From Tubulanus polymorphus (taxonomy: Eukaryota; Animalia; Nemertea): a stretch of DNA of 64,000 nucleotides. How positions within the stretch are numbered: position 1 is the stretch's first letter; every line of letters starts with the position of its first letter. Below are positions 1-64,000 of the stretch, one piece after another. The notes beneath the pieces were generated by a model. It had not been told where the DNA came from, made no database searches, and worked only from the letters and a program-made list of their open reading frames with translations. Position numbers and translations under genes: made by a program. Location of the stretch: NCBI RefSeq assembly GCF_964204645.1, contig NC_134027.1, positions 15,966,485-16,030,484 on the forward strand. Reading direction: 5' to 3'.

Positions 1-351
1 GTTCTCGGTGTGCGGCTCAAATGGCGTTGCTTCAGGACTTAAAATGCTCGATGATGACGGACTCTTAGTTAATTCGTCTAATCTAAGGAGACATTGAGTG
101 GCTTTCTGAAAGTAAGTATCAAGCCATTCCTCCGCCTTTATGATGTCAGATTCTTCTGCGAGTGACGAAACGTGACGATTATGCGCCGACTGTAAAGAAC
201 TCATACAGCCTGTTATTCGTTCCTTCAACGGCTGAATCTGCGAAGACTGTGCTGTTAAGGAATCCGCCTGATTCAGTGCTCGAGACAACCAACCCGCAAG
301 ACTGGAGGATGTTTTCCTGAGCGAACTCGACTTCGGATCCATTTCCGTCAT
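1..351 (-). CDS. 5' part of an ORF running off the window; possible BEL/Pao retrotransposon Gag N-terminus
   Basis: ATG at 351 opens 117 codons to the window edge (MTEMDPKSSSLRKTSSSLAGWLSR...AEEWLDTY...LSPEATPFEP). The family call is by resemblance only. Confidence 0.4.
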   Translation of the reverse strand, partial: MTEMDPKSSSLRKTSSSLAGWLSRALNQADSLTAQSSQIQPLKERITGCMSSLQSAHNRHVSSLAEESDIIKAEEWLDTYFQKATQCLLRLDELTKSPSSSSILSPEATPFEPHTEN

Positions 352-1633
352 AGCTAGCGATAGCAACACAGCAGATTTGTAGAAATTCAAACTATGTCGT
401 GCCTTGGCTGACAGGCGACTGGCAACGATCTAGACTAACTACGGCGAACGTTTCAAACACATTATTTCTTATGTATTCACGGTTTGCTACAAAGAATAAA
501 CAAACAACAATAATTATGCTCATTTTACATCATGTACCACAAATTATAGCATTTGAAATAATTGATACATGTATAATCATATTTAAAGACCGGCTACTCA
601 CAATTTCATGTTCACTGTGCGACATGTAGAGCTGACACTGAATACACAGATTTCTGATCAAACATTATATAAGCCAAAAGTTACTGAGCCGTTAAGGCAT
701 GATATAAGGCATTCGCCTACACAGAAATGCACAACTCATAAATCTATAATCCATATCAAAACTTGCAGAGTGTAAAAAACACAAAAGAAAGTATCAAATT
801 ACAAATCATAACAAATACAAAAACCATAGCTCCAATAAATAATTTCTTATACGACAAAACCATTTACTAATCTAATTATAAATTAAAGCTAATTTCTAAC
901 AATCCGATATATCGATAATCTCGCTATCGGAATCAGCGATGTCAATAATGGAAGGAGAGGGAGCAGGCCCCCCAGTGCTGGTGGATTGGAGAGGACAGGT
1001 GGAAACAGGGTTTGGAGGAAGTTCAATTGGAGGGTTATTTGGAGAAGGGGTGCCGGATAGTAGAAAAAAGGGTATTAAGGGAGGATAATCAGGGTCGCGG
1101 TCATAGTACGGATTGTATGAGACGTCGTTGGTAGGGTGATAGGGGTGTACTCTGTGGATCTAAGGGGCGTGAGTAATAGGGGTTTAGTTGTTCTAGATCA
1201 AAGGTCGAACGGTCGAGTTCATTAAAAACAAAATATTAAAAGTAATTTAAAACTATAATATATTTTCATAGCCGGGTGTATTTTATATTATAACTAAATA
1301 TTTATTCTAAGACATTAATAATTTAAATTTTAAAAGCATATTGCTCCGCGACCAATTGATTTATTTACAATACACAAATTCATATAATCAAATATATTCA
1401 AATAATAATAATTATTCTATTATTTAACTAAAATACACCAAAAAAAGTAACGAGTAATTAACGAGCTCTTATAGAATAGATATATAGATATATTTTAAAC
1501 ATTATTTCAATATTTATATTTGTATGAGTTAGATTTTTAAACATTAAAAGTGTTAGTAAAGTGTGATTGAAATAATTCATATATAAATCATTGAACTTCT
1601 AAAATCAATAAAAAAAAAAAAATTAGTATTAAA

Positions 1634-1997
1634 ATGGAAGCAAATAAGTACTACTGTCCAACATGTAATATCAATATAGATAAATCCTAAAAATCAAGAC
1701 ACAATAAAACTAAAACACATTTAGAGAATAAATTGAAATTAGAATATGTAGATGATACATTAGAAACTAAATTAGAAGAATTAAAGAATGAAAAAGAAAC
1801 ATACAAATGTTATACATGTAATCAATCATTCAGTGATAAAAGATATCATAAAGAACATTTAAAATCTAAAAGTCATATTGGAAATATGAATAATGATATT
1901 TTAGGTGAGGATTATTTTGATAATGACAATGATAAGAAACATAAGACAATTAGAGATGACCGAAGCATTTAAAAGTGATATTGGTTCAGCAGCTATT
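1634..1997 (+). pseudogene. Outer pPolB N-terminus (two Zn fingers), cut by element A
   Basis: MEANKYYCPTC..KSRH..KTH and CYTC..H..KSH parallel the 2082 ORF. Ends IGSAAI, matching IGPAAI in element A. Has an internal stop and a deletion. Confidence 0.8.
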
Positions 1998-2086
1998 AGT
2001 AATAGGAAATGTGTTGTTTCATACCAGAGGTCGAAGGTCGAGACACCACTCATCACCACAAGTAATTTTTTTCCCTTATAAATGGG
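1998..2086 (+). repeat. Left TIR of element A
   Basis: agtaataggaaatgtgttgtttcataccagaggtcgaaggtcgagac...taaatgg is the near-perfect reverse complement of ~26844-26936. Confidence 0.9.
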
Positions 2087-4293
2087 GGAGAATGAACACC
2101 AGCCAGAAAATAATAATGTTAATAAAAATCAATATTATTGCCAATATTGTAAAAAATACATCGATAAATCCCAAAAATCACGACATGAAAAAACTGCAAA
2201 TCATATAAAAAATGTAATAGATTTTGAAACACTAGATAATACAAATGAAAGAAAAGAACGATTAGATGATATGAATGTGGATGAAATAAAATGTGAAGTT
2301 TGTGATGAATTTATAACAAAAAGGAATTATAATAGACATCTCGAATCACAAAAACACCATCAAAATTTGAGTAATAATGTTTTAGGAAAAGATTATTTTG
2401 ATAATAAACCTCAAAAAGTAAAAAAACCAACTTCAAAAACTAAATCCATTTCAAATAAAGCTTACATGGAAAATGTTAGAAATTATATTGATTCACTAGA
2501 AATAAAAGATACAATTGAAATTTTAGAAACATTACATAGTAAAATTGGTCCTGCAGCTATTATATTTAGATTTTTTGAAGGTACAACAATAGAAGATTAT
2601 AGCAAATTTAATGAAATAATAGAAAAAATACTAGATTTGATAACAGATGTTGAATATCCAAAAATTAGTATCTCTGGGAAAGTAAGTTTTTTAAAGTCAG
2701 AAGAGAAAATGGATTATAATATTCAAACACTCTCTGAAGAAATAATTTCAAAAACGCAAATAAAAGAGAAGTTAGAAAAAATATTTAATGAATTTAAACG
2801 TCATATTGAAGAAAGATATTTTGAGGGTTCTGGTTTATCATTAAATGAAATTATATTTTTAGATTTAAATGTTTATAATACAAAAAACTTCAAAAAGTAA
2901 AACAATGTTTAAAAATGATTCAAACTTTACAACAGAAAAGGATATTAAAGCATCATCTTATATTAAATTACCATTTACAACAAAAGCAGTAATACATGTT
3001 CAAAATGAAGATAATAAATGTTTTCTATGGTCAATTATTAGTTGCTTACATCCAACAGAAGATATTACACATAGTTTTAGAATAACAAATTACCGGAAAT
3101 ATGAAACATTATATAAAATTGATCAATATCCAGTAACTATAAAAATGATTTCTAAAATAGAAAAAGTTAATAATTTAAAAATAAATGTATTCGTATTAAT
3201 GCAATTACCAAAGACAAAAGGTGAAAATATTAAAGATTATACATTGGAAGCTTTATATTTAACAGAATATTATGATGATGAAAATGCTATAGATTTGTTA
3301 TATTACAAAAAAGATGAAAATGAACATTATATGTGGTTAAAACAAATTGATTTATTCTTTAGAACAGAAAGTGATCACCATAATAAAATTTATCTATGTA
3401 GAAAATGTTTATCTAAATTTAGAACCGAGAATGCGTTACTAAAACATAAAGAATTATGTGATAATAAAGATTTTTGTAAATTAATAATGCCAACAGAAAA
3501 AGATTATAAATTGAAATTTACTAATCATAAATTTAAGAATATTGTTCCATTTGTAATTTATGGGGATTTTGAATCGTTGAATAAAGAATTAACTGATCAA
3601 GATAGAAAAGAAATATATAACAAGAAGCAATTATTAAAATCAATGGATAAAGTAAATGAATTAAATGAAGACACAATACAAGACCCACCAATTATAAACA
3701 CAATTAAAAAAGTTCATCAAAGAGCTGCTGCTTATGGAATTTATATAAAATCAAATTATCCTGAATAATATGAAAGTCAATATATCTCTTTTAGAGGTGA
3801 AGATGTAGTTAATAATTTTTGTAACAAAATAATTGAATTAGAAAGTGATTTTGCAGAATTATTAAACAAAAATAAAAGAATAGTTATGACAAAAGAAGAT
3901 GAAATTGATTTTAATTATGCAACCCATTGTTGTTATTGTGAAAAACGTTTTTATTCATTTGATAAAAAAAGTTAGAGATCATGATCATTTAAATTCAAAA
4001 TATCGTGGAGCTGCTCATGAAGATTGTAATTTACAAGCTAAAAAAGTAAATTTCGTTTCAATATTACTTCATAATTTATCCGGCTATGATACCCATCTAT
4101 TTATAAAACAATTATCGGGAAAATTGGGCGCAATTAATCAAGAAATAGAAGAATATAATGCTATGAATGGTGTGAATGTAAGAAAATATGATTTTAACTT
4201 ATTAGCTAAAACATCTGAAATTATATATCATTTCAATTTGGTTGCATTAGATTTTTAGATTCTTATAGATTTCTAGCAAGTTCATTAGATAAT
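2082..4293 (+). pseudogene. polB: Element A pPolB, 5' part (Zn fingers, terminal-protein region, exonuclease, endonuclease VII/HNH insert)
   Basis: Motifs EGSG, NEDNKCFLWS, PFVIYGDFES, RDHDHL..YRGAAH..CNL, HNLSGYD, DSYRFL. Frameshifts and stops present. HNH-type (group 2) pPolB. Confidence 0.92.
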
Positions 4294-4699
4294 AGTAAAA
4301 GGGGTATTAGGCTTTCAAATCAAAGGTTGAACGGTCGAGTGAGTAAAAAATGAAAAATATGAAAATAATAACAATTTCTACTTGAAATACTCGCGAAACT
4401 CATAAAAAATGAAAAATAATTCTCGCACACTCGAATTTTTCATTTTCTACTCGCTAGAAAAGGTGTGAGTAAAGTGTGAGTGAAATAAATTCTCGCACGC
4501 TCGAATTTATTTCACTCACACTTTACTCACACTTTTTTCTAGCGAGTAAAAATGAAAAATAAATTCTCACACGCTCGAATTTATTTTTCATTTTTTATGA
4601 GTTTCACTCCTAATTCAAATAGAAATTGTTATTATTTTCATATTTTTCATAATTTACTCACTCGCCCTTTCAACCTGAAAGCCTATTACCCCTATTACT
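4294..4699. repeat. ~405-bp self-complementary terminal unit (left)
   Basis: Starts agtaaaaggggtattaggctttc, ends gaaagcctattacccctattact. Contains three internal aattct-loop-gaattt hairpins. Confidence 0.9.
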
Positions 4700-4943
4700 C
4701 TTAAGATATTCATATATATGGATAAGATATATATGAATAACATATAAATTGATAGATTATTCAATATAAAAGTGAGTAAAAGTAACAAGTAATTAACAAG
4801 TTCTTATAGAATAGATATATAGATATATTTTAAACATATTTCAATATTTATATTTGTATGAGTTAGATTTTTAAACATAAAAAGTGACGAGTAATTAACG
4901 AGTGAAATAATTCATATTTAAAACAGTGAATATTTATATTTGA

Positions 4944-5591
4944 ATGAGTTTTAATAAAAATTTTGTTATAAAAATGAAGAAAGAAGAAGAACCCAACTTT
5001 AAAATCGAAATCAATGAAACCAATAAATCATTTTCACAGTTTAACATTAAAAATTATATTTCAGCAACAAATTTAGTGTCCGCAAGACATTATAAAATTG
5101 AAAATATTACTGTAATTAATCAAATATTATCAAATGAAACATATTTAATTACTAAACTAATTGATACTTTTGATAATGGTGTTAAAAATCCTAAAGTATT
5201 CAATACAGTTTTAAATTTTAAAGGAACTTTAGATGAAAACATAATAAATATACTTCAAACCCCTTTCAATGAAAGAAATGATGATATAATACTTTCAAAA
5301 GATTACAATGATTTGATTAACTTAAGAATTGAAAAAAGACAATTATATTATTTCAAATTTGATAATAAACAAATTATCTATAATGAAAATTCATCAAATA
5401 TTGGTATTCAATGTGAATTAGATAATGAAAAATCATTTAAAGATATTGCAGTTCAATGTAATTTAGATGATGAATTTAGAAAATTCAATCCTAATGAAAA
5501 AGTGCATTGTTATTGCGGAGGTAAATATTTAAAATCACATAAATCAAAGCATTATGAAACAATTAAACATAAAAACTGGCGTAAAGAGTAA
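4944..5591 (+). CDS. Element C TIR-encoded protein with C-terminal Zn finger
   Basis: Intact 215-aa ORF ending CYCGGKY..HKSKHYETIKH. Duplicated in the right TIR. Confidence 0.75.
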   Translation: MSFNKNFVIKMKKEEEPNFKIEINETNKSFSQFNIKNYISATNLVSARHYKIENITVINQILSNETYLITKLIDTFDNGVKNPKVFNTVLNFKGTLDENIINILQTPFNERNDDIILSKDYNDLINLRIEKRQLYYFKFDNKQIIYNENSSNIGIQCELDNEKSFKDIAVQCNLDDEFRKFNPNEKVHCYCGGKYLKSHKSKHYETIKHKNWRKE

Positions 5592-5644
5592 CAATTCTAC
5601 ATTACAATTATTGAATTGAGTTAAATGGTTTAAATATCTAATAG

Positions 5645-7270
5645 ACTGTTAAAATGATAAATTGTTTAACTGTTTGACAGTTGAAATGATAAATTGTTTG
5701 GCAGTTGAAATGGTAAATTGTTTGACAGTTGAAATGATAAATTGTTTGACAGTTGAAATGATAAATTGTTTGGCAGTTGAAATGATAAATTGTTTGACAG
5801 TTGAAATGATAAATTGTTTGACAGTTGAAATGATAAATTCTTTGATAGTTGAAATGATAAATTGTTTGACAGTTGAAATGATAAATTGTTTGACAGTTGA
5901 AATGATAAATTGTTTGGCAGTTGAAATGATAAATTGTTTGACAGTTGAAATGATAAATTGTTCGACTGTTGAAATGATAAATTGTTTGACAGTTGAAATG
6001 ATAAATTGTTTGACAGTTGAAATGATAAATTGTTTGACAGTTGAAATGATAAATTGTTTGACAGTTGAAATGATAAATTGTTTGACAGTTGAAATGATAA
6101 ATTCTTTGATAGTTGAAATGATAAATTGTTTGACAGTTGAAATGATAAATTGTTTGACAGTTGAAATGATAAATTGTTTGGCAGTTGAAATGATAAATTG
6201 TTTGACAGTTGAAATGATGAATTGTTCTACTGTTGAAATGATAAATTGTTTGACAGTTGAAATGATAAATTGTTTGACAGTTGAAATGATAAATTGTTTG
6301 ACAGTTGAAATGATAAATTGTTTGACAGTTGTAATGATAAATTGTTAGACAGTTGAAATGATAAATTGTTTGACAGTTGAAATGATAAATTGTTTGACAG
6401 TTGAAATGATAAAATTTTTACAGTTGAAATGATAAATTGTTTGACAGTTGAAATGATAAATTGTTTGGCAGTTGAAATGATAAGACACAGTTGAAATGAT
6501 AAATTGTTTGACAGTTGAAATGATAAATTGTTTGACAGTTGAAATGATAAATTCTTTGATAGTTGAAATGATAAATTGTTTGACAGTTGAAATGATAAAT
6601 TGTTTGACAGTTGAAATGATAAATTGTTTGGCAGTTGAAATGATAAATTGTTTGACAGTTGAAATGATAAATTGTTTGACAGTTGAAATGATAAATTCTT
6701 TGATAGTTGAAATGATAAATTGTTTGACAGTTGAAATGTGAATTGTTTGACAGTTGAAATGATAAATTGTTTGGCAGTTGAAATGATAAATTGTTTGACA
6801 GTTGAAATGATAAATTGTTCGACTGTTGAAATGATAAATTGTTTGACAGTTGAAATGATAAATTGTTTGACAGTTGAAATGATAAATTGTTTGACAGTTG
6901 AAATGATAAATTGTTTGACAGTTGAAATGATAAATTGTTAGACAGTTGAAATGATAAATTGTTTGACCGTTGAAATGATAAATTGTTTGACAGTTGAAAT
7001 GATAAATTTTTTACAGTTGAAATGATAAATTGTTTGACAGTTGAAATGATAAATTGTTTGGCAGTTGAAATGATAAGACAGTTGAAATGATAAATTGTTT
7101 GACAGTTGAAATGATAAATTGTTTAACAGTTAAAATGATAAATTGTTTGACAGTTGAAATGATAAATTGTTTGACAGTTGAAATGATAAATTGTTCGATT
7201 GTTGAAATGATAAATTGTTTGACAGTTGAAATGTTAAATTGTTTGACAGTTAAAATGATAAATTGTCTAG
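5645..7270. repeat. 24-bp tandem array (ttgacagttgaaatgataaattgt), about 67 copies
   Basis: Directly visible. Variant units recur at higher order. Confidence 0.97.
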
Positions 7271-7392
7271 CTGTAAATTTAATTGTTATTTGATTTAATC
7301 ATTTAAAAGTTTAATATTTTAAAAATGATTACAAATATTTAATTAAAAACTAGCAAATATTTTATAAACTGTTTAATTTTTCTCTTAAATAA

Positions 7393-7611
7393 ATGGATGG
7401 TTTCATCCCAACTGGGAAAAGTGATTTGAAACATTATTTTGTAGCAGGCGGATTAATATTGGCTGCGCTTTTCTTTTATTATGAAAATATCAGTAAGGAT
7501 TTGATGAATGAAAATAATAAATTGAGTAAAAAATTAAAGAAGTTAAATGGAAACAATCACAGAAATAAAAAGAATAAAAAAGTTAATTTAGAAAATGATT
7601 TAGAGGATTAA
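7393..7611 (+). CDS. Element C small membrane protein
   Basis: TAAATG start, hydrophobic YFVAGGLILAALFFYY segment, basic tail. Confidence 0.55.
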   Translation: MDGFIPTGKSDLKHYFVAGGLILAALFFYYENISKDLMNENNKLSKKLKKLNGNNHRNKKNKKVNLENDLED

Positions 7612-7649
7612 AACAGCATCTTTTAATTTCATATATTTTGACTATAAAA

Positions 7650-7952
7650 ATGAGTGAAAATATATTAAACTTATTACATCTAATATATAAAAATCAACAG
7701 AATATTAAATCAATTATTATGCTTACAGGTTTATTTTCTTTTTCAATTTATAGTATAAAACAGTTGTTAGAATTCTATGATAGTTGTAAAATTAGATATA
7801 CAGAATTGAAAGAAAATATAAATTATCTATCAGATCGAATAAATAATATTAAATGCTGTGAAATATGTAATAAAAGATATAAAAATTTAAAGAGTTTAAA
7901 ATCTCATAAATATATTCATGAATTAGATGATAAACTGTATAATTCAAATTGA
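7650..7952 (+). CDS. Element C protein with hydrophobic segment and C2H2 Zn finger
   Basis: CEICNKRYKNLKSLKSHKYIH; ATG at 7650. Confidence 0.6.
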   Translation: MSENILNLLHLIYKNQQNIKSIIMLTGLFSFSIYSIKQLLEFYDSCKIRYTELKENINYLSDRINNIKCCEICNKRYKNLKSLKSHKYIHELDDKLYNSN

Positions 7953-8199
7953 GAATAAGACTGTTAAATTGGTTGAAAATATAAAAATAGATAATATTAT
8001 AACTATTTCTATATTTAGATTAATAATTTATATTTATAATTATTATAAAACTAATTTATATATGTATGTACTAGACGTACGAGTAAGAAAGTAAGATTCT
8101 TACCAAGAAAGTAAGAAAGTAAGAATCTTGCCAAGAAAGTAAGATTCTTGGATTCTCTTTACGCCAGTTTTAATGTTATTATGTTTCATAATGCTTTGA

Positions 8200-8796
8200 T
8201 TAATGTGATTTTAAATATTTACCTCCGCAATAACAATGCACTTTTTCATTAGGATTGAATTTTCTAAATTCATCATCTAAATTACATTGAACTGCAATAT
8301 CTTTAAATGACTTTTCATTATCTAATTCACATTGAATACCAATATTTGATGAATTTTCATTATAGATAATTTGTTTATTATCAAAATTGAAATAATATAA
8401 TTGTCTTTTTTCAATTCTTAAGTTAATCAAATCATTGTAATCTTTTGAAAGTATTATATCATCATTTCTTTCATTGAAAGGGGTTTGAAGTATATTTATT
8501 ATGTTTTCATCTAAAGTTCCTTTAAAATTTAAAACTGTATTGAATACTTTAGGATTTTTAACACCATTATCAAAAGTATCAATTAGTTTAGTAATTAAAT
8601 ATGTTTCATTTGATAATATTTGATTAATTACAGTAATATTTTCAATTTTATAATGTCTTGCGGACACTAAATTTGTTGCTGAAATATAATTTTTAATGTT
8701 AAACTGTGAAAATGATTTATTGGTTTCATTGATTTCGATTTTAAAGTTGGGTTCTTCTTTCTTCATTTTTATAACAAAATTTTTATTAAAACTCAT
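8200..8796 (-). pseudogene. Right-TIR copy of the 4944 ORF, premature stop in the Zn finger
   Basis: Near-identical protein; stop after LKSH. Confidence 0.8.
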
Positions 8797-9040
8797 TCAA
8801 ATATAAATATTCACTGTTTTAAATATGAATTATTTCACTCGTTAATTACTCGTTACTTTTTATGTTTAAAAATCTAACTCATACAAATATAAATATTGAA
8901 ATATGTTTAAAATATATCTATATATCTATTCTATAAGAGCTTGTTAATTACTTGTTACTTTTACTCACTTTTATATTGAATAATCTATCAATTTATAAGT
9001 TATTCATATATATTTTATCCATATATATGAACATTTTAAG

Positions 9041-9444
9041 AGTAATAGGGGTAATAGGCTTTCAGGTTAGAGGTTGAAAGGGCGAGTGAGTAAATTATGA
9101 AAAATATGAAAATAATAACAATTTCTATTTGAATTAGGAGTGAAACTCATAAGAATGAAAAATAAATTCGAGCGTGTGAGAATTTATTTTCATTTTTACT
9201 CGCTAGAAAAAAGTGTGAGTAAAGTGTGAGTGAAATAAATTCGAGCGTGTGAGAATTTATTTCACTCACACTTTTTCTAGCGAGTAGAAAATGAAAAATA
9301 AATTCGAGTGTGCGAGAATTATTTTTCATTTTTTATGAGTTTCGCGAGTAATTCAAGTAGAAATTGTTATTATTTTCATATTTTTCATTTTTTACTCACT
9401 CCACCGTTCGACCTTTGATTTGAAAGCCTATTACCCCTATTACT
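9041..9444. repeat. ~404-bp self-complementary terminal unit (right)
   Basis: agtaataggggtaataggctttc...gaaagcctattacccctattact; inverted copy of 4294-4699. Confidence 0.9.
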
Positions 9445-9450
9445 GATAAT

Positions 9451-12251
9451 TTAGCAAAAAGTTTAGTTGATAATGATTTTGTTATAACTCGATATTATTG
9501 TCCAAATGAACAAGATTTTAAATTATTGAGATATAAAGGTGCAATTCCTTATTCAATTTATAAAACACACAATGATTTTAATGTAACAGAATTATTAAAA
9601 GATCAATTTTATGATCAATTAAAAGAGGAGTATGTGAAAGACGAAGTGTTTAATAGAACATTAAATATTTGGAACCATTTTAAGATGAAAAATCATGGTG
9701 AATTAGTTGATTTATATTTAAAATCAGATGTTATGATATTGGCTGACATATTTGAAAAATTTAGAGAAGTTAATTTGAATCATTTTAATGTTGATCCTTG
9801 TTATTGCTACTCTAGTCCTGGTTTAACCTGGCAATGTGGTTTAAAATATACAAATGTAGAATTAGATTTATTAAAAGAACCAGACATGGTTTTATTATTT
9901 GAAAAATCAATTAGAGGTGGAATTAGTGGTGTTATGGGAGATAGATATTTTGAGGCAAATGATGAATATAAATTATTATATATTGACGCCAATAATTTAT
10001 ATGGTTGGGCAATGATGCAACCTCAACCATATAAAATTTTTATATTAACAGAAGTTGAAAATGATGATAAAACTGATTGGGAAAGCGCAATTGCGAGTTT
10101 AAAAGATGAAGCACCAATTGGTTATTTCTTTGTAGTTGATTTAGAATATCCTGAAAATATAAAGTTTAAAACAAGAAACTTACCTTATTGCCCAGAACAT
10201 TTAACTGTAGATGATAGTTATTTAAGTGAATACCAGAAGAAAATAAAACCGAAAGATCATGTTTTTACAGAAAAATTAATACTTCCTCAAAATAATAAAT
10301 ACAATTATATCGTTCATTATAGAATGTTAAAATTTTATCTTAAACAAGGAATGAAATTAAAGAAAGTACATAGATATATTGAATTTAATCAATCGATGTG
10401 GTTAGAAAAATATATAGATTTCAATACTCAACAGAGAACCATATCAAAAACAAGTTTTGAAAAAGATTTCCTCAAATTAATGAATAATAGTTTTTATGGT
10501 AAAACATGTGAAAATATTAGAAATAGAAATGATATTGAATTAGTAAATAATTCTGAACGATTAAGACATTTACAATCAAGTCCTAAACATTTAGGAAATA
10601 AAAGATTTGAAGATAATTTAACAGTTGTTAAATTAAAAAGAACGTCAATGAAATTTAATAAACCTATATTCATTGGTTCAACTGTTTTAGAAGTATCAAA
10701 ATTATTAATGTATGATATTTATTATAATGTTTTACAACCACTTTTTGGGGAAAAGCATATTGAAATATTATATTTTGATTCTGTAACAGCTGACACCCCA
10801 ATATTATTAAAATGTAATGATAAAATATTGATAAGAAGAATTTCAGAAATAATTCCAAAACAAAATGAATGTTATATTTCATATGGTGAAAAAGAATTAA
10901 TACAAATAAATGAATTAATGGATGTTTGGACAAGAAATGGATGGAAAAAATTAAAGAATATTATTCTTTGAAACATGAAACAAATAAGAAAATCTGTAGA
11001 GTTAGAACTAAATTAGGGTTTGTAGATGTTACAGAAGATCATAGTTTAATTAAACGAAATGGCTATGAAATAAAACCAACTGATATAAAAATTGGAGATG
11101 AATTATTACATAAAAGATTTTTCCAAAGAATGAATCATATGTCATTCGACGAAATTATTGATAATATTTATAATATAGAACCTGAAACATTAGAAGAAAA
11201 AGAATATTTTATCAAAGAATTTTTCATGGGTGATGGTTCAGCAGGTGTGTATAATTATGTTTGGGGTAATAAATATTGTTGGTATTTATGCAATCAAGAT
11301 TTGAAATTATTAGAAAGAATTAAGAAATTCAGTGAAGAAGTTTATTCTCATAAAACATTTAAAATCATAGATGTTATGAAATCATCAGCAGTTTATAGAA
11401 TACTTGTAAATAATCCTAAAGATTTTGCTATAAGATATAATGATGAATTCTATATTCATGCAATAGTGAAAAGTAATACTTCAACAAAAGAAAAGATAGT
11501 ACCAGATTATGTATTAAATGCAAAAAATAATTTAAGAAAGTGGTTCTTCATTGGATTCTATGCCGCAGATGGCACTAAAAAATTTATAAAGGAAAAAAAG
11601 ATAACCTTTGCACAAAAGGAAAAGTTGCTATATCAGGATTAAATATATTATGCAGTTCATTAGGATTTAATATGAATATAGAATTAATTAAATCTAAACC
11701 AAATTGTTTTAATTTAAGGCATGTAGAAGAAGAATTAACAGAAGAAGTTAAAGATTTATTTGAAATATATAACCCATCAGATTATGTTTATGATTTATCA
11801 ACTGAAGATGGTACATTTAACTGTGGATTTCCATTAATTGCAAAAAATACTGACAGTTACATACTAAAAATAAAGACAAATGACATAACAAAAGACTTAA
11901 AAACATTAAAACATCATTTTGATTTTAGCAATTATCCCAAATATCATGAACTATTTAGCAATGATAATAAAAAGATTCCTGGTAAATTTAAAGATGAATT
12001 AGGGGGTGATGAAATGATTGAATTTGTTGGGATAAGAAGTAAAATGTATAGTTATAGAACAAAAGATCATGAAGCTAAAAAGTTAAAAGGAATAACAAAA
12101 CATGTGGTTGATAAACATATAGAATTTCAAGATTATATAAAGTGTTTATATAACTCAATTGTAATGAAACATAAAATGAATTGTTTAAGATCAGAAAATC
12201 ACGAGATGTATATTAATGAAGTTGAATAAAACATTACCTTATGGCCATTAA
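9451..12251 (+). pseudogene. polB: Element A pPolB, 3' part (polymerase domain, intein-containing)
   Basis: Motifs LYLKSDV, SIRGGIS, YIDANNLYG, KLMNNSFYGK, YFD..TDS, GKFKDE, KMYSY, KLKGI. A deletion removes the DDKR region before TLPYGH. Confidence 0.95.
10780..11848 (+). mobile_element. Intein with LAGLIDADG homing endonuclease in pPolB motif C
   Basis: YFD|SVTADTPILL (block A), VDVTEDHSLI (B), FFMGDG (C), FFIGFYAADG (E), YVYDLSTEDGTF (F), LIAKN|TDS (G). Two frameshifts; ~355 aa when repaired. Absent from the outer pPolB. Confidence 0.95.
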
Positions 12252-13575
12252 AACATAAAATCAATATCATCATACTCGAAATCACTATTGGCTTCTTCAT
12301 TTTCATTTAATTGTTCTTGTATAATTTGTTTAGGTTCTTCCATTTCATTTTTCTCATTTAAATAAAGTTCTATCTTGTACCACATTTCATATCGCTCTCT
12401 TTGTTTCTTTTTGTTTATTAATTCGTCAAATGGAATTATAATATCGATGTTTAAATAATTTACAATCTTATTTAAAAATAATTCATAACTAATTGAATCT
12501 GTTATTCTATTTTCCAAATGATACATTAATATTTGTTTGAATGTTTTTTTTATATTTTCCATATCTTCTTCTGTTAATTTAGGTTTTTCATAATAATCAT
12601 TAAATAATAAATATAAATACATTTTCTTTTGTTTTGTGTTAAATGTTGATGGAATAATTGTTTTTATAATATCTTTTTTAGTTATTTCACCATTTTTATT
12701 TTCTATTATTTTCATTTTTTCAAGCCATTGCTTATATTCTGGTGTATGATCTTCTAAGAAAATATTTTAAAAATTTCATCTAGATAATTTAATTTTGGTT
12801 CTATGAGAAAATCTCTCGTTTTTTCTTCACCCCATAAATTCTTTTGCCATCCACATTCATTACAAAATAACACAGTACCTTCTTGCCTTAAGGTCGCATA
12901 ATTACATTGTGGGCATTTTTGTTTATAATTTATTGGTAATAGATCTTCATTAAGCTCCTGGTATTTTCTTACGTTTTCTTTATGTTTTATTGTTCTATTA
13001 TGTAGATTTGAATTACTTGTTGTAATAATCAATTTACAATATTTACAATAATATGTTTTTCTTGTTAATTCATTATATTGTTTTTCTAACTTTTCAACTG
13101 TTTCTTCATTATCTGGTAACGTTTTCTGATATTTTATTTTTTCTAATAAACTATTTTTTCTTTAATTGAATTCAGTTTCAAATTTATTAGAAATTTTATC
13201 TATATGTATTTTACGAAATTGATGATTCTCCCAATCTTCTATATTTCCTGGACTAAATTTCATTCGACAAGGCTCGCAGATATGATCTTTTATATTATCC
13301 TTGTCATAGAATAAGAAAGGTCTTTTCCAAATAATTTCAGGTTCAACTTCAGCAGAATTACTATTACTTTCGTTACTATCAACATTAGCCGTTGCGCCAT
13401 TAATTTTACACTTCTCTGAATGTTTTTTAACATAATTTCTTGAGAATAATTTATTACATTTTGGGCAGTTTATTTTAGGGGGTTTATAATTTTCATCATG
13501 TTTTTTCATATGTCGAGCCATATTACGTTTTCTAAGAAGTTCACCACAAATTTCGCATGGTATCTTCTCATCCAT
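12248..13575 (-). CDS. Antisense Zn-finger ORF cluster (13162-13575, 12754-13032, 12248-12715), possibly one frameshifted gene
   Basis: CEIC..RH..KH, CPKC..KH..C, CEPC..H..IH, CPQC..CNEC in consecutive same-strand ORFs. Confidence 0.6.
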
Positions 13576-13644
13576 TAATTAAGGAAAAATTTTATTAAAA
13601 TTAATTTTTAGTGATGAGCGGTAATTTTTTTTATGTTATAAATA

Positions 13645-14387
13645 ATGTTAGAATTAAAAGAATACAGAATATTTGTTGAATCTAGAAGACTTACAAATTA
13701 TTGTGTTGATTTAAGATTAGTTAATATAAGTTTATGTAACTCGTTTTATAATGTATCAGATAAAACAAATGAACATAGAACCTTTTTTATTTATGATAAA
13801 ATTATACATGACTGGATTCATCTTATGCTTACACCAGGATTATATAATTTAGAAACATTAGAGCGAGAAATTTATAGAAAAGCTCGGATTATATTAGGTA
13901 GGGATTCTAAATTTAATATTAAATTCATAAAAAGTGAGAGCTCTAATAAAATTAAAATAAAGTTTGATGATGAAAATCTTATTGGTACTATTTTACCTTC
14001 ACGAAAACATGCTTACTTGGTAAAAAACCCTTTGCTAAACTGTTAGGAATTCCTCCAGATAAAATTATTGTCGGAAACACATACGGTATATCAAATTTAA
14101 TGCCTTTAACACACTTTTATATTTATTGCAATTTAATTGATCCTACAAAAACCTTTGAAGCAACTAAAGATAAAACTTGCAATTCTAGTATATTGAATAT
14201 TCTACCATTAAAAAATGTTAAACAATTTGGAACTCAAATAAATTATAATTTAACAGAATGTGATTTTAAACCTTGCATTCCATATTTCAATAATTTCAAA
14301 TTAGAAATAAGAAATCATAATGGTTATTTAATTGATTTAAATAACTTTCCTGTGATATATGAATTAGTTATAAGATGTAGAGAGTAA
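13645..14387 (+). pseudogene. Minor capsid protein (penton), frameshifted
   Basis: NSFYNV, PGLYNL, FYIYCNLID, LEIRNHNGYLIDLNNFPV. Intact homologue at 30885-31643. Confidence 0.8.
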
Positions 14388-14403
14388 TTTTTTCATTATA
14401 TAA

Positions 14404-14760
14404 ATGAATATAACTGTTGGACCGAGTATATGTTTTGGGTTTGATTTTAAACGTGAGAAAGAAATGAAATTTAACATTAATGATGTAATTACACATATTA
14501 AAAATATTGCATTTTCTAATGAAACAACATTTGAGTATGAAACAACAATAGATAAAGAAACTTTAAATGTAGAAAAGATTACTAATTCAATTAGAGAATC
14601 TTTAAGATTTTATGAATTAGATGAAGATTTTATCATCGATGATATTAAAAAAATAATAATTGAAATATATACAAATGAAACTAGTAATGAAATAAATGTT
14701 GATTTAATCATAAATAAGTTATCTAAATATTTTGAAGATGGTAATTTTTTTGATAAATAA
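14404..14760 (+). CDS. Polinton hypothetical protein
   Basis: TAAATG start; homologue at 31661-31999. Confidence 0.7.
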   Translation: MNITVGPSICFGFDFKREKEMKFNINDVITHIKNIAFSNETTFEYETTIDKETLNVEKITNSIRESLRFYELDEDFIIDDIKKIIIEIYTNETSNEINVDLIINKLSKYFEDGNFFDK

Positions 14761-14982
14761 ATGAGTGATAATAAGTGGATAATAACTGGATTATATAATG
14801 GAGCATTACTATCAGTTGGAACTGTTGGTTATTCAATGGTATTAAAAAAAGTATTCAAAATGGGAAGTGTTAATGTTGATAGATTTGATATAAATGATAT
14901 CTTAAAATTAACATTAGCAGTTACTTTATCTAATTTAACTACTGATTATTTGGAAAAACAAAAATATATTCCTCCCATATAA
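14761..14982 (+). CDS. Polinton small hydrophobic protein
   Basis: TAAATG start; nearly identical to 32000-32221. Confidence 0.75.
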   Translation: MSDNKWIITGLYNGALLSVGTVGYSMVLKKVFKMGSVNVDRFDINDILKLTLAVTLSNLTTDYLEKQKYIPPI

Positions 14983-15006
14983 ATACATAATTATTTTGCT
15001 AAATAA

Positions 15007-15458
15007 ATGGTTTCTGCAGTTATAACTATTATAGGATCGGCAATTGTTAACGCTTACGTATTTACTGGTTATGTATTTACTCGCTAAGCATTTACTGGTG
15101 GTGGTTATTTATTTAAACATATTGATAAAAATAGGTCATTAACAGAACAAAAAAGACATAACTTAGCATTAGAGAAATATAATAAAGCAGCAGAAGAATA
15201 TAGAGAAAAGAGGCAAACTATATGGATTATATTAACAAGGAATTATATGATCAGAAGATTTCACATAGAGATTTTCAATCAGTCGATGATGCAATGAGTT
15301 TATATAACGCGGTAACAAATAAAGAAAAACTACATCTACATAAACCTACAATATCAGATTATTATACCCCAAGTAAAGAACAACAGAAATATGAAAGAAT
15401 ATGGATTTTAGGTGGAACTGTTATTGTTATATTTGTAGCATATATATTTACTAATTAG
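15007..15458 (+). pseudogene. Polinton protein with N- and C-terminal hydrophobic segments
   Basis: MVSAVITIIGSAIVNA..EQKRHNLALE..WILGGTVIVIFV; disrupted; homologue at 32246-32668. Confidence 0.7.
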
Positions 15459-15477
15459 TAATTTTTTTTCTAAATAA

Positions 15478-15902
15478 ATGGATGATAATATTGATATTAT
15501 TCCTCATGATATAAATAAAACTAAATTAAAAACATATTTAGAAAAACAAATATTAGAATTTGAAAATGATTTAAAAGTTAAAAAGAAAAAATATTTAAAA
15601 TCTTAAATTATATATTATTTGATTATAAGCGGCTGGTTACAATTAGTTCTGTAATAACATTTCTAGCAATATTCAGTCCATTAACACCTTTAGCTATATC
15701 AATTGGTGTATTACGATTAAGTTCAAGTGTATTAACCGGCATAAGTTCAAAATTAAATATAAAAGGTAATAAAGAAAAAATTAAAACTAATATAAAAGAA
15801 ATTAATAAATTAAAGAATACACTAGATTATATAATGAGTTTAAATGGTCATATAACAGTTGAAGAACAAGATAAATTATTAAAAGAATTAATAAATTATT
15901 AA
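15478..15902 (+). pseudogene. Polinton two-TM coiled-coil protein
   Basis: Homologue of 32689-33030, with a stop and a frameshift. Confidence 0.7.
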
Positions 15903-15918
15903 TTTTTTAATTATATAA

Positions 15919-17242
15919 ATGGTAGATAGTTTTCCAAAAGCTTTCCAATATAATAAATCAATTAAATATAATATTCCAGCAATAGATTTTAATAAAGATA
16001 TTACATACAGAAATGAAGTTTTAAATTCATTAATTGATTTATATATTTATGTTACTGAAAGTAATAATTTTCATGTAAAGATGGAAAATATATTTCATGT
16101 GTATACAATTCATTTCAAAAATTTAAATGAGGCAAAACAATGGTTATTAAAATCTAATATGAAGTATTGGCAGAACCAATTAAATTTTGCTGTCTATTGC
16201 GCAACAACAGGATGTGGAATAAGTTGGAATGACCATTTAAACAAACCAAGTTTACCATTGATGTTATCACTTTTTAGATTTCATACTTATTTTCAAATAA
16301 AATTAATATTAGATGAATTAGAATGTCCTTTACCAGGTTCAAAATATTTTAAAGAATTGAATAATAATATTAATTTTTCTAAGTTTTATAAAATATGTAA
16401 TGAATTTAATATTAATTCAAATAAAGATTTTAGAGCAAAAATTGGAACAATGGGTGGATTAGGAATATTATATACTAAAGAATTTGGAAAAAATAATGAC
16501 GAATTCAGATATAAGAACACTAAATTGGAATGAATTACCAAAATATTATAATAATATACAACAACAAAACAATAATGGTTGGGTTAATTTCATTTTAGAA
16601 AATAGTGAAGGTTTTACTAAAGCTGGAATACAAAGAATAAATCAATCTATTAGAACTTATTTGATATGTATTTTAGGCACTCAAGTTGAAAAAAGATCAC
16701 CAATAGTTGGAAATTTTAATACATCATTTGATACACAGAAACAATTCAAAGTTTTATTTGAAGATTCAATTCATAATGACAAAAATAGATCGATTCCAGA
16801 AAACATTGTAAGATATCAAAATTATTTAGATAAATCACATATTAGATTAAATTATTGTATAGGTCCTAATCTATTAATTATTTCTAATGATTTAGTATTA
16901 AAGATGGGAAATAAAATTGGTTACAATAATCTAATTAAAACTGCAACAATAAATAATTCATTTGGATTAAATGATATAAATAAAAAGATTATTACTGCTC
17001 CAAAATTAATGGAAGGTGAAAAAAATAAGAAACATATTCAATCAACAGAAACTAAAACTAAGAATATTAAATTAAATAATGATTCTAAACCGGATTATAA
17101 TACATCAGAAAATATTAAAACTGATAATATTCAACATGAAATAATTAAACTAAATGATGATAATAAATTCCATGAAAATACTAAATTAGCTTTAACTTGT
17201 ATAGGAATTGTAATCGGGGGAATATTATATTTTAAGTTTTAA
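15919..17242 (+). pseudogene. Conserved Polinton protein (WQNQLNFAVYCATTGCGIS) with C-terminal TM
   Basis: Two overlapping ORFs joined by a frameshift near 16490; homologue at ~33090-33871. Confidence 0.7.
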
Positions 17243-17258
17243 TTTTTTTATTATATAA

Positions 17259-18719
17259 ATGGATGTAGAAGGTGGAGAAGATATTGGAATGGATAATTTT
17301 GATGAACCTGGCATAACTGATGAACAACAACCTGATTTTAGTGAAACAAGTTTTAATGACGGTAATGAGCCAGGACATAATAATAATTTAAATATACCTG
17401 ATTATATTAAAAACGCAGAATCACAATTAAATCCTGAACATTTAGACCCATATTTAGTAAAACAAGATTTAGATAATTTAAACAAATTACCTAAATTAGA
17501 ACATTTAATTGAAAATTCTAAACTTAATATAAATGATGAAGACGTTGGACCTTTAGCAGATCAATTAAAGTTTTTAGATAATGGTAAATGGTATTATCAT
17601 TTGAAAGGTGATTATTATAATGATATCACTTATAAAAATCAAAATATAATATTAGCAGAATCAACTTTGAGAAAATTAGATCCAGATAGAATTAAAAGAA
17701 TTAGTAAAAGTAATGTAATAACTGATGTTATAAAACAAGAATTAACTGATAATGATATAGACGTATTTAAACAAAGAATTAATGAATTATTTGAAATAAT
17801 CAAAAAGAAATCAGAAACAGAAACAACTTCTGAACAGAATATAACTTCCAAAACTAGTAAACTTAAATCAAATAAAGCTCCAATTGAAAAACTTTTACCG
17901 AATGGATTAATTGATGCAACAGATCAACAATTAGAAGATTTAAATATATTTTCTGATGAAGCAATTAGAGAAATTATTAGTATAAGAAATGAAGCTGATA
18001 AAATTGCGCATGATAAAAGTATAAGAGATTTTAAAATTAGAACTTTAGAAAAAGAAATAACTGATAAAAATAAAGAAATAGAACAATTAAAGACTGATTT
18101 AGATCATCAAGTAATTGATGAAATAGAATATAGGCAAAAAGAATTACGTTTAGAAAAAGAAATTGATTATTTAAAAGATAATTTAGAAGTACAAAAAGAA
18201 GAAATTAAATTATTATTAAAATCATATGATTATAATATTAATAGATTAAAAGTTATTTTTAAAGATTTGTTGATTAAACCAAATTCTGAAATATCATTAA
18301 AAGATAGAATAAAGTTATTATTTAAATTAGAGAAAATAACAATTCTTTCAATTCTAACAGCTCTAACTATGTTATTTACAACAATTGGTTTAGCAATATC
18401 AAATTCTTTGAAATCTACTCCTACTCCCAATAAACCGGATAAACCCCCGAATGATAATAATTCTATACAAGATAAAGTTAAAGATGGTTTAAAGAAATTA
18501 GCAAAATATTTATGGGAACTATCTAAAAAATATGCTGCAGCTTTACCAGGAATTATTGCATCAATTGTTGGTTTTATATTGAAATCTGCAGGAAACATTA
18601 TTAACTTTGCTGCTGAACATATTATTTTATTTTTAATTACAGTTGTAAGTGCTATTATTTTTGGGTTAGTGAATATGATATCAAAAAGATATCAAGAAAA
18701 AATAATAAAAAATAAATAA
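17259..18719 (+). CDS. 486-aa coiled-coil protein with C-terminal hydrophobic helices
   Basis: Intact ORF, TAAATG start, immediately upstream of the MCP. Confidence 0.8.
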   Translation: MDVEGGEDIGMDNFDEPGITDEQQPDFSETSFNDGNEPGHNNNLNIPDYIKNAESQLNPEHLDPYLVKQDLDNLNKLPKLEHLIENSKLNINDEDVGPLADQLKFLDNGKWYYHLKGDYYNDITYKNQNIILAESTLRKLDPDRIKRISKSNVITDVIKQELTDNDIDVFKQRINELFEIIKKKSETETTSEQNITSKTSKLKSNKAPIEKLLPNGLIDATDQQLEDLNIFSDEAIREIISIRNEADKIAHDKSIRDFKIRTLEKEITDKNKEIEQLKTDLDHQVIDEIEYRQKELRLEKEIDYLKDNLEVQKEEIKLLLKSYDYNINRLKVIFKDLLIKPNSEISLKDRIKLLFKLEKITILSILTALTMLFTTIGLAISNSLKSTPTPNKPDKPPNDNNSIQDKVKDGLKKLAKYLWELSKKYAAALPGIIASIVGFILKSAGNIINFAAEHIILFLITVVSAIIFGLVNMISKRYQEKIIKNK

Positions 18720-18739
18720 TTAATTTTTTTGTTAAATAA

Positions 18740-21299
18740 ATGAGTGGGAGTTATATAAGTCCTTCTAAGATTTCTAGAATATCTAATGCTATTAAAGCAG
18801 AAAGATCACATCATATAATTACTCATAATCCTTCAAATATTAATCCCGATGAAACTTTATATGTTAGAATTCCTAGATTAACACAAAATACTTTTTATGT
18901 TCCAAATAGTATTTATTTATCAGCCGATATAAAAGTAACCGGTAATAATAATAATTATGTTGTCGATAATGTTGGAAGATATTTGATTAAAAAATTAACT
19001 ATAAAGACTGGTCCCGAAACAGTTTTCTCATCAGATGATTATAATTTATTTGTGCATTATAAAGATTTATGGTTAACTAAAGAAAATAGAAATAATATGA
19101 TATTTCAAGGTATCCAATCAGAAAACCAAAATAAATTAAGATCTGAAGCCAATAATGCAGTAGTAACTAATGACGTAGATAATTTGATTAAAAAGATTTA
19201 TGGAAGCAAATATAAAATTCCATTAGATTTTGAATTGATAAATAATAATGCACCTTTATATAAATATGTAATTCAAGAAGATATTATATTTGAGATAACA
19301 TTTGCTCCTGTAAATGAAATTGTATTATCTAGCGTTGTTGCAAAAGGTAGAAAGTTTCTTTTGTCCAATGTCGTATAGCGCCGCCGCGGTCGAAAATCGA
19401 ACTAATCTGTCAAGTCGATAATTTTCTAAGTGAGAAGACGCCGCGTTCAGTTCGCAGTACACTGTACGTACAGTTTTTCGATACACTGCTGTTTCAACAA
19501 ATTTGTTTTGAAGTTGAAGTTCACAGCGCGCTATTCAGTTTTCAGAAGTAGAGGGCTAAAATAACATCATTCGTAAGATCTCAGATTGAATATTTTCATC
19601 AGATTCAGAGCTCAGTTCATTGTATAAAATGTGTTATTTCATGTATTAGACAGTTACTTCTATTACTCTGACAGGAGTTTTTATGTCATAATTTTTTTTT
19701 TTACCTCATGTGTAACTCAATAATAGCAGAGTTGATAGTTTAATTATCAATTATTAATTTATAAATAAATTAGTATTATTAATTTGATTAGTGGATTGAT
19801 TATTATTAAGAGGTATGACATTAAAAACATATATATAATGCAAAGATATGGATGTTATATATAATGCAAAGATATGGATGTTATAATGATAATGTATTTC
19901 TACTCGCATAGAAATGAGACTAAAGTTTTCCTGTTTGGATATTCTAAAAGCTTATAAGTCCTTTGCCAAGGATATGAATGGTTTGTGATGATATTATGTT
20001 TACTAAATTCATTTGTTGGTTGAACGATTTCAATTAATATCGCAATATTTAGCATTCGTGATATAATTAATATGATAAGAGATATGGCCATTTGTCTATT
20101 GTTCATGTTAGCAAAAGATTGCATTTGATATAGAAGGCTTTAAAATGTTTTGATGTATGGTTGAGATTTTCAAAATAAATGTTATGCTTACATGAGATAA
20201 TTGGAACTAGATGTTTTATTTCATTTTTATCAAGTATCGATGGATGAGAAGTCTTTCGACGATGTGCAGTTAGCCCATTAGAGTTTGCCTTAAAATACTT
20301 TACTCTCAGTCTAAACTGAATTTAATTCATACCGCCGTACAGTACCATAAAATTCACACTAAATCTTTAGCGTCATTGGAATAGGACGTCCCCTGTTTCA
20401 CATCCGGCAGGTGTGGTGCCGGTGGGTAAGTTTAATAAGGTACACCAAATCTATTAAAACGATCGCTATTTTAAAATCAAAACATCCCGAAGAAATTGGG
20501 GATTCGAACCTATCGGTTATATACTGGTACTCGGCGTCTTTCCGCTTAACAAAACATCGTCAATAACATTAGTTCTTATTATTGCTAAGAAGCGGCGCTA
20601 CTGGTACTGTCGATCGGACATTAGAAACTTTCTACCTTTTGCAGCGTTGTTAAAGATATGGGTTATAAATTATCGAATATATGTTTAGAATATAAGACAG
20701 TAACTAATGAAAATATTGCTAACACAATTCAAACTCAATACAATCAAGGATTTTCATTATTATATGATTATATTGATAAATCTAAAACTGTAACTATTAA
20801 TGCAAATGATGAAATAATCAATGATAATATTAACTTCCCAAGAAGATCTATTAAAGGTATATTAATATTTTTTACCATTGCAACATATTCTAATGGCGCA
20901 ATAAAGGTAGATAATTATTATAATCCTGAAATAACAAAAGTAGAAATAACTATCGAAGGAATAGCAAATAAAATATTTTGTCAAGGAATGAGAATGATAG
21001 ATCAATGGCCAGAAATTAGAAAACATTTTATGAATGAAAAAGTAAAATCATTTGAAAATTGTAATATTAATCAAATTGATTATTATGCCGGTAATAAATA
21101 TGCATTATGGTTAGATTTTAGAACAACAGAGGATAATTCATTACATGGTTCTGGGAAAAAACTACAGAACAATAAAGATGGAATACAATTATTCATGAAA
21201 ATGAAAAAAGGAAGCTTAAATTTTAAAATGCACATTTATATTATATCTGACGCACAATTAAATATTGTAAATTCACAATTAGATAGTATTCAATATTAG
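18740..21299 (+). pseudogene. Major capsid protein, interrupted by a 1.3-kb transposon
   Basis: 18740-19339 joins 20652-21299 in frame (IVLSSVV|KDMGYKLSNICLEY), ~415 aa. Motifs NPSNINP..LYVRIP, PRRSIKGILIFF, YALWLDFR. Size and position fit a Polinton MCP. Confidence 0.8.
19340..20642. mobile_element. Non-autonomous TIR transposon, 9-bp TSD (Mutator-like), copy 1
   Basis: 20-bp TIR GCAAAAGGTAGAAAGTTTCT; TSD AGCGTTGTT; inverted second copy at 39660-40958. Confidence 0.92.
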
Positions 21300-21329
21300 A
21301 AATATAAAGTTAAAATTAAGGATATATAA

Positions 21330-22451
21330 ATGGGTGGTAAAAAAACTCCTAATACTAAAGAACAATATTTAAGAAATTTATATTACAACCCTGAGAGTTC
21401 GGTTGCTTATTCTTCTAACAAAAATATATGGCGTCAAGTAAAACAAGATAAATTAGATAAGATAATCCCGCAAAATTTAGTTAAATATAAAGATATAAAT
21501 GAATTTATGTTAGAACAACCAACATACACAACACATAAAAAAATTGTTAGAAAATATAAAACTCGTAAAACTATGGTAAGTTATGTAGATCAACAGTGGC
21601 AAGGAGATTTAATTGATATGAAAAATGTTAAGAAGGATAATGATGATTATTGGTGGATATTGAATATAATTGATATTTTTAGTCGTTATGTATGGAGCTT
21701 CCCACTTTATAGAAAAGATGCTGTACAAACATCAAATGTTTTAAGAAAATTTCTTTCGGATGATAAACTAAAACCAGAAAAAATACAATTTGATGATGGA
21801 AAAGAATTTGATAATTCACTTGTTCGTGAACTCTTAGACGATCATAATATCAAATATTTTTCAACAAAATCGGATAAAAAAGCAGCAGTTGTTGAACGAT
21901 TTAATAGAACATTAAGAACAAGAATGTGGAAATATTTTACAGCAAATAATACTTTTAAATGGATTGATGTTTTACCAAAATTGATAGAAGGATATAATAA
22001 TTCTTATCATTCTTCTATTGGAATGAAACCTATTGATGCTAGAAAACCTGAAAATGCTGCAATTGTTTGGAATAATTTATATGGAGCATTTCTTGTAGAT
22101 GATTTTGGTGAACCTAGATTTAAAGTTGGTCAAAATGTTAGAATTTCTAAGTAAAAAAAGATATTTGACAAAGGATACGATCGAAATTTTACTAGGGAAA
22201 TATATAGAATAAAAAAGGTAATAACAACAAAACCATATGTCTATAAATTAGAAGATTTAGATGGTGAAGATGGCTACTTTTACGAAGAAGAATTAAGTTT
22301 AACTACTGAAAATCTAGAACAAGAATATAAAATTGCAAAAGTATTAAAAACATAAACTAATAAAAGAAAAAAATATTCTTTAGTAAAATGGGTTGGATGG
22401 CCAGATAAATTCAATGAATGGATATTATCAAGTAAAATTAAAAATATATAA
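21330..22451 (+). pseudogene. int: Retroviral-like (rve) integrase with chromodomain
   Basis: WQGDLIDM, IDIFSRY, FDDGKEF, VERFNRT; premature stop at 22152; downstream LVKWVGWPDKFNEWI. Confidence 0.93.
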
Positions 22452-23078
22452 ATGAATAAGGAATTATTTATATTTGAGCCTCATAATATGTTAATTTCTG
22501 GCGTAACAAATTGTGGAAAAACCTATTTTATATTATATTTATTAGAAACTGTTTATAAAAACTATTTTGATAATATAGTATTAATTTGTCCAACATATGA
22601 ATTTAATCAAACTTATGATAGAAATATTACTAGAAATAATAAATTTATTATATTAGACCCTAAAACAGTAAAAGAAAATTTAGATAATTGTATTAAAATA
22701 GCAATAGATATTTATAAAGGATCAAATACATTATTCATTATAGATGATTGCGCAAATTTACATGATTCAAAAATTAGAGAGAGTGAGTTATGTTATTTAG
22801 CATTTTCTGGTAGACATTTTGGGATAACAACTTGGGTTTTAAATCAAAAATATAATTCAATTGTTAAAGACTTTAGAGAAAACATTAGATTTCTAGTTTT
22901 ATTCTACAATAAAGATAGAAAATCGATGAAAAATGCACTTGAGGAAAATGATATTATTCCACATGATTTACATAATGAATATATGGATAAATTGAAAAAT
23001 ATTAAAAGATCAAAATTACTATTTAGATTACAACACCGATTTAAATATGAATCTATTCAAATTCAACTAGCTTGTTAA
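22452..23078 (+). CDS. A32/FtsK-like DNA packaging ATPase
   Basis: Walker A GVTNCGKT, Walker B FIIDD, GRHFGI, NQKY. Confidence 0.9.
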   Translation: MNKELFIFEPHNMLISGVTNCGKTYFILYLLETVYKNYFDNIVLICPTYEFNQTYDRNITRNNKFIILDPKTVKENLDNCIKIAIDIYKGSNTLFIIDDCANLHDSKIRESELCYLAFSGRHFGITTWVLNQKYNSIVKDFRENIRFLVLFYNKDRKSMKNALEENDIIPHDLHNEYMDKLKNIKRSKLLFRLQHRFKYESIQIQLAC

Positions 23079-23267
23079 TCTATTACATATTTAGTTACAT
23101 TCTAGTTGAATTCTAGTTATTAGTAGTTGGAACAAAAATCAACTAGATTTAACAAGAAATAAATAAAAACAACAATATTTCAACTAGCTTGTTAATCTAG
23201 TTGAATTCTAGTTACATTCTAGTTAAATTCTAGTTGCAACATCACAACTAATTTTTTTGTTATATAA

Positions 23268-23636
23268 ATGGGAGGTGAAAAGAAAATAAAATCTAAAAAT
23301 GGTGATGTTCCAATTGAAAAAACTTTAGATGATTTAGGAATAACAGAAACAAAATTAACTCCAGATGATGGTGCTTTAAATAATGTTACAACAAAATATT
23401 AATTATGAATATTATCTTTATTGTAAACATCAATTAAAAATATAATTGCATCTGGAAAATGTAAAAATTTTATCGGTAAAAATTTAACTTATAATGAATT
23501 AGATACAATGAAATCAGATGAAATTATTAGATTATTTAAGATTTATGAAGCCACGAGAACAGCTAGAATTAATCACGCGATATCAGAAAATGTAGTAAAA
23601 GGTTATAGTAAATTATGTAATTATATGCTGCCAATT
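23268..23636 (+). pseudogene. Polinton hypothetical protein, disrupted and truncated
   Basis: TAAATG start, internal stops, cut at the inverted duplication junction. Confidence 0.5.
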
Positions 23637-25240
23637 CATTTTCATTTCTATAATCATAATATTCACTTTCAATTAGTTCTGGATAATCAGATTTTATATA
23701 TAACCCGAAAGCTGCAGCTGATTGATGAATCTTTTTAATTGTATTTGTTTTTAGTGGTTCATCTGAAAAATCATTTTCATTAGAATTTAATTTCTTTCTT
23801 TTATAATATATTTCTTTTCTATCTTGATCAGTTAGTTCCTTATTTAATGATTCAAAATCTCCATATATTACAAATGGTACTTTATTTTTGTAATCATATT
23901 TTATGAATTCTAATATTTTATCCTTTTCATTTGGTAAAACTAATTTACAATAATCATGATTATCACATAATTGTTTATGATTTAATAATGCACTTTCAGT
24001 TCTGAATCTATGTAAACATTTTCTACATAGATATATTTTATTATCAAAATCATTTTCTGATTTAAAAAATAAATCAATTCTTTTAATCCACATATAATGA
24101 TTCTCATAATATAATATATCTATAACATCGTTTGAATCATAATCTTTTGATAGATATAAAGGTTCTAATGTATAATGTTTTATATTGTTACCTTTTGTTT
24201 TTGGTAATTTGAGTAAATCAAACACATTTATCTTTATATTATTATCTCTTTCTATTTTTGGGATGTTTTTAATTCTAACAGGATACTTATCTATCTTATA
24301 ATTATTTTCAAATGGTTTATAATGAGTTAATCTACAAATATTATCAGTTGCAGGATGTAAGCAACTAATTATAGCCCATAGAAAACATTTATCATCAAAA
24401 TTTTGTACATTTATTACAGCATTAGTTTTAAATGGTAGTTTAATATAACTCGATGCTTCAATATCTGGTTCTTTATAATATGATACATTATTTTCATCAA
24501 TTGGTTTTGATTTAGTTAACTTATTATATTTTGTGTTATAAACATGTAAAGTCATAAATATAATTTCATCAAATATTAAACCTGATCCTTCAAAATATTT
24601 CTCTTCTATTTTAGTTTTTACTTCATTATAACATTTATCTAATTTATCATCTATATGTTGTTTAGATATAATATGTTGTGAATGAGAATTTATATTATAT
24701 ATTGGTTTATCTTCAGATTTTATAAACTTTACTTTAGAAGATATACTAATTTTAGGGTATTCAACATCTGTAATTATTTTTATAATATTTTTCATATTTT
24801 CTAAATGTTTTTTATTTTCTTCTGTTTTTCCTTTATGAAATTTAAACTCAATAGCAGTAATTGGAAATGTGTTGTTTCATACCAGAGGTCGAAGGTCGAG
24901 ACACCCACCACTCATCACCACAAGTAATTTTTTTTTCTAATAAATGGGAGATAGAAAAGCATTCTTAGCAACAATAAATATCAGAATAAAACCAGCAAAC
25001 AAAAAAAAATTTGAAATAAAAAAGTTAATTGATGTTGCAAAAGAAATTTAACATAAAATATTGAAATTAGAAAAGATAAAAACTAAATATGGAGAGAAAG
25101 TATCAGCGAATTTAAGCTACTGTAATGTTAGTACATCGCGAGAATTTAAAGTATTTTAACCTGATAAATGGGTTTCATTGAGTACAGAGGAATTAAAAGA
25201 TTTAGAAGGATTTAAAATAATCTATCATGGAAAAAATGAA
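23637..25240 (-). repeat. Inverted duplicate of 26552-28111 (A right end plus outer pPolB fragment)
   Basis: The 23569-24795(-) ORF matches the 27000 and 27523 ORFs. Includes the A TIR and the GCTATT junction. Confidence 0.92.
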
Positions 25241-25273
25241 GACGGTCATCATGATTTAGAAATTGTTGATTGA
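24944..25273 (+). pseudogene. SSB-like gene of element A (duplicate; the in-place copy runs leftward from ~26849)
   Basis: TKYGEKV..FKVF*PDKW..LSTEELKDL..KNEDGHHD aligns with 30517-30870. Confidence 0.65.
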
Positions 25274-26942
25274 ATAAAAATAAAAATAATGAATATCTAA
25301 AAATAACCTTAGTCGTTTTACGAACAATTACAATCATACAGCCAAACATCTGCTACATGTTATTATAAGAGAGTACTTCATTTGAATATTGTTCGATCAA
25401 ACAGGTGTTGCAATTCAACGTTGTTGTTATATTGGATAGCTAGCAGTTATATAATAAGCGCGCAGTACATACAACACACACAGGATACATTCTCTCTCGT
25501 GTTTAAAAGGAATATTTCGGTGTTTTTAAGGTAAGTTTTAGCAAAATTGCCCTATCCTCGACCTACAGAGTTTTCAGGGGATAAGTATCCTTTTATTGAA
25601 AGGCGCCACGGGACGCTTATCCCCAGTCATTTCTACTTACACCCCCGCGACCCACGTCAACCGGGATCTCCTTCAATGATAGGCAAAAATCACATTATAT
25701 TAAAGGCGCCTATTGTAATTTCTATCAATCTCCAAATTCGAAACCGAAGGAGAAACCCGGAGAGTGGACGAAGGTGCATTTTCGAAATGCCTCTGCTGGC
25801 CAGAGCTACTCCAGCGTTGGAATGAATTGCGTTATATACTTAGCTAAAACACCGAAGTAAATGTTACTGGTGTTTACTAAAGAAATATGTGAAATTTGAA
25901 ATTGTAAATTATTCCGAATGAAAAGAATATAGGAATGAAAACTGATAAATGAATTATGGATTTTTAACTTGATTATGATATAATTTTTAATCCAATTAGT
26001 AATCAATTATCCATGTTAATTGATTAACAAATTCAAATTCAAATATTCATTTTAGCATCACACCCAGTGCTGCCATCTTTCAATTTAAGAAAAAACTAAT
26101 AATAAGAAACGACTGTAATACAATATTCAAGTAAAAACTTCAAATTAAAAAAAAACAAAATAAATTAATAAAAATAATGAATATCTAGAATCCGAAATGA
26201 CTTATCTGGACAATTTAATTGCTCTGCATAGATAGACAAAAGTAGTGAGATATTCAATTATTTTTTTTGCTTTTTTTCTAAAATATTAATCCATTTTTTT
26301 ATTATCAATTTTGGAATTTCAGAAGTATTTTCATTTTTAATAACAGTCGTTTCAGAATTATAAATATCATGAAATTTATTTGATTTCTTATACCAATTAC
26401 ATCCAATCAAAATGAATACAATTACAAATCCAACTGTAAAATATAGACATTTATCAAATATTCTATTATTAGAAGGAGTAGAAATAACAATATTTTCACT
26501 ATTTTTATTAACATTTTTATTACTTATTTTTTCTTTTACAGCTTTTTTATATTCATTTTTTTCCATGATAGATTATTTTAAATCCTTCTAAATCTTTTAA
26601 TTCCTCTGTACTCAATGAAACCCATTTATCAGGTAAAATACTTTAAATTCTCGCGATGTACTAACATTACAGTAGCTTAAATTCGCTGATACTTTCTCTC
26701 CATATTTAGTTTTTATCTTTTCTAATTTCAATATTTTATGTTAAATTTCTTTTGCAACATCAATTAACTTTTTTATTTCAAATTTTTTTTTGTTTGCTGG
26801 TTTTATTCTGATATTTATTGTTGCTAAGAATGCTTTTCTATCTCCCATTTATTAGAAAAAAAAATAACTTGTGGTGATGAGTGGTGGGTGTCTCGACCTT
26901 CGACCTCTGGTATGAAACAACACATTTCCAATTACTGCTATT

Positions 26943-29900
26943 GAGTTTAAATTTCATAAAGGAAAAACATTAGAAGAAAATAAAAAACATTTAGAAAATA
27001 TGAAAAATATTATAAAAATAATTACAGATGTTGAATACCCTAAAATTAGTATATCTTCTAAAGTAAAGTTTATAAAATCTGAAGATAAACCAATATATAA
27101 TATAAATTCTCATTCACAACATATTATATCTAAACAACATATAGATGATAAATTAGATAAATGTTATAATGAAGTAAAAACTAAAATAGAAGAGAAATAT
27201 TTTGAAGGATCAGGTTTAATATTTGATGAAATAATATTTATGACTTTACATGTTTATAACACAAAATATAATAAGTTAACTAAATCAAAACCAATTGATG
27301 AAAATAATGTATCATATTATAAAGAACCAGATATTGAAGCATCGAGTTATATTAAACTACCATTTAAAACTAATGCTGTAATAAATGTACAAAATTTTGA
27401 TGATAAATGTTTTCTATGGGCTATAATTAGTTGCTTACATCCTGCAACTCTTAAGGTATAAGTATACTGTTAGAATTAAAAACATCCCAAAAATAGAAAG
27501 AGATAATAACATAAAGATAAATGTGTTTGATTTACTCAAATTACCAAAAACAAAAGGTAACAATATAAAACATTATACATTAGAACCTTTACATCTATCA
27601 AAAGATTATGATTCAAACGATGTTATAGATATATTATATTATGAGAATCATTATATGTGGATTAAAAGAATTGATTTATTTTTTAAATCAGAAAATGATT
27701 TTGATAATAAAATATATCTATGTAGAAAATGTTTACATAGATTCAGAACTGAAAGTGCATTATTAAATCATAAACAATTATGTGATAATCATGATTATTG
27801 TAAATTAGTTTTACCAAATGAAAAGGATGAAATATTAGAATTCATAAAATATGATTACGAAAATAAAGTACCATTTGTAATATATGGAGATTTTGAATCA
27901 TTAAATAAGGAACTAACTGATCAAGATAGAAAAGAAATATATTATAAAAGAAAGAAATTAAATTCTAATGAAAATGATTTTTCAGATGAACCACTAAAAA
28001 CAAATACACTTAAAAAGATTCATCAATCAGCTGCAGCTTTCGGGTTATATATAAAATCTGATTATCCAGAACTAATTGAAAGTGAATATTATGATTATAG
28101 AAATGAAAATGTTATCAATCATTTTTGTGACTTATTAATTGAATATGAAATAAGATTTAGTAAATTATTGAATACAAATATAGAAATTATAATGACAGAA
28201 GAAGATAAAGAAGAATTTGTGTTTGCAGGTAAATGTTATTATTGTGAAAAGATATTTAATTATAAAGATAAAAAGTAAGAGACCATGATCATTTGAATGG
28301 AAAGTTTAGAGGTGCTGCGCATGAGAATTGTAACTTACAAGCTAAGAAAATTAACTTTGTGCCAGTTATATTTCATAATCTATCAGGATATGATGCACAT
28401 TTATTTATCAAACAGTTATGTCATAAAATAGAAGAAATTAATAATGAAATAGAAAGATTAAATTCAAATAGATCAAAAGATAAAATATCAACTTATAAAT
28501 TTAAGATGTTAGCTAGAACATCTGAGAATTATATATCATTCCAATTTGGTTGCCTAAGATTTATAGATTCATATAGATTTTTAAATAGTTCATTAGATAA
28601 CTTATCAAAATCATTAGTTGATGATGAATTAAAAATATTAAAACAACACTATCCAAATAATGATGATTTCCAATTAATGAGATATAAAGGCGCAATTCCA
28701 TATTCTTTCTATAAAAATCATAATGATTTTAACATAACTGAATTATTGAAAGAACAATTCTACGATGAATTAAAAAATGAATAAGTTAAAGATGAAGTCT
28801 ATAATAGAACATTGAATATTTGGAATCATTTCAAAATAGAAAATCATGGACAATTATTAGATTTATATTTAAAATCAGATGTATTATTATTATCGGCTAT
28901 ATTTGAAAGGCTTAGAGATGTAAACCTAAAATATTTTAATATTGATCCATGTCATTGTTATTCATCACCAGGTTTAACATGGGATTGTGGATTAAAATTT
29001 ACAGATATAAAAATGGATTTGTTAACAAATATTTGTTAACAATTATTATTATTTAAAAAATCTATAAGAGGAGGAGTTTCAGGTGTATTAGGGGATAGAT
29101 ATTTCAATGTAAATGATAACCCTGGATATAAGTTATCATAGATAACATATATATAGATGCAAATAATTTGTATGATTGGGCAATGATGGAACCACAACCT
29201 TATGGAGTATTTGAAATAAGTGAAGTTTTACAACATGAAAATAATGACAAATTTGATTGGAAGAAAAGGATTCTAGATATTGCAGATGATTCAGATACTG
29301 GTTACTTTTTTGTTGTAGATTTAGAATATCCTGAACATATTAAATTTGAATCTAGAAATCTAGCATACTGCCCCGAACATAAAACTGTAACACATGAAGA
29401 ATTATCAAATTATCAAAAAAGAATTAAACCCGAAAATCATATTCATACAGAAAAGTTAATGGTAACTCAAGAAGATAAATATAATTATGTAGTACATTAT
29501 AGAATGTTGAAGTTTTATATGAATCAAGGAATGATCCTAAAAAAAGTGCATAGATATATTTCATTTAGCCAATCTAAGTGGTTAGAAAAATATATAGATT
29601 TTAACACCAAACAGAGAACTGAAGTTAAAACTGATTTCGAGAAAGATTTCTTCAAGTTAATGAACAATGCATTCTATGGTAAGACTTGTGAATATATTAG
29701 AAATAGAAATTACATTGAGTTAGTTAGTAATGGCAAAAGGATAAGGCATTTACAAACGTACCCTAAATTTATAGGTAACAGAATATTTGATGAAAATTTA
29801 GCCGCAGTTAAAATGAGAAGAACTTCTATGAAATTTAATAAACCAATTTATGTTGGAGCATCAGTTTTAGAAATATCAAAGTTATTAATGTATGAATTCT

Positions 29901-30487
29901 ATTATAATGTATTACAATCTCATTTTGGAGAAAAACATATAGAAATCTTATATTTTGATACCGACAGTTACATATTAAAGATAAAAACTAATAACATAAC
30001 AGATGATTTTAAAACATTAAAACATCATTTTGATTTTAGTAACTATCCTAAAGATCATGAATTGTTTAGCAATGATAATAAAAAAGTTCCTGGTAAATTC
30101 AAAGATGAATTAGGTGGTGAAGAAATGATAGAGTTCATAGGTATTAGATCTAAAATGTATAGTTATAAAACCATAACTCATGAATCAAAGAAATTGAAAG
30201 GAATTACTAAAAGTGTAGTAGAAAAGAATATTCATTTCAAAGATTACATCAATTGTATATTCAATGAAGTTAGAAAACATAAGATGAAATGTTTAAGATC
30301 AGAAGATCATGAAATGTTTATTGAAGAGATAGAGAAGATAAGTCTAAACCCATTTGATGATAAAAGATATATTTTAGATGATGGAATTCATACAGTTGCT
30401 TATGGTTGTAATTTAGATGAATACTTAAAATTTAAAAGAGAAGAAACAAAAGAGAACGAGATAATGAAAAGAATTCTAACGTGTTAA
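26943..30487 (+). pseudogene. polB: Outer pPolB main body (intein-free)
   Basis: Full motif set including YIDANNLY, KLMNNAFYGK, YFDTDS, DDKR. Several stops and frameshifts. Confidence 0.95.
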
Positions 30488-30516
30488 TCAAATTTTAATA
30501 AAAATATGTATTATAA

Positions 30517-30870
30517 ATGGAGAGTAAACAAGCACACAGTGAGAACAACAAAATATTTCTAGATAGAATAAAAGATACTTCAAATGTCAAATCAGTAGAT
30601 TATAAATTTAAGAAGTTAAAAGAATTAATAATCCATAAGCGATATCTAATTACAAATATTGATACAGTTACTAACAAATATGGAGATAAATTAGTTATAC
30701 ACTTAGAATATGAAGGATTAAAAGGAAATACATATAAATTTAGAACATATTTACCAGATAGATTTCATAGATTATCAAGTGAAGATTTAGAAGAATTATG
30801 TTCTGGAGATTTCTATTTCGTATACAAATGTAAGAATGAAAAGGGGCACCATGCAATAGATTTCGAATAA
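30517..30870 (+). CDS. Putative ssDNA-binding (OB-fold-like) protein
   Basis: NKYGDKLVIHLE..YLPDRF pattern; intact; adjacent to pPolB. Function is inferred. Confidence 0.55.
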   Translation: MESKQAHSENNKIFLDRIKDTSNVKSVDYKFKKLKELIIHKRYLITNIDTVTNKYGDKLVIHLEYEGLKGNTYKFRTYLPDRFHRLSSEDLEELCSGDFYFVYKCKNEKGHHAIDFE

Positions 30871-30884
30871 AATATGTAAAACAA

Positions 30885-31643
30885 ATGGTAGAATTTAAAG
30901 AATACAGAATATTTGTTGATTCTAGAAGACTTACAAATTATAAATCATATAATTTACTAGTACAATTAGATAGAGAATTCAAGAATTGTGTAGATTTAAG
31001 ATTTGTAAATATAAGTTTATGTAATTCTTTTTACAATGTATCGGATAAAACTATTGAACATAGAGTCTTTTTAATTCATGATAGAAATAAAAGTAAATGG
31101 TTTCATCTTTATCTTAAACCAGGATTATATAATTTAGATACATTAGCGCAGGAAATTAATAGAAGAGCTCGGTTGAAAATGGGTGCATCTGCTGGATTTG
31201 GATTAAAACTGATTAAAAGTGATAGCTCCGATAAAATAAGAATAAAATTAGGTAATGAAGATCAACATCAATTTCTAGTTAAAAAACCTTTAGCTAAAAT
31301 TTTAGGAATAACCCCAGATGTAAGGATGCGCAATGCTGATGCTACACCAAACTTAATACCTTTTACACACTTTTATATTTATTGCAATTTAATTGATCCT
31401 ACAAAAACATTCGAAGCAACTAAAGATGTAACTTGTAATTCTGGTTTATTGAATATTTTACCATTAAAGAATGTTAAAGAATTTGGAACACAAATAAATT
31501 ATAATTTAACAGAATGTGATTTCAAACCATGCATTCCTCAATTTATTAATTTTAGATTAGAAATTAGAAATCATAATGGATATTTAATTGATTTAAATAA
31601 TTTCCCTGTAATTTATGAATTAGTTATAAGATGTAGAGAGTAA
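30885..31643 (+). CDS. Minor capsid protein (penton), intact
   Basis: 252 aa; NSFYNV, PGLYNL, LAKILGI, FYIYCNLID, IDLNNFPV. Confidence 0.82.
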   Translation: MVEFKEYRIFVDSRRLTNYKSYNLLVQLDREFKNCVDLRFVNISLCNSFYNVSDKTIEHRVFLIHDRNKSKWFHLYLKPGLYNLDTLAQEINRRARLKMGASAGFGLKLIKSDSSDKIRIKLGNEDQHQFLVKKPLAKILGITPDVRMRNADATPNLIPFTHFYIYCNLIDPTKTFEATKDVTCNSGLLNILPLKNVKEFGTQINYNLTECDFKPCIPQFINFRLEIRNHNGYLIDLNNFPVIYELVIRCRE

Positions 31644-31660
31644 TTTTTTTCACTATATAA

Positions 31661-31999
31661 ATGAATATTACTGTTGGACCGAGTATATGTTTTGGGTTTG
31701 ATTTTAAACATGGCAAAGAAATGAGAATTAAACTAAATGATGTAATTACTGATATAAAAAGTAAATCATTTAACAATGCATCAATGATTAATAAAGAAAA
31801 TTATAATATAGAAAAAGTAATTGATTTAATTAAATCACCTTTAGAATATTATGAATTAAATGAAGATGGAATTATTGATGATATTAAAAACATATTAACC
31901 AAAATATATGATAATCGTAAAAGTAGTAATGAAATAAATGTTGAATTAATCACTAAGATAACTGAATATTTTGATGATAGTAATTTTTTTGATAAATAA
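31661..31999 (+). CDS. Polinton hypothetical protein
   Basis: Homologue of 14404-14760. Confidence 0.7.
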   Translation: MNITVGPSICFGFDFKHGKEMRIKLNDVITDIKSKSFNNASMINKENYNIEKVIDLIKSPLEYYELNEDGIIDDIKNILTKIYDNRKSSNEINVELITKITEYFDDSNFFDK

Positions 32000-32221
32000 A
32001 TGAGTGATAATAAGTGGATAATAACTGGATTATATAATGGAGCATTACTATCAGTTGGAACTGTTGGTTATTCAATGGTATTAAAAAAAGTATTTAAAAT
32101 GGGAAGTGTTAATGTTGATATATTTGATATCAATGATATCTTAAAATTAACATTAGCAGTTACTTTATCTAATTTAACTATTGATTATTTGGAAAAACAA
32201 AAATATATTCCTCCTATATAA
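32000..32221 (+). CDS. Polinton small hydrophobic protein
   Basis: Homologue of 14761-14982. Confidence 0.75.
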   Translation: MSDNKWIITGLYNGALLSVGTVGYSMVLKKVFKMGSVNVDIFDINDILKLTLAVTLSNLTIDYLEKQKYIPPI

Positions 32222-32245
32222 ATGCATAATTATTTTACTAAATAA

Positions 32246-33871
32246 ATGGCTTCTGCAGTTATAACTATTATAGGATCGGCAATTGTTAACGCTTAAGCAT
32301 TTACTGGTGGTGGTTATTTATTTAAGCATATTGATAAAAATGGATCATTAACAGAACAAAAAAGACATAACTTAGCATTAGAAAAATACAATAAAGCAGC
32401 AGAAGAATATAGAGAAAAGAGGCAAAACTATATGGATTATTTTAACAAGGAATTATATGATCAGAAGATTTCACATAGAGATTTTCAATCAGTTGATGAT
32501 GCAATGAGTTTATATAACGCGGTAACCAATAAAGAAAAATTACATCTATACAAACCTAATTTATCAGATTATTATACACCAAGTAAAGAACAACAGAAAT
32601 ATGAAATAATATGGATTTTAGGTGGAACTGTTATTGTTATATTTGTAGCGTATAGTTTTACTAATTAGTAAATTTGTTTGCTAAATAAATGGATGATAAT
32701 ATTGATATCATTCCTCATGATATAAATAAAACTAAATTCAAAATATATTTAGAAAAACAAATATTAGAATTTGAAAATGATTTAAAAGTTAAAAAGAAAA
32801 AATATTTAAAATCTAAAATTATGTATTATTTTATTATCAGTGGTTCGGTTACAATTAGTTCGGTAATAACATTTCTAGCAATATTCAGTCCATTAACACC
32901 TTTAGCTATATCAATTGGTGTATTAGGATTATCATCAAGTGTTTTAACTGGTATAAGTTCAAAATTAAATATAAAAAGTAATAAAGAAAAAATTAAAACT
33001 AATATAAAAGAAATTAATAAACTAAAATAACGCTAGATTATATAATAAGTTTAAATGGCCATATAACAGTTGAAGAACAAGATAAATTATATTCCTGCAA
33101 TAGATTTTAACAAAAATATTACATATAAAAATTTAGTTTTAAATTCATTAATTGATTTATATATTTATGTTACTGAAACTAATTATTTTATTGTTAAGAT
33201 GGAAAATATATTTCATGTGTAAACAATTAATTTTAAAAATTTAAATGAGGCAAAACAATGGTTATTAAAATCTAATATGAAGTATTGGCAGAACCAATTA
33301 AATTTTGCTGTTTATTGCGCAACAACAGGATGTGGAATTAGTTGGAATGATCATTTAAACGAACCAAGTTTACCATTGATGTCATCACTCTTTAGATTTC
33401 ATACATACTTTCAAACAAAATTAATATTAGATGAATTAGAATGTCCTTTACCAGGTTCAAAATATTTTAAAGAATTGAATAATAATATTAATTTTTCTAA
33501 GTTTTATAAAATATGTAATGAATTTAATATTAATTCAAATAAAGATTTTAGAGCAAAAATTGGAACAATGGGTGGATAAGGAATATTATATACTAACGAA
33601 TTTGGAAAAATAATGACAAATTCCGATATGAGAACACTAAATTGGAATGAATTACCAAAATATTATAATAATATACAACAACAAAACAATAATGGTTGGG
33701 TTAATTTCATTTTAGAAAATAGTGAAGGTTTTACTAAAGCTGGAATACAAAGAATAAATCAATCTATTAGAACTTATTTGCTATGTATTTTAGGCGCTCA
33801 AGTTGAAACAAGATCACCAATAGTTGGAAATTTTAATACATCATTTGATACACAGAAACAATTCAAAGTTT
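32246..33871 (+). pseudogene. Decayed outer-element homologues of 15007-16755
   Basis: Collinear, near-identical to element A; stops and a deletion near 33090. Confidence 0.8.
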
Positions 33872-33878
33872 CAAAACT

Positions 33879-35256
33879 CATTTTGAATAGTCTAAAGTAC
33901 ACAAATAATGATTTAGAGTTGGGTCTTAGGTTTATGGGTCTTAGGTTTAGTGACACCTATATATAATATACTAAACCTAAGACCCATAAACCTAAGACCC
34001 CCAAATATCTCGTCTCTGATAAATGAACCAAATTTAAATAGGCCATCGATGTATCATTTTAACTAATATCTATATATTAGAACCATTTTGAATAGTCTAA
34101 CGTACACAAATAATGATTTAGAGTCGGGTCTTAGGTTTATGGGTCTTAGGTTTAGTGACACCTATATATAATATACTAAACCTAAGACCCATACACCTAA
34201 GACCCCCAAATATCTCGTCTCTGATAAATGAACTAAATTTTAATAGGCCATCGATGGATCATTTTAACTAATATCTATATATTAGAACCATTTCGAATAG
34301 TCTAAAGTACACAAATAATAACTTAGAGTCGGGTCTTAGGTTTATGGGTCTTAGGTTTAGTGACACCTATATATAATATACTAAACCTAAGACCTATAAA
34401 CCTAAGACCCTCAAATACGTCTCTGATAAATAAACCAAATTTAAATAGGCCATCGATGGATCATTAACTAATATCTATATATTAGAACCATTTTGAATAG
34501 TCTAAATTACACAAATAATGATTTAGAGTCGGGTCTTAGGTTTATGGGTCTTAGGTTTAGTGACACCTATATATAATATACTAAACCTAAGACCCATAAA
34601 CCTAAGACCCCCAAATATCTCGTCTCTGATAAATGAACCAAATTTTAATAGGCCATCGATGGATCATTTTAACTAATATCTATATATTAGAACCATTTCG
34701 AATAGTCTAAAGTACACAAATAATAACTTAGAGTCGGGTCTTAGGTTTAGTGACACCTATATATAATATACTAAACCTAAGACCTATAAACCTAAGACCC
34801 TCAAATACGTCTCTGATAAATAAACCAAATTTAAATAGGCCATCGATGGATCATTAACTAATATCTATATATTAGAACCATTTTGAATAGTCTTAAGTAC
34901 ACAAATAATGATTTAGAGTCGGGTCTTAGGTTTATGGGTCTTAGGTTTAGTGACACCTATATATAATATACTAAACCTAAGACCTATAAACCTAAGACCC
35001 CCAAATATCTCGTCTCTGATAAATGAACCAAATTTAAATGGGCCATCGATGGATCATTTTAACTGATATCTATATATTAGAACCATTTTGAATAGTCTAA
35101 AGTACACAAATAATGATTTAGAGTCGGGTCTTAGGTTTATGGGTCTTAGGTTTAGTATATTATATATAGGTGTCACTAAACCTAAGACCCCCTAAACATA
35201 AGACCTAACGGGTCTTAGGTCTTAGGTTTAGGGGGTCTTAGGTTTAGTGACACCCC
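33879..35256. repeat. 205-bp tandem repeat with internal palindrome, ~6.5 copies
   Basis: Unit starts at 33879, 34084 and onward; gggtcttaggttta / taaacctaagaccc arms. Confidence 0.92.
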
Positions 35257-37452
35257 GATGTTGACGGTTTAAAGTTGCTGAGCAGAGTGATTAGTTTGTG
35301 AACTTACAACGCGTTTTTATTGTCAGAAAATGACTTGTCCGAACACGATTTACGGTTTCACTTGTTGTTGTGAAATATTTTTAGCCCAAACTCGTTCATG
35401 ATTTCACAATAGCCGTTAAAAGACGCCATCTTGGAATTATCCCCCACTTCCCCGCACGCACGCACGCACGCACACTCACACACGCTCCGCGCGCGCACGT
35501 GTATAAGGAATACGCAATATTGAGTTCGATTTAACCGATCGCTCACTCACTCGCTTTCACACACTCGCATGAACGAACCGTGACTTACGGATTTACGGAA
35601 ATGTCTGGCGAATTTGTTACCCCTGTGAAGCTGGCTTCCGGTTCCCGGTTCCTTATTCGGCTCCCGATTCAAAATGCTTTTGAACCGGGAGCCGAATCGG
35701 GAACCGGGAACCGGGAGCCGGCTACTGGTTCAGCTCCCGATTCAAAATGCTGTTGAACCGGGAGCCGAATCGGGAACCGGGAACCGGGAGCCGGCTACTG
35801 GTTCAGCTCCCGATTCAAAATGCTTTTGAACCGGGAGCCGAACCGGGAACCGGGAGCCGGCTACTGGTTCAGCTCCCGATTCAAAATGCTTTTGAACCGG
35901 GAGCCGAATCGGGAACCGGGAACCGGGAGCCGGCTACTGGTTCAGCTCCCGATTCAAAATGTGAAGCTGGCTACTTATTCGCCAGGTGGCGCTGGTGTAC
36001 ACTGTGCTGTAGTCCAGACATTTTACGTAACTATGTCTACTCTGCTGATAAACAAACTCGACCTCGACCTTGACAAGAAATCGCCAGGTGTGGCGCGAGC
36101 CAATCCAGACGTCTAAACACGATTGCGTATGCGACCGCGAGACTTGCGGTCGCTATACGTCAGTAAGCTGCGTCTATTAATAACATAACTTGGTTTAAGA
36201 ACGTGCGTATTGCTCGGTCGTTTTTCTCGTCACCAATCGACTTCTTCATATGTTATTCGCCTCTTTAATCATTTAATCAATAAACCATCGATTGTTCCCG
36301 AGCTATAGGGTATTTATTAGTCAGCACTGAAAGGGTTAACAAGAGAGAAAGTTTCTAACGAAAGTTATCGAATCCCCAAGACAACAATATCTGCAAGCCC
36401 ATGAAATTGTAAGATATAAAATAAACAGACGCTTTCTGCCTACCGTATAAATCACCCTTCATGCAGGGTAAATCCATTGTCGAAGATGAAAAAACAATCA
36501 CTTCAATATTCTATTAAACTTAATATTTTCCTATCTATCAAATTCCATAGAAAAAAGACCGGGAACCGGGAGCCGGAACCGATTCGGCTCCCGATTCAAA
36601 ATCATTTTGAATCGGGAGCCGAATCGGGAACCGGTAGCCGGCTCCCGGTTCAAAACCATTTTGAATCGGGAGCCGAACCTGGAACCGGGAACCGGTAGCC
36701 GGCTCCCGATTCAAAATGTGAAGCTGGCTACTTATTCGATTCGACTCTATTGCGGACAGGTAAATGTTATGATTGCGTAACTATGGTGTCTGCTCTCAAG
36801 TGCTAACCGCAACCTTGACCACCAGTCGAGACGAGGCCAATCGAGACGTCTAAACACATCGCGCAACCAGGTGTGCTGACCGCGAGCGTTGCCCGGAGCG
36901 TTGACCTGCACTTTGACTCAGCAACTCATAATATCTTCTTTCATTCATTGAAGGTTTTGTGAAATAAGCGAAATCCTCGGAAATTTCTTTCCTTTTAAAA
37001 ACTGCCAGCTGCTGCTACTACGTCATCATTCCGATATGTATGAAGCTACGAGATAGATTGTACGCGTGACTTGTGATATGTAGTTTTTCCCACAGCCAAA
37101 TGGGTTAATGCCCTGGGCCCGGCTTAGGTGATAATTCGAATTGAAAGTGCTTTATTCTAGTTAGTGAATTCGATGATTAAATCTCTTTCACAAACGCTAA
37201 TTAGGGAAGAATTTACTAATTAGAAGTATCTACAAATAGAAGTCTAATACCTGGACACAACAAATCACCAGGTGATGGCACGAGCCAATTCAGACGTCTA
37301 AACACGATTGCGTAAACATGTCTGCTGATAAGAGCTAAAGTTAACCTCTACCTCAACCACCATAACAATGTGGAAGCCAATGGAGACGTCTTAACAAACA
37401 CCACGTGCGTGCCGATGTCTGCAACTCTAGTAAATATTTGATCAGAACAGAA

Positions 37453-38453
37453 TTAGAAAAGAATGGATTTATTTTCACCATTTCACCCAACATTTGAATC
37501 CTTGAGGAAGGATAAAATTATTTAAAATTACATGTTCAACTGAATGAATTTTTTTTTGAAATAATGTTTATTTGTTTAATTTGTTTGCAACGGAAAATTT
37601 TCAGTCTTTGGCAATAATGAAAATGTCTGCTGATTGTGGTTTAACACGAAACATTTGGACACATCAATTTATGACTAACCAATTAATGACAAACATTTAA
37701 AGGATTAAAACATAATTTCCGTGACCAGTTTAAGAAAATATGTCTGTCATTGATTCTTATGCCCCGCTGGAAATATTTTATTTGGTGAATCCCATTGTGT
37801 GTTCCTTGAGGTACCCCATAAAAAGTGCGTATTGCAATATCGCTTTGAAATCCTTAATGCTTTGATATTTTGGAAAAACCTTTCAAACCTTCACGGCCGT
37901 TAGGCTAAATCTAAATATCAGTTTATAGCGTAATATTTTCGTCTGTGTGCAATGGCAATCGTTTGAATGGCGAATAAATTCGTATTCAATTCAGATGTCT
38001 CTAACGCGTTTGCATAACTATGTCAGATGCTGGCGAGCGGTTACCTCGACCTTGGCCACCAGATAAGGCGAGCTGTCAATCAACACCACGTCTTGCCGAG
38101 GTCAGTGGTTTCAAAGTTGCTATGCGCAAGTATACGGTATTCCCCAGTCCATACGTCTTTTCGTATGTCTGGTGATCGAGCGGCAGATAACACTGCTCAA
38201 TCAGATGGTCTAGACTGTGGCTTCTCTAATATCTGGACACATCCAGTCTTAAAAAACCACAATCAGCAAACATTTTCATTATTGCCAAAGTTGCCAAAGA
38301 CTGAAAATTTTCCGTTGCAAACAAATTAAACAAATTAACAGATATTCATTGAAAAAATTCATTCAGTTGAACATGTAATTGTAAATAATGTTATCCTCCC
38401 TCAAGCATTGAAATGCTGGGTGAAATGGTGAAATTAAATCCATTCTTTTCTAA
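37453..38453. repeat. Diverged inverted repeat with ~190-bp arms
   Basis: 37453-37642 is the reverse complement of ~38255-38453. Confidence 0.7.
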
Positions 38454-39659
38454 CACATCAATGTATTCAGTTATCGCGACTCACAGGATGACTTGACCGA
38501 TCGGATGGATTTTATTTGTCAGTTTGCTAATCGACCTAAGTGACACCGCTTGCCCGGTCGTAAGAAGCCAGGTGTCCTTTTATTTAAGCATATCAATCGG
38601 ATTGCCCCGTGCTCTATTAAATATTGTGAATCTAGTTTTCAAAATGATATTAGTTTTCTCTGCATGTCTGCCGAATATTTGTAAACGAAATTTGGCCAGC
38701 ACATACCATGGAAATAGTTATCAATAGAATAATAGAAATGATGTTTTATTCTCTGAAGAACCATGTTGGTGCCGGGACATTTCCTCACAGAGGGAGATAT
38801 CTTCAGCGAAATGGCTGATGATGTGTTTATATTTCAGTTTGTTATGATTTTATATGTTATACTTAATCCAATGCCTAATTCTAATAATTATTCATATTTT
38901 GGCCAGGGTTATTAAGTACCAAATCTGAATTGTCACATCTACATGAACACCCATCAAATAACTGTGATGTGTTCCCCCCCCCCCCCAAAAAAAAAAACTC
39001 CAACCAAGATTACGCTGGTTGAGTGCATAGAAACCACAGGGTTCCAGGTGTGTAATGATGAGAAGCTGTAAATGTAGCGTGACCAGAGCGCTTCTGTTAA
39101 ACATCAATCTACAAGCGCGTAGATGAACTGAGAATACTGCCTCCCGAGCGCAAACAAATCAATTGATTGTTCCCAGTCATAAAACGCTTTTAGTGCATGA
39201 GCAATGCAACCCCCAGTGATAGGAGAATGAATGCAACGTAAGTCACTCAAGCCGCCTGTATCCGCCATGGCACTTTTTTCGTATGCTGCGTAAAATGGTT
39301 ATAGTGGGATTCGAACCCAATAGCTTGTGATAAACTAGGCACCTAAGTAATCGAAATACCGAACAGAAATCAACATCCTCCTATTTTAATTTCCGGAATA
39401 TTTCAGAATTAATTTCAAGTATATTATCAATCAGTGATTATGACAGATGTGAGCGTTCACTTCAAATGTAAGTAAGTTTGGACGAATTTTGGTGGCCTAT
39501 CTCAGATGAAAGCCTTGACTATTTACTACAAAATAACACGAACTTGTAATGCATGGAAACAAACGGCAAATGAGCTATTCCGGTATATCTATCGCGATGC
39601 CCCGATGCCGATGGCCGCCCGAAGATTGATGTCTTGTTGGTTGGATTTTACTAGGGCTC

Positions 39660-40958
39660 GCAAAAGGTAGAAAGTTTCTAATGTCCGATCGACAGTACCG
39701 GTAGCGCCGCTACTTAGCAATAATAAGAACTAATGTTATTGACGATGTTTTGTTAAGTGGAAAGACGCCGAGTACCAGTATATATCCGATAGGTTCGAAT
39801 CCCCAATTTCTTCGGAATGATTTGATTTTAAAATAGCGATCGTGTTAATAGATTTGGTGTACCTTATTATACTTACCCACCGTCAACACACCTGCCGGAT
39901 GTGAAACGGAGGACGTCCTATTCCAATGACGCTAAAGATTTTGTGTTAATTTTATGGTACTGTAACGGCGGTATGAATTAAATTCAGCTTAGACTGAGAG
40001 AAAAGTATTTTAAGGCAAACTCTAATGGGCTAACTGCACATCATCGAAAGACTTCTCATCCATCGATACTTGATAAAAATGAAATAAACATCTAGTTCCA
40101 ATTATCTCATGTAAGCATAACATTTATTTTGAAAATCTCAACCATACATCAAAACATTAAAGCCTTCTATATCAAATGCAATCTTTTGCTAACATAAACA
40201 ATAGACAAATGGCCATATCTCTATCATATTAATTATATCACGAATGCTAAATATTGCGATATTAATTGAAATCGTTCAACCAACAAATGGATTTACGTAG
40301 TTAACATAATATCATCACAAACCATTCATATCCTTGGCAAAGGACTTATAAGCTTTTAGAATATCCAACCAGGAAAACTTTAGTCTCATTTCTATGCGAG
40401 TAGAAATACATTATCATTATAACATCCATGTCTTTGCATTATATATAACATCCATATCTGTGCATTATATATATGTTTTTAATGTCATATCGCTTAATAA
40501 TAATCAATCCAATAATTAAATTAATAATACTAATTTATTTATAAATTAATAATTGATAATTAAACTATCAACTCTGCTATAATTGAGTTACACATGAGGT
40601 AAAAAATTTATGACATAAAAACTCCTGTCAGAGTAATAGAAGTAACTGTCTAATACATGAAATAACACATTTTATACAATGAACTGAGCTCGGAATCTGA
40701 TGAAAATATTCAATCTGAGATCTTACGAATGATGTTATTTTAGCCCTCTACTTCTGAAAACTGAATAGCGCGCTGTGAACTTCAACTTCAAAACAAATTT
40801 GTTGAACAGCAGTGTATCTAAAAACTGTACGTACAGTGTACCGCGAACTGAACGCGGCGTCTTCTCACTTAGAAAATTATCGACTTGACAGATTAGTTCG
40901 ATTTTCGACCGCGGCGGCGCTATACGACATTGGACAAAAGAAACTTTCTACCTTTTGC
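39660..40958. mobile_element. Non-autonomous TIR transposon, copy 2 (inverted)
   Basis: Same TIR as 19340-20642; TSD CTAGGGCTC on both sides. Confidence 0.92.
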
Positions 40959-43941
40959 CTAGGGCTCAGTATTGTCCCTTGCGGTAAATGAGCGGTTAAT
41001 TGGTCGATTAAATGTCGGTAATTAGATGGTAATTAAGTGGTAAATTGTCTATTTGATATCGTCGATATCAAACAATATCCGGCTAATTACCGACGTATAG
41101 GATTAACGACGATTTTCCGACGACGAACTTCCGACAGAAATGAGATAGCGGCAAAATCGTCGGATTTTATTACCATGGTAGCAACAATACACGTAGTTTA
41201 TATAATGACGTTCAAATTCCATTTCTAATCACGATTTTCGACTACCTCCACATTTCTTAACCCCGAGATATTTCAAATTGATTGATTGATCGATTGACTT
41301 CTGAACGTGAACAAATGATTTTCCATCCTTATAATTCCATTAAAAAATTCCACATGTTCAGATATTTTTTATATAAGGTTTATGAATGATTGATATTTTG
41401 AAATGTTAGTATTATAGCATTTTTATGTTATAGCAAGTGTGCATTGATTCATTGCATATTTCATTGCGATAATATCTCAAACAACAATTGTCCAGTACAT
41501 CGTTACCTCAGGCTATTAGAATATTCACACAATACAGATGTCGGATTGTGGTTTTTGAGTATAACAGATTCCATTGAAATTGGTTTAAGTCGTTTGTATG
41601 TGTAACTGGGGTAGCTCGTTTGCGCTGTGATTTTCATTACACACAGTCAATGGAGTTGATACCCTGGGGAAAACGAAATCGACAAGAAAGAATATGGTCA
41701 TGCTGACATGGTTCTACTAAGTACTTGTGTGCCTATGTTTCGTAGAATAATTGGAACATTGAACTTATTACTTTTGCTAGAGCAAATAACATGTTTTGCC
41801 GACTGTGACGAACTGCTGCAGACATCAACAAAACATAAATCAGAATTATAATTCGACAGAGACGTGTTCACATTTAGGGTGTTAAATAAATGGAGCTGAC
41901 GGTGATGGGTCACAGTTGTATTTCCCACAAATGGCAATACATTTCAAACCGACCAATAACGTTTCATGCGGTCCTCGTTGAGAGCTATGCAAACCACTCT
42001 TAGTACGGTATACAAAGTTTGTTTGAAATCAAAAGAGAATAAATTTTTAAAAGATAAAGAATTGCCTTCATCTTATGTTCAGCTTTACAGTATGTTCCCT
42101 GCATACAAAAATACAAACCCTACATTCAAATGATTAATCCAAGATTCTACTACATATTTACTACAGTTGCATTGAGATCTCACTAACATCACACATAGTG
42201 GTTGCTAAGACGTCTCAATTGTCTAGCTCGGTTAAGGTCGAGGTTACAGCTAACAAACACAGTTACGCAATGGTGACGGACGTCTGGATTCGATACGTAA
42301 TTAAACTGATATGCTAATCAGCCACGTTCAGTGGCCCCACTGAAGTTCATTACTTGTTTGTTCCTTGTTCCTTATTGAGATTTCGTCTTTACCGGTTCAA
42401 TTTTCGTTACTTATTGAGAATTCATCTCCCAATAAGGAACAAATAACATGTTACATGTTCCTTGTTCCTTCTTCCTTATTCAGATTTTCGTCTTTACCGG
42501 TTCAGATTTAAGCGGCGTGATCAGTACGCACAATAGGGAGCATTTATTGATTGCTAGAAAAGCGATAAAGCGACTCAACTTGTCGTGTTGTATTGCTATA
42601 ATACTTAACACTGCATTTTCACATTTGTGATCATACGTACTAATTTCCCCTGGAGCGGTGCCCCGGCAACAGTGCGTCAGCAACAGGTGGGATTCTCACG
42701 CGTATCTCATTGAGCGGTGATGAGTGATAACAGATATCAATTTCTTCACACGGTCAGCTTTTCCGATATCAAAATAGTAGGTCAGCATCATTGCTTGGTG
42801 ACGTAGCTACGATAGTCCCAGTTGATCGTGTCATCACGTCTGGCGCAACCTCGGAAATCCTCTCGATGACAGACACTGTCCAATAAACATCGGATCGCCT
42901 CTCTGGCGCCATACTTGCGTGGGTTTGATTGCAGCCCACCGAAACTCTTGCTTCAGCGTCTCAAAACGTTTTTTTCTTTTGGCCACATGGCCAATGAATT
43001 GTACTTTTCGTGATTGATAAACGCAATGCTTATTTCGCAAAGGAATGATTACTTATAAATGCGTCGTTCATTTATTCTTCACTTTGTTTACACAGTTCAC
43101 CAAACTCACTGTTGATTTTTTCACGGTATGTCGGTGATAAACCTAAGCACGTATGCGCTCTCTAGCGTATACAATTGATATATACGTATCCAATTGATAG
43201 TCATAATTTGTTCCCTCTTATATATCACGGCTATATGATGCACCCACTAACATATATGTTTATCATATCATATACGATGGCACCAACAATACTTTAGAAA
43301 TCATTAATTTAAAAAATCTTAAATACCCCTTTTAAATGAATAGAAACTGAGTAAACAGTAAGCTTTCAACAGAGATGACGTCAGGAACACGTACCTGCAC
43401 ACATCTAGATACAGTGAGCACCTGCTCAAACTGCCGATTTATAAGTGTATTTCAGGAAATGACTGAAATGATAATCAGTAGCATATAATAACTTGTGAAC
43501 ATATTACTTCATAGAAAAAGTATGACATGATATTCTATTAATTGTACATGTGCCCTTTAAGCAAGTAGAATCAACATCGCGGATTGAATCCTTCATTGTA
43601 AAGGAGACATGCTGAAACTTCACTATCATTTAGTTCCAAACTTTGTTTTTTTTCATTCCAGAAATTATATAACTATGCCTTTAAAATTCCAATAAATCGA
43701 CCCTCTAAACCTTCGACCTTCATTATATATGACTCATCAACGATATTCGAGATATATCAAAAATTTTGAAATTATGTACTTTTACAAAGGAATTCCGTTG
43801 GTAGTAATAAGTTGGAAAACTGTTCCGATTCGACTTTTTTTACTAAAACACCCTAAATCGATTCGGCGCTATGGTTTAAGTTACAGCGCATCATCAAATA
43901 CATCGAAAAACCAACCGATGACCTCTCGTAACATCTCTATT

Positions 43942-44219
43942 CATGGCCGTCGGAACAGGGGCGGCAGGGGCGGCCAAAGCCGCCCCACTTTTTTGCTTAA
44001 CAAAATATTTTTCAAAAGCACGCTGAACCGCGTAGCAGCTCGTCGTTCTCTGTACTAGGTGGTTGGCTCACGGCTTCTCGTGCTACTGTGAGTGAGACCG
44101 TGAAATGGCCCCAAAATGCATCTCCGGCGATTGAATTTTCAAAATTTTTCTAGGGGAGGGCCCCTAAACCCCCTTCAGAAATAAGCCTCGCCACTTAAAA
44201 ATTCCTTCCGACGGCTCTG
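43942..44219. mobile_element. Small MITE
   Basis: CATGGCCGTCGGAA...TTCCGACGGCTCTG ends; CTATT on both flanks. Confidence 0.55.
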
Positions 44220-46649
44220 CTATTACCTTTTGACATTTCATTCGTTCCAGGTTTTCTATTCTCACATGGCGCGAGTATACGATATTCCTCAGTCCAGACG
44301 TATTTACGTAACCATGTCTCGCCTGAGATAAGCGATAGCTAACCTGACCTCGGTCACTAGGCTAATCGAGACGTCTGCGTGTGCAGATTTCAGTAGTTTC
44401 ACAGTTGCTATGCAACCACAGTAACCATTGGATTAGAATACATATGAATATATTTACCTACACTACAACCCTTTCTTCCAAATTATCCACATGTTTTCGT
44501 TTTCTAGTGTGTTATAATATTTACGGAAAATATAATACTCAACAAAAAAGGCGACTATAGGTATGTATATGTAGGTGATTCAGACGGTGGGCGGACGTCT
44601 CGATCGAACGCCTGTTTATTTGACGATGTCACAATTTTGATCTTGTTGATCGCATTTTCACCAGGTTCGGGTTTCGGGTTTCACGAAGGGGAATTTAAGC
44701 TCCCCCTAATTCCGGTGTGCATAATTAGCGACGGGGCTGGTCATTTTATTAATGATAGTTTTTTCATCGTATAGGAATAATGCAATAATTAATTTGGAAT
44801 TAACTTCGGAGATAATTACAATTAATTACTTTTCCCTAATTAGCGTTTGTGAAAGAGATTTAATCATCGAATTCACTAACTAGAATAAAGCACTTTCAAT
44901 TCGAATTATCACCTAAACCGGGCCCAGGGCATTAACCCATTTGGCTGTGGGAAAAACTACATATCACAAGTCACGCGTACAATCTATCTCGTAGCTTCAT
45001 ACACTCATATCGGAATGATGACGTATTAGCAGCAGCTGGCAGTTTTTAAAAGGAAAGAAATTTGCGAGGATTTCGCTTATTTCACAAAACCTTCAATGAA
45101 TAAAAGAAGATATTATGAGTTGCTGAGTCAAAGTGCATGTCAACGCTCCGGGCAACGCTCGCGGTCAGCACACCTGGTTGCGCGATGTGTTTAGACGTCT
45201 CGATTGGCCTCGTCTCGACTCGTGGTCAAGGTTGCGGCTAGCACTTGAGAGCAGACACCATAGTTACGCAATCATAACATTTACCTGTCCGCAATAGAGT
45301 CGAATCGAATAAGTAGCCAGCTTCACATTTTGAATCGGGAGCCGAACCAGTAGCCGGTTCCCGGTTCCCGATTCGAAATGATTTTGAATCGGGAGGAAAT
45401 CGTCACACGCGTGGTGTTAATTCAGACGTCTCGATTAGCCTGGTGGCCGAGGTCAAGGTTGCACTCATTTCAGCAGACATAGTTACGTAATTATGTTTAC
45501 CTGCTGTCCGCAATTGAGTCGAATCGAATAAGTAGCCAGCTTCACATTTTGCAATTGAGACGTCTAAACAACCATCTTATCTCTGCGCCAATGTTAGTGG
45601 TCTCACTGTTTTACCAACTATTGGATTAGAATTTTGTGTGCGCTCTCATTTCCAGCTATTTTTGGTTTAGGGATGAGAAAAATGTTCTTTTATGTTTTCT
45701 ATGGAATTTGATAGATAGGAAAATATTAAGTTTAATAGAATATTGAAGTGATTGTTTTTTCATCTTCGACAATGGATTTACCCTGCATGAAGGGTGATTT
45801 ATACGGCGGGCAGAAAGCGTCTGTTTATTTTATATCTTACAATTTCATGGGCTTGCAGATATTGTTGTCTTGGGGATTCGATAACTTTCGTTGGAAACTT
45901 TCTCTCTTGTTAACCCTTTCAGTGCTGACTAATCAATACCCTATAGCTCGGGAACAATCGATGGTTTATTGATTAAATGATTAAAGAGGCGAATAAGTCG
46001 ATTGGTGACGAGAAAAACGACCGAGCAATACGCACGTTCTTAAACCAAGTTATGTTATTAATAGACGCAGCTTACTGACGTATAGCTACATACAGCTGAC
46101 CGCGAGTCTCGCGGTCGCATACGCAATCGTGTTTAGACGTGTTTAGACGTCTGGATTGGCTCGCGCCACACCTGGCGATTTCTTGTCAAGGTCGAGGTCG
46201 AGTTTGTTTATCAGCAGAGTAGACATAGTTACGTAAAATGTCTGGACTACAGCACAGTGTACACCAGCGCCACCTGGCGAATAAGTAGCCAGCTTCACAT
46301 TTTGAATCGGGAGCTGAACCAGTAGCCGGCTCCCGGTTCCCGGTTCCCGATTCGGCTCCCGGTTCAAAAGCATTTTGAATCGGGAGCTGAACCAGTAGCC
46401 GGCTCCCGGTTCCCGGTTCCCGATTCGGCTCCCGGTTCAAAAGCATTTTGAATCGGGAGCTGAACCAGTAGCCGGCTCCCAGTTCCCGGTTCCCGATTCG
46501 GCTCCCGGTTCAACAGCATTTTGAATCGGGAGCTGAACCAGTAGCCGGCTCCCGGTTCCCGATTCGGCTCCCGGTTCAAAAGCATTTTGAATCGGGAGCC
46601 GAATAAGGAACCGGGAACCGGGAGCCAGCTTCACAGGGGTGAATTTTTT

Positions 46650-47576
46650 ACCCTTGAAAACATTTTCCTTAAAAAATCAACCACCACGGATCATGTCGAC
46701 TTTGAAGATATCAACTGGTCTAACGGATTTGCTATTTGCAAATATTGTAAAACGACAATTATATACGGTAGTTTTCGAGTAACGACATGCTGTAGGAAAC
46801 CGATTTGCGAAGATTGTTTGGAAAACACTCGGTAAACAGGAGGATTTGTTTCATTCTTGCGGTAAAACTTTATGTCGGACATGTTTAAACGAACTCAAAG
46901 CGTATGAATGGTATGAAGAAAACTTTTGTTATAACTGCAAAACTTTATTTTGTGGCGTAAACACGTGTTAAGTATGTTTGGAGATAACTGAACAAAAGAT
47001 GGATTGCTGCGGCTCTTATATTCACGTTTCGTGTGCCAAGGAATTCGGGTTTTAACCGTGTTTTAACTGTAAATTTTTACGGTGAAAAAATGCTTTTATT
47101 TGTTTAACATTTGTTTTTCAATTTTGTGGTTTCTTTGTCTCGAAACTCGGGATTTCTTGGAAAAGAAAGCGCCATCTAGGATATACTCCCCTCCTCACAC
47201 ACACGCACACGCACACCCACACCCACACGTGATCTCAGGGAAAAAGCGCCATCTAGGATTTACTCCTCCCCACCACACAGACACACAAACACACATGATC
47301 TCAAGGAAAAAAGCGCCATCTAGGAATTAACTTCACACCACTTACCCCACCCCCTCCACACACGCATAGGATGTCGTAATTGATCTACTAAATAAATTTG
47401 GATTTTCCCGCCAAAATTTGAATTTCCCGCCATTTTAACCGTTACTTCCGGCCGCCATATTGGATGACGTCACTTCCGGTCGCCATCTTGGATGACGGCA
47501 CTTCCAGTATTACGTCACTTCCGGTGCCCTCCTCCCTCACTCCACTGTGGTACCATAGTGACGGACCCTAACTACT
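46650..47576 (+). mobile_element. Probable right terminus of a third Polinton family (continuous with 35257-35618)
   Basis: Ends CCCTAACTACT; clustered GCCATCTTGG, TGACGTCA and CACTTCCGG motifs; Cys-rich ORF remnant. Confidence 0.5.
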
Positions 47577-47837
47577 TACACCCTTCTCACCTGGCCATTC
47601 ACCTACGCTCCCACGGAACGTTATAATGAATCATTGTTCGATTATCTTACATTAAGTAGTGGTCATTATTGACATCTATTCGGACCTTTTGGATATTTTC
47701 TGAGCTGGTTCGACCTTATAAACTCGGTTCGACCGTATAGCGCGGCCGAACGCCTTTCTCGCCACCAGTGCGCTCTTCAAATCGAAATCGAAAAATTGCA
47801 CGTTTTCGGTGACCGACACGCCCAGACCTCGGAACTC

Positions 47838-50156
47838 TATGGTGGCTGATAAGGGCCATCCGTTAAAAAAAAAACGTGAATATGCAAATGAGGTCGACAT
47901 TACGACAAAACGAAAAAACTAAAATAACGCGACAAAACAATAATTTTGGTTTTGTCGCCCGCGACATTTCAATATTTTGGTTTTGTCGGCCGCGACAATT
48001 CATTTTTTTGTTTCGTCGCCCACTATATTAGCTTTTGAATAATTAGGCCAATCAATAATGTAATAAAGACTTATGCTTTCGCCTATTTTGAAGTTGATTA
48101 ATCTGATATAGTGTCGATTATTAAGGTCATTTGGCAGATTCTTTTTTTTTTAATAAAGTGATATTAAAGCGAATATTCAAGTGATCTTACTTAATGAATG
48201 ATCACATATTATTTCTTTTTCTAAAGATGTACGAAAGCTTATATGGGACCCGTACAAAACCGTCGCGACCTTTTATCACCACGAAATTATGTCGAAAAAA
48301 CGTGATATATCGCGATTTATCGACATAATTAAGTCGGTATATCGTGTTAATATCACGATAAATCGTTATACGGATCAGGGTGTTCGAACTTCGCTGAATC
48401 ACTGAATCGCTGAATTGTATGTAAATTATCATTTTTTTAAAAAATTTTACTGATTTTTTTAAAGCAATTGTAAAACGAACAATGTATAATAAATTATAAA
48501 TCATATAAGTGGTGCCATATTTGATGATAGTAACGCTTTTGGAGCAAGATAAAAACACTTTGCAGACGCGGGCCAGGACCAAAATGTAAGTTTATTTTTA
48601 TTACATTCAGCAGTCAACAATCTAAATTCTGCTGGTACGTCAAATAAAATTTTATGTTATCAAATAAAGTACCTGTATTCATAGTTTTTTCAGTATTTCT
48701 GTCTTTTTTGGTGGAAGGTTTAAGAAATTTGGTTCGGCTTTGGTACTACACGTATGAGTTATAATATTTATGCGTGGTAATATTCTCAGGTGAATAAGCC
48801 GAATGGGGGTCCACAGAGCGAATCATATGTGATCATTTTCGTTTAAACCGTTGTTGTTTTAATGGGAATTCCTCTGTTGAATTTATCACATGTAATACTA
48901 CCGATGGGCGATACGACTATTGCTTAAATATTGCCCTTTCTTCACAGAGAAAATGGTTCTCACCGCTCGAACGCCACCGTTGTACATTTACCTGTATCAG
49001 TTTCTATTCTATGGTACAAGTTTACATGACCCGAAGTACCGGTGATAATCGCCGAAAGCCGTTACCGCAAAATACTACGTCCGTTACCGTAGTCCGTCTA
49101 ACTGGATTTTTTCGAATATGTAACGAAATTTCTCATTAAATCGATCAAATAATTAATTGTCTTTAGAATTTGTAAGATTTACATAGATTCAGCGTATTTT
49201 AGAATCAATTCATTGATTCAGCGAAATTAATATAATAATCAGCGTTTCAGCGGTTCAGCGATTCAGCGAAGTTCGAACACCCTACGGATCACGCCTTTCG
49301 CCAATGTCGATGTCTGTATCTCAACATAACTGTACCGTCGACATATTATCACTACTTTTGCTAAAATGTCGTGATACGTATGACAATTTATTGGGGCAAT
49401 ATCGCAAAAAGTCGACATAAAAATCCTGACATTCAAATAAGGTCTACCTAGTTACATCGATATATTGAGATAGTTATCCTAATTTCAATAAGGGGACGCA
49501 TACTTAATGATGTTTAATGTTAGATGAATATGAAAGAAGAAATAAGGTTGGCAGAAAAATTAAAATGACTTTATCATCACCAGAATCTGGTGGACATATG
49601 GAATGTTGGGGTTCAAGTAGAATGACTCCAAATGCTGGCCCAAATGCACAATAATAGTGTTCGGTACATGGTCGCCGTACTAAATAGGTCATTTTGCATC
49701 AATACTTTGTCATGATTGATTTGCGGCATGCGACAAAACCAAACTATTGAATTGTCGCGTGCGACAAAACCATAATATTGAATTGTCACGGGCGATAAAA
49801 CCAAAATATTGAATTGTCGCGGGCGACAAAACCAAAATATTGAATTGTCGTGGGTGACAAAACCAAAATATTGAATTTTTGCGGGTGACAAAACCAAAAT
49901 ATTGAATTGTCGCGCGCGACAAAACCAAAATATTGAATTGTCATGGGTGAAAAAACCAAAATATTGAATTGTCGCGGGCGACAAAACCAAAAAATTGAAT
50001 TGTCGCGGGTGACAAAACCAAAATATTGAATTGTCGCGGGCGACAAAACCAAAATTATTGTTTTGTCGCGTTATTTTAGTTTTGTCGTTTTGTCGGATGC
50101 CGCCCTCATTTGCATATTCGGGTTTTTTTCGCGCATGTCCCTTATCAGCCACCATA
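47838..50156. mobile_element. Non-autonomous TIR element with 31-bp subterminal tandem repeats
   Basis: TATGGTGGCTGATAAGGG at both ends in inverted orientation; ~180-bp arms; array gacaaaaccaaaatattgaattgtcgcgggc at 49730-50050. Confidence 0.8.
48378..49282. mobile_element. MITE with 9-bp TSD
   Basis: TIR GGGTGTTCGAACTTCGCTGAATC; TSD TACGGATCA on both sides. Confidence 0.88.
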
Positions 50157-50439
50157 CTTTAAAGATTCAAATATGTCTGAAAGGTAGTTGATCAAAGCGT
50201 CTTCACTACTTCCCTCAAAATGTTATAAAATGTGTAAAAAGTGGTGATTTTGGCGAACAACAATGGCTGTCAGTCGGCCATCTTGTTTCTGACAGGGCCA
50301 GTTTTTGGGCTGAAGATGTGTCTAGTGTAGATACATGTGTAACCCAAATATGAAGACATTGCATCGAAGTGTCTTCAAAACTTCCCAAAATCCTAACTGG
50401 ATTCCGTCTACTGGCGGACGGATGAAAAGTGAAAATCTA

Positions 50440-53400
50440 CAGGGCTGCCAACCTTTCAAAATTCCATTTAGGGATGAATGGCAGATTAATTAGGAATATT
50501 GAAGGTTTCAATAGGAATATTTTGAAACCGAAGAAATTGTGACTTTTCCAAGTAGGAATATTTTGCTTTCAATTAGGAATACCTTTCACGTGTAATATAT
50601 GAAAGCTGGATATGAAAATATGGAATTATCTAGCAGCAAAATAAAAAATAAGCAAGTTCTGCAGAATGTATTTTTTCTTTATTATTTTATGAAAGATGAA
50701 ATTATCTATTAGCAAAATAAAAAATCAGCAAATTCTACAGAATGAATTTTTTCTTTATTATTTTATGAAAGATAAAAATCAACAGTGTTTGTCAAAAATA
50801 TACAATAGACTAAAAAACAAGAACATAAAACTGGCATAAATTGTCAAACGAATTACATAACACTATACAGCTGTCATGTGACAGATTGCAATATAAACCC
50901 TTAAAATGGAAATACTGTCCTGGCATACTGTACATAGATTGCCTAACTTAAATACAACTACAGTCATGGGTCAAATTTCAACTCTAACTGTTTTCATCTT
51001 GCTAAAATAAAAAAATATTCAAATCAACTATTATTATTGAAATCTAATTTAGATTCAACTCCAGAATACTGATAACTCTACTAATTTGAGATTTTCACAT
51101 TTTTTTCAGAGACAAGAGTCAGTCAGTATAGACCAGAGACATAAGTCACCATTCAGATTATTTAGTTTGTAGCAATATTATTCAAAGCATTATATGTCGC
51201 ACTTTTCACTTTCTTAAGCAAATCTGAGGATGGTTGATTCTTTAATGGTTAAATTCTTTCGCAGCCAGCATTACTGACTGGTACAAGCAATATATGACAC
51301 ATCATCCTTGGCAGCAATCTGAAAAGTATCGACCCAGCATCATCCAACATCTTATGTATGATTTTCCATCGTGTCTCAACAGTCACTTCTTTTGATTTTT
51401 CATCGGCCCTTGCTGGTGGACTATGGAAACCAGATGGAAAGTCATCGGCATGCAAATTTTGGAAGTCAGCGTATTCTCCAAGAATTACAGGGAATCTGTC
51501 CATGAAGTATATCACTGACTGGAACGATCTAACCTTACGCATCAGTGGATCAGCTACCTACAAAAATTTGATTATCAATCGTTACACAAAAGTTGATTAG
51601 TCTATGAAACAATACAATTACGAAAGAATAAATACTCTTTTGAGTTCTCAAATTCAATGAATATTACCTCAGCATGACTCCAAAGAGGCTGGTCTTTTGG
51701 ATTCACCTTCTCCTTCAGGTAGGTGCAGGCAGCTGAATAAAACTTCACAACATCCTGATAGAATTTCTTCTTGGTTTCGTCAGTGACTGTTTCCATCAAT
51801 TTCCGAGCCTCTTCCCCTATGAACAGGTCTTTTTTGTCTTTTATATTATACCTAGGGGTAAAGAAAATTATCATAAATACATATGCAAGGAGCTGAATAA
51901 AAGTTACATCAGACAGCATTAATAATAGTTAACAGCAGAAGAAGTAGTGTAATGCAAATGAAACTCACTACATTTCTTTATGTAAAAGAATCTACTCCAG
52001 TGAAAAAAATTTATTCACGTACAAAGGAATTACAATGACACTGGATGGATGAAAAATACCTTGAGGTGAAATCGATTGAGTAAGGTGTACAACCCTGGTT
52101 AAATGCTGCTGGCTTGCATATACAGAGAAGTAGTCTGTACATAAGTCGCTCCAAAATTTGTTTCACTTTGTGAACCAATGCACTTTCAGTTTCAAGGTAT
52201 CCATTTGTGCACTCAAACATCTGTAAAAAAAGAAATCATAAGAGCTTGTGAAATTAAATCTTTTATCAGTAAGAAAGACCCTATAAAACACAAAAAAGTT
52301 TATAATCCTAATTATTTAGGGTTATGACTTGGTGATATAATGCTTACCGAGATTGCTTTAATCAGAAATGCAGTGTATAGTTTTGATGTGCGTCTCTGGA
52401 AAAACTTGTGTAATTTAGTTTTTATCGCTCCTGCGGTGACAGGGCCATCATCAAAATCGTCGAGAAACTCTTGATCATCATCTCCATCAGTATCATGGCC
52501 TATCTCTTTCGCAAAATATCTCCTCAGCGCTTCCCATTGTTCCAGCATCCTGCTAAGGGCTGGGCCCATACTGAGCCAGCGTGTAGCCACATGCTTCAGT
52601 ATCGTATGATCTGGCAGGCCGCATTCCTTCTGGATGGTTTGAAAACTTGCAGATCTTTTACTCGTTTTGGTTACATACCAATGCAGCTGGCGTAATAGAT
52701 CATCGAAGTCAAATAAAAGCTGTAAACAAAAGATATGCGCACCGATTTCAAACGATGAAAGTATAACAATGGTACAGCAGAATAGCAACTACAAGTTTCT
52801 AGAACTTTAACTTTATTGAGTTTATGTCATTTGATTATGTGTAAACCATAAAGCAGCACGTGTAAGCTGAACGAATAAGGCTATCCTATCTGAGTTGATG
52901 AAAATTAGAAGATGGTGAAATTACTACATATTGAAAATGAAATCAAAAGTAAAATCTTAGTTACCTTAATGGCTGTATTCAGGCCTTTCTTCAATGCTAA
53001 ATTGAGCAAATGATTAACGCATCCAGCGAGGTGTACCTCTTTTTGGTGATCTCTAACATATTTTATTACATCCTTGTGTCTTCCAACATTGCTATTTGTG
53101 TTATTACACACAAGCGAAAGTAGATTCTCCCATGGTATAGCGTTCACTTCTAATTCTGCTTTGATTATATTAAATATTGCCTCTCCTGTGTGCGACTGAT
53201 TCTATATTGGGTTAGCTAACAGGTCCAGTTTTGTTTCTAACTGTTCATCCACATATCTCGCAACGATTGGATAATATGTCTCTTGTTTGTACGTAGAACC
53301 ATCTACACCAAGAACAAAGGGAGATGATTTCAATCTCGATACAGTAGATGACACGATATCAGTTGCAACCGCATTCACAATATGAGTTGTTTTGGTGCGA

Positions 53401-54339
53401 CCGCATTTATAATTCGTAGCATTCGGATGGCCAGGGAACATATCTCTGAATAGCTGCCCAGCCTTATCGGAAACTGCGAGAGGTAAACTGTTCATAACCA
53501 CAAAGACTGTGAATAATGTCTCGGCCTTGATCAAACTTTCTTTCTCCTGGGAAGTACTAAAAAACTTCGTGATTTTTTCCACATTAGCGGCTGACTTGTG
53601 TTTTGTTGTGGAATAATGTTTTTTTTCAATATCATTAAGGCCACCATGCGATATGCTGATATGCGAACCACATCTATCACAGTATGCGTAATAATGGCCT
53701 AGCGAACTAGGTTTAATAAAAGAATATTTCTGAGAATATTCGTTCTTAAACCTCTGCTTCGTTTTACTAGATTCATTTTCATTGGTTTTTTCGGAGGCTC
53801 ACGACCGGAGATTGGTGCGGTTTCTGACATTTTTCATACTTTACTATCGTTTTTCTGACTATTTCCGGATCGTTCCAGAATAAATTAGAATTGCTTTTCC
53901 AGAAATTTCCGGATCTATCCAGAAAGCTGATCTCGTAACGGCACGGGGGGGGGGGGGGGATGCCGCGGAATTCCGGAAAATCGGAATTATTTTTCCAGAA
54001 ATTTCCGGATCGTTCCAGAATAAATTAGAATTGCTTTTCCAGAAATTTCCGGATCTTCCCAGAAAGCTGAACGGCACGGAGGGGGGGGGCGGTGTACCGC
54101 GGAATTCCGGAAAAATCAGAATTATTTTTCCAGAAATTTCCGGATCGTTCCAGAATAAATTAGAATTGCTTTTCCAGAAATTTCCGGATCTATCCAGAAA
54201 GCTGATCGGCACGGAGGGGGTACCGCGGAATTCCGGAAAAATCAGAATTATTTTTCCAGAAATTTCCGGATCGTTCCAGAATAAATTAGAATTGCTTTTC
54301 CAGAAATTTCCGGATCGTTCCAGAATAAATGGTCACCTG
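50440..54339 (-). mobile_element. hAT DNA transposon
   Basis: CAGGGCTGCCA and TGGTCACCTG ends; subterminal tandem repeats at 53860-54330; transposase inside. No TSD found. Confidence 0.75.
51160..53830 (-). pseudogene. Intron-containing hAT transposase
   Basis: BED finger YCDRC..SHGGLNDI..KH, CGRTK, VDGST, GCVNHLLNL, TRWLS, PVSNAGCERI. Confidence 0.88.
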
Positions 54340-54387
54340 GATACCATAACAAAGTTTTACCGTTTTGTGTGAATATAAATTGATAAA

Positions 54388-57300
54388 ATGGCGTTTTATT
54401 TACGTCTCGGAGAACTGTGTTCTTTTTTGAAAGCATCAGAGCTTTTCCCTAAATGTATGCCAAATCGATGGAAGCATTTTTGTACATATCTTGGAGCTTC
54501 TGAGGACATTTCAAACGATGAGACGAATAGTACGTATATAATGGTAGGAAACAGTAGTCGCTTTTCATCTGTTAGGACATTCGAAAAAAAATGAAATGTG
54601 CTGCCGTGATCTTTATGGGGTCATTAGTCAACAATATCCGGATATACTTAGGATGGAGACTATTCACAAAGATATAATTTATGGGACTGTGTCATCCAGA
54701 AGAGATGGTTTTAAACCAATCGTGCTAATGCCGCCGTTACAGATGTGTTTGTTTTGCGATCGAAAAATAACTTTGAGAAATGAACCGTCTTTTCCACATG
54801 TATTTACGAAAACCGGAGTTCACATAGCGGCTTCGTTTTCTGGAGAATGTAGGCATTGTGTGAACAAGAAGCTTTTATATCACCCGCAATATTTCACAAT
54901 GAATGGAATGAAGGACGAGCGTTATTATTATGAAAATCCAAACGAAACCTATTTTCTATCAACATCTCAAACCGCGTTTTCAATTGATTATCTTGAACAT
55001 GTTTCCGTCTCGATAAATCATTTCGGGACCTCTTTCAAAGCGCTCGCGGACGCCTACAACGAAGAACACGAAAATGCGAACAAAACAAGACTGCACTGTT
55101 CATCGGTCTTTTCGCGTACTCCTACAAGTGATGGTCAAGATGATGCGATAAATTGGTACCTGAATGAACTCAGACTCGAAGAAGCGTGGTTTTTGTACAG
55201 AATAACTAGGGAATCAAAACTGAACTACCCAAACCTGAAGACGCCAATATCAAATTTCAAATACTTAAAGAATGGACACATCTGCAATTTGCAAACAAGC
55301 GTGGCCGGAGAGTCTTTGAAAATTGTTCCTCAATGTTGACAAGAAAGATATAGGCTACTGATATCATGCTACATTTCACATTGAGTCCATGTTAACATTA
55401 CATATACTTATAAGAAACCCACATAACAGAAACGAACTAGGATTCTAACCATCTAAACCCTAACCTAATAAGCTATGGTACTCTCAAGCATAAACACCCA
55501 CCAAAATAAACCTAACCGTAACTCTCTAAACACTAAACCCTCTAAATTCTCTCTAAAACCTTATCCCTAAACCCCCATTGAAACCTAACCCGCTAAACAC
55601 TAAACCCTAACCCCCTAAACCCTAACCCTCTGAACACTAAAACCCGCTAAAATCTAACTCTCTAATCCCTGAACACTAAACCCTAGCCCCCTAAGCCCTA
55701 GCCCCCTAAACCCTAACCCTCTAAAACCTAACCCCGTAAACCCTAAACCCAAACCCTCTAAAACCTAACCCTATAAACACTAAACCCTAACCCTCTAAAT
55801 ACTAAACCTCTAAAACCTAACCCTATAAACACTAAACCCTAAGCACTTAACCCCGTAAACCCTTACCCTCTAAACACTAAACACTAACCCCCTACACACT
55901 AACCCCTAAACCTTAACCCTCTAATCACTCAACCCTAACCCTCTAAACACTAAACCCTAGCCCCCTAAACCCTAACCCTCTAAAACCTAAACCTCTAAAC
56001 ACTAAACCCTAACCCTCTTAACACTAAACCCTAGTCCCCTAAACCTTAGGCCCCTAAACCCTAACCCTCTAAAACCTAAACCCCTAACCCCGTAAACCCT
56101 AACCCTCTAGAACCTAACCCCGGAAACCCTAAACCCTCTAAAACCTAACCCTATAAACACTAAACCCTAACCCTCTAAACACTAAACCCTCTAAATTCTC
56201 TCTAAAACCTTATCCCTAAACCCCCATTGAAACCTAACCCGCTAAACACTAAACCCTAACCATCTAAAACCTTAACCCTAACCCTCTAATCACTAAACCC
56301 TAACCCTCTAAACACTAAACCCTAGCCTCTAAACCCTAACCCTCTAAAACCTAAACCTCTAAACACTAAACCCTAACCCTCTAATCACTAAACCCTAACC
56401 CTCTAAAACCTAAACCCCTAACCCCGTAAACCCTAAACCCTAACCCTCTAAAACCTAACCCTGTAAACCCTAAACCCTCTAAAACCTAACCCTATAAACA
56501 CTAAACCCTAACCCTCTAAACACTAAACCCTCTAAATTCTCTCTAAAACCTTATCCCTAAACCCCCATTGAAACCTAACCCGCTAAACACTAAACCCTAA
56601 CCCCCTAAACCCTAACCCTCTGAACACTAAAACCCGCTAAAATCTAACTCTCTAATCCCTGAACACTAAACCCTAGCCCCCTAAGCCCTAGCCCCCAAAA
56701 CCCTAACCCTCTAATCACTAAACCCTAACCCTAACCCCGTAAACCCTAACCCTCTAAAACCTAACCCCGTAAACCCTAACCCTCTAAACCCTATAAACAC
56801 TAAACCTCTAAACACTAAACCCTAACCCTCTAATCACTAAAACCTAACCCTCTAAACACTAAACCCTAGCCCCCTAAAACCAAACCCTCTAAAACCTAAA
56901 CCTCTAAACACTAAACCCTAACCTCTAATCATTCAACCCTAACCCTCTAAACACTAAATCCTAGCCCCCAAAACCCTAACCCTCTTAAACCTAAACCTCT
57001 AAACACTAAACCCTAACTCTCTAAACACTTACCCTCTGAACACTAAACCCTAACCCTCTTAACACTAAACCCTAGCCCCCTAAACCCTAACCCCTCTAAA
57101 ACCTAACCCCGTAAACCCTAAACCCAAACCCTCTAAAACCTAACCCTATAAACACTAAACCCTAACCCTCTAAACACTAAACCCTAACCCTCTAAACACT
57201 AAACCCTAGCCCCCTAAACCCTACCCCTCTAAAACCTAAACCTCTAAACACTAAACCCTAGCCCCCTAAACCCTAACCCTCTAAAACCTAAACCTCTAAA

Positions 57301-58073
57301 CACTAAACCCTAACCCTCTAAACACTAACCCTCTGAACACTAACCCTCTTAACACTAAACCCTAACCCCCTAAACCCTAGCCCCCTAAACCCTAACCCCC
57401 TAACCCCGTAAACCCTAAACCCTAAAAACCACTAAACCCTAACCCTCTAACTCTCTAAACCCTGAACCCTCTAATTTCTCTCTAACCCTTTGAACACTAA
57501 ACCCCCTAAACCCTAACCCTCTTAACCCTAACCCTCTAAACACTAAACCCTAACCCCCTAAACCCTAACCCCTAAACCCTAACCCTCTAAAACCTAAACA
57601 CTAAACCCCTGAACACTCTAAACCCAAACCCTTTAAAACCTAAATCTATAAAATTTAACCCTTTAAAAACTAAACCCTAACCCCGTAAACCCTAACCATA
57701 TGAAACCTAACGCTCTAAACCCCCAAACACCACTCCTCTAATATAATGGGAAATAAATAGTTCGTTGCTTTGTTTATATAGAATCGCAGACAATAACGCG
57801 ATTCTTTGCGATCTAATTTTAAAATAAGCTTAGCAGTCCGGTACTCGTTATATTAAAGGTATTTGAAGAAAAAGAACGAAAGTGGATTAAACATGTGTGC
57901 GAAACGAAGGGGTGTAGGGAGGGGTACGTCACTATCGATGGCAATGAAAAGCTTCATCGGGCAATGTGTGCAGCGGATAGCCAAGTACATTTTGACGATA
58001 CAAACTCAATCAGAACAATCATAACATGTCAGAATGACCCTTCATATGGCGGGAAACACAAACCCTCGTCAAG
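54388..58073 (+). pseudogene. Cys-cluster protein resembling KDZ (CxC5/CxC6-type) transposases, split by a satellite
   Basis: CLFC..ECRHC..YF.ST.QTAF in 54596-55339; CETKGC..VTIDGNEKLHRAMC in 57895-58073. Confidence 0.5.
55445..57725. repeat. Degenerate telomere-like satellite (CCCTAA/CCCTAAA/CACTAAA/CTCTAAA)
   Basis: Directly visible, with internal block duplications. Confidence 0.93.
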
Positions 58074-58113
58074 GTAGGTGTCAGCTCTGATCACTTCAAC
58101 CTAACCCTAACCC

Positions 58114-59030
58114 GAAGACCAAAGACCGCGAACTGCGACACATCAAAAGCCAAGCTCTACGGCACCACGCCGAACGAGATCTACGAGAACAACAACGGGC
58201 CGACGAACCGCCGAAAAAGCGTTTACCGCTTATCTTACCTCACTCCGAAGCCAACCGAACCCTAGCCCGTAACATCCGAACCAGATTTACGGAACTGGCT
58301 ACGGCCACCGGCCGGTCTGACGAGGTAACCACGGTTACCGCCTACACCAAGCACAAGAGTCTCAAAGATCTCCTAACTTCGTCGCAGCTCAAACCCACGG
58401 AGCCACCCCCTCCCCGAGTCCCCTCTTCACCGCATCGTAACAGAAATACTTCCGTTGTTTCCAATTCTTCTATTTCCAGGTCTACTCAAAGAACTCCGTC
58501 AACCCGACGTCGAGGCACCGAGAAATGCAGAACACCGAGATGTCGTACGTGTCCACTCGTCCGAGAAACAACCGTTTGCCGCAGCCACAACAAAATGCAC
58601 GCGATCCGCAGCACAATTAATTGCGCGACCCGTGAAATTGTATACTGCATCGAATGCACCAAGTGCAACATGCTGTACGTCGGCCAAACCGGAATGTCTC
58701 TACGAGAACGCGTCACTCATCACGTCTCACGCATCAGAACGAAGAATTCGACTCCAGTCTCGGACCACTTCAACCAAGTCGACCACACCCGCGAACACTT
58801 TCGGGTGTACGGTCTCCAACACCTACCAGGCTCCACGAGACCGATCCGCGAAGCAGCCGAACAAGACTGGATACGACGACTCGACACGAACACGCCCCGA
58901 GGCATGAACGTCCCGTAGACCGCCTCACTACAACAATTAACTCTCACTACTTTTTTACAGGGATAACCCGCTGCCCGTGCACTAGTGGGGTCTCCAAACC
59001 TTCGGTTTGGTCCCCTAACCTCTATCTCTA
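58114..59030 (+). mobile_element. Penelope-like retroelement 3' fragment with GIY-YIG endonuclease
   Basis: TAYTKHKSLKDLL; CRTPRCRTC; NCATREIVYCIEC..LYVGQT..RERVTHH..DHFN..EQDWIRRL..PRGMN (ends 58918). Confidence 0.88.
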
Positions 59031-60696
59031 AACCTAACCCTAACCCTGGTCATTTGGTATTTTTGGTATTTTTCTACGTGACGTGTTGAGCGCTCTAGCC
59101 AACGGTTTTCTGCGCAAATTTTATCTTAAAATAGAGTTTCGGGTTTTTTCTAATGGGTAAACGCATTTTTTTGCGCGAGAATTGATTTTTTCTGAGTCTT
59201 TTGTTTTTTTTAAAAAACATGTCATTTTTTGTCCCAAAAGTGATTTCCGACGTGATTGTGATATGAGACGTGATTGAGTGATTATCGACGTGATTCATAT
59301 GTGATTATCGACGTGATTCATGTGATTATCGACGTGATTCATATGTGATTAGCAATGTGACTAGTGATAATTACCGTGATCATTTATTTGATCATTCTTT
59401 CATTCATTCGAAAGTATTCGAACATGGTGTTCCGATGAGTCTATTCACAAGTTATTATTTGTAATTAACGGGCGGTTTTGTTATGACAATTGACCTCACT
59501 CGACGTCATCCTCAATATCTCTTTCGGTCATTTCTTGTCCGGAGATGATTTTGAAGACCATGTCGCTCATCTTAGCCCCTGTTTACTTTTGGTCGAAGGA
59601 GAACTGACTTTCCCGGCATATTTTCCTATTTTCATATAGTAATGATATTTGGGATCTCCCGGAAATAGCGAATTTGAGGTTTGGCCTGTAAGTGTTTGTC
59701 TAATCGTTCGAATACGTTGAAGCAGTACCTAACCGGACAGCACTTTTTGTGAGTATTTGAAACTTTTTTTGGTTTGGATGCCACTTGGCTTGACTGTCTG
59801 ACATCATTGGCATAGTGTTCGGGTTAGATGTAGAGGCGACGACTTCTCGAACAGAATCATATTGCTATCTAATAGATAAAGAAATGAGCCAGGGTATTTG
59901 GCGCCGATCGCTGGGCCCACATTTTGAACCGAATTTATTCTGACAAACATACTGTGATTGGAGACGTGACTGTCATTTCAGAAGTGATCTGAATTCGAAT
60001 CATGAACTGGTGAAATATCTGTGATTTCAGACGTGATCTGAATTCGAATCATGGACTTGATTCACACGAGTCTATGATTTGGGATGATGATTTGAGATGA
60101 TGATTCAGGACGTGAATGATCTGGTACGTGATTCAAAGTTCGAGTCATTTTTGGAACTATTCATTTTTCAACTTGGAAACACAATTCTGCTGCTGCTAAG
60201 CCACTGTAACATTGGTGATTTGACAAGACTTTACACGATTTGGCCCTGCCGGGCTGGACCACTATGTCTTGACAATCTCAGGGCCGTTGTGGCCTAGCGC
60301 TAGCGTCGCATCCACGCTTCCTAAAACAAGAAACAGTTTACTGGTGGATCATGTTGGTACACACTGACCAGAATCCATCACTTGTTGTCCAGGCATTTTG
60401 TGTCGTGATTTGAAATGATATACATACCTTTTATAAAAACATGGTGAGGAAACTTTTTGTACCCAGAAAATCTAACCAAGTTGTACAATGCAGCACAATA
60501 CAACTAACTTCTGTCTGTCTAACCATAAATTTTGTCTGCGTACCCGAAAAACTCATTGTATACAATGAAACACAAAAGAACAAAAATACAAGCCATGTTT
60601 TGTTGTAGAATGCATATATAATTTAATAATTGAATACAATCTCATATTACATAGCTTTCACATGGATCAATTTTGAAATCATACATTTGTTACATT

Positions 60697-62508
60697 TTAC
60701 AAATCATAAAACTTGACTCTAGATACAATTTCTTGCTTACAAACAGGACATTTGTCCAACTTGAGAATACACTGGTCACACGAAGTTACGTGACCGCACG
60801 AGTTGACAATGTTTCTAGCGGCCATTGTGCAACACACACACAAAAGTCTAGATTCCAATTGTTCTTTGGATAACTTTCCCAAATCAGAGCTAATGTCTTT
60901 GGGAGAAATCTTAGTATTCATATTGGCCTTGTGCATCTTTTGCTTACCAAATTCTTCGTGATAATGCTTTCTCTTTCGCGCTTCTTCAGAGTTAGTCGCA
61001 TTGCTGCTGCTGCTGCTACCAGTAGTTGGTTGGGTAATAGTGTTTGTTCTTGAGCGAGTAGCTACACCACTAGCAGCAGAGATGGGTCGTCTAGGAGTAA
61101 CAGTGCGTTGAGACGTTGAGACGTCTGATGATGTTGTTGAGGGTACGAACGTAAATCCAGAGGAAGATGTAGCAGGAGATGTAAATCCATAACTGTTCAT
61201 AGCGTTCAACAACGTGTCTGCGCCTGGCAAAGTAGCAGTTACGTTTACCAGAGTACGTGCGCTCGTGGAACCACTAGAAGTCATGGGTATATTATTACTA
61301 CTATTATTGTCTCTAGATGTCGACACTGAAGATGATGGGTTTGTGGTACCAGCAGCTTTGGTAGTTAGTGTAGCTGTTCTCCGTGGAGTAACACGTCGGC
61401 GGCGTCTCGGTGGTATCAGGTCGGGTAACTCATCACTGAATGGATCAATCGAGTGGTCAGAACTAACCAACGAGTTATCCTCTCCTTCTTCTTCGATGCC
61501 GGATTGCGTCAAGTTGATGTATATGTCCGCCTCAGAATCTCTCTCCGATTCAGAATCGCTCTCCGATTCAGAATCGCTCTCTGACACATGGTATCTGTTC
61601 CTTTCACGTTCCTCCTGATCTCTTATCTCAAGTTCCTCGCGCTCTATCCTTTCACGATCTCTCCTTTCGCATTCTTCGCGGTGTCTCCTCTCGGCAAGTG
61701 ATTGCGCTTGACGTCTAATGCGATTAATGCGATTCTCGTTAATTTCAACTTCGGTAAAGTTCAACATTTGCGTAACCAAAGTTTTCATTTTTCTATCATT
61801 AATGTGATTTTGGATAGCCAAGATTACCTTTTTCATAAAGTTCACGTTGCAGTAGCGAGAATGGATCAGTTGGGTATTCAAGCGATGTCGTTCACGCGCT
61901 TTGTCGCAAGTTACCATTTTTCGAATCACGTGTTTAAATGTTTGTGCCTGACTACTGGTATTTTTCACAAAATCATCATAGAATCCACAGCAAAGCGCAA
62001 ATGCAAGTTGAACTTCCTTCTTTGTCGATATGCGTGATATGCGTTCAGCAATCGCAGACAGTTTATTGTAATAGTTTTCTGTCCATTTCGTATCCACGTC
62101 GGCAGATTCGTTTTCATAGTCCAGATAAATGGTTGACATCGGGTGTAGATAGTCTGGTGCGGTTATCGATTCGGTAAACTCAATGAACGAAGAATTTGAC
62201 ATTATGTCTTCTTTGTAGTTGCCACATTTGGCTTTTGCTTGTTTCACTAGCAGTTGTGCCACGTTATTTGCCATATCCTGACATATTTCAACCACTTTGC
62301 TGTATGTATACGTTCCTTTACGAACCATAGCAGAAATAATATCCGTAAGATTAGAAGTCATTTGCAAGTTTAGGTTGCAATGTGTTAAAAACAAAAAGTT
62401 CAAGTGACTATCCACATTGGGAGCAATGTTTTCGTAGAGGATGATAGTAGCAGCGGCATCAAATCTGCTGTTCTTGGCCTCTTCGGGCAGTTGAGAGATA
62501 AGATCCAT
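60697..62508 (-). CDS. 603-aa intronless protein with C-terminal IAP-type RING finger (putative viral E3 ligase)
   Basis: CVCC..NSCGHVTSCDQC..CPVCKQEI; charged and S/T-rich linker. Confidence 0.8.
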   Translation of the reverse strand: MDLISQLPEEAKNSRFDAAATIILYENIAPNVDSHLNFLFLTHCNLNLQMTSNLTDIISAMVRKGTYTYSKVVEICQDMANNVAQLLVKQAKAKCGNYKEDIMSNSSFIEFTESITAPDYLHPMSTIYLDYENESADVDTKWTENYYNKLSAIAERISRISTKKEVQLAFALCCGFYDDFVKNTSSQAQTFKHVIRKMVTCDKARERHRLNTQLIHSRYCNVNFMKKVILAIQNHINDRKMKTLVTQMLNFTEVEINENRINRIRRQAQSLAERRHREECERRDRERIEREELEIRDQEERERNRYHVSESDSESESDSESERDSEADIYINLTQSGIEEEGEDNSLVSSDHSIDPFSDELPDLIPPRRRRRVTPRRTATLTTKAAGTTNPSSSVSTSRDNNSSNNIPMTSSGSTSARTLVNVTATLPGADTLLNAMNSYGFTSPATSSSGFTFVPSTTSSDVSTSQRTVTPRRPISAASGVATRSRTNTITQPTTGSSSSSNATNSEEARKRKHYHEEFGKQKMHKANMNTKISPKDISSDLGKLSKEQLESRLLCVCCTMAARNIVNSCGHVTSCDQCILKLDKCPVCKQEIVSRVKFYDL

Positions 62509-62861
62509 TTTGTGTTTTTTTTCAGTTTATTCTGATTTAGCTTGACTTTGACAGGTCAAGGGGTAACAGTTGAATGATTTGGTTAGGTACTGGCGAGTGA
62601 CTTTTAGCTCTAAAACCACTTTTATACCTAACTTTAAATTTTCGGACTCTAGTGAGGAAAAATCCTAACAATTCTGAACTTGTATATCAGGTACGCTTTT
62701 TTGGGTATAAATGAAGTGTTAGGATTTTTTATGTTAGAAAAAATTGTGTCCATGTGTTTATAGTGATATCATGGTGAGGTAAAAATTTGTATTTTGTACC
62801 CTAGAGAAATTATTACAATAAAGTATTGACTTTACTTGTTTTTGTTGTGGGTGTTCATATC

Positions 62862-64000
62862 ATGGCTGACAAGGAATCATGGAAGAGTGGCATGACTCAG
62901 GGGGTTGTGTCCTACGAGGAAATGGTCAAGAAGATAGAAGAGAGGAAAAATAAATCAGGCAGCAATAAAAGAGGTGGTCGGACTCCAGCTACTGCTACCG
63001 TTACCCCAGCTGTTGCCGGTCTGCCTAGAGGTTATGTGCCACCCAAGGTAACACCAAATACCCCAAAATTGATGACTACTACCCCCGCTGCCCAAAAAAG
63101 GAATGTTCCCGTAGATGTAGTCGCTTCACCGGCATCTAAAATTACCCCTTCGCACGGCGGAGCAAAACCCAAAGTTACCCAGGCTTCTGTTGCTACAACG
63201 GCAGTTGTCAATGCTTTAGACTCCACTGGTGGTTATGAGAGCTTATACGAATTGTATTTTTACTCGCTGCGTGCGTGTAATCTTGCATTCGTAAACGGTG
63301 GTTCTGGTTTGTACAACAGTGGCGTAAACAAAGATCAGATTCGTAAACTATGCGCTCAAAACAGGAATCTAGAGGCGTATTACATTATAACAAGGTTTTG
63401 CAAACTGGACAAAGATTTTTCTCTACGTTGCATCGAGGTCAATCAAGAAAAAGGGCAGCAGTTAATTGGAAGCACAGGTTAAAAATATCCCCTGGCTCAA
63501 AGTTGCCTTACCCCAAGCCAACAAGCTGACTTTTGATCAAGTCAAGAAAATCATAGACGACAAGATGTCTGAATGTCAAGCTGAATGCAGCAAGGCAATC
63601 TTGCATAAAATATCACTAAAACACATGACGACCAATCAAGCGATGACAATGGGAACGTATCTTCACAAGATTGCTTTTGATCTGCTACTACCCAACATGG
63701 TCGAGTTGTTGATGCGCGATTTCTGCAACGAACCCCTTTATCTGTACCTGGGCGGTAGAATGTCGAACAAAGGTCTGTTTATGATGGCTAGCACACAGGA
63801 TGGTGTCGTGACCACGATCAGCAGAGAAAGAGAATATCGAGAAAAAGTTTGCAATATTGCCGATACCCAACTGGTTAGATGCACTAAGGATACAGGCGCG
63901 CTAAGTCCACTAATGTCTAGCACAAGCAACGATTGTCCAGATACCTTAGCACTGGTTGAAATGAAAACTTTTGCAAAACCAAGACTCACCGCGCAGAAGC
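62862..64000 (+). pseudogene. Putative viral alkaline exonuclease (PD-(D/E)xK, YqaJ/lambda-exo-like), frameshifted near 63480, runs off the window
   Basis: ORF 62862-63482, then an open frame 63481-64000 with AMTMGTYLH, MASTQDGVV, LVEMKT. Confidence 0.55.

Follow-up and report, generated by a model that had tools for sequence, protein, structure and literature searches.

In the window, a stretch of 64,000 nucleotides from Tubulanus polymorphus (contig NC_134027.1), a Polinton of family A is interrupted within its polymerase gene by a second element of ~5 kb (4294–9444; Table 1). This element begins with AGT at 4294 and finishes with ACT at 9444, its ends read AGTAA, and GATAAT stands on both sides of it; 6-bp target duplications of this kind are described as a mark of Mavericks (PMC8097293). 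The two arms are 96.3% identical over 1306 alignment columns, with 21 mismatches in 1279 aligned bases and six gaps. Each arm opens with a palindromic end unit. The left unit folded into a single hairpin (−145.6 kcal/mol, z = −26), a stability reached by none of 100 shuffles, and the right unit varied in length among reads, with skips of 63–200 bp. Host Polinton A encodes an rve integrase (E = 8.3e-11) and an A32 ATPase (E = 4.7e-12). The interrupted gene was identified as a polymerase by its motifs and by the downstream integrase and ATPase genes; searches with the polymerase pieces in Pfam, PHROG, NCBIfam and the PDB found no match, and a single-sequence fold of the polymerase piece of a further Polinton, B, was unusable (pLDDT 35.7). 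A search with the ATPase in viral contigs returned one weak match of 39 residues.

Table 1. Features of the element and its host Polinton (positions in the window).
Feature	Position	Strand	Remarks
Host Polinton A, left part	1172..4293	+	end, zinc-finger ORFs, 5' part of polymerase gene (already broken)
Target-site duplication, left copy	4288..4293		6-mer GATAAT
Left terminal inverted repeat, 1295 bp	4294..5588	+	96.3% identical to right arm
Palindromic end unit, left, 406 bp	4294..4699		Polinton-type AGT end at both sides; 82% self-complementary
Tip common to element and Polinton A left end (1172–1246)	4294..4369	+	78%, E = 8e-8
Upstream region common with Polinton A (1401–1648), likely promoter	4735..4987	+	reaches start codon; promoter function inferred
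ORF1, 215 aa (205 aa from ATG 4974)	4944..5591	+	zinc-finger-like motif at C-terminal end; N-terminal part orphan
24-bp tandem array, 67 units	5671..7266		38 units match the most frequent version exactly; absent from the rest of the window
ORF2, 72 aa, orphan	7393..7611	+	one hydrophobic stretch (read by eye) and basic tail
ORF3, 100 aa	7650..7952	+	C2H2-type zinc finger at residues 69–90; zf-C2H2_6 E = 0.0025, below Pfam cut-off
Right terminal inverted repeat, 1290 bp	8155..9444	-	pairs with left arm
ORF1, second copy	8155..8796	-	198-aa frame 8796–8200; stop codons 8202, 8181, 8178, 8172
Palindromic end unit, right copy	9041..9444		from sequence comparison; length variants in reads
Target-site duplication, right copy	9445..9450		6-mer GATAAT
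Host Polinton A, 3' part of polymerase gene	9445..12229	+	motifs; integrase and ATPase downstream

Neither the ORF listing nor a domain search revealed a polymerase, integrase, capsid, ATPase or protease gene inside the element, as the original prediction had stated for the first four, and comparison of sequences and domains found no remnant of Polinton core genes there. A helicase match was likewise absent from the element, whose longest ORF has 215 aa, and an Rfam search gave no match. The predicted 24-bp array and two further small ORFs were recovered. The same gene had been placed in both 1.29-kb arms; ORF1 is indeed present in each, but its right copy contains four stop codons, the first of which is absent from 234 of 238 reads. 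None of 2000 single-base shuffles of 4700–5640 produced an ORF of at least 198 aa, and in shuffles of 7270–8154 a 100-aa ORF arose in 3 of 2000 and a 72-aa ORF in 35 of 2000. The long open frame of the array was rejected as a gene: it results from a repeat unit that has no stop codon, and short units interrupt it. A scan for bacterial promoters, a method that does not apply here, stayed at chance level.

The recognisable part of ORF1 is confined to its C-terminal zinc finger. No homologue was found among 403 candidates, nor in viral and metagenome contigs. Fourteen matches were obtained against 1.84 billion representatives, all restricted to residues 164–213, and three of them were GIY-YIG proteins. 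The best hit in an Atlas search (0.89) lay under the Atlas threshold, and residues 11–150 gave nothing; a single-sequence fold of ORF1 was unusable (pLDDT 35.7). Homologue searches with ORF3 found none, exact look-up retrieved none of four translations, and the terminal 24-mer had no match in metagenome and viral contigs. In the collections searched, viral and metagenome contigs included, no relative was found outside T. polymorphus. Consistent with the predicted lack of close counterparts in Polintons A and B, the ORFs of the element had no significant match to the proteins of either (best tblastn E = 0.089; best phmmer E = 0.026, 903 segments). A likeness seen by eye between ORF1 and a 117-aa ORF of B at 30517 was rejected (hhalign probability 0.6%).

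Selection was assessed from read variants among those listed (80 of about 1,290). For ORF1, 6 of the 11 listed variants were synonymous against an expected fraction of 0.205 (p = 0.013), and 8 of the 11 fell at third codon positions (p = 0.006). Among the listed indels, a length divisible by three was seen in 3/3 coding and 0/7 non-coding cases (p = 0.008); we give this result little weight because two of the indels lie in a triplet repeat, the compensating pair at 8178/8181 was excluded and a further 11 rows fell outside the listing. Judged by these variants, ORF1 looks to be under constraint. Three of seven listed variants in ORF2 and ORF3 were synonymous (p = 0.17), which gives no signal of selection for these two frames. 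The single short zinc-finger motif suggests that the ORF1 product may be a DNA-binding protein acting on the ends or the promoter of the element or its helper.

Evidence on copies came from reads and contigs mapped to the two stretches beside the array. Depth over the core was 108 compared with 7–16 in the host flank, corresponding to about 7–15 copies, so the element is multicopy rather than a single copy, as had been predicted. Depth within 7788–8202 dropped to about 59, and one contig of X1 had a depth of 1779 against 40–65. Most mapped reads were 90–99% alike, which implies a diversity of 5–10% within the family. No contig among those listed spanned either mapped stretch. The ratio of ORF1 to core depth was 2.8 in X5 and 1.7 in X1, with 2 expected if ORF1 occurred only in paired arms; the X5 value allows copies of ORF1 outside such elements.

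The predicted insertion into a Polinton polymerase gene, with AGT...ACT ends and a 6-bp duplication, was confirmed by reads of the unoccupied site. An uninterrupted polymerase gene with one copy of the 6-mer was seen at 9445 in 192 raw reads of run X5 and in three contigs of X1, and likewise at 4293 in a single contig from X2 and another from X3.

Upon comparison with Polinton A, we noted that the element and the host share more than the tip of their ends. In the shared upstream region, the strongest stretch (4778–4930 against A 1443–1595) is 153 bp long and 89% identical (E = 1e-50). The ATG of ORF1 at 4974 aligns within one base of the first ATG of A (1634), ORF1 occupying the slot of A's first gene, and at the start codon the sequence changes sharply from A-like to unrelated to A. 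Raw reads also connect the two: 879 link A 1195–1200 with the terminal motif of the element, and 186 and 141 join 4725 and 4773 of the element to A 1584 and 1488, respectively. Further reads diverge into A-like sequence at 9399 (654 reads) and 8855 (351 reads), the match to A being judged by eye. Reads that run from the common tip into many different flanks (989 at 4699, 851 and 181 at 9444–9445; agreement 0.34–0.35) cannot be assigned to the family of the element because A has the same tip. The original prediction contained neither the DNA match of the arms to the left end of A nor the palindromic outer 406 bp.

Since the tip and the 153-bp upstream stretch are shared and ORF1 takes the place of A's first gene, the element is, by these alignments, a non-autonomous derivative with family-A ends and orphan cargo. 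Independence from Polintons does not hold, the end and upstream region being family-A DNA. The claim that it is no simple deletion derivative stands in part: none of its genes is a fragment of A or B, and the element is therefore no plain deletion of either, but it is built on family-A ends.

For an element in which the ends, the 6-bp duplication, empty sites, several copies, the shared end and upstream DNA and the lack of core genes were all observed directly, we consider it probable that this multicopy, enzyme-less element is copied and inserted in trans by the polymerase and integrase of family A, and that it expresses an unrelated zinc-finger gene from a borrowed promoter in each arm. It likely hitch-hikes on this Polinton family because it is without enzymes of its own, yet has the same ends and a likely promoter. 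The predicted dependence on a helper is now better grounded because the shared ends identify the helper family. The helper would be a relative seen in reads and not the A copy of the window, because that copy is broken and its tip is only 78% alike. An A-type left end may have gained ORF1 in its first-gene slot; this end could then have been copied back onto the other end, giving 1.29-kb arms with the gene, and a snap-back at the tip would have produced the 406-bp palindrome. In the presumed life cycle, the protein-primed polymerase of the helper would initiate at the shared AGT ends, and its integrase would place the copy, flanked by a 6-bp duplication, at sites that are largely unselected; the present copy would have landed by chance in a family-A polymerase gene. 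The open frame of ORF1 would be maintained through selection on the element.

Alternatively, the element might have arisen by ordinary internal deletion from a full-length Polinton subfamily that was not seen, with ORF1 already present in its terminal repeat and the array, ORF2 and ORF3 in its interior. Genes within polinton terminal repeats have been reported (10.1101/2025.02.07.637071), the DNA of the ends and upstream region is that of a Polinton, A and B also contain small zinc-finger and hydrophobic ORFs, and the selection on ORF1 could date from its time in a full element. ORF1 depth (about 300) also equals polymerase depth (about 300) and exceeds twice the core depth in X5; by contrast, the ratio in X1 is below two. 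Moreover, no ORF of the element matched in A or B, core-gene remnants are absent inside it, and among those listed, no strong loose end or joint connects other sequence with ORF1 or the core. We therefore regard such a deletion as unlikely.

Still more doubtful is an independent satellite lineage that acquired helper ends by recombination, prefers Polinton targets and interferes with Polintons. The orphan gene set, the constraint on ORF1, the family diversity, the insertion within a polymerase gene and the abrupt switch at the start codon would fit it, but a replication gene is absent and the collections searched hold no relative beyond the host species. A preference for Polinton targets, as originally proposed, was not upheld: one site was seen, and the 192 empty-site reads lie near the ~200 expected if all polymerase copies in X5 were empty there (a hand estimate from a depth of 300). 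Other insertions were found in the same Polintons within the window, so the nesting may reflect a transposon-rich region. A composite in which two 406-bp Polinton MITEs flank and mobilise unrelated DNA would explain the AGT ends on both sides of each end unit but is highly improbable, as the inverted repeat extends 890 bp past the unit to take in A-derived upstream DNA and ORF1, and depth at the unit centre (265, a value lowered by deletions within the unit) is not above the ~300 of ORF1, which gives no excess of free units.

Copying and insertion of Polintons were without experimental demonstration as of 2016, according to the account consulted (PMC5499653). If an element moves on no more than a short tip and upstream region in common with its helper, it would delimit the cis sequences required by the polymerase and integrase. 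Should its orphan gene prove constrained, Polintons would themselves host gene-carrying parasites, at a level beneath that of the virus-like element; a plain derivative would be a routine entry in a repeat library. A bolder version, to which we give little credence, makes it a true Polinton satellite: a separately evolving parasite that drives a zinc-finger gene of its own from the first promoter of the helper and has its replication origins doubled as hairpins at both ends, ORF1 diverting or dampening helper replication and packaging in the manner of defective-interfering genomes or phage satellites.

The favored reading of trans-mobilization by family A has parallels in known systems. In copy-back defective genomes and panhandle end repair of adenoviruses and linear plasmids, one end is copied onto the other to give long inverted arms that use helper replication proteins; those forms are transient or episomal and contain helper sequence only, whereas the element carries foreign genes and is both integrated and multicopy. 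Kapitonov and Jurka reportedly described, in 2006, helper-dependent non-autonomous Polintons with Polinton ends and 6-bp duplications, like the element; neither orphan genes under constraint nor palindromic units at the ends are known to us among them. Transpovirons, to which the element had been likened, are also a few kb long with terminal inverted repeats, no virion genes and a zinc-binding protein in the accounts consulted (PMC5499653, PMC11161782). Nevertheless, the likeness fails on gene content, since a Tlr1-type helicase-polymerase is given there for all transpovirons (PMC11161782) and the element has none; transpovirons are linear episomes and giant-virus parasites, whereas the element is integrated and Polinton-linked. 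Mobile polymerase-less polintons and gene-containing terminal repeats already feature in a preprint on Lepidoptera (10.1101/2025.02.07.637071), the former resembling the element in moving without their own polymerase and the latter in having genes duplicated in the repeats. As described there, the Lepidopteran polintons retain hexon, adenain and packaging ATPase with retroelement cargo; the element has no core gene and orphan ORFs. Autonomous Polintons/Mavericks share the AGT...ACT ends, long terminal repeats and 6-bp duplication (PMC8097293, PMC6431247, PMC3014272), but in these descriptions span 15–25 kb instead of 5 kb and carry the polymerase, integrase, ATPase, protease and capsid genes that the element lacks. 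Vertebrate Polintons are given end motifs of (AG)3 or (AGT)2 in place of AGTAA, and the terminal repeats of the element, unlike those described for autonomous Polintons, open with a 406-bp palindrome.

The insertion of the element, a gene-carrying mini-Polinton with inverted-repeat arms in the polymerase gene of Polinton A, and the duplication at its target are proven by the uninterrupted site, which was recovered in 192 reads of X5 (raw reads of one sequencing run) and in contigs of runs X1, X2 and X3. Identical six bases flank the element on either side, and the AGT...ACT ends, 6-bp duplication, gene-containing inverted repeats, 24-bp array and two small ORFs of the original prediction were all confirmed in the sequence. 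Each arm carries one inward-facing copy of ORF1 (215 aa), and the element's ORFs are longer than expected by chance (single-base shuffles). The flanks are the two halves of a single gene that has an uninterrupted counterpart in Polinton B, in the same window. Based on motifs, whose labels we take to be those of a protein-primed polymerase, and on two genes farther down Polinton A, those for the rve integrase (E 8.3e-11) and the A32 ATPase (E 4.7e-12), we call this gene a putative protein-primed polymerase; profile and structure searches gave no name for it. The gene is additionally broken on either side of the insertion. At its YxDTD-type motif the gene holds an insertion that resembles a homing-endonuclease intein, judging from Pfam matches under the cut-off (Intein_splicing, E 0.004; LAGLIDADG_3, E 0.0013).

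Features of the element, its host gene and the rest of the window
Feature	Coordinates	Details
Element ends	4294; 9444	AGT; ACT
Arms	4294–5588; 8155–9444	96.3% identity; 21 mismatches in 1279 aligned bases
24-bp array	between arms	67 units
Two short ORFs	between arms	72 and 100 aa
Stop codons, right ORF1 copy	8172–8202	four within 31 bases
Host gene, left of element	3154–4292	matches Polinton B 27490–28600
Host gene, right of element	9445–10779	matches Polinton B 28596–29959
Insertion in A polymerase	10771–11850	
YxDTD-type motif, Polinton B	29951	intact
1.3-kb element	19340–20642; 39660–40958	inverted copies (96%) with terminal inverted repeats; first is flanked by A ORFs at 18740 and 20658
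Inverted duplicate, 5' Polinton B polymerase region	23637–25240; 26552–28111	96%; 1.3-kb spacer
Decayed paralogue of 117-aa ORF	25058–25264	
117-aa ORF	30517–30870	downstream of B polymerase
Tandem array	33879–35205	205-bp palindromic units, at break-off of Polinton B
11-kb element	35619–46640	long GC-rich inverted ends of 73-bp palindromic repeats
2.1-kb array	55584–57695	telomere-like 7–8-bp units; adjoins ORF with CxC5 (KDZ transposase-associated) domain

Within each arm, the outermost 406 bp form an inverted repeat of their own (82% self-complementary). It bears Polinton-type AGT ends on both sides, at 4294 and, in opposite orientation, at 4699, and is predicted to fold into one hairpin (z -26). 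Two parts of the arm match the left end of Polinton A: the tip (78 columns, 78%) and a stretch of 153 bp (89%). This alignment extends, give or take one base, to the first start codon of A, whose ORF1 counterpart is the ATG at 4974; hence ORF1 sits in the slot of A's first gene. The DNA in common with A's left end is a trait of the whole family, as confirmed by X5 reads: A 1195–1200 is joined to the element's terminal motif in 879 reads, element 4725 to A 1584 in 186 and 4773 to A 1488 in 141, and the right arm exits at 9399 (654 reads) and 8855 (351) into sequence matched to A by eye. X5 depth over A's end and first-gene region (1129–2068) was about 800–1500, versus about 300 for the A polymerase. 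A-type ends far outnumber A interiors, so further end-only derivatives probably exist.

The reading we favor, and consider likely, is that of a non-autonomous element built on ends of family A, which a helper copies and inserts and which expresses ORF1 from a borrowed upstream region. The helper's protein-primed polymerase would copy the element, its integrase would insert it, and ORF1 would be expressed from the A upstream region of either arm. Adenoviruses and linear plasmids show end copy-back and snap-back in the course of strand-displacement replication; the arms are best interpreted as products of the former, and the hairpin as one of the latter.

In agreement with the original claim of no close counterpart, the element's ORFs have no match in Polintons A and B. 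Nor was any found in the searched sequence collections, save for a sub-threshold C2H2 match of ORF3 and a zinc-finger-like motif at ORF1 residues 164–213, shared with 14 unnamed proteins (best E 5.9e-8), three of them GIY-YIG proteins. Descent by deletion from an unseen full-length Polinton carrying the same genes is unlikely. Among the best-supported 40 read variants per stretch, a small sample, synonymous changes made up 6 of 11 distinct ORF1 variants (expected fraction 0.205, p 0.013) and third positions held 8 of 11 (p 0.006), while ORF2 and ORF3 together gave 3 of 7 synonymous (p 0.17). The four stops look private to the right ORF1 copy here: the first is absent from 234 of 238 X5 reads, and an X1 contig of single-copy depth covers the region with two differences. 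Six substitutions create these stops, every one inside the zinc-finger motif, an odd clustering given two differing positions in the remaining 600 bases.

Ten runs bear one species label and four contain part of the stretch; four were compared with 1–5640 and two with 7290–9750. In X5, of which 12% was read and whose study differs from that of X1, host flank bins had a depth of 7–16 (X1 cross-check about 10.5), the core (7373–7787) 108, and ORF1 and the polymerase 300 each; depth over 7788–8202 was lower, about 59. Counting only reads at least 90% alike, this supplies the copy count that had been sought: about 7–15 for the core, and 19–43 each for ORF1 and the polymerase. The ORF1:core ratio lies around the expected value of 2, at 2.8 for X5 and, from the weak measure of summed contig depth, at 1.7 for X1. 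Many distinct flanks occur at the ends (agreement 0.34–0.35 in 989 and 851 + 181 reads), but since the tip is common to A they are not creditable to the element's family alone. By hand estimate, the 192 empty-site reads are about the number expected at depth 300 with nearly all polymerase copies empty, and thus give no sign of a preferred target at this site. An independent satellite targeting Polintons is given still less weight than a deletion derivative, and a composite of two MITEs is highly improbable.

Non-autonomous Polintons were reportedly described by Kapitonov and Jurka in 2006. The helper-dependent part of the original prediction stands within the likeliest reading; its likening to transpovirons does not. 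All transpovirons encode a polymerase-helicase (PMC11161782), whereas the element has none. The boldest reading, a true interfering satellite of Polintons, is unlikely. Mobile polB-less polintons and genes inside terminal inverted repeats are reported in a preprint (10.1101/2025.02.07.637071), and further sources served for comparison (PMC5499653, PMC8097293, 10.1101/2024.01.15.575659, PMC6431247, PMC3014272, PMC5718144). Among the entries listed by a literature search, with most subscription journals, Repbase and supplements outside its scope, none deals with a Polinton derivative that lacks enzymes and bears orphan genes or hairpin end units, and preprint supplements may list such elements.

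Elsewhere in the window, the inverted duplication in Polinton B is possibly another copy-back structure. The 117-aa ORF has three unnamed homologues at about 63%. The two copies of the 1.3-kb element, presumably non-autonomous and Mutator-type, are flanked by 9-bp duplications that differ at each.

Follow-up and report, generated by a model that had tools for sequence, protein, structure and literature searches.

The window, which is the whole 64,000-nucleotide stretch analysed here, contains a Polinton whose protein-primed DNA polymerase (pPolB) gene is split within motif C by an insert of 1,069 bp. The insert is very probably a two-motif LAGLIDADG intein; intact copies of it are predicted to splice and are likely to home into empty copies, while the copy in the window is a broken relic. 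The boundaries of the insert were taken from direct reading of the junctions in two polymerase copies of the window, the interrupted copy A and the empty copy B, and place it exactly between the YFD and TDS codons on the forward strand. At the left junction, TATTTTGAT (YFD) ends at 10779 and is followed by TCT (Ser1) from 10780. At the right junction, AAAAAT (Lys-Asn) ends at 11848 and is followed by ACTGACAGT (TDS) from 11849, the position of Thr+1 of the C-extein. The coordinates of the features are given in Table 1.

Table 1. Features of the intein, of the surrounding Polinton (copy A) and of the second polymerase copy (B) in the window.
Feature	Position	Strand	Evidence and remarks
pPolB N-terminal part	2082..4292	+	three frames; zinc fingers, exonuclease start, HNH-like RDHDH motif
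Nested 5.15-kb element	4294..9444	.	1.3-kb AGT-ended inverted repeats, 6-bp target duplication GATAAT; splits the pPolB gene
pPolB N-extein, polymerase part	9445..10779	+	motif A 9979-10005, motif B 10474-10503, YFD of motif C
Intein coding sequence	10780..11848	+	junctions, empty-site paralog; two frame breaks in the window copy
N-terminal splicing (Hint) region	10780..11120, right bound approximate	+	Ser1 10780, block B TEDH 11031-11042, frame break inside
First LAGLIDADG-type helix, block C	11208..11237	+	motif reading
Second LAGLIDADG-type helix, block E	11544..11573	+	motif reading; second frame break downstream
C-terminal splicing region	11786..11848	+	block F VYDL (11786-11797), signature NCGFPLI, terminal Lys-Asn
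pPolB C-extein	11849..12229	+	Thr+1, TDS, KGIT; shorter at its end than copy B
Candidate major capsid gene	18740..21299	+	split by 1.3-kb element; Atlas feature look-alikes
1.3-kb element within capsid gene	about 19340-20642		9-bp target duplication; sister copy 39660-40958
Retroviral-type integrase	21330..22154	+	PF00665 E 8e-11
A32-type packaging ATPase	22452..23078	+	PF04665 E 5e-12
Second pPolB copy (B), in pieces	26916..30487	+	empty site YFD/TDS at 29959/29960

The residues of a class 1 intein are present in the window copy, namely Ser1, the block B TxxH, the block F Asp, the terminal Asn and Thr+1, and the two LAGLIDADG helices have acidic ends both here and in the homologs. The penultimate residue is Lys and not the usual, though not universal, His. 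A census of 217 members of the intein family gave HN in 126, KN in 83 and SN in 8, so that a penultimate Lys is a common variant. The sequence-only reading of this DNA had described an insert of ∼355 aa between YFD and TDS with Ser1, TEDH, two LAGLIDADG blocks, VYDL, KN and Thr+1, and this is confirmed by the junctions, the motifs and the empty copy B; its assignment to the pol-c site, the equivalent of YGD/TDS, agrees with the insertion between YFD and TDS of motif C. The two frameshifts which it placed in the insert were found as breaks near 10966-10973 and near 11613-11614, and the insert is spread over three frames (open reading frames 9424-10971, 10914-11642 and 11579-12229). The GC content is equal in the insert and the exteins, 24%.

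Hint and LAGLIDADG profile searches, which had been suggested in the same reading, leave the pieces of the window intein under the cut-offs and carry the intact homologs above some or all of them. The window pieces scored 17.5 bits against a curated Pfam cut-off of 35.8 for Intein_splicing (E 0.004) and 19.2 against 22.5 for LAGLIDADG_3 (E 0.0015), TIGR01445 on the N-terminal piece gave 15.7 bits against a cut-off of 24.5 (E 0.02) and a search of the PDB by sequence returned weak intein matches (E 0.007). Among the intact pPolB homologs, P0002 and P0003 were above the cut-offs for Intein_splicing, Hom_end and LAGLIDADG_3, P0001 was above that for LAGLIDADG_3, P0001 and P0097 were below that for Intein_splicing, and P0002 and P0097 were above that for TIGR01445. 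The intact P0001 intein is 60% identical to the window copy over 356 columns, and P0001 covers the whole insert in three alignment pieces (61-63% identity, E 4e-105 and 2e-44). The insert is not a product of chance because copy B has an empty site and the intact P0001 aligns across the whole of it, and it can be taken as a genuine homing-endonuclease intein, an allele of pol-c. The earlier identification as an intein of this kind is thus supported by the profile matches of the intact homologs and by their predicted fold.

The P0001 intein was modelled with a pLDDT of 90.6 and a complete Hint fold is predicted for it. The best PDB matches of the model were full-length, to TliVMA (7qsu, E 6e-18), 2cw7, 7qst, 1dq3 and PI-SceI, and its nuclease part matched the I-DmoI fold. 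The archaeal endonuclease inteins (TliVMA 7qsu, 2cw7, PI-PfuI 1dq3) and yeast PI-SceI have the same combination of Hint and two-motif LAGLIDADG parts (Foldseek E 6e-18 to 7e-10), but they are only 11-18% identical in sequence and their host proteins are mostly other ones. The four intact pPolB inteins shown all keep Ser1, TxxH, the block F Asp, Asn and Thr+1 as well as a full-length endonuclease with both acidic catalytic positions. The penultimate His is present (HN) in P0002 and P0003 and absent in the window copy, P0001 and P0004.

Class 1 inteins splice by an acyl shift at Ser1, transfer to Thr+1, cyclisation of Asn and an O-N shift. In an intact copy the Ser1 acyl shift would be helped by the Thr and His of block B, and the transfer to Thr+1 followed by Asn cyclisation and the O-N shift would rebuild YFD-TDS. 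Without splicing, the catalytic aspartates would lie about 355 residues apart and the polymerase would presumably be dead.

Other identities of the insert were considered and ruled out. A Hedgehog-type or intein-like Hint domain is at odds with the presence of an endonuclease and with the splitting of motif C by an insertion, and a spliceosomal or group I intron with coding motifs throughout the insert and the existence of intact open homologs. An assembly artefact is incompatible with the finding of the insert in reads and in homologs, and a mislabelled giant-virus PolB with the phi29 fold and the Polinton neighbours.

The host protein of the intein is, as judged from its modelled fold, a protein-primed PolB. 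The polymerase part of copy B gave a predicted fold with a pLDDT of 87, and all nine of its PDB matches at E ≤ 0.001 were to phi29 polymerase whereas primer-dependent PolBs appeared at E > 0.3. The window polymerase pieces matched PF03175 weakly (E 0.001) and the intact homologs P0001 and P0002 matched it above the cut-off, without PF00136 or PF03104. Copies A and B are about 74-80% alike in DNA; the last 268 residues of the copy A N-extein are 69% identical to copy B, and the N-extein is 71% identical to P0122-P0124. An HNH-like domain lies upstream in the window polymerase (Endonuclease_7, E 0.039 on copy B and above the cut-off on P0097 and P0100), and pPolBs bearing HNH domains are known from oomycetes and nematodes according to the main text of PMC10748475.

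By its gene content, pPolB with an rve integrase and a packaging ATPase, the element around the intein is recognisable as a Polinton. The claim of a protein-primed polymerase in an integrated Polinton, also made in the sequence-only reading, therefore holds on the phi29-type fold, the rve integrase and the A32 ATPase. The integrase aligns at 40% identity with the integrase segment of a Polinton protein that has a coral label. The capsid lead comes from Atlas look-alikes, a minority of whose members carry DJR-like/NCLDV capsid families, and neither a penton nor a protease gave a Pfam match among the window ORFs scanned. There is an AGT-type Polinton start at 1172 and no right end matching it was found in the window. 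The polymerase copy is a dead relic, with the two frame breaks in the intein, nested transposons, several frames and an early end; the sequence-only reading was silent on this damage to the polymerase beyond the two frameshifts. The sister copy of the 1.3-kb element sits in flanking DNA of higher GC. A profile search found Penelope-like and KDZ elements flanking the Polinton, and because of these and the nested insertions the setting is a eukaryotic chromosome. Penelope-like and KDZ elements occur outside animals too. The set of flanking transposons and the small membrane-protein genes of the element presumably resemble those of marine invertebrate Polintons. Judging from these features and from the coral-labelled matches of the integrase and the polymerase, the host is probably an animal; a protist, oomycete, fungus or alga is a less likely source, and with such a host the rule that animals are free of inteins would stand. 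One relative was found for the Penelope-like ORF, the RING ORF had no Atlas match above 0.77, none of eight window ORFs had an exact counterpart in the protein collection, and no Rfam families or tRNA were found in the window.

Other copies were examined in raw reads of run X5, which comes from another sample and study under the same species label and of which about 12% was used, as 150-base reads. Between 44 and 50% of the words sampled were present in each of four runs from a single study, and the ten listed runs represent one species label. The interval 9400-12300 received 7,857 X5 reads, 356 of them at ≥99% identity, 3,282 at 95-99% and 4,219 at 90-95%. Length differences from the window copy appear in 132 of about 139 reads at the first frame break and in 48 of 55-88 at the second, and the two breaks are thus peculiar to the window copy or to a few like it. 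The summed depth was 104-239 on the intein bins against 220-329 on most extein bins and only five reads skipped exactly 1,069 bases. This means that most A-type copies in X5 are filled; they are diverged, and no single copy is spanned by the 150-base reads.

The intein was sought in intact relatives. Searching with its middle piece returned 79 proteins, of which six were pPolBs or fragments of them (P0001-P0005 and P0044, 47-62% identity), 67 had PF00136 (primer-dependent PolB) and six were type II topoisomerases. Among the 120 best polymerase relatives the intein was present in four (P0001, P0002, P0134 and P0179), 88 were empty and 28 were left unclassed by the site pattern; two of the 120 are named to species, as a coral (35%) and as a bacterium, and we take the bacterial label to be misbinning. 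When the P0001 intein was compared with 1.84 billion representatives, 147 of the 150 matches listed were new, and these comprised 123 delta-type PolBs, four topoisomerases, one pPolB fragment (P0291) and 19 unclassed proteins. At least nine other 90%-clusters of pPolB have the intein (P0001-P0005, P0044, P0134, P0179 and P0291). P0001 is a whole pPolB of 1,693 aa with an in-frame intein of 354 residues, and P0002 a whole pPolB of 1,537 aa with one of 346 residues. The P0002 cluster occurs on contigs of up to 1 Mb, and a search with P0003 gave two viral contigs at 35-36% alignment identity. The intein is thus well settled as a lineage: at least ten pPolB groups have it, and within one polymerase subfamily it is widespread. 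The one-off capture envisaged in the sequence-only reading does not agree with this distribution, nor with the signs of repeated gain or loss described below.

The nearest match outside the pPolBs, at 40%, was L098 in a giant-virus bin with NCLDV capsid genes. Other near relatives were delta-type PolB inteins, many of them on contigs named as giant-virus bins, and at some giant-virus sites 3-4 of the 18 bases differ from the site in copy A. A subgroup of the outside inteins has the ending N-x-GFPLI-x-KN, common to the pPolB inteins, while most others end in AG-x-G. The full pPolB inteins have a mean identity of 44% with this N-x-GFPLI subgroup of giant-virus type (28 rows). The corresponding figure is 42% for two PolB inteins from archaeal MAG contigs, 40% for a further 167 inteins, 37% for eight of phage type and 32% for two distant archaeal ones. 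The best viral fold matches were to phycodnavirus, pandoravirus, marseillevirus and megavirus polymerases. Judged by identity, the shared C-terminal signature and the fold search, an origin from giant viruses is the best reading and a reasonably likely one. It is also fairly probable that a giant-virus PolB intein of the same site entered once, long ago, and that cycles of spread, decay and loss followed. The intein probably marks genetic contact between Polintons and large DNA viruses.

A phage or an archaeon may instead have supplied the intein from its PolB, or the pPolB lineage may be an old branch of the family and perhaps itself the donor, which we consider unlikely though it has some evidence in its favour. 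In some trees phage PolB inteins fall together with those of pPolBs. In a tree of 36 rows, from which 23 of 59 rows were omitted (among them every phage row, the fragment P0291 and three long rows from archaeal/bacterial MAGs) so that the long branches are out, the six pPolB inteins formed one group (100/100), sister to the N-x-GFPLI subgroup at 39/80. In a tree of 32 rows, which is the 36-row set with two phage and two archaeal rows added and eight others removed, the phage pair fell inside the pPolB group (99/99). The phage rows also adjoined the pPolB group in a FastTree of 218 rows, together with two archaeal rows, and in a quick tree of 59 rows. However, the phage branch in the 32-row tree is long (1.88), and a tree in which the pPolB inteins stand alone, with the phage branch outside their group, is as good (AU p 0.53); keeping pPolB, phage and archaeal rows together gave 0.39 and pPolB with the N-x-GFPLI subgroup 0.19, and none of the three was rejected. 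The similarity to the two PolBs on archaeal MAG contigs counts for such a donor, but the highest mean identity is to the giant-virus-type inteins and exceeds that to phage, and the best viral fold matches are to giant-virus polymerases. The NCLDV-type donor proposed in the sequence-only reading is therefore favoured by identity, C-terminal signature and fold, but it is weakened in that three placements pass the AU test and that phage PolBs, as well as PolBs on archaeal MAG contigs, have inteins of this family too.

For homing, the endonuclease would cut another Polinton copy at its uninterrupted motif C, and a filled copy serving as the repair template would pass on the intein and some flank by gene conversion. 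As a genome has many Polinton copies, empty targets would be at hand without mating or co-infection. Filled and empty alleles were compared in two clusters. In the P0002 cluster (cluster 2, 136 members) seven of the 13 members examined were filled and six empty, and the seven filled alleles have an open frame of 1,537-1,539 residues. Comparison of six filled with two empty alleles gave 0-7 differences in 500 far-upstream residues and none in the following 50. Close to the site, by contrast, 4 of the last 10 upstream residues and 7-8 of the first 40 downstream residues differ. The filled flanks are closer to twelve empty polymerases of other clusters (6-7 mismatches in 25) than to their own empty allele (9). 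Such a footprint would be expected if the intein came from another Polinton subfamily along with some flank, though a similar pattern would arise from escape variants among the empty alleles. In the P0004 cluster (cluster 4, 121 members, four examined) the near flanks are identical in the filled P0097 and the empty P0100. In a polymerase tree of 36 N-exteins, from which 11 of 45 relatives whose site pattern was not matched were omitted, the state of the intein changes eight times, at least seven of these changes being forced by starred branches. Precise loss could give the same patchiness. The near-identical filled and empty alleles, the co-conversion-like footprint and the patchy spread together point to homing between Polinton copies. 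Homing would be incomplete or have stopped, because copy B is empty even though its insertion site and that of copy A are the same at all but 1 of 18 bases.

Points counted against a splicing and homing intein are the penultimate Lys, the empty copy B and the agreement of the deep splits between intein and polymerase trees, which also fits old vertical descent with losses. Such descent would imply a real intein which is no longer mobile: after a single ancient gain it would have passed down with the polymerase, maintained only by its need to splice, and would have been precisely lost many times. The deep congruence of the trees and the persistence of a near-perfect empty target in the window are in accord with this, as is the divergence of the intein among cluster 2 copies, which at 1.3% is about double that of the exteins (0.6%). 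Nevertheless, it is improbable given the full-length endonucleases with both acidic positions in the four intact inteins, the flank footprint of cluster 2, the identical flanks of cluster 4 and the filled state of most A-type copies in run X5. It is more improbable still that the insert does not splice, the filled copies being dead-polymerase passengers helped by empty copies and the nuclease a fused domain like the HNH/VSR domains of pPolB2, for while non-splicing nuclease domains do occur in Polinton pPolBs (PMC10748475, main text) and the penultimate His is missing from three of the inteins, the splicing residues are kept in the four intact ones, a complete Hint fold is predicted and the seven filled cluster 2 alleles keep their long open frame.

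PolB inteins have been described from the primer-dependent polymerases of archaea and giant viruses. Those at pol-c (Mimivirus, giant viruses, archaea) share with the present one the motif C site, the Ser1...Asn/Thr+1 arrangement, a LAGLIDADG endonuclease and a length of about 350 residues, with 35-40% identity to the nearest giant-virus inteins. The difference is that the intein here interrupts a protein-primed PolB (phi29 fold, PF03175), encoded by an element which integrates and occurs in many copies, and that the pPolB inteins form a group of their own. The site itself was defined from the Mimivirus YGD/TDS in the text available of PMC549080. The HNH and VSR domains of Polinton pPolB2 are likewise nuclease domains inside a Polinton polymerase, but as described in the main text of PMC10748475, where intein, Hint and LAGLIDADG are absent, they come without Hint, whereas here a complete intein splits the active site. 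PMC11071308, citing PMC10748475, suggests in its open text that the nuclease domains of polinton pPolBs stem from intein invasions. The inteins covered in the open text of Green et al. 2018 (PMC5784728), from fungal nuclear genes, algal plastids and large DNA viruses, are likewise associated with eukaryotes and lie in a replication protein; iridoviruses are among the carriers known there, but Polintons are not among the hosts given in that text. Metazoan genomes are said to be without inteins in the part of PMC8529194 that was available. The Polintons, Mavericks and adintoviruses as presented in the main text of PMC8502044 share with the window element its pPolB, rve integrase and A32 ATPase, and probably the capsid and AGT-type ends, but an intein is not reported in that text, and the window copy differs in being decayed and in that its protease and right end were not found. 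Inteins are mentioned in the text available of PMC12220804, PMC5718144, PMC4104785 and PMC3671162, none of them there in a pPolB. No Hint-containing intein in a pPolB was found in the literature searched, mainly open-access main text (supplements of surveys might hold one), and a full homing intein at pol-c in the pPolBs of Polintons is apparently undescribed so far, in agreement with the sequence-only reading.

With these inteins the pol-c allele reaches across the deep divide that separates protein-primed from primer-dependent PolBs, and the suggestion of intein invasion into Polinton polymerases, as made in the open text of PMC11071308, gains support at the level of sequence. As filled and empty alleles about 99% alike exist, the homing cycle becomes measurable inside one eukaryotic genome. 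It may be, though this whole course is put forward tentatively, that a self-splicing homing lineage crossed from giant-virus polymerases into the Polinton pPolB and is now a natural gene drive among the many copies in animal germlines; metazoan chromosomes would then house inteins after all, with a multicopy element both carrying them and supplying them with empty targets. The intein resides in a virus-like element and not in a host gene. It becomes testable whether inteins are kept out of animal genes by missing empty targets rather than by chemistry.

The polymerase gene of copy A, the decayed Polinton with the intein, contains a 5.15-kb element whose repeat arms each carry one ORF, with approximately 67 copies of a 24-bp unit forming a central array. 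This element is probably a non-autonomous Polinton derivative that was inserted into the polymerase gene. It is listed below with the other features of the window.

Nested, duplicated and flanking features of the window
Position	Feature	Details
4294-9444	5.15-kb element	1.3-kb AGT-ended inverted repeats; 6-bp target duplication
23569-28278	N-terminal part of polymerase B duplicated in inverse orientation	23637-25240 vs 26552-28111, 96% over 1.6 kb
33879-35205	205-bp tandem array	right edge of element B
51249-53798	hAT-transposase-like fragments	no Pfam match
54548-55339	KDZ-type CxC5 ORF	
55584-57695	degenerate telomere-like array, CCTAAAC/CCTAACC	2.1 kb
58091-58918	Penelope-like GIY-YIG ORF	61% to P0410, an RT + GIY-YIG protein
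60697-63482	pair of divergently oriented ORFs lacking introns	609 aa and 225 aa

The 609-aa ORF has a RING finger at its C-terminal end and the 225-aa ORF gave no Pfam match; the pair is possibly part of another viral insert.

The intein of another pPolB, P0134 (L174:10-4197), is broken within its endonuclease region and is a second case of decay besides the copy in the window. Inteins of the same family were also observed in PolBs, either cellular or viral, on two archaeal MAG contigs, one from Promethearchaeota and one other (L233:3189-6497 and L236:3189-6548), where they branch among the giant-virus-type inteins. Phage-type PolBs (L028, L029, L036, L226-L230 and P0073) carry them between GD and TDG, type II topoisomerases (P0013, P0058, P0077 and P0398) at the EGD/S and DQD/TDG sites, and the PolBs P0267, P0352 and P0357 in motif C with the insertion two residues further along.

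The structural-gene DNA of copy A (13644-16754) is 84% identical to that of copy B, the second Polinton (30884-33871), with one 790-bp block reaching 96%. The polymerases of the two copies are only 74-80% alike. As the identity of the structural genes exceeds that of the polymerases, the comparison of these sequences hints that Polinton subfamilies have recombined.
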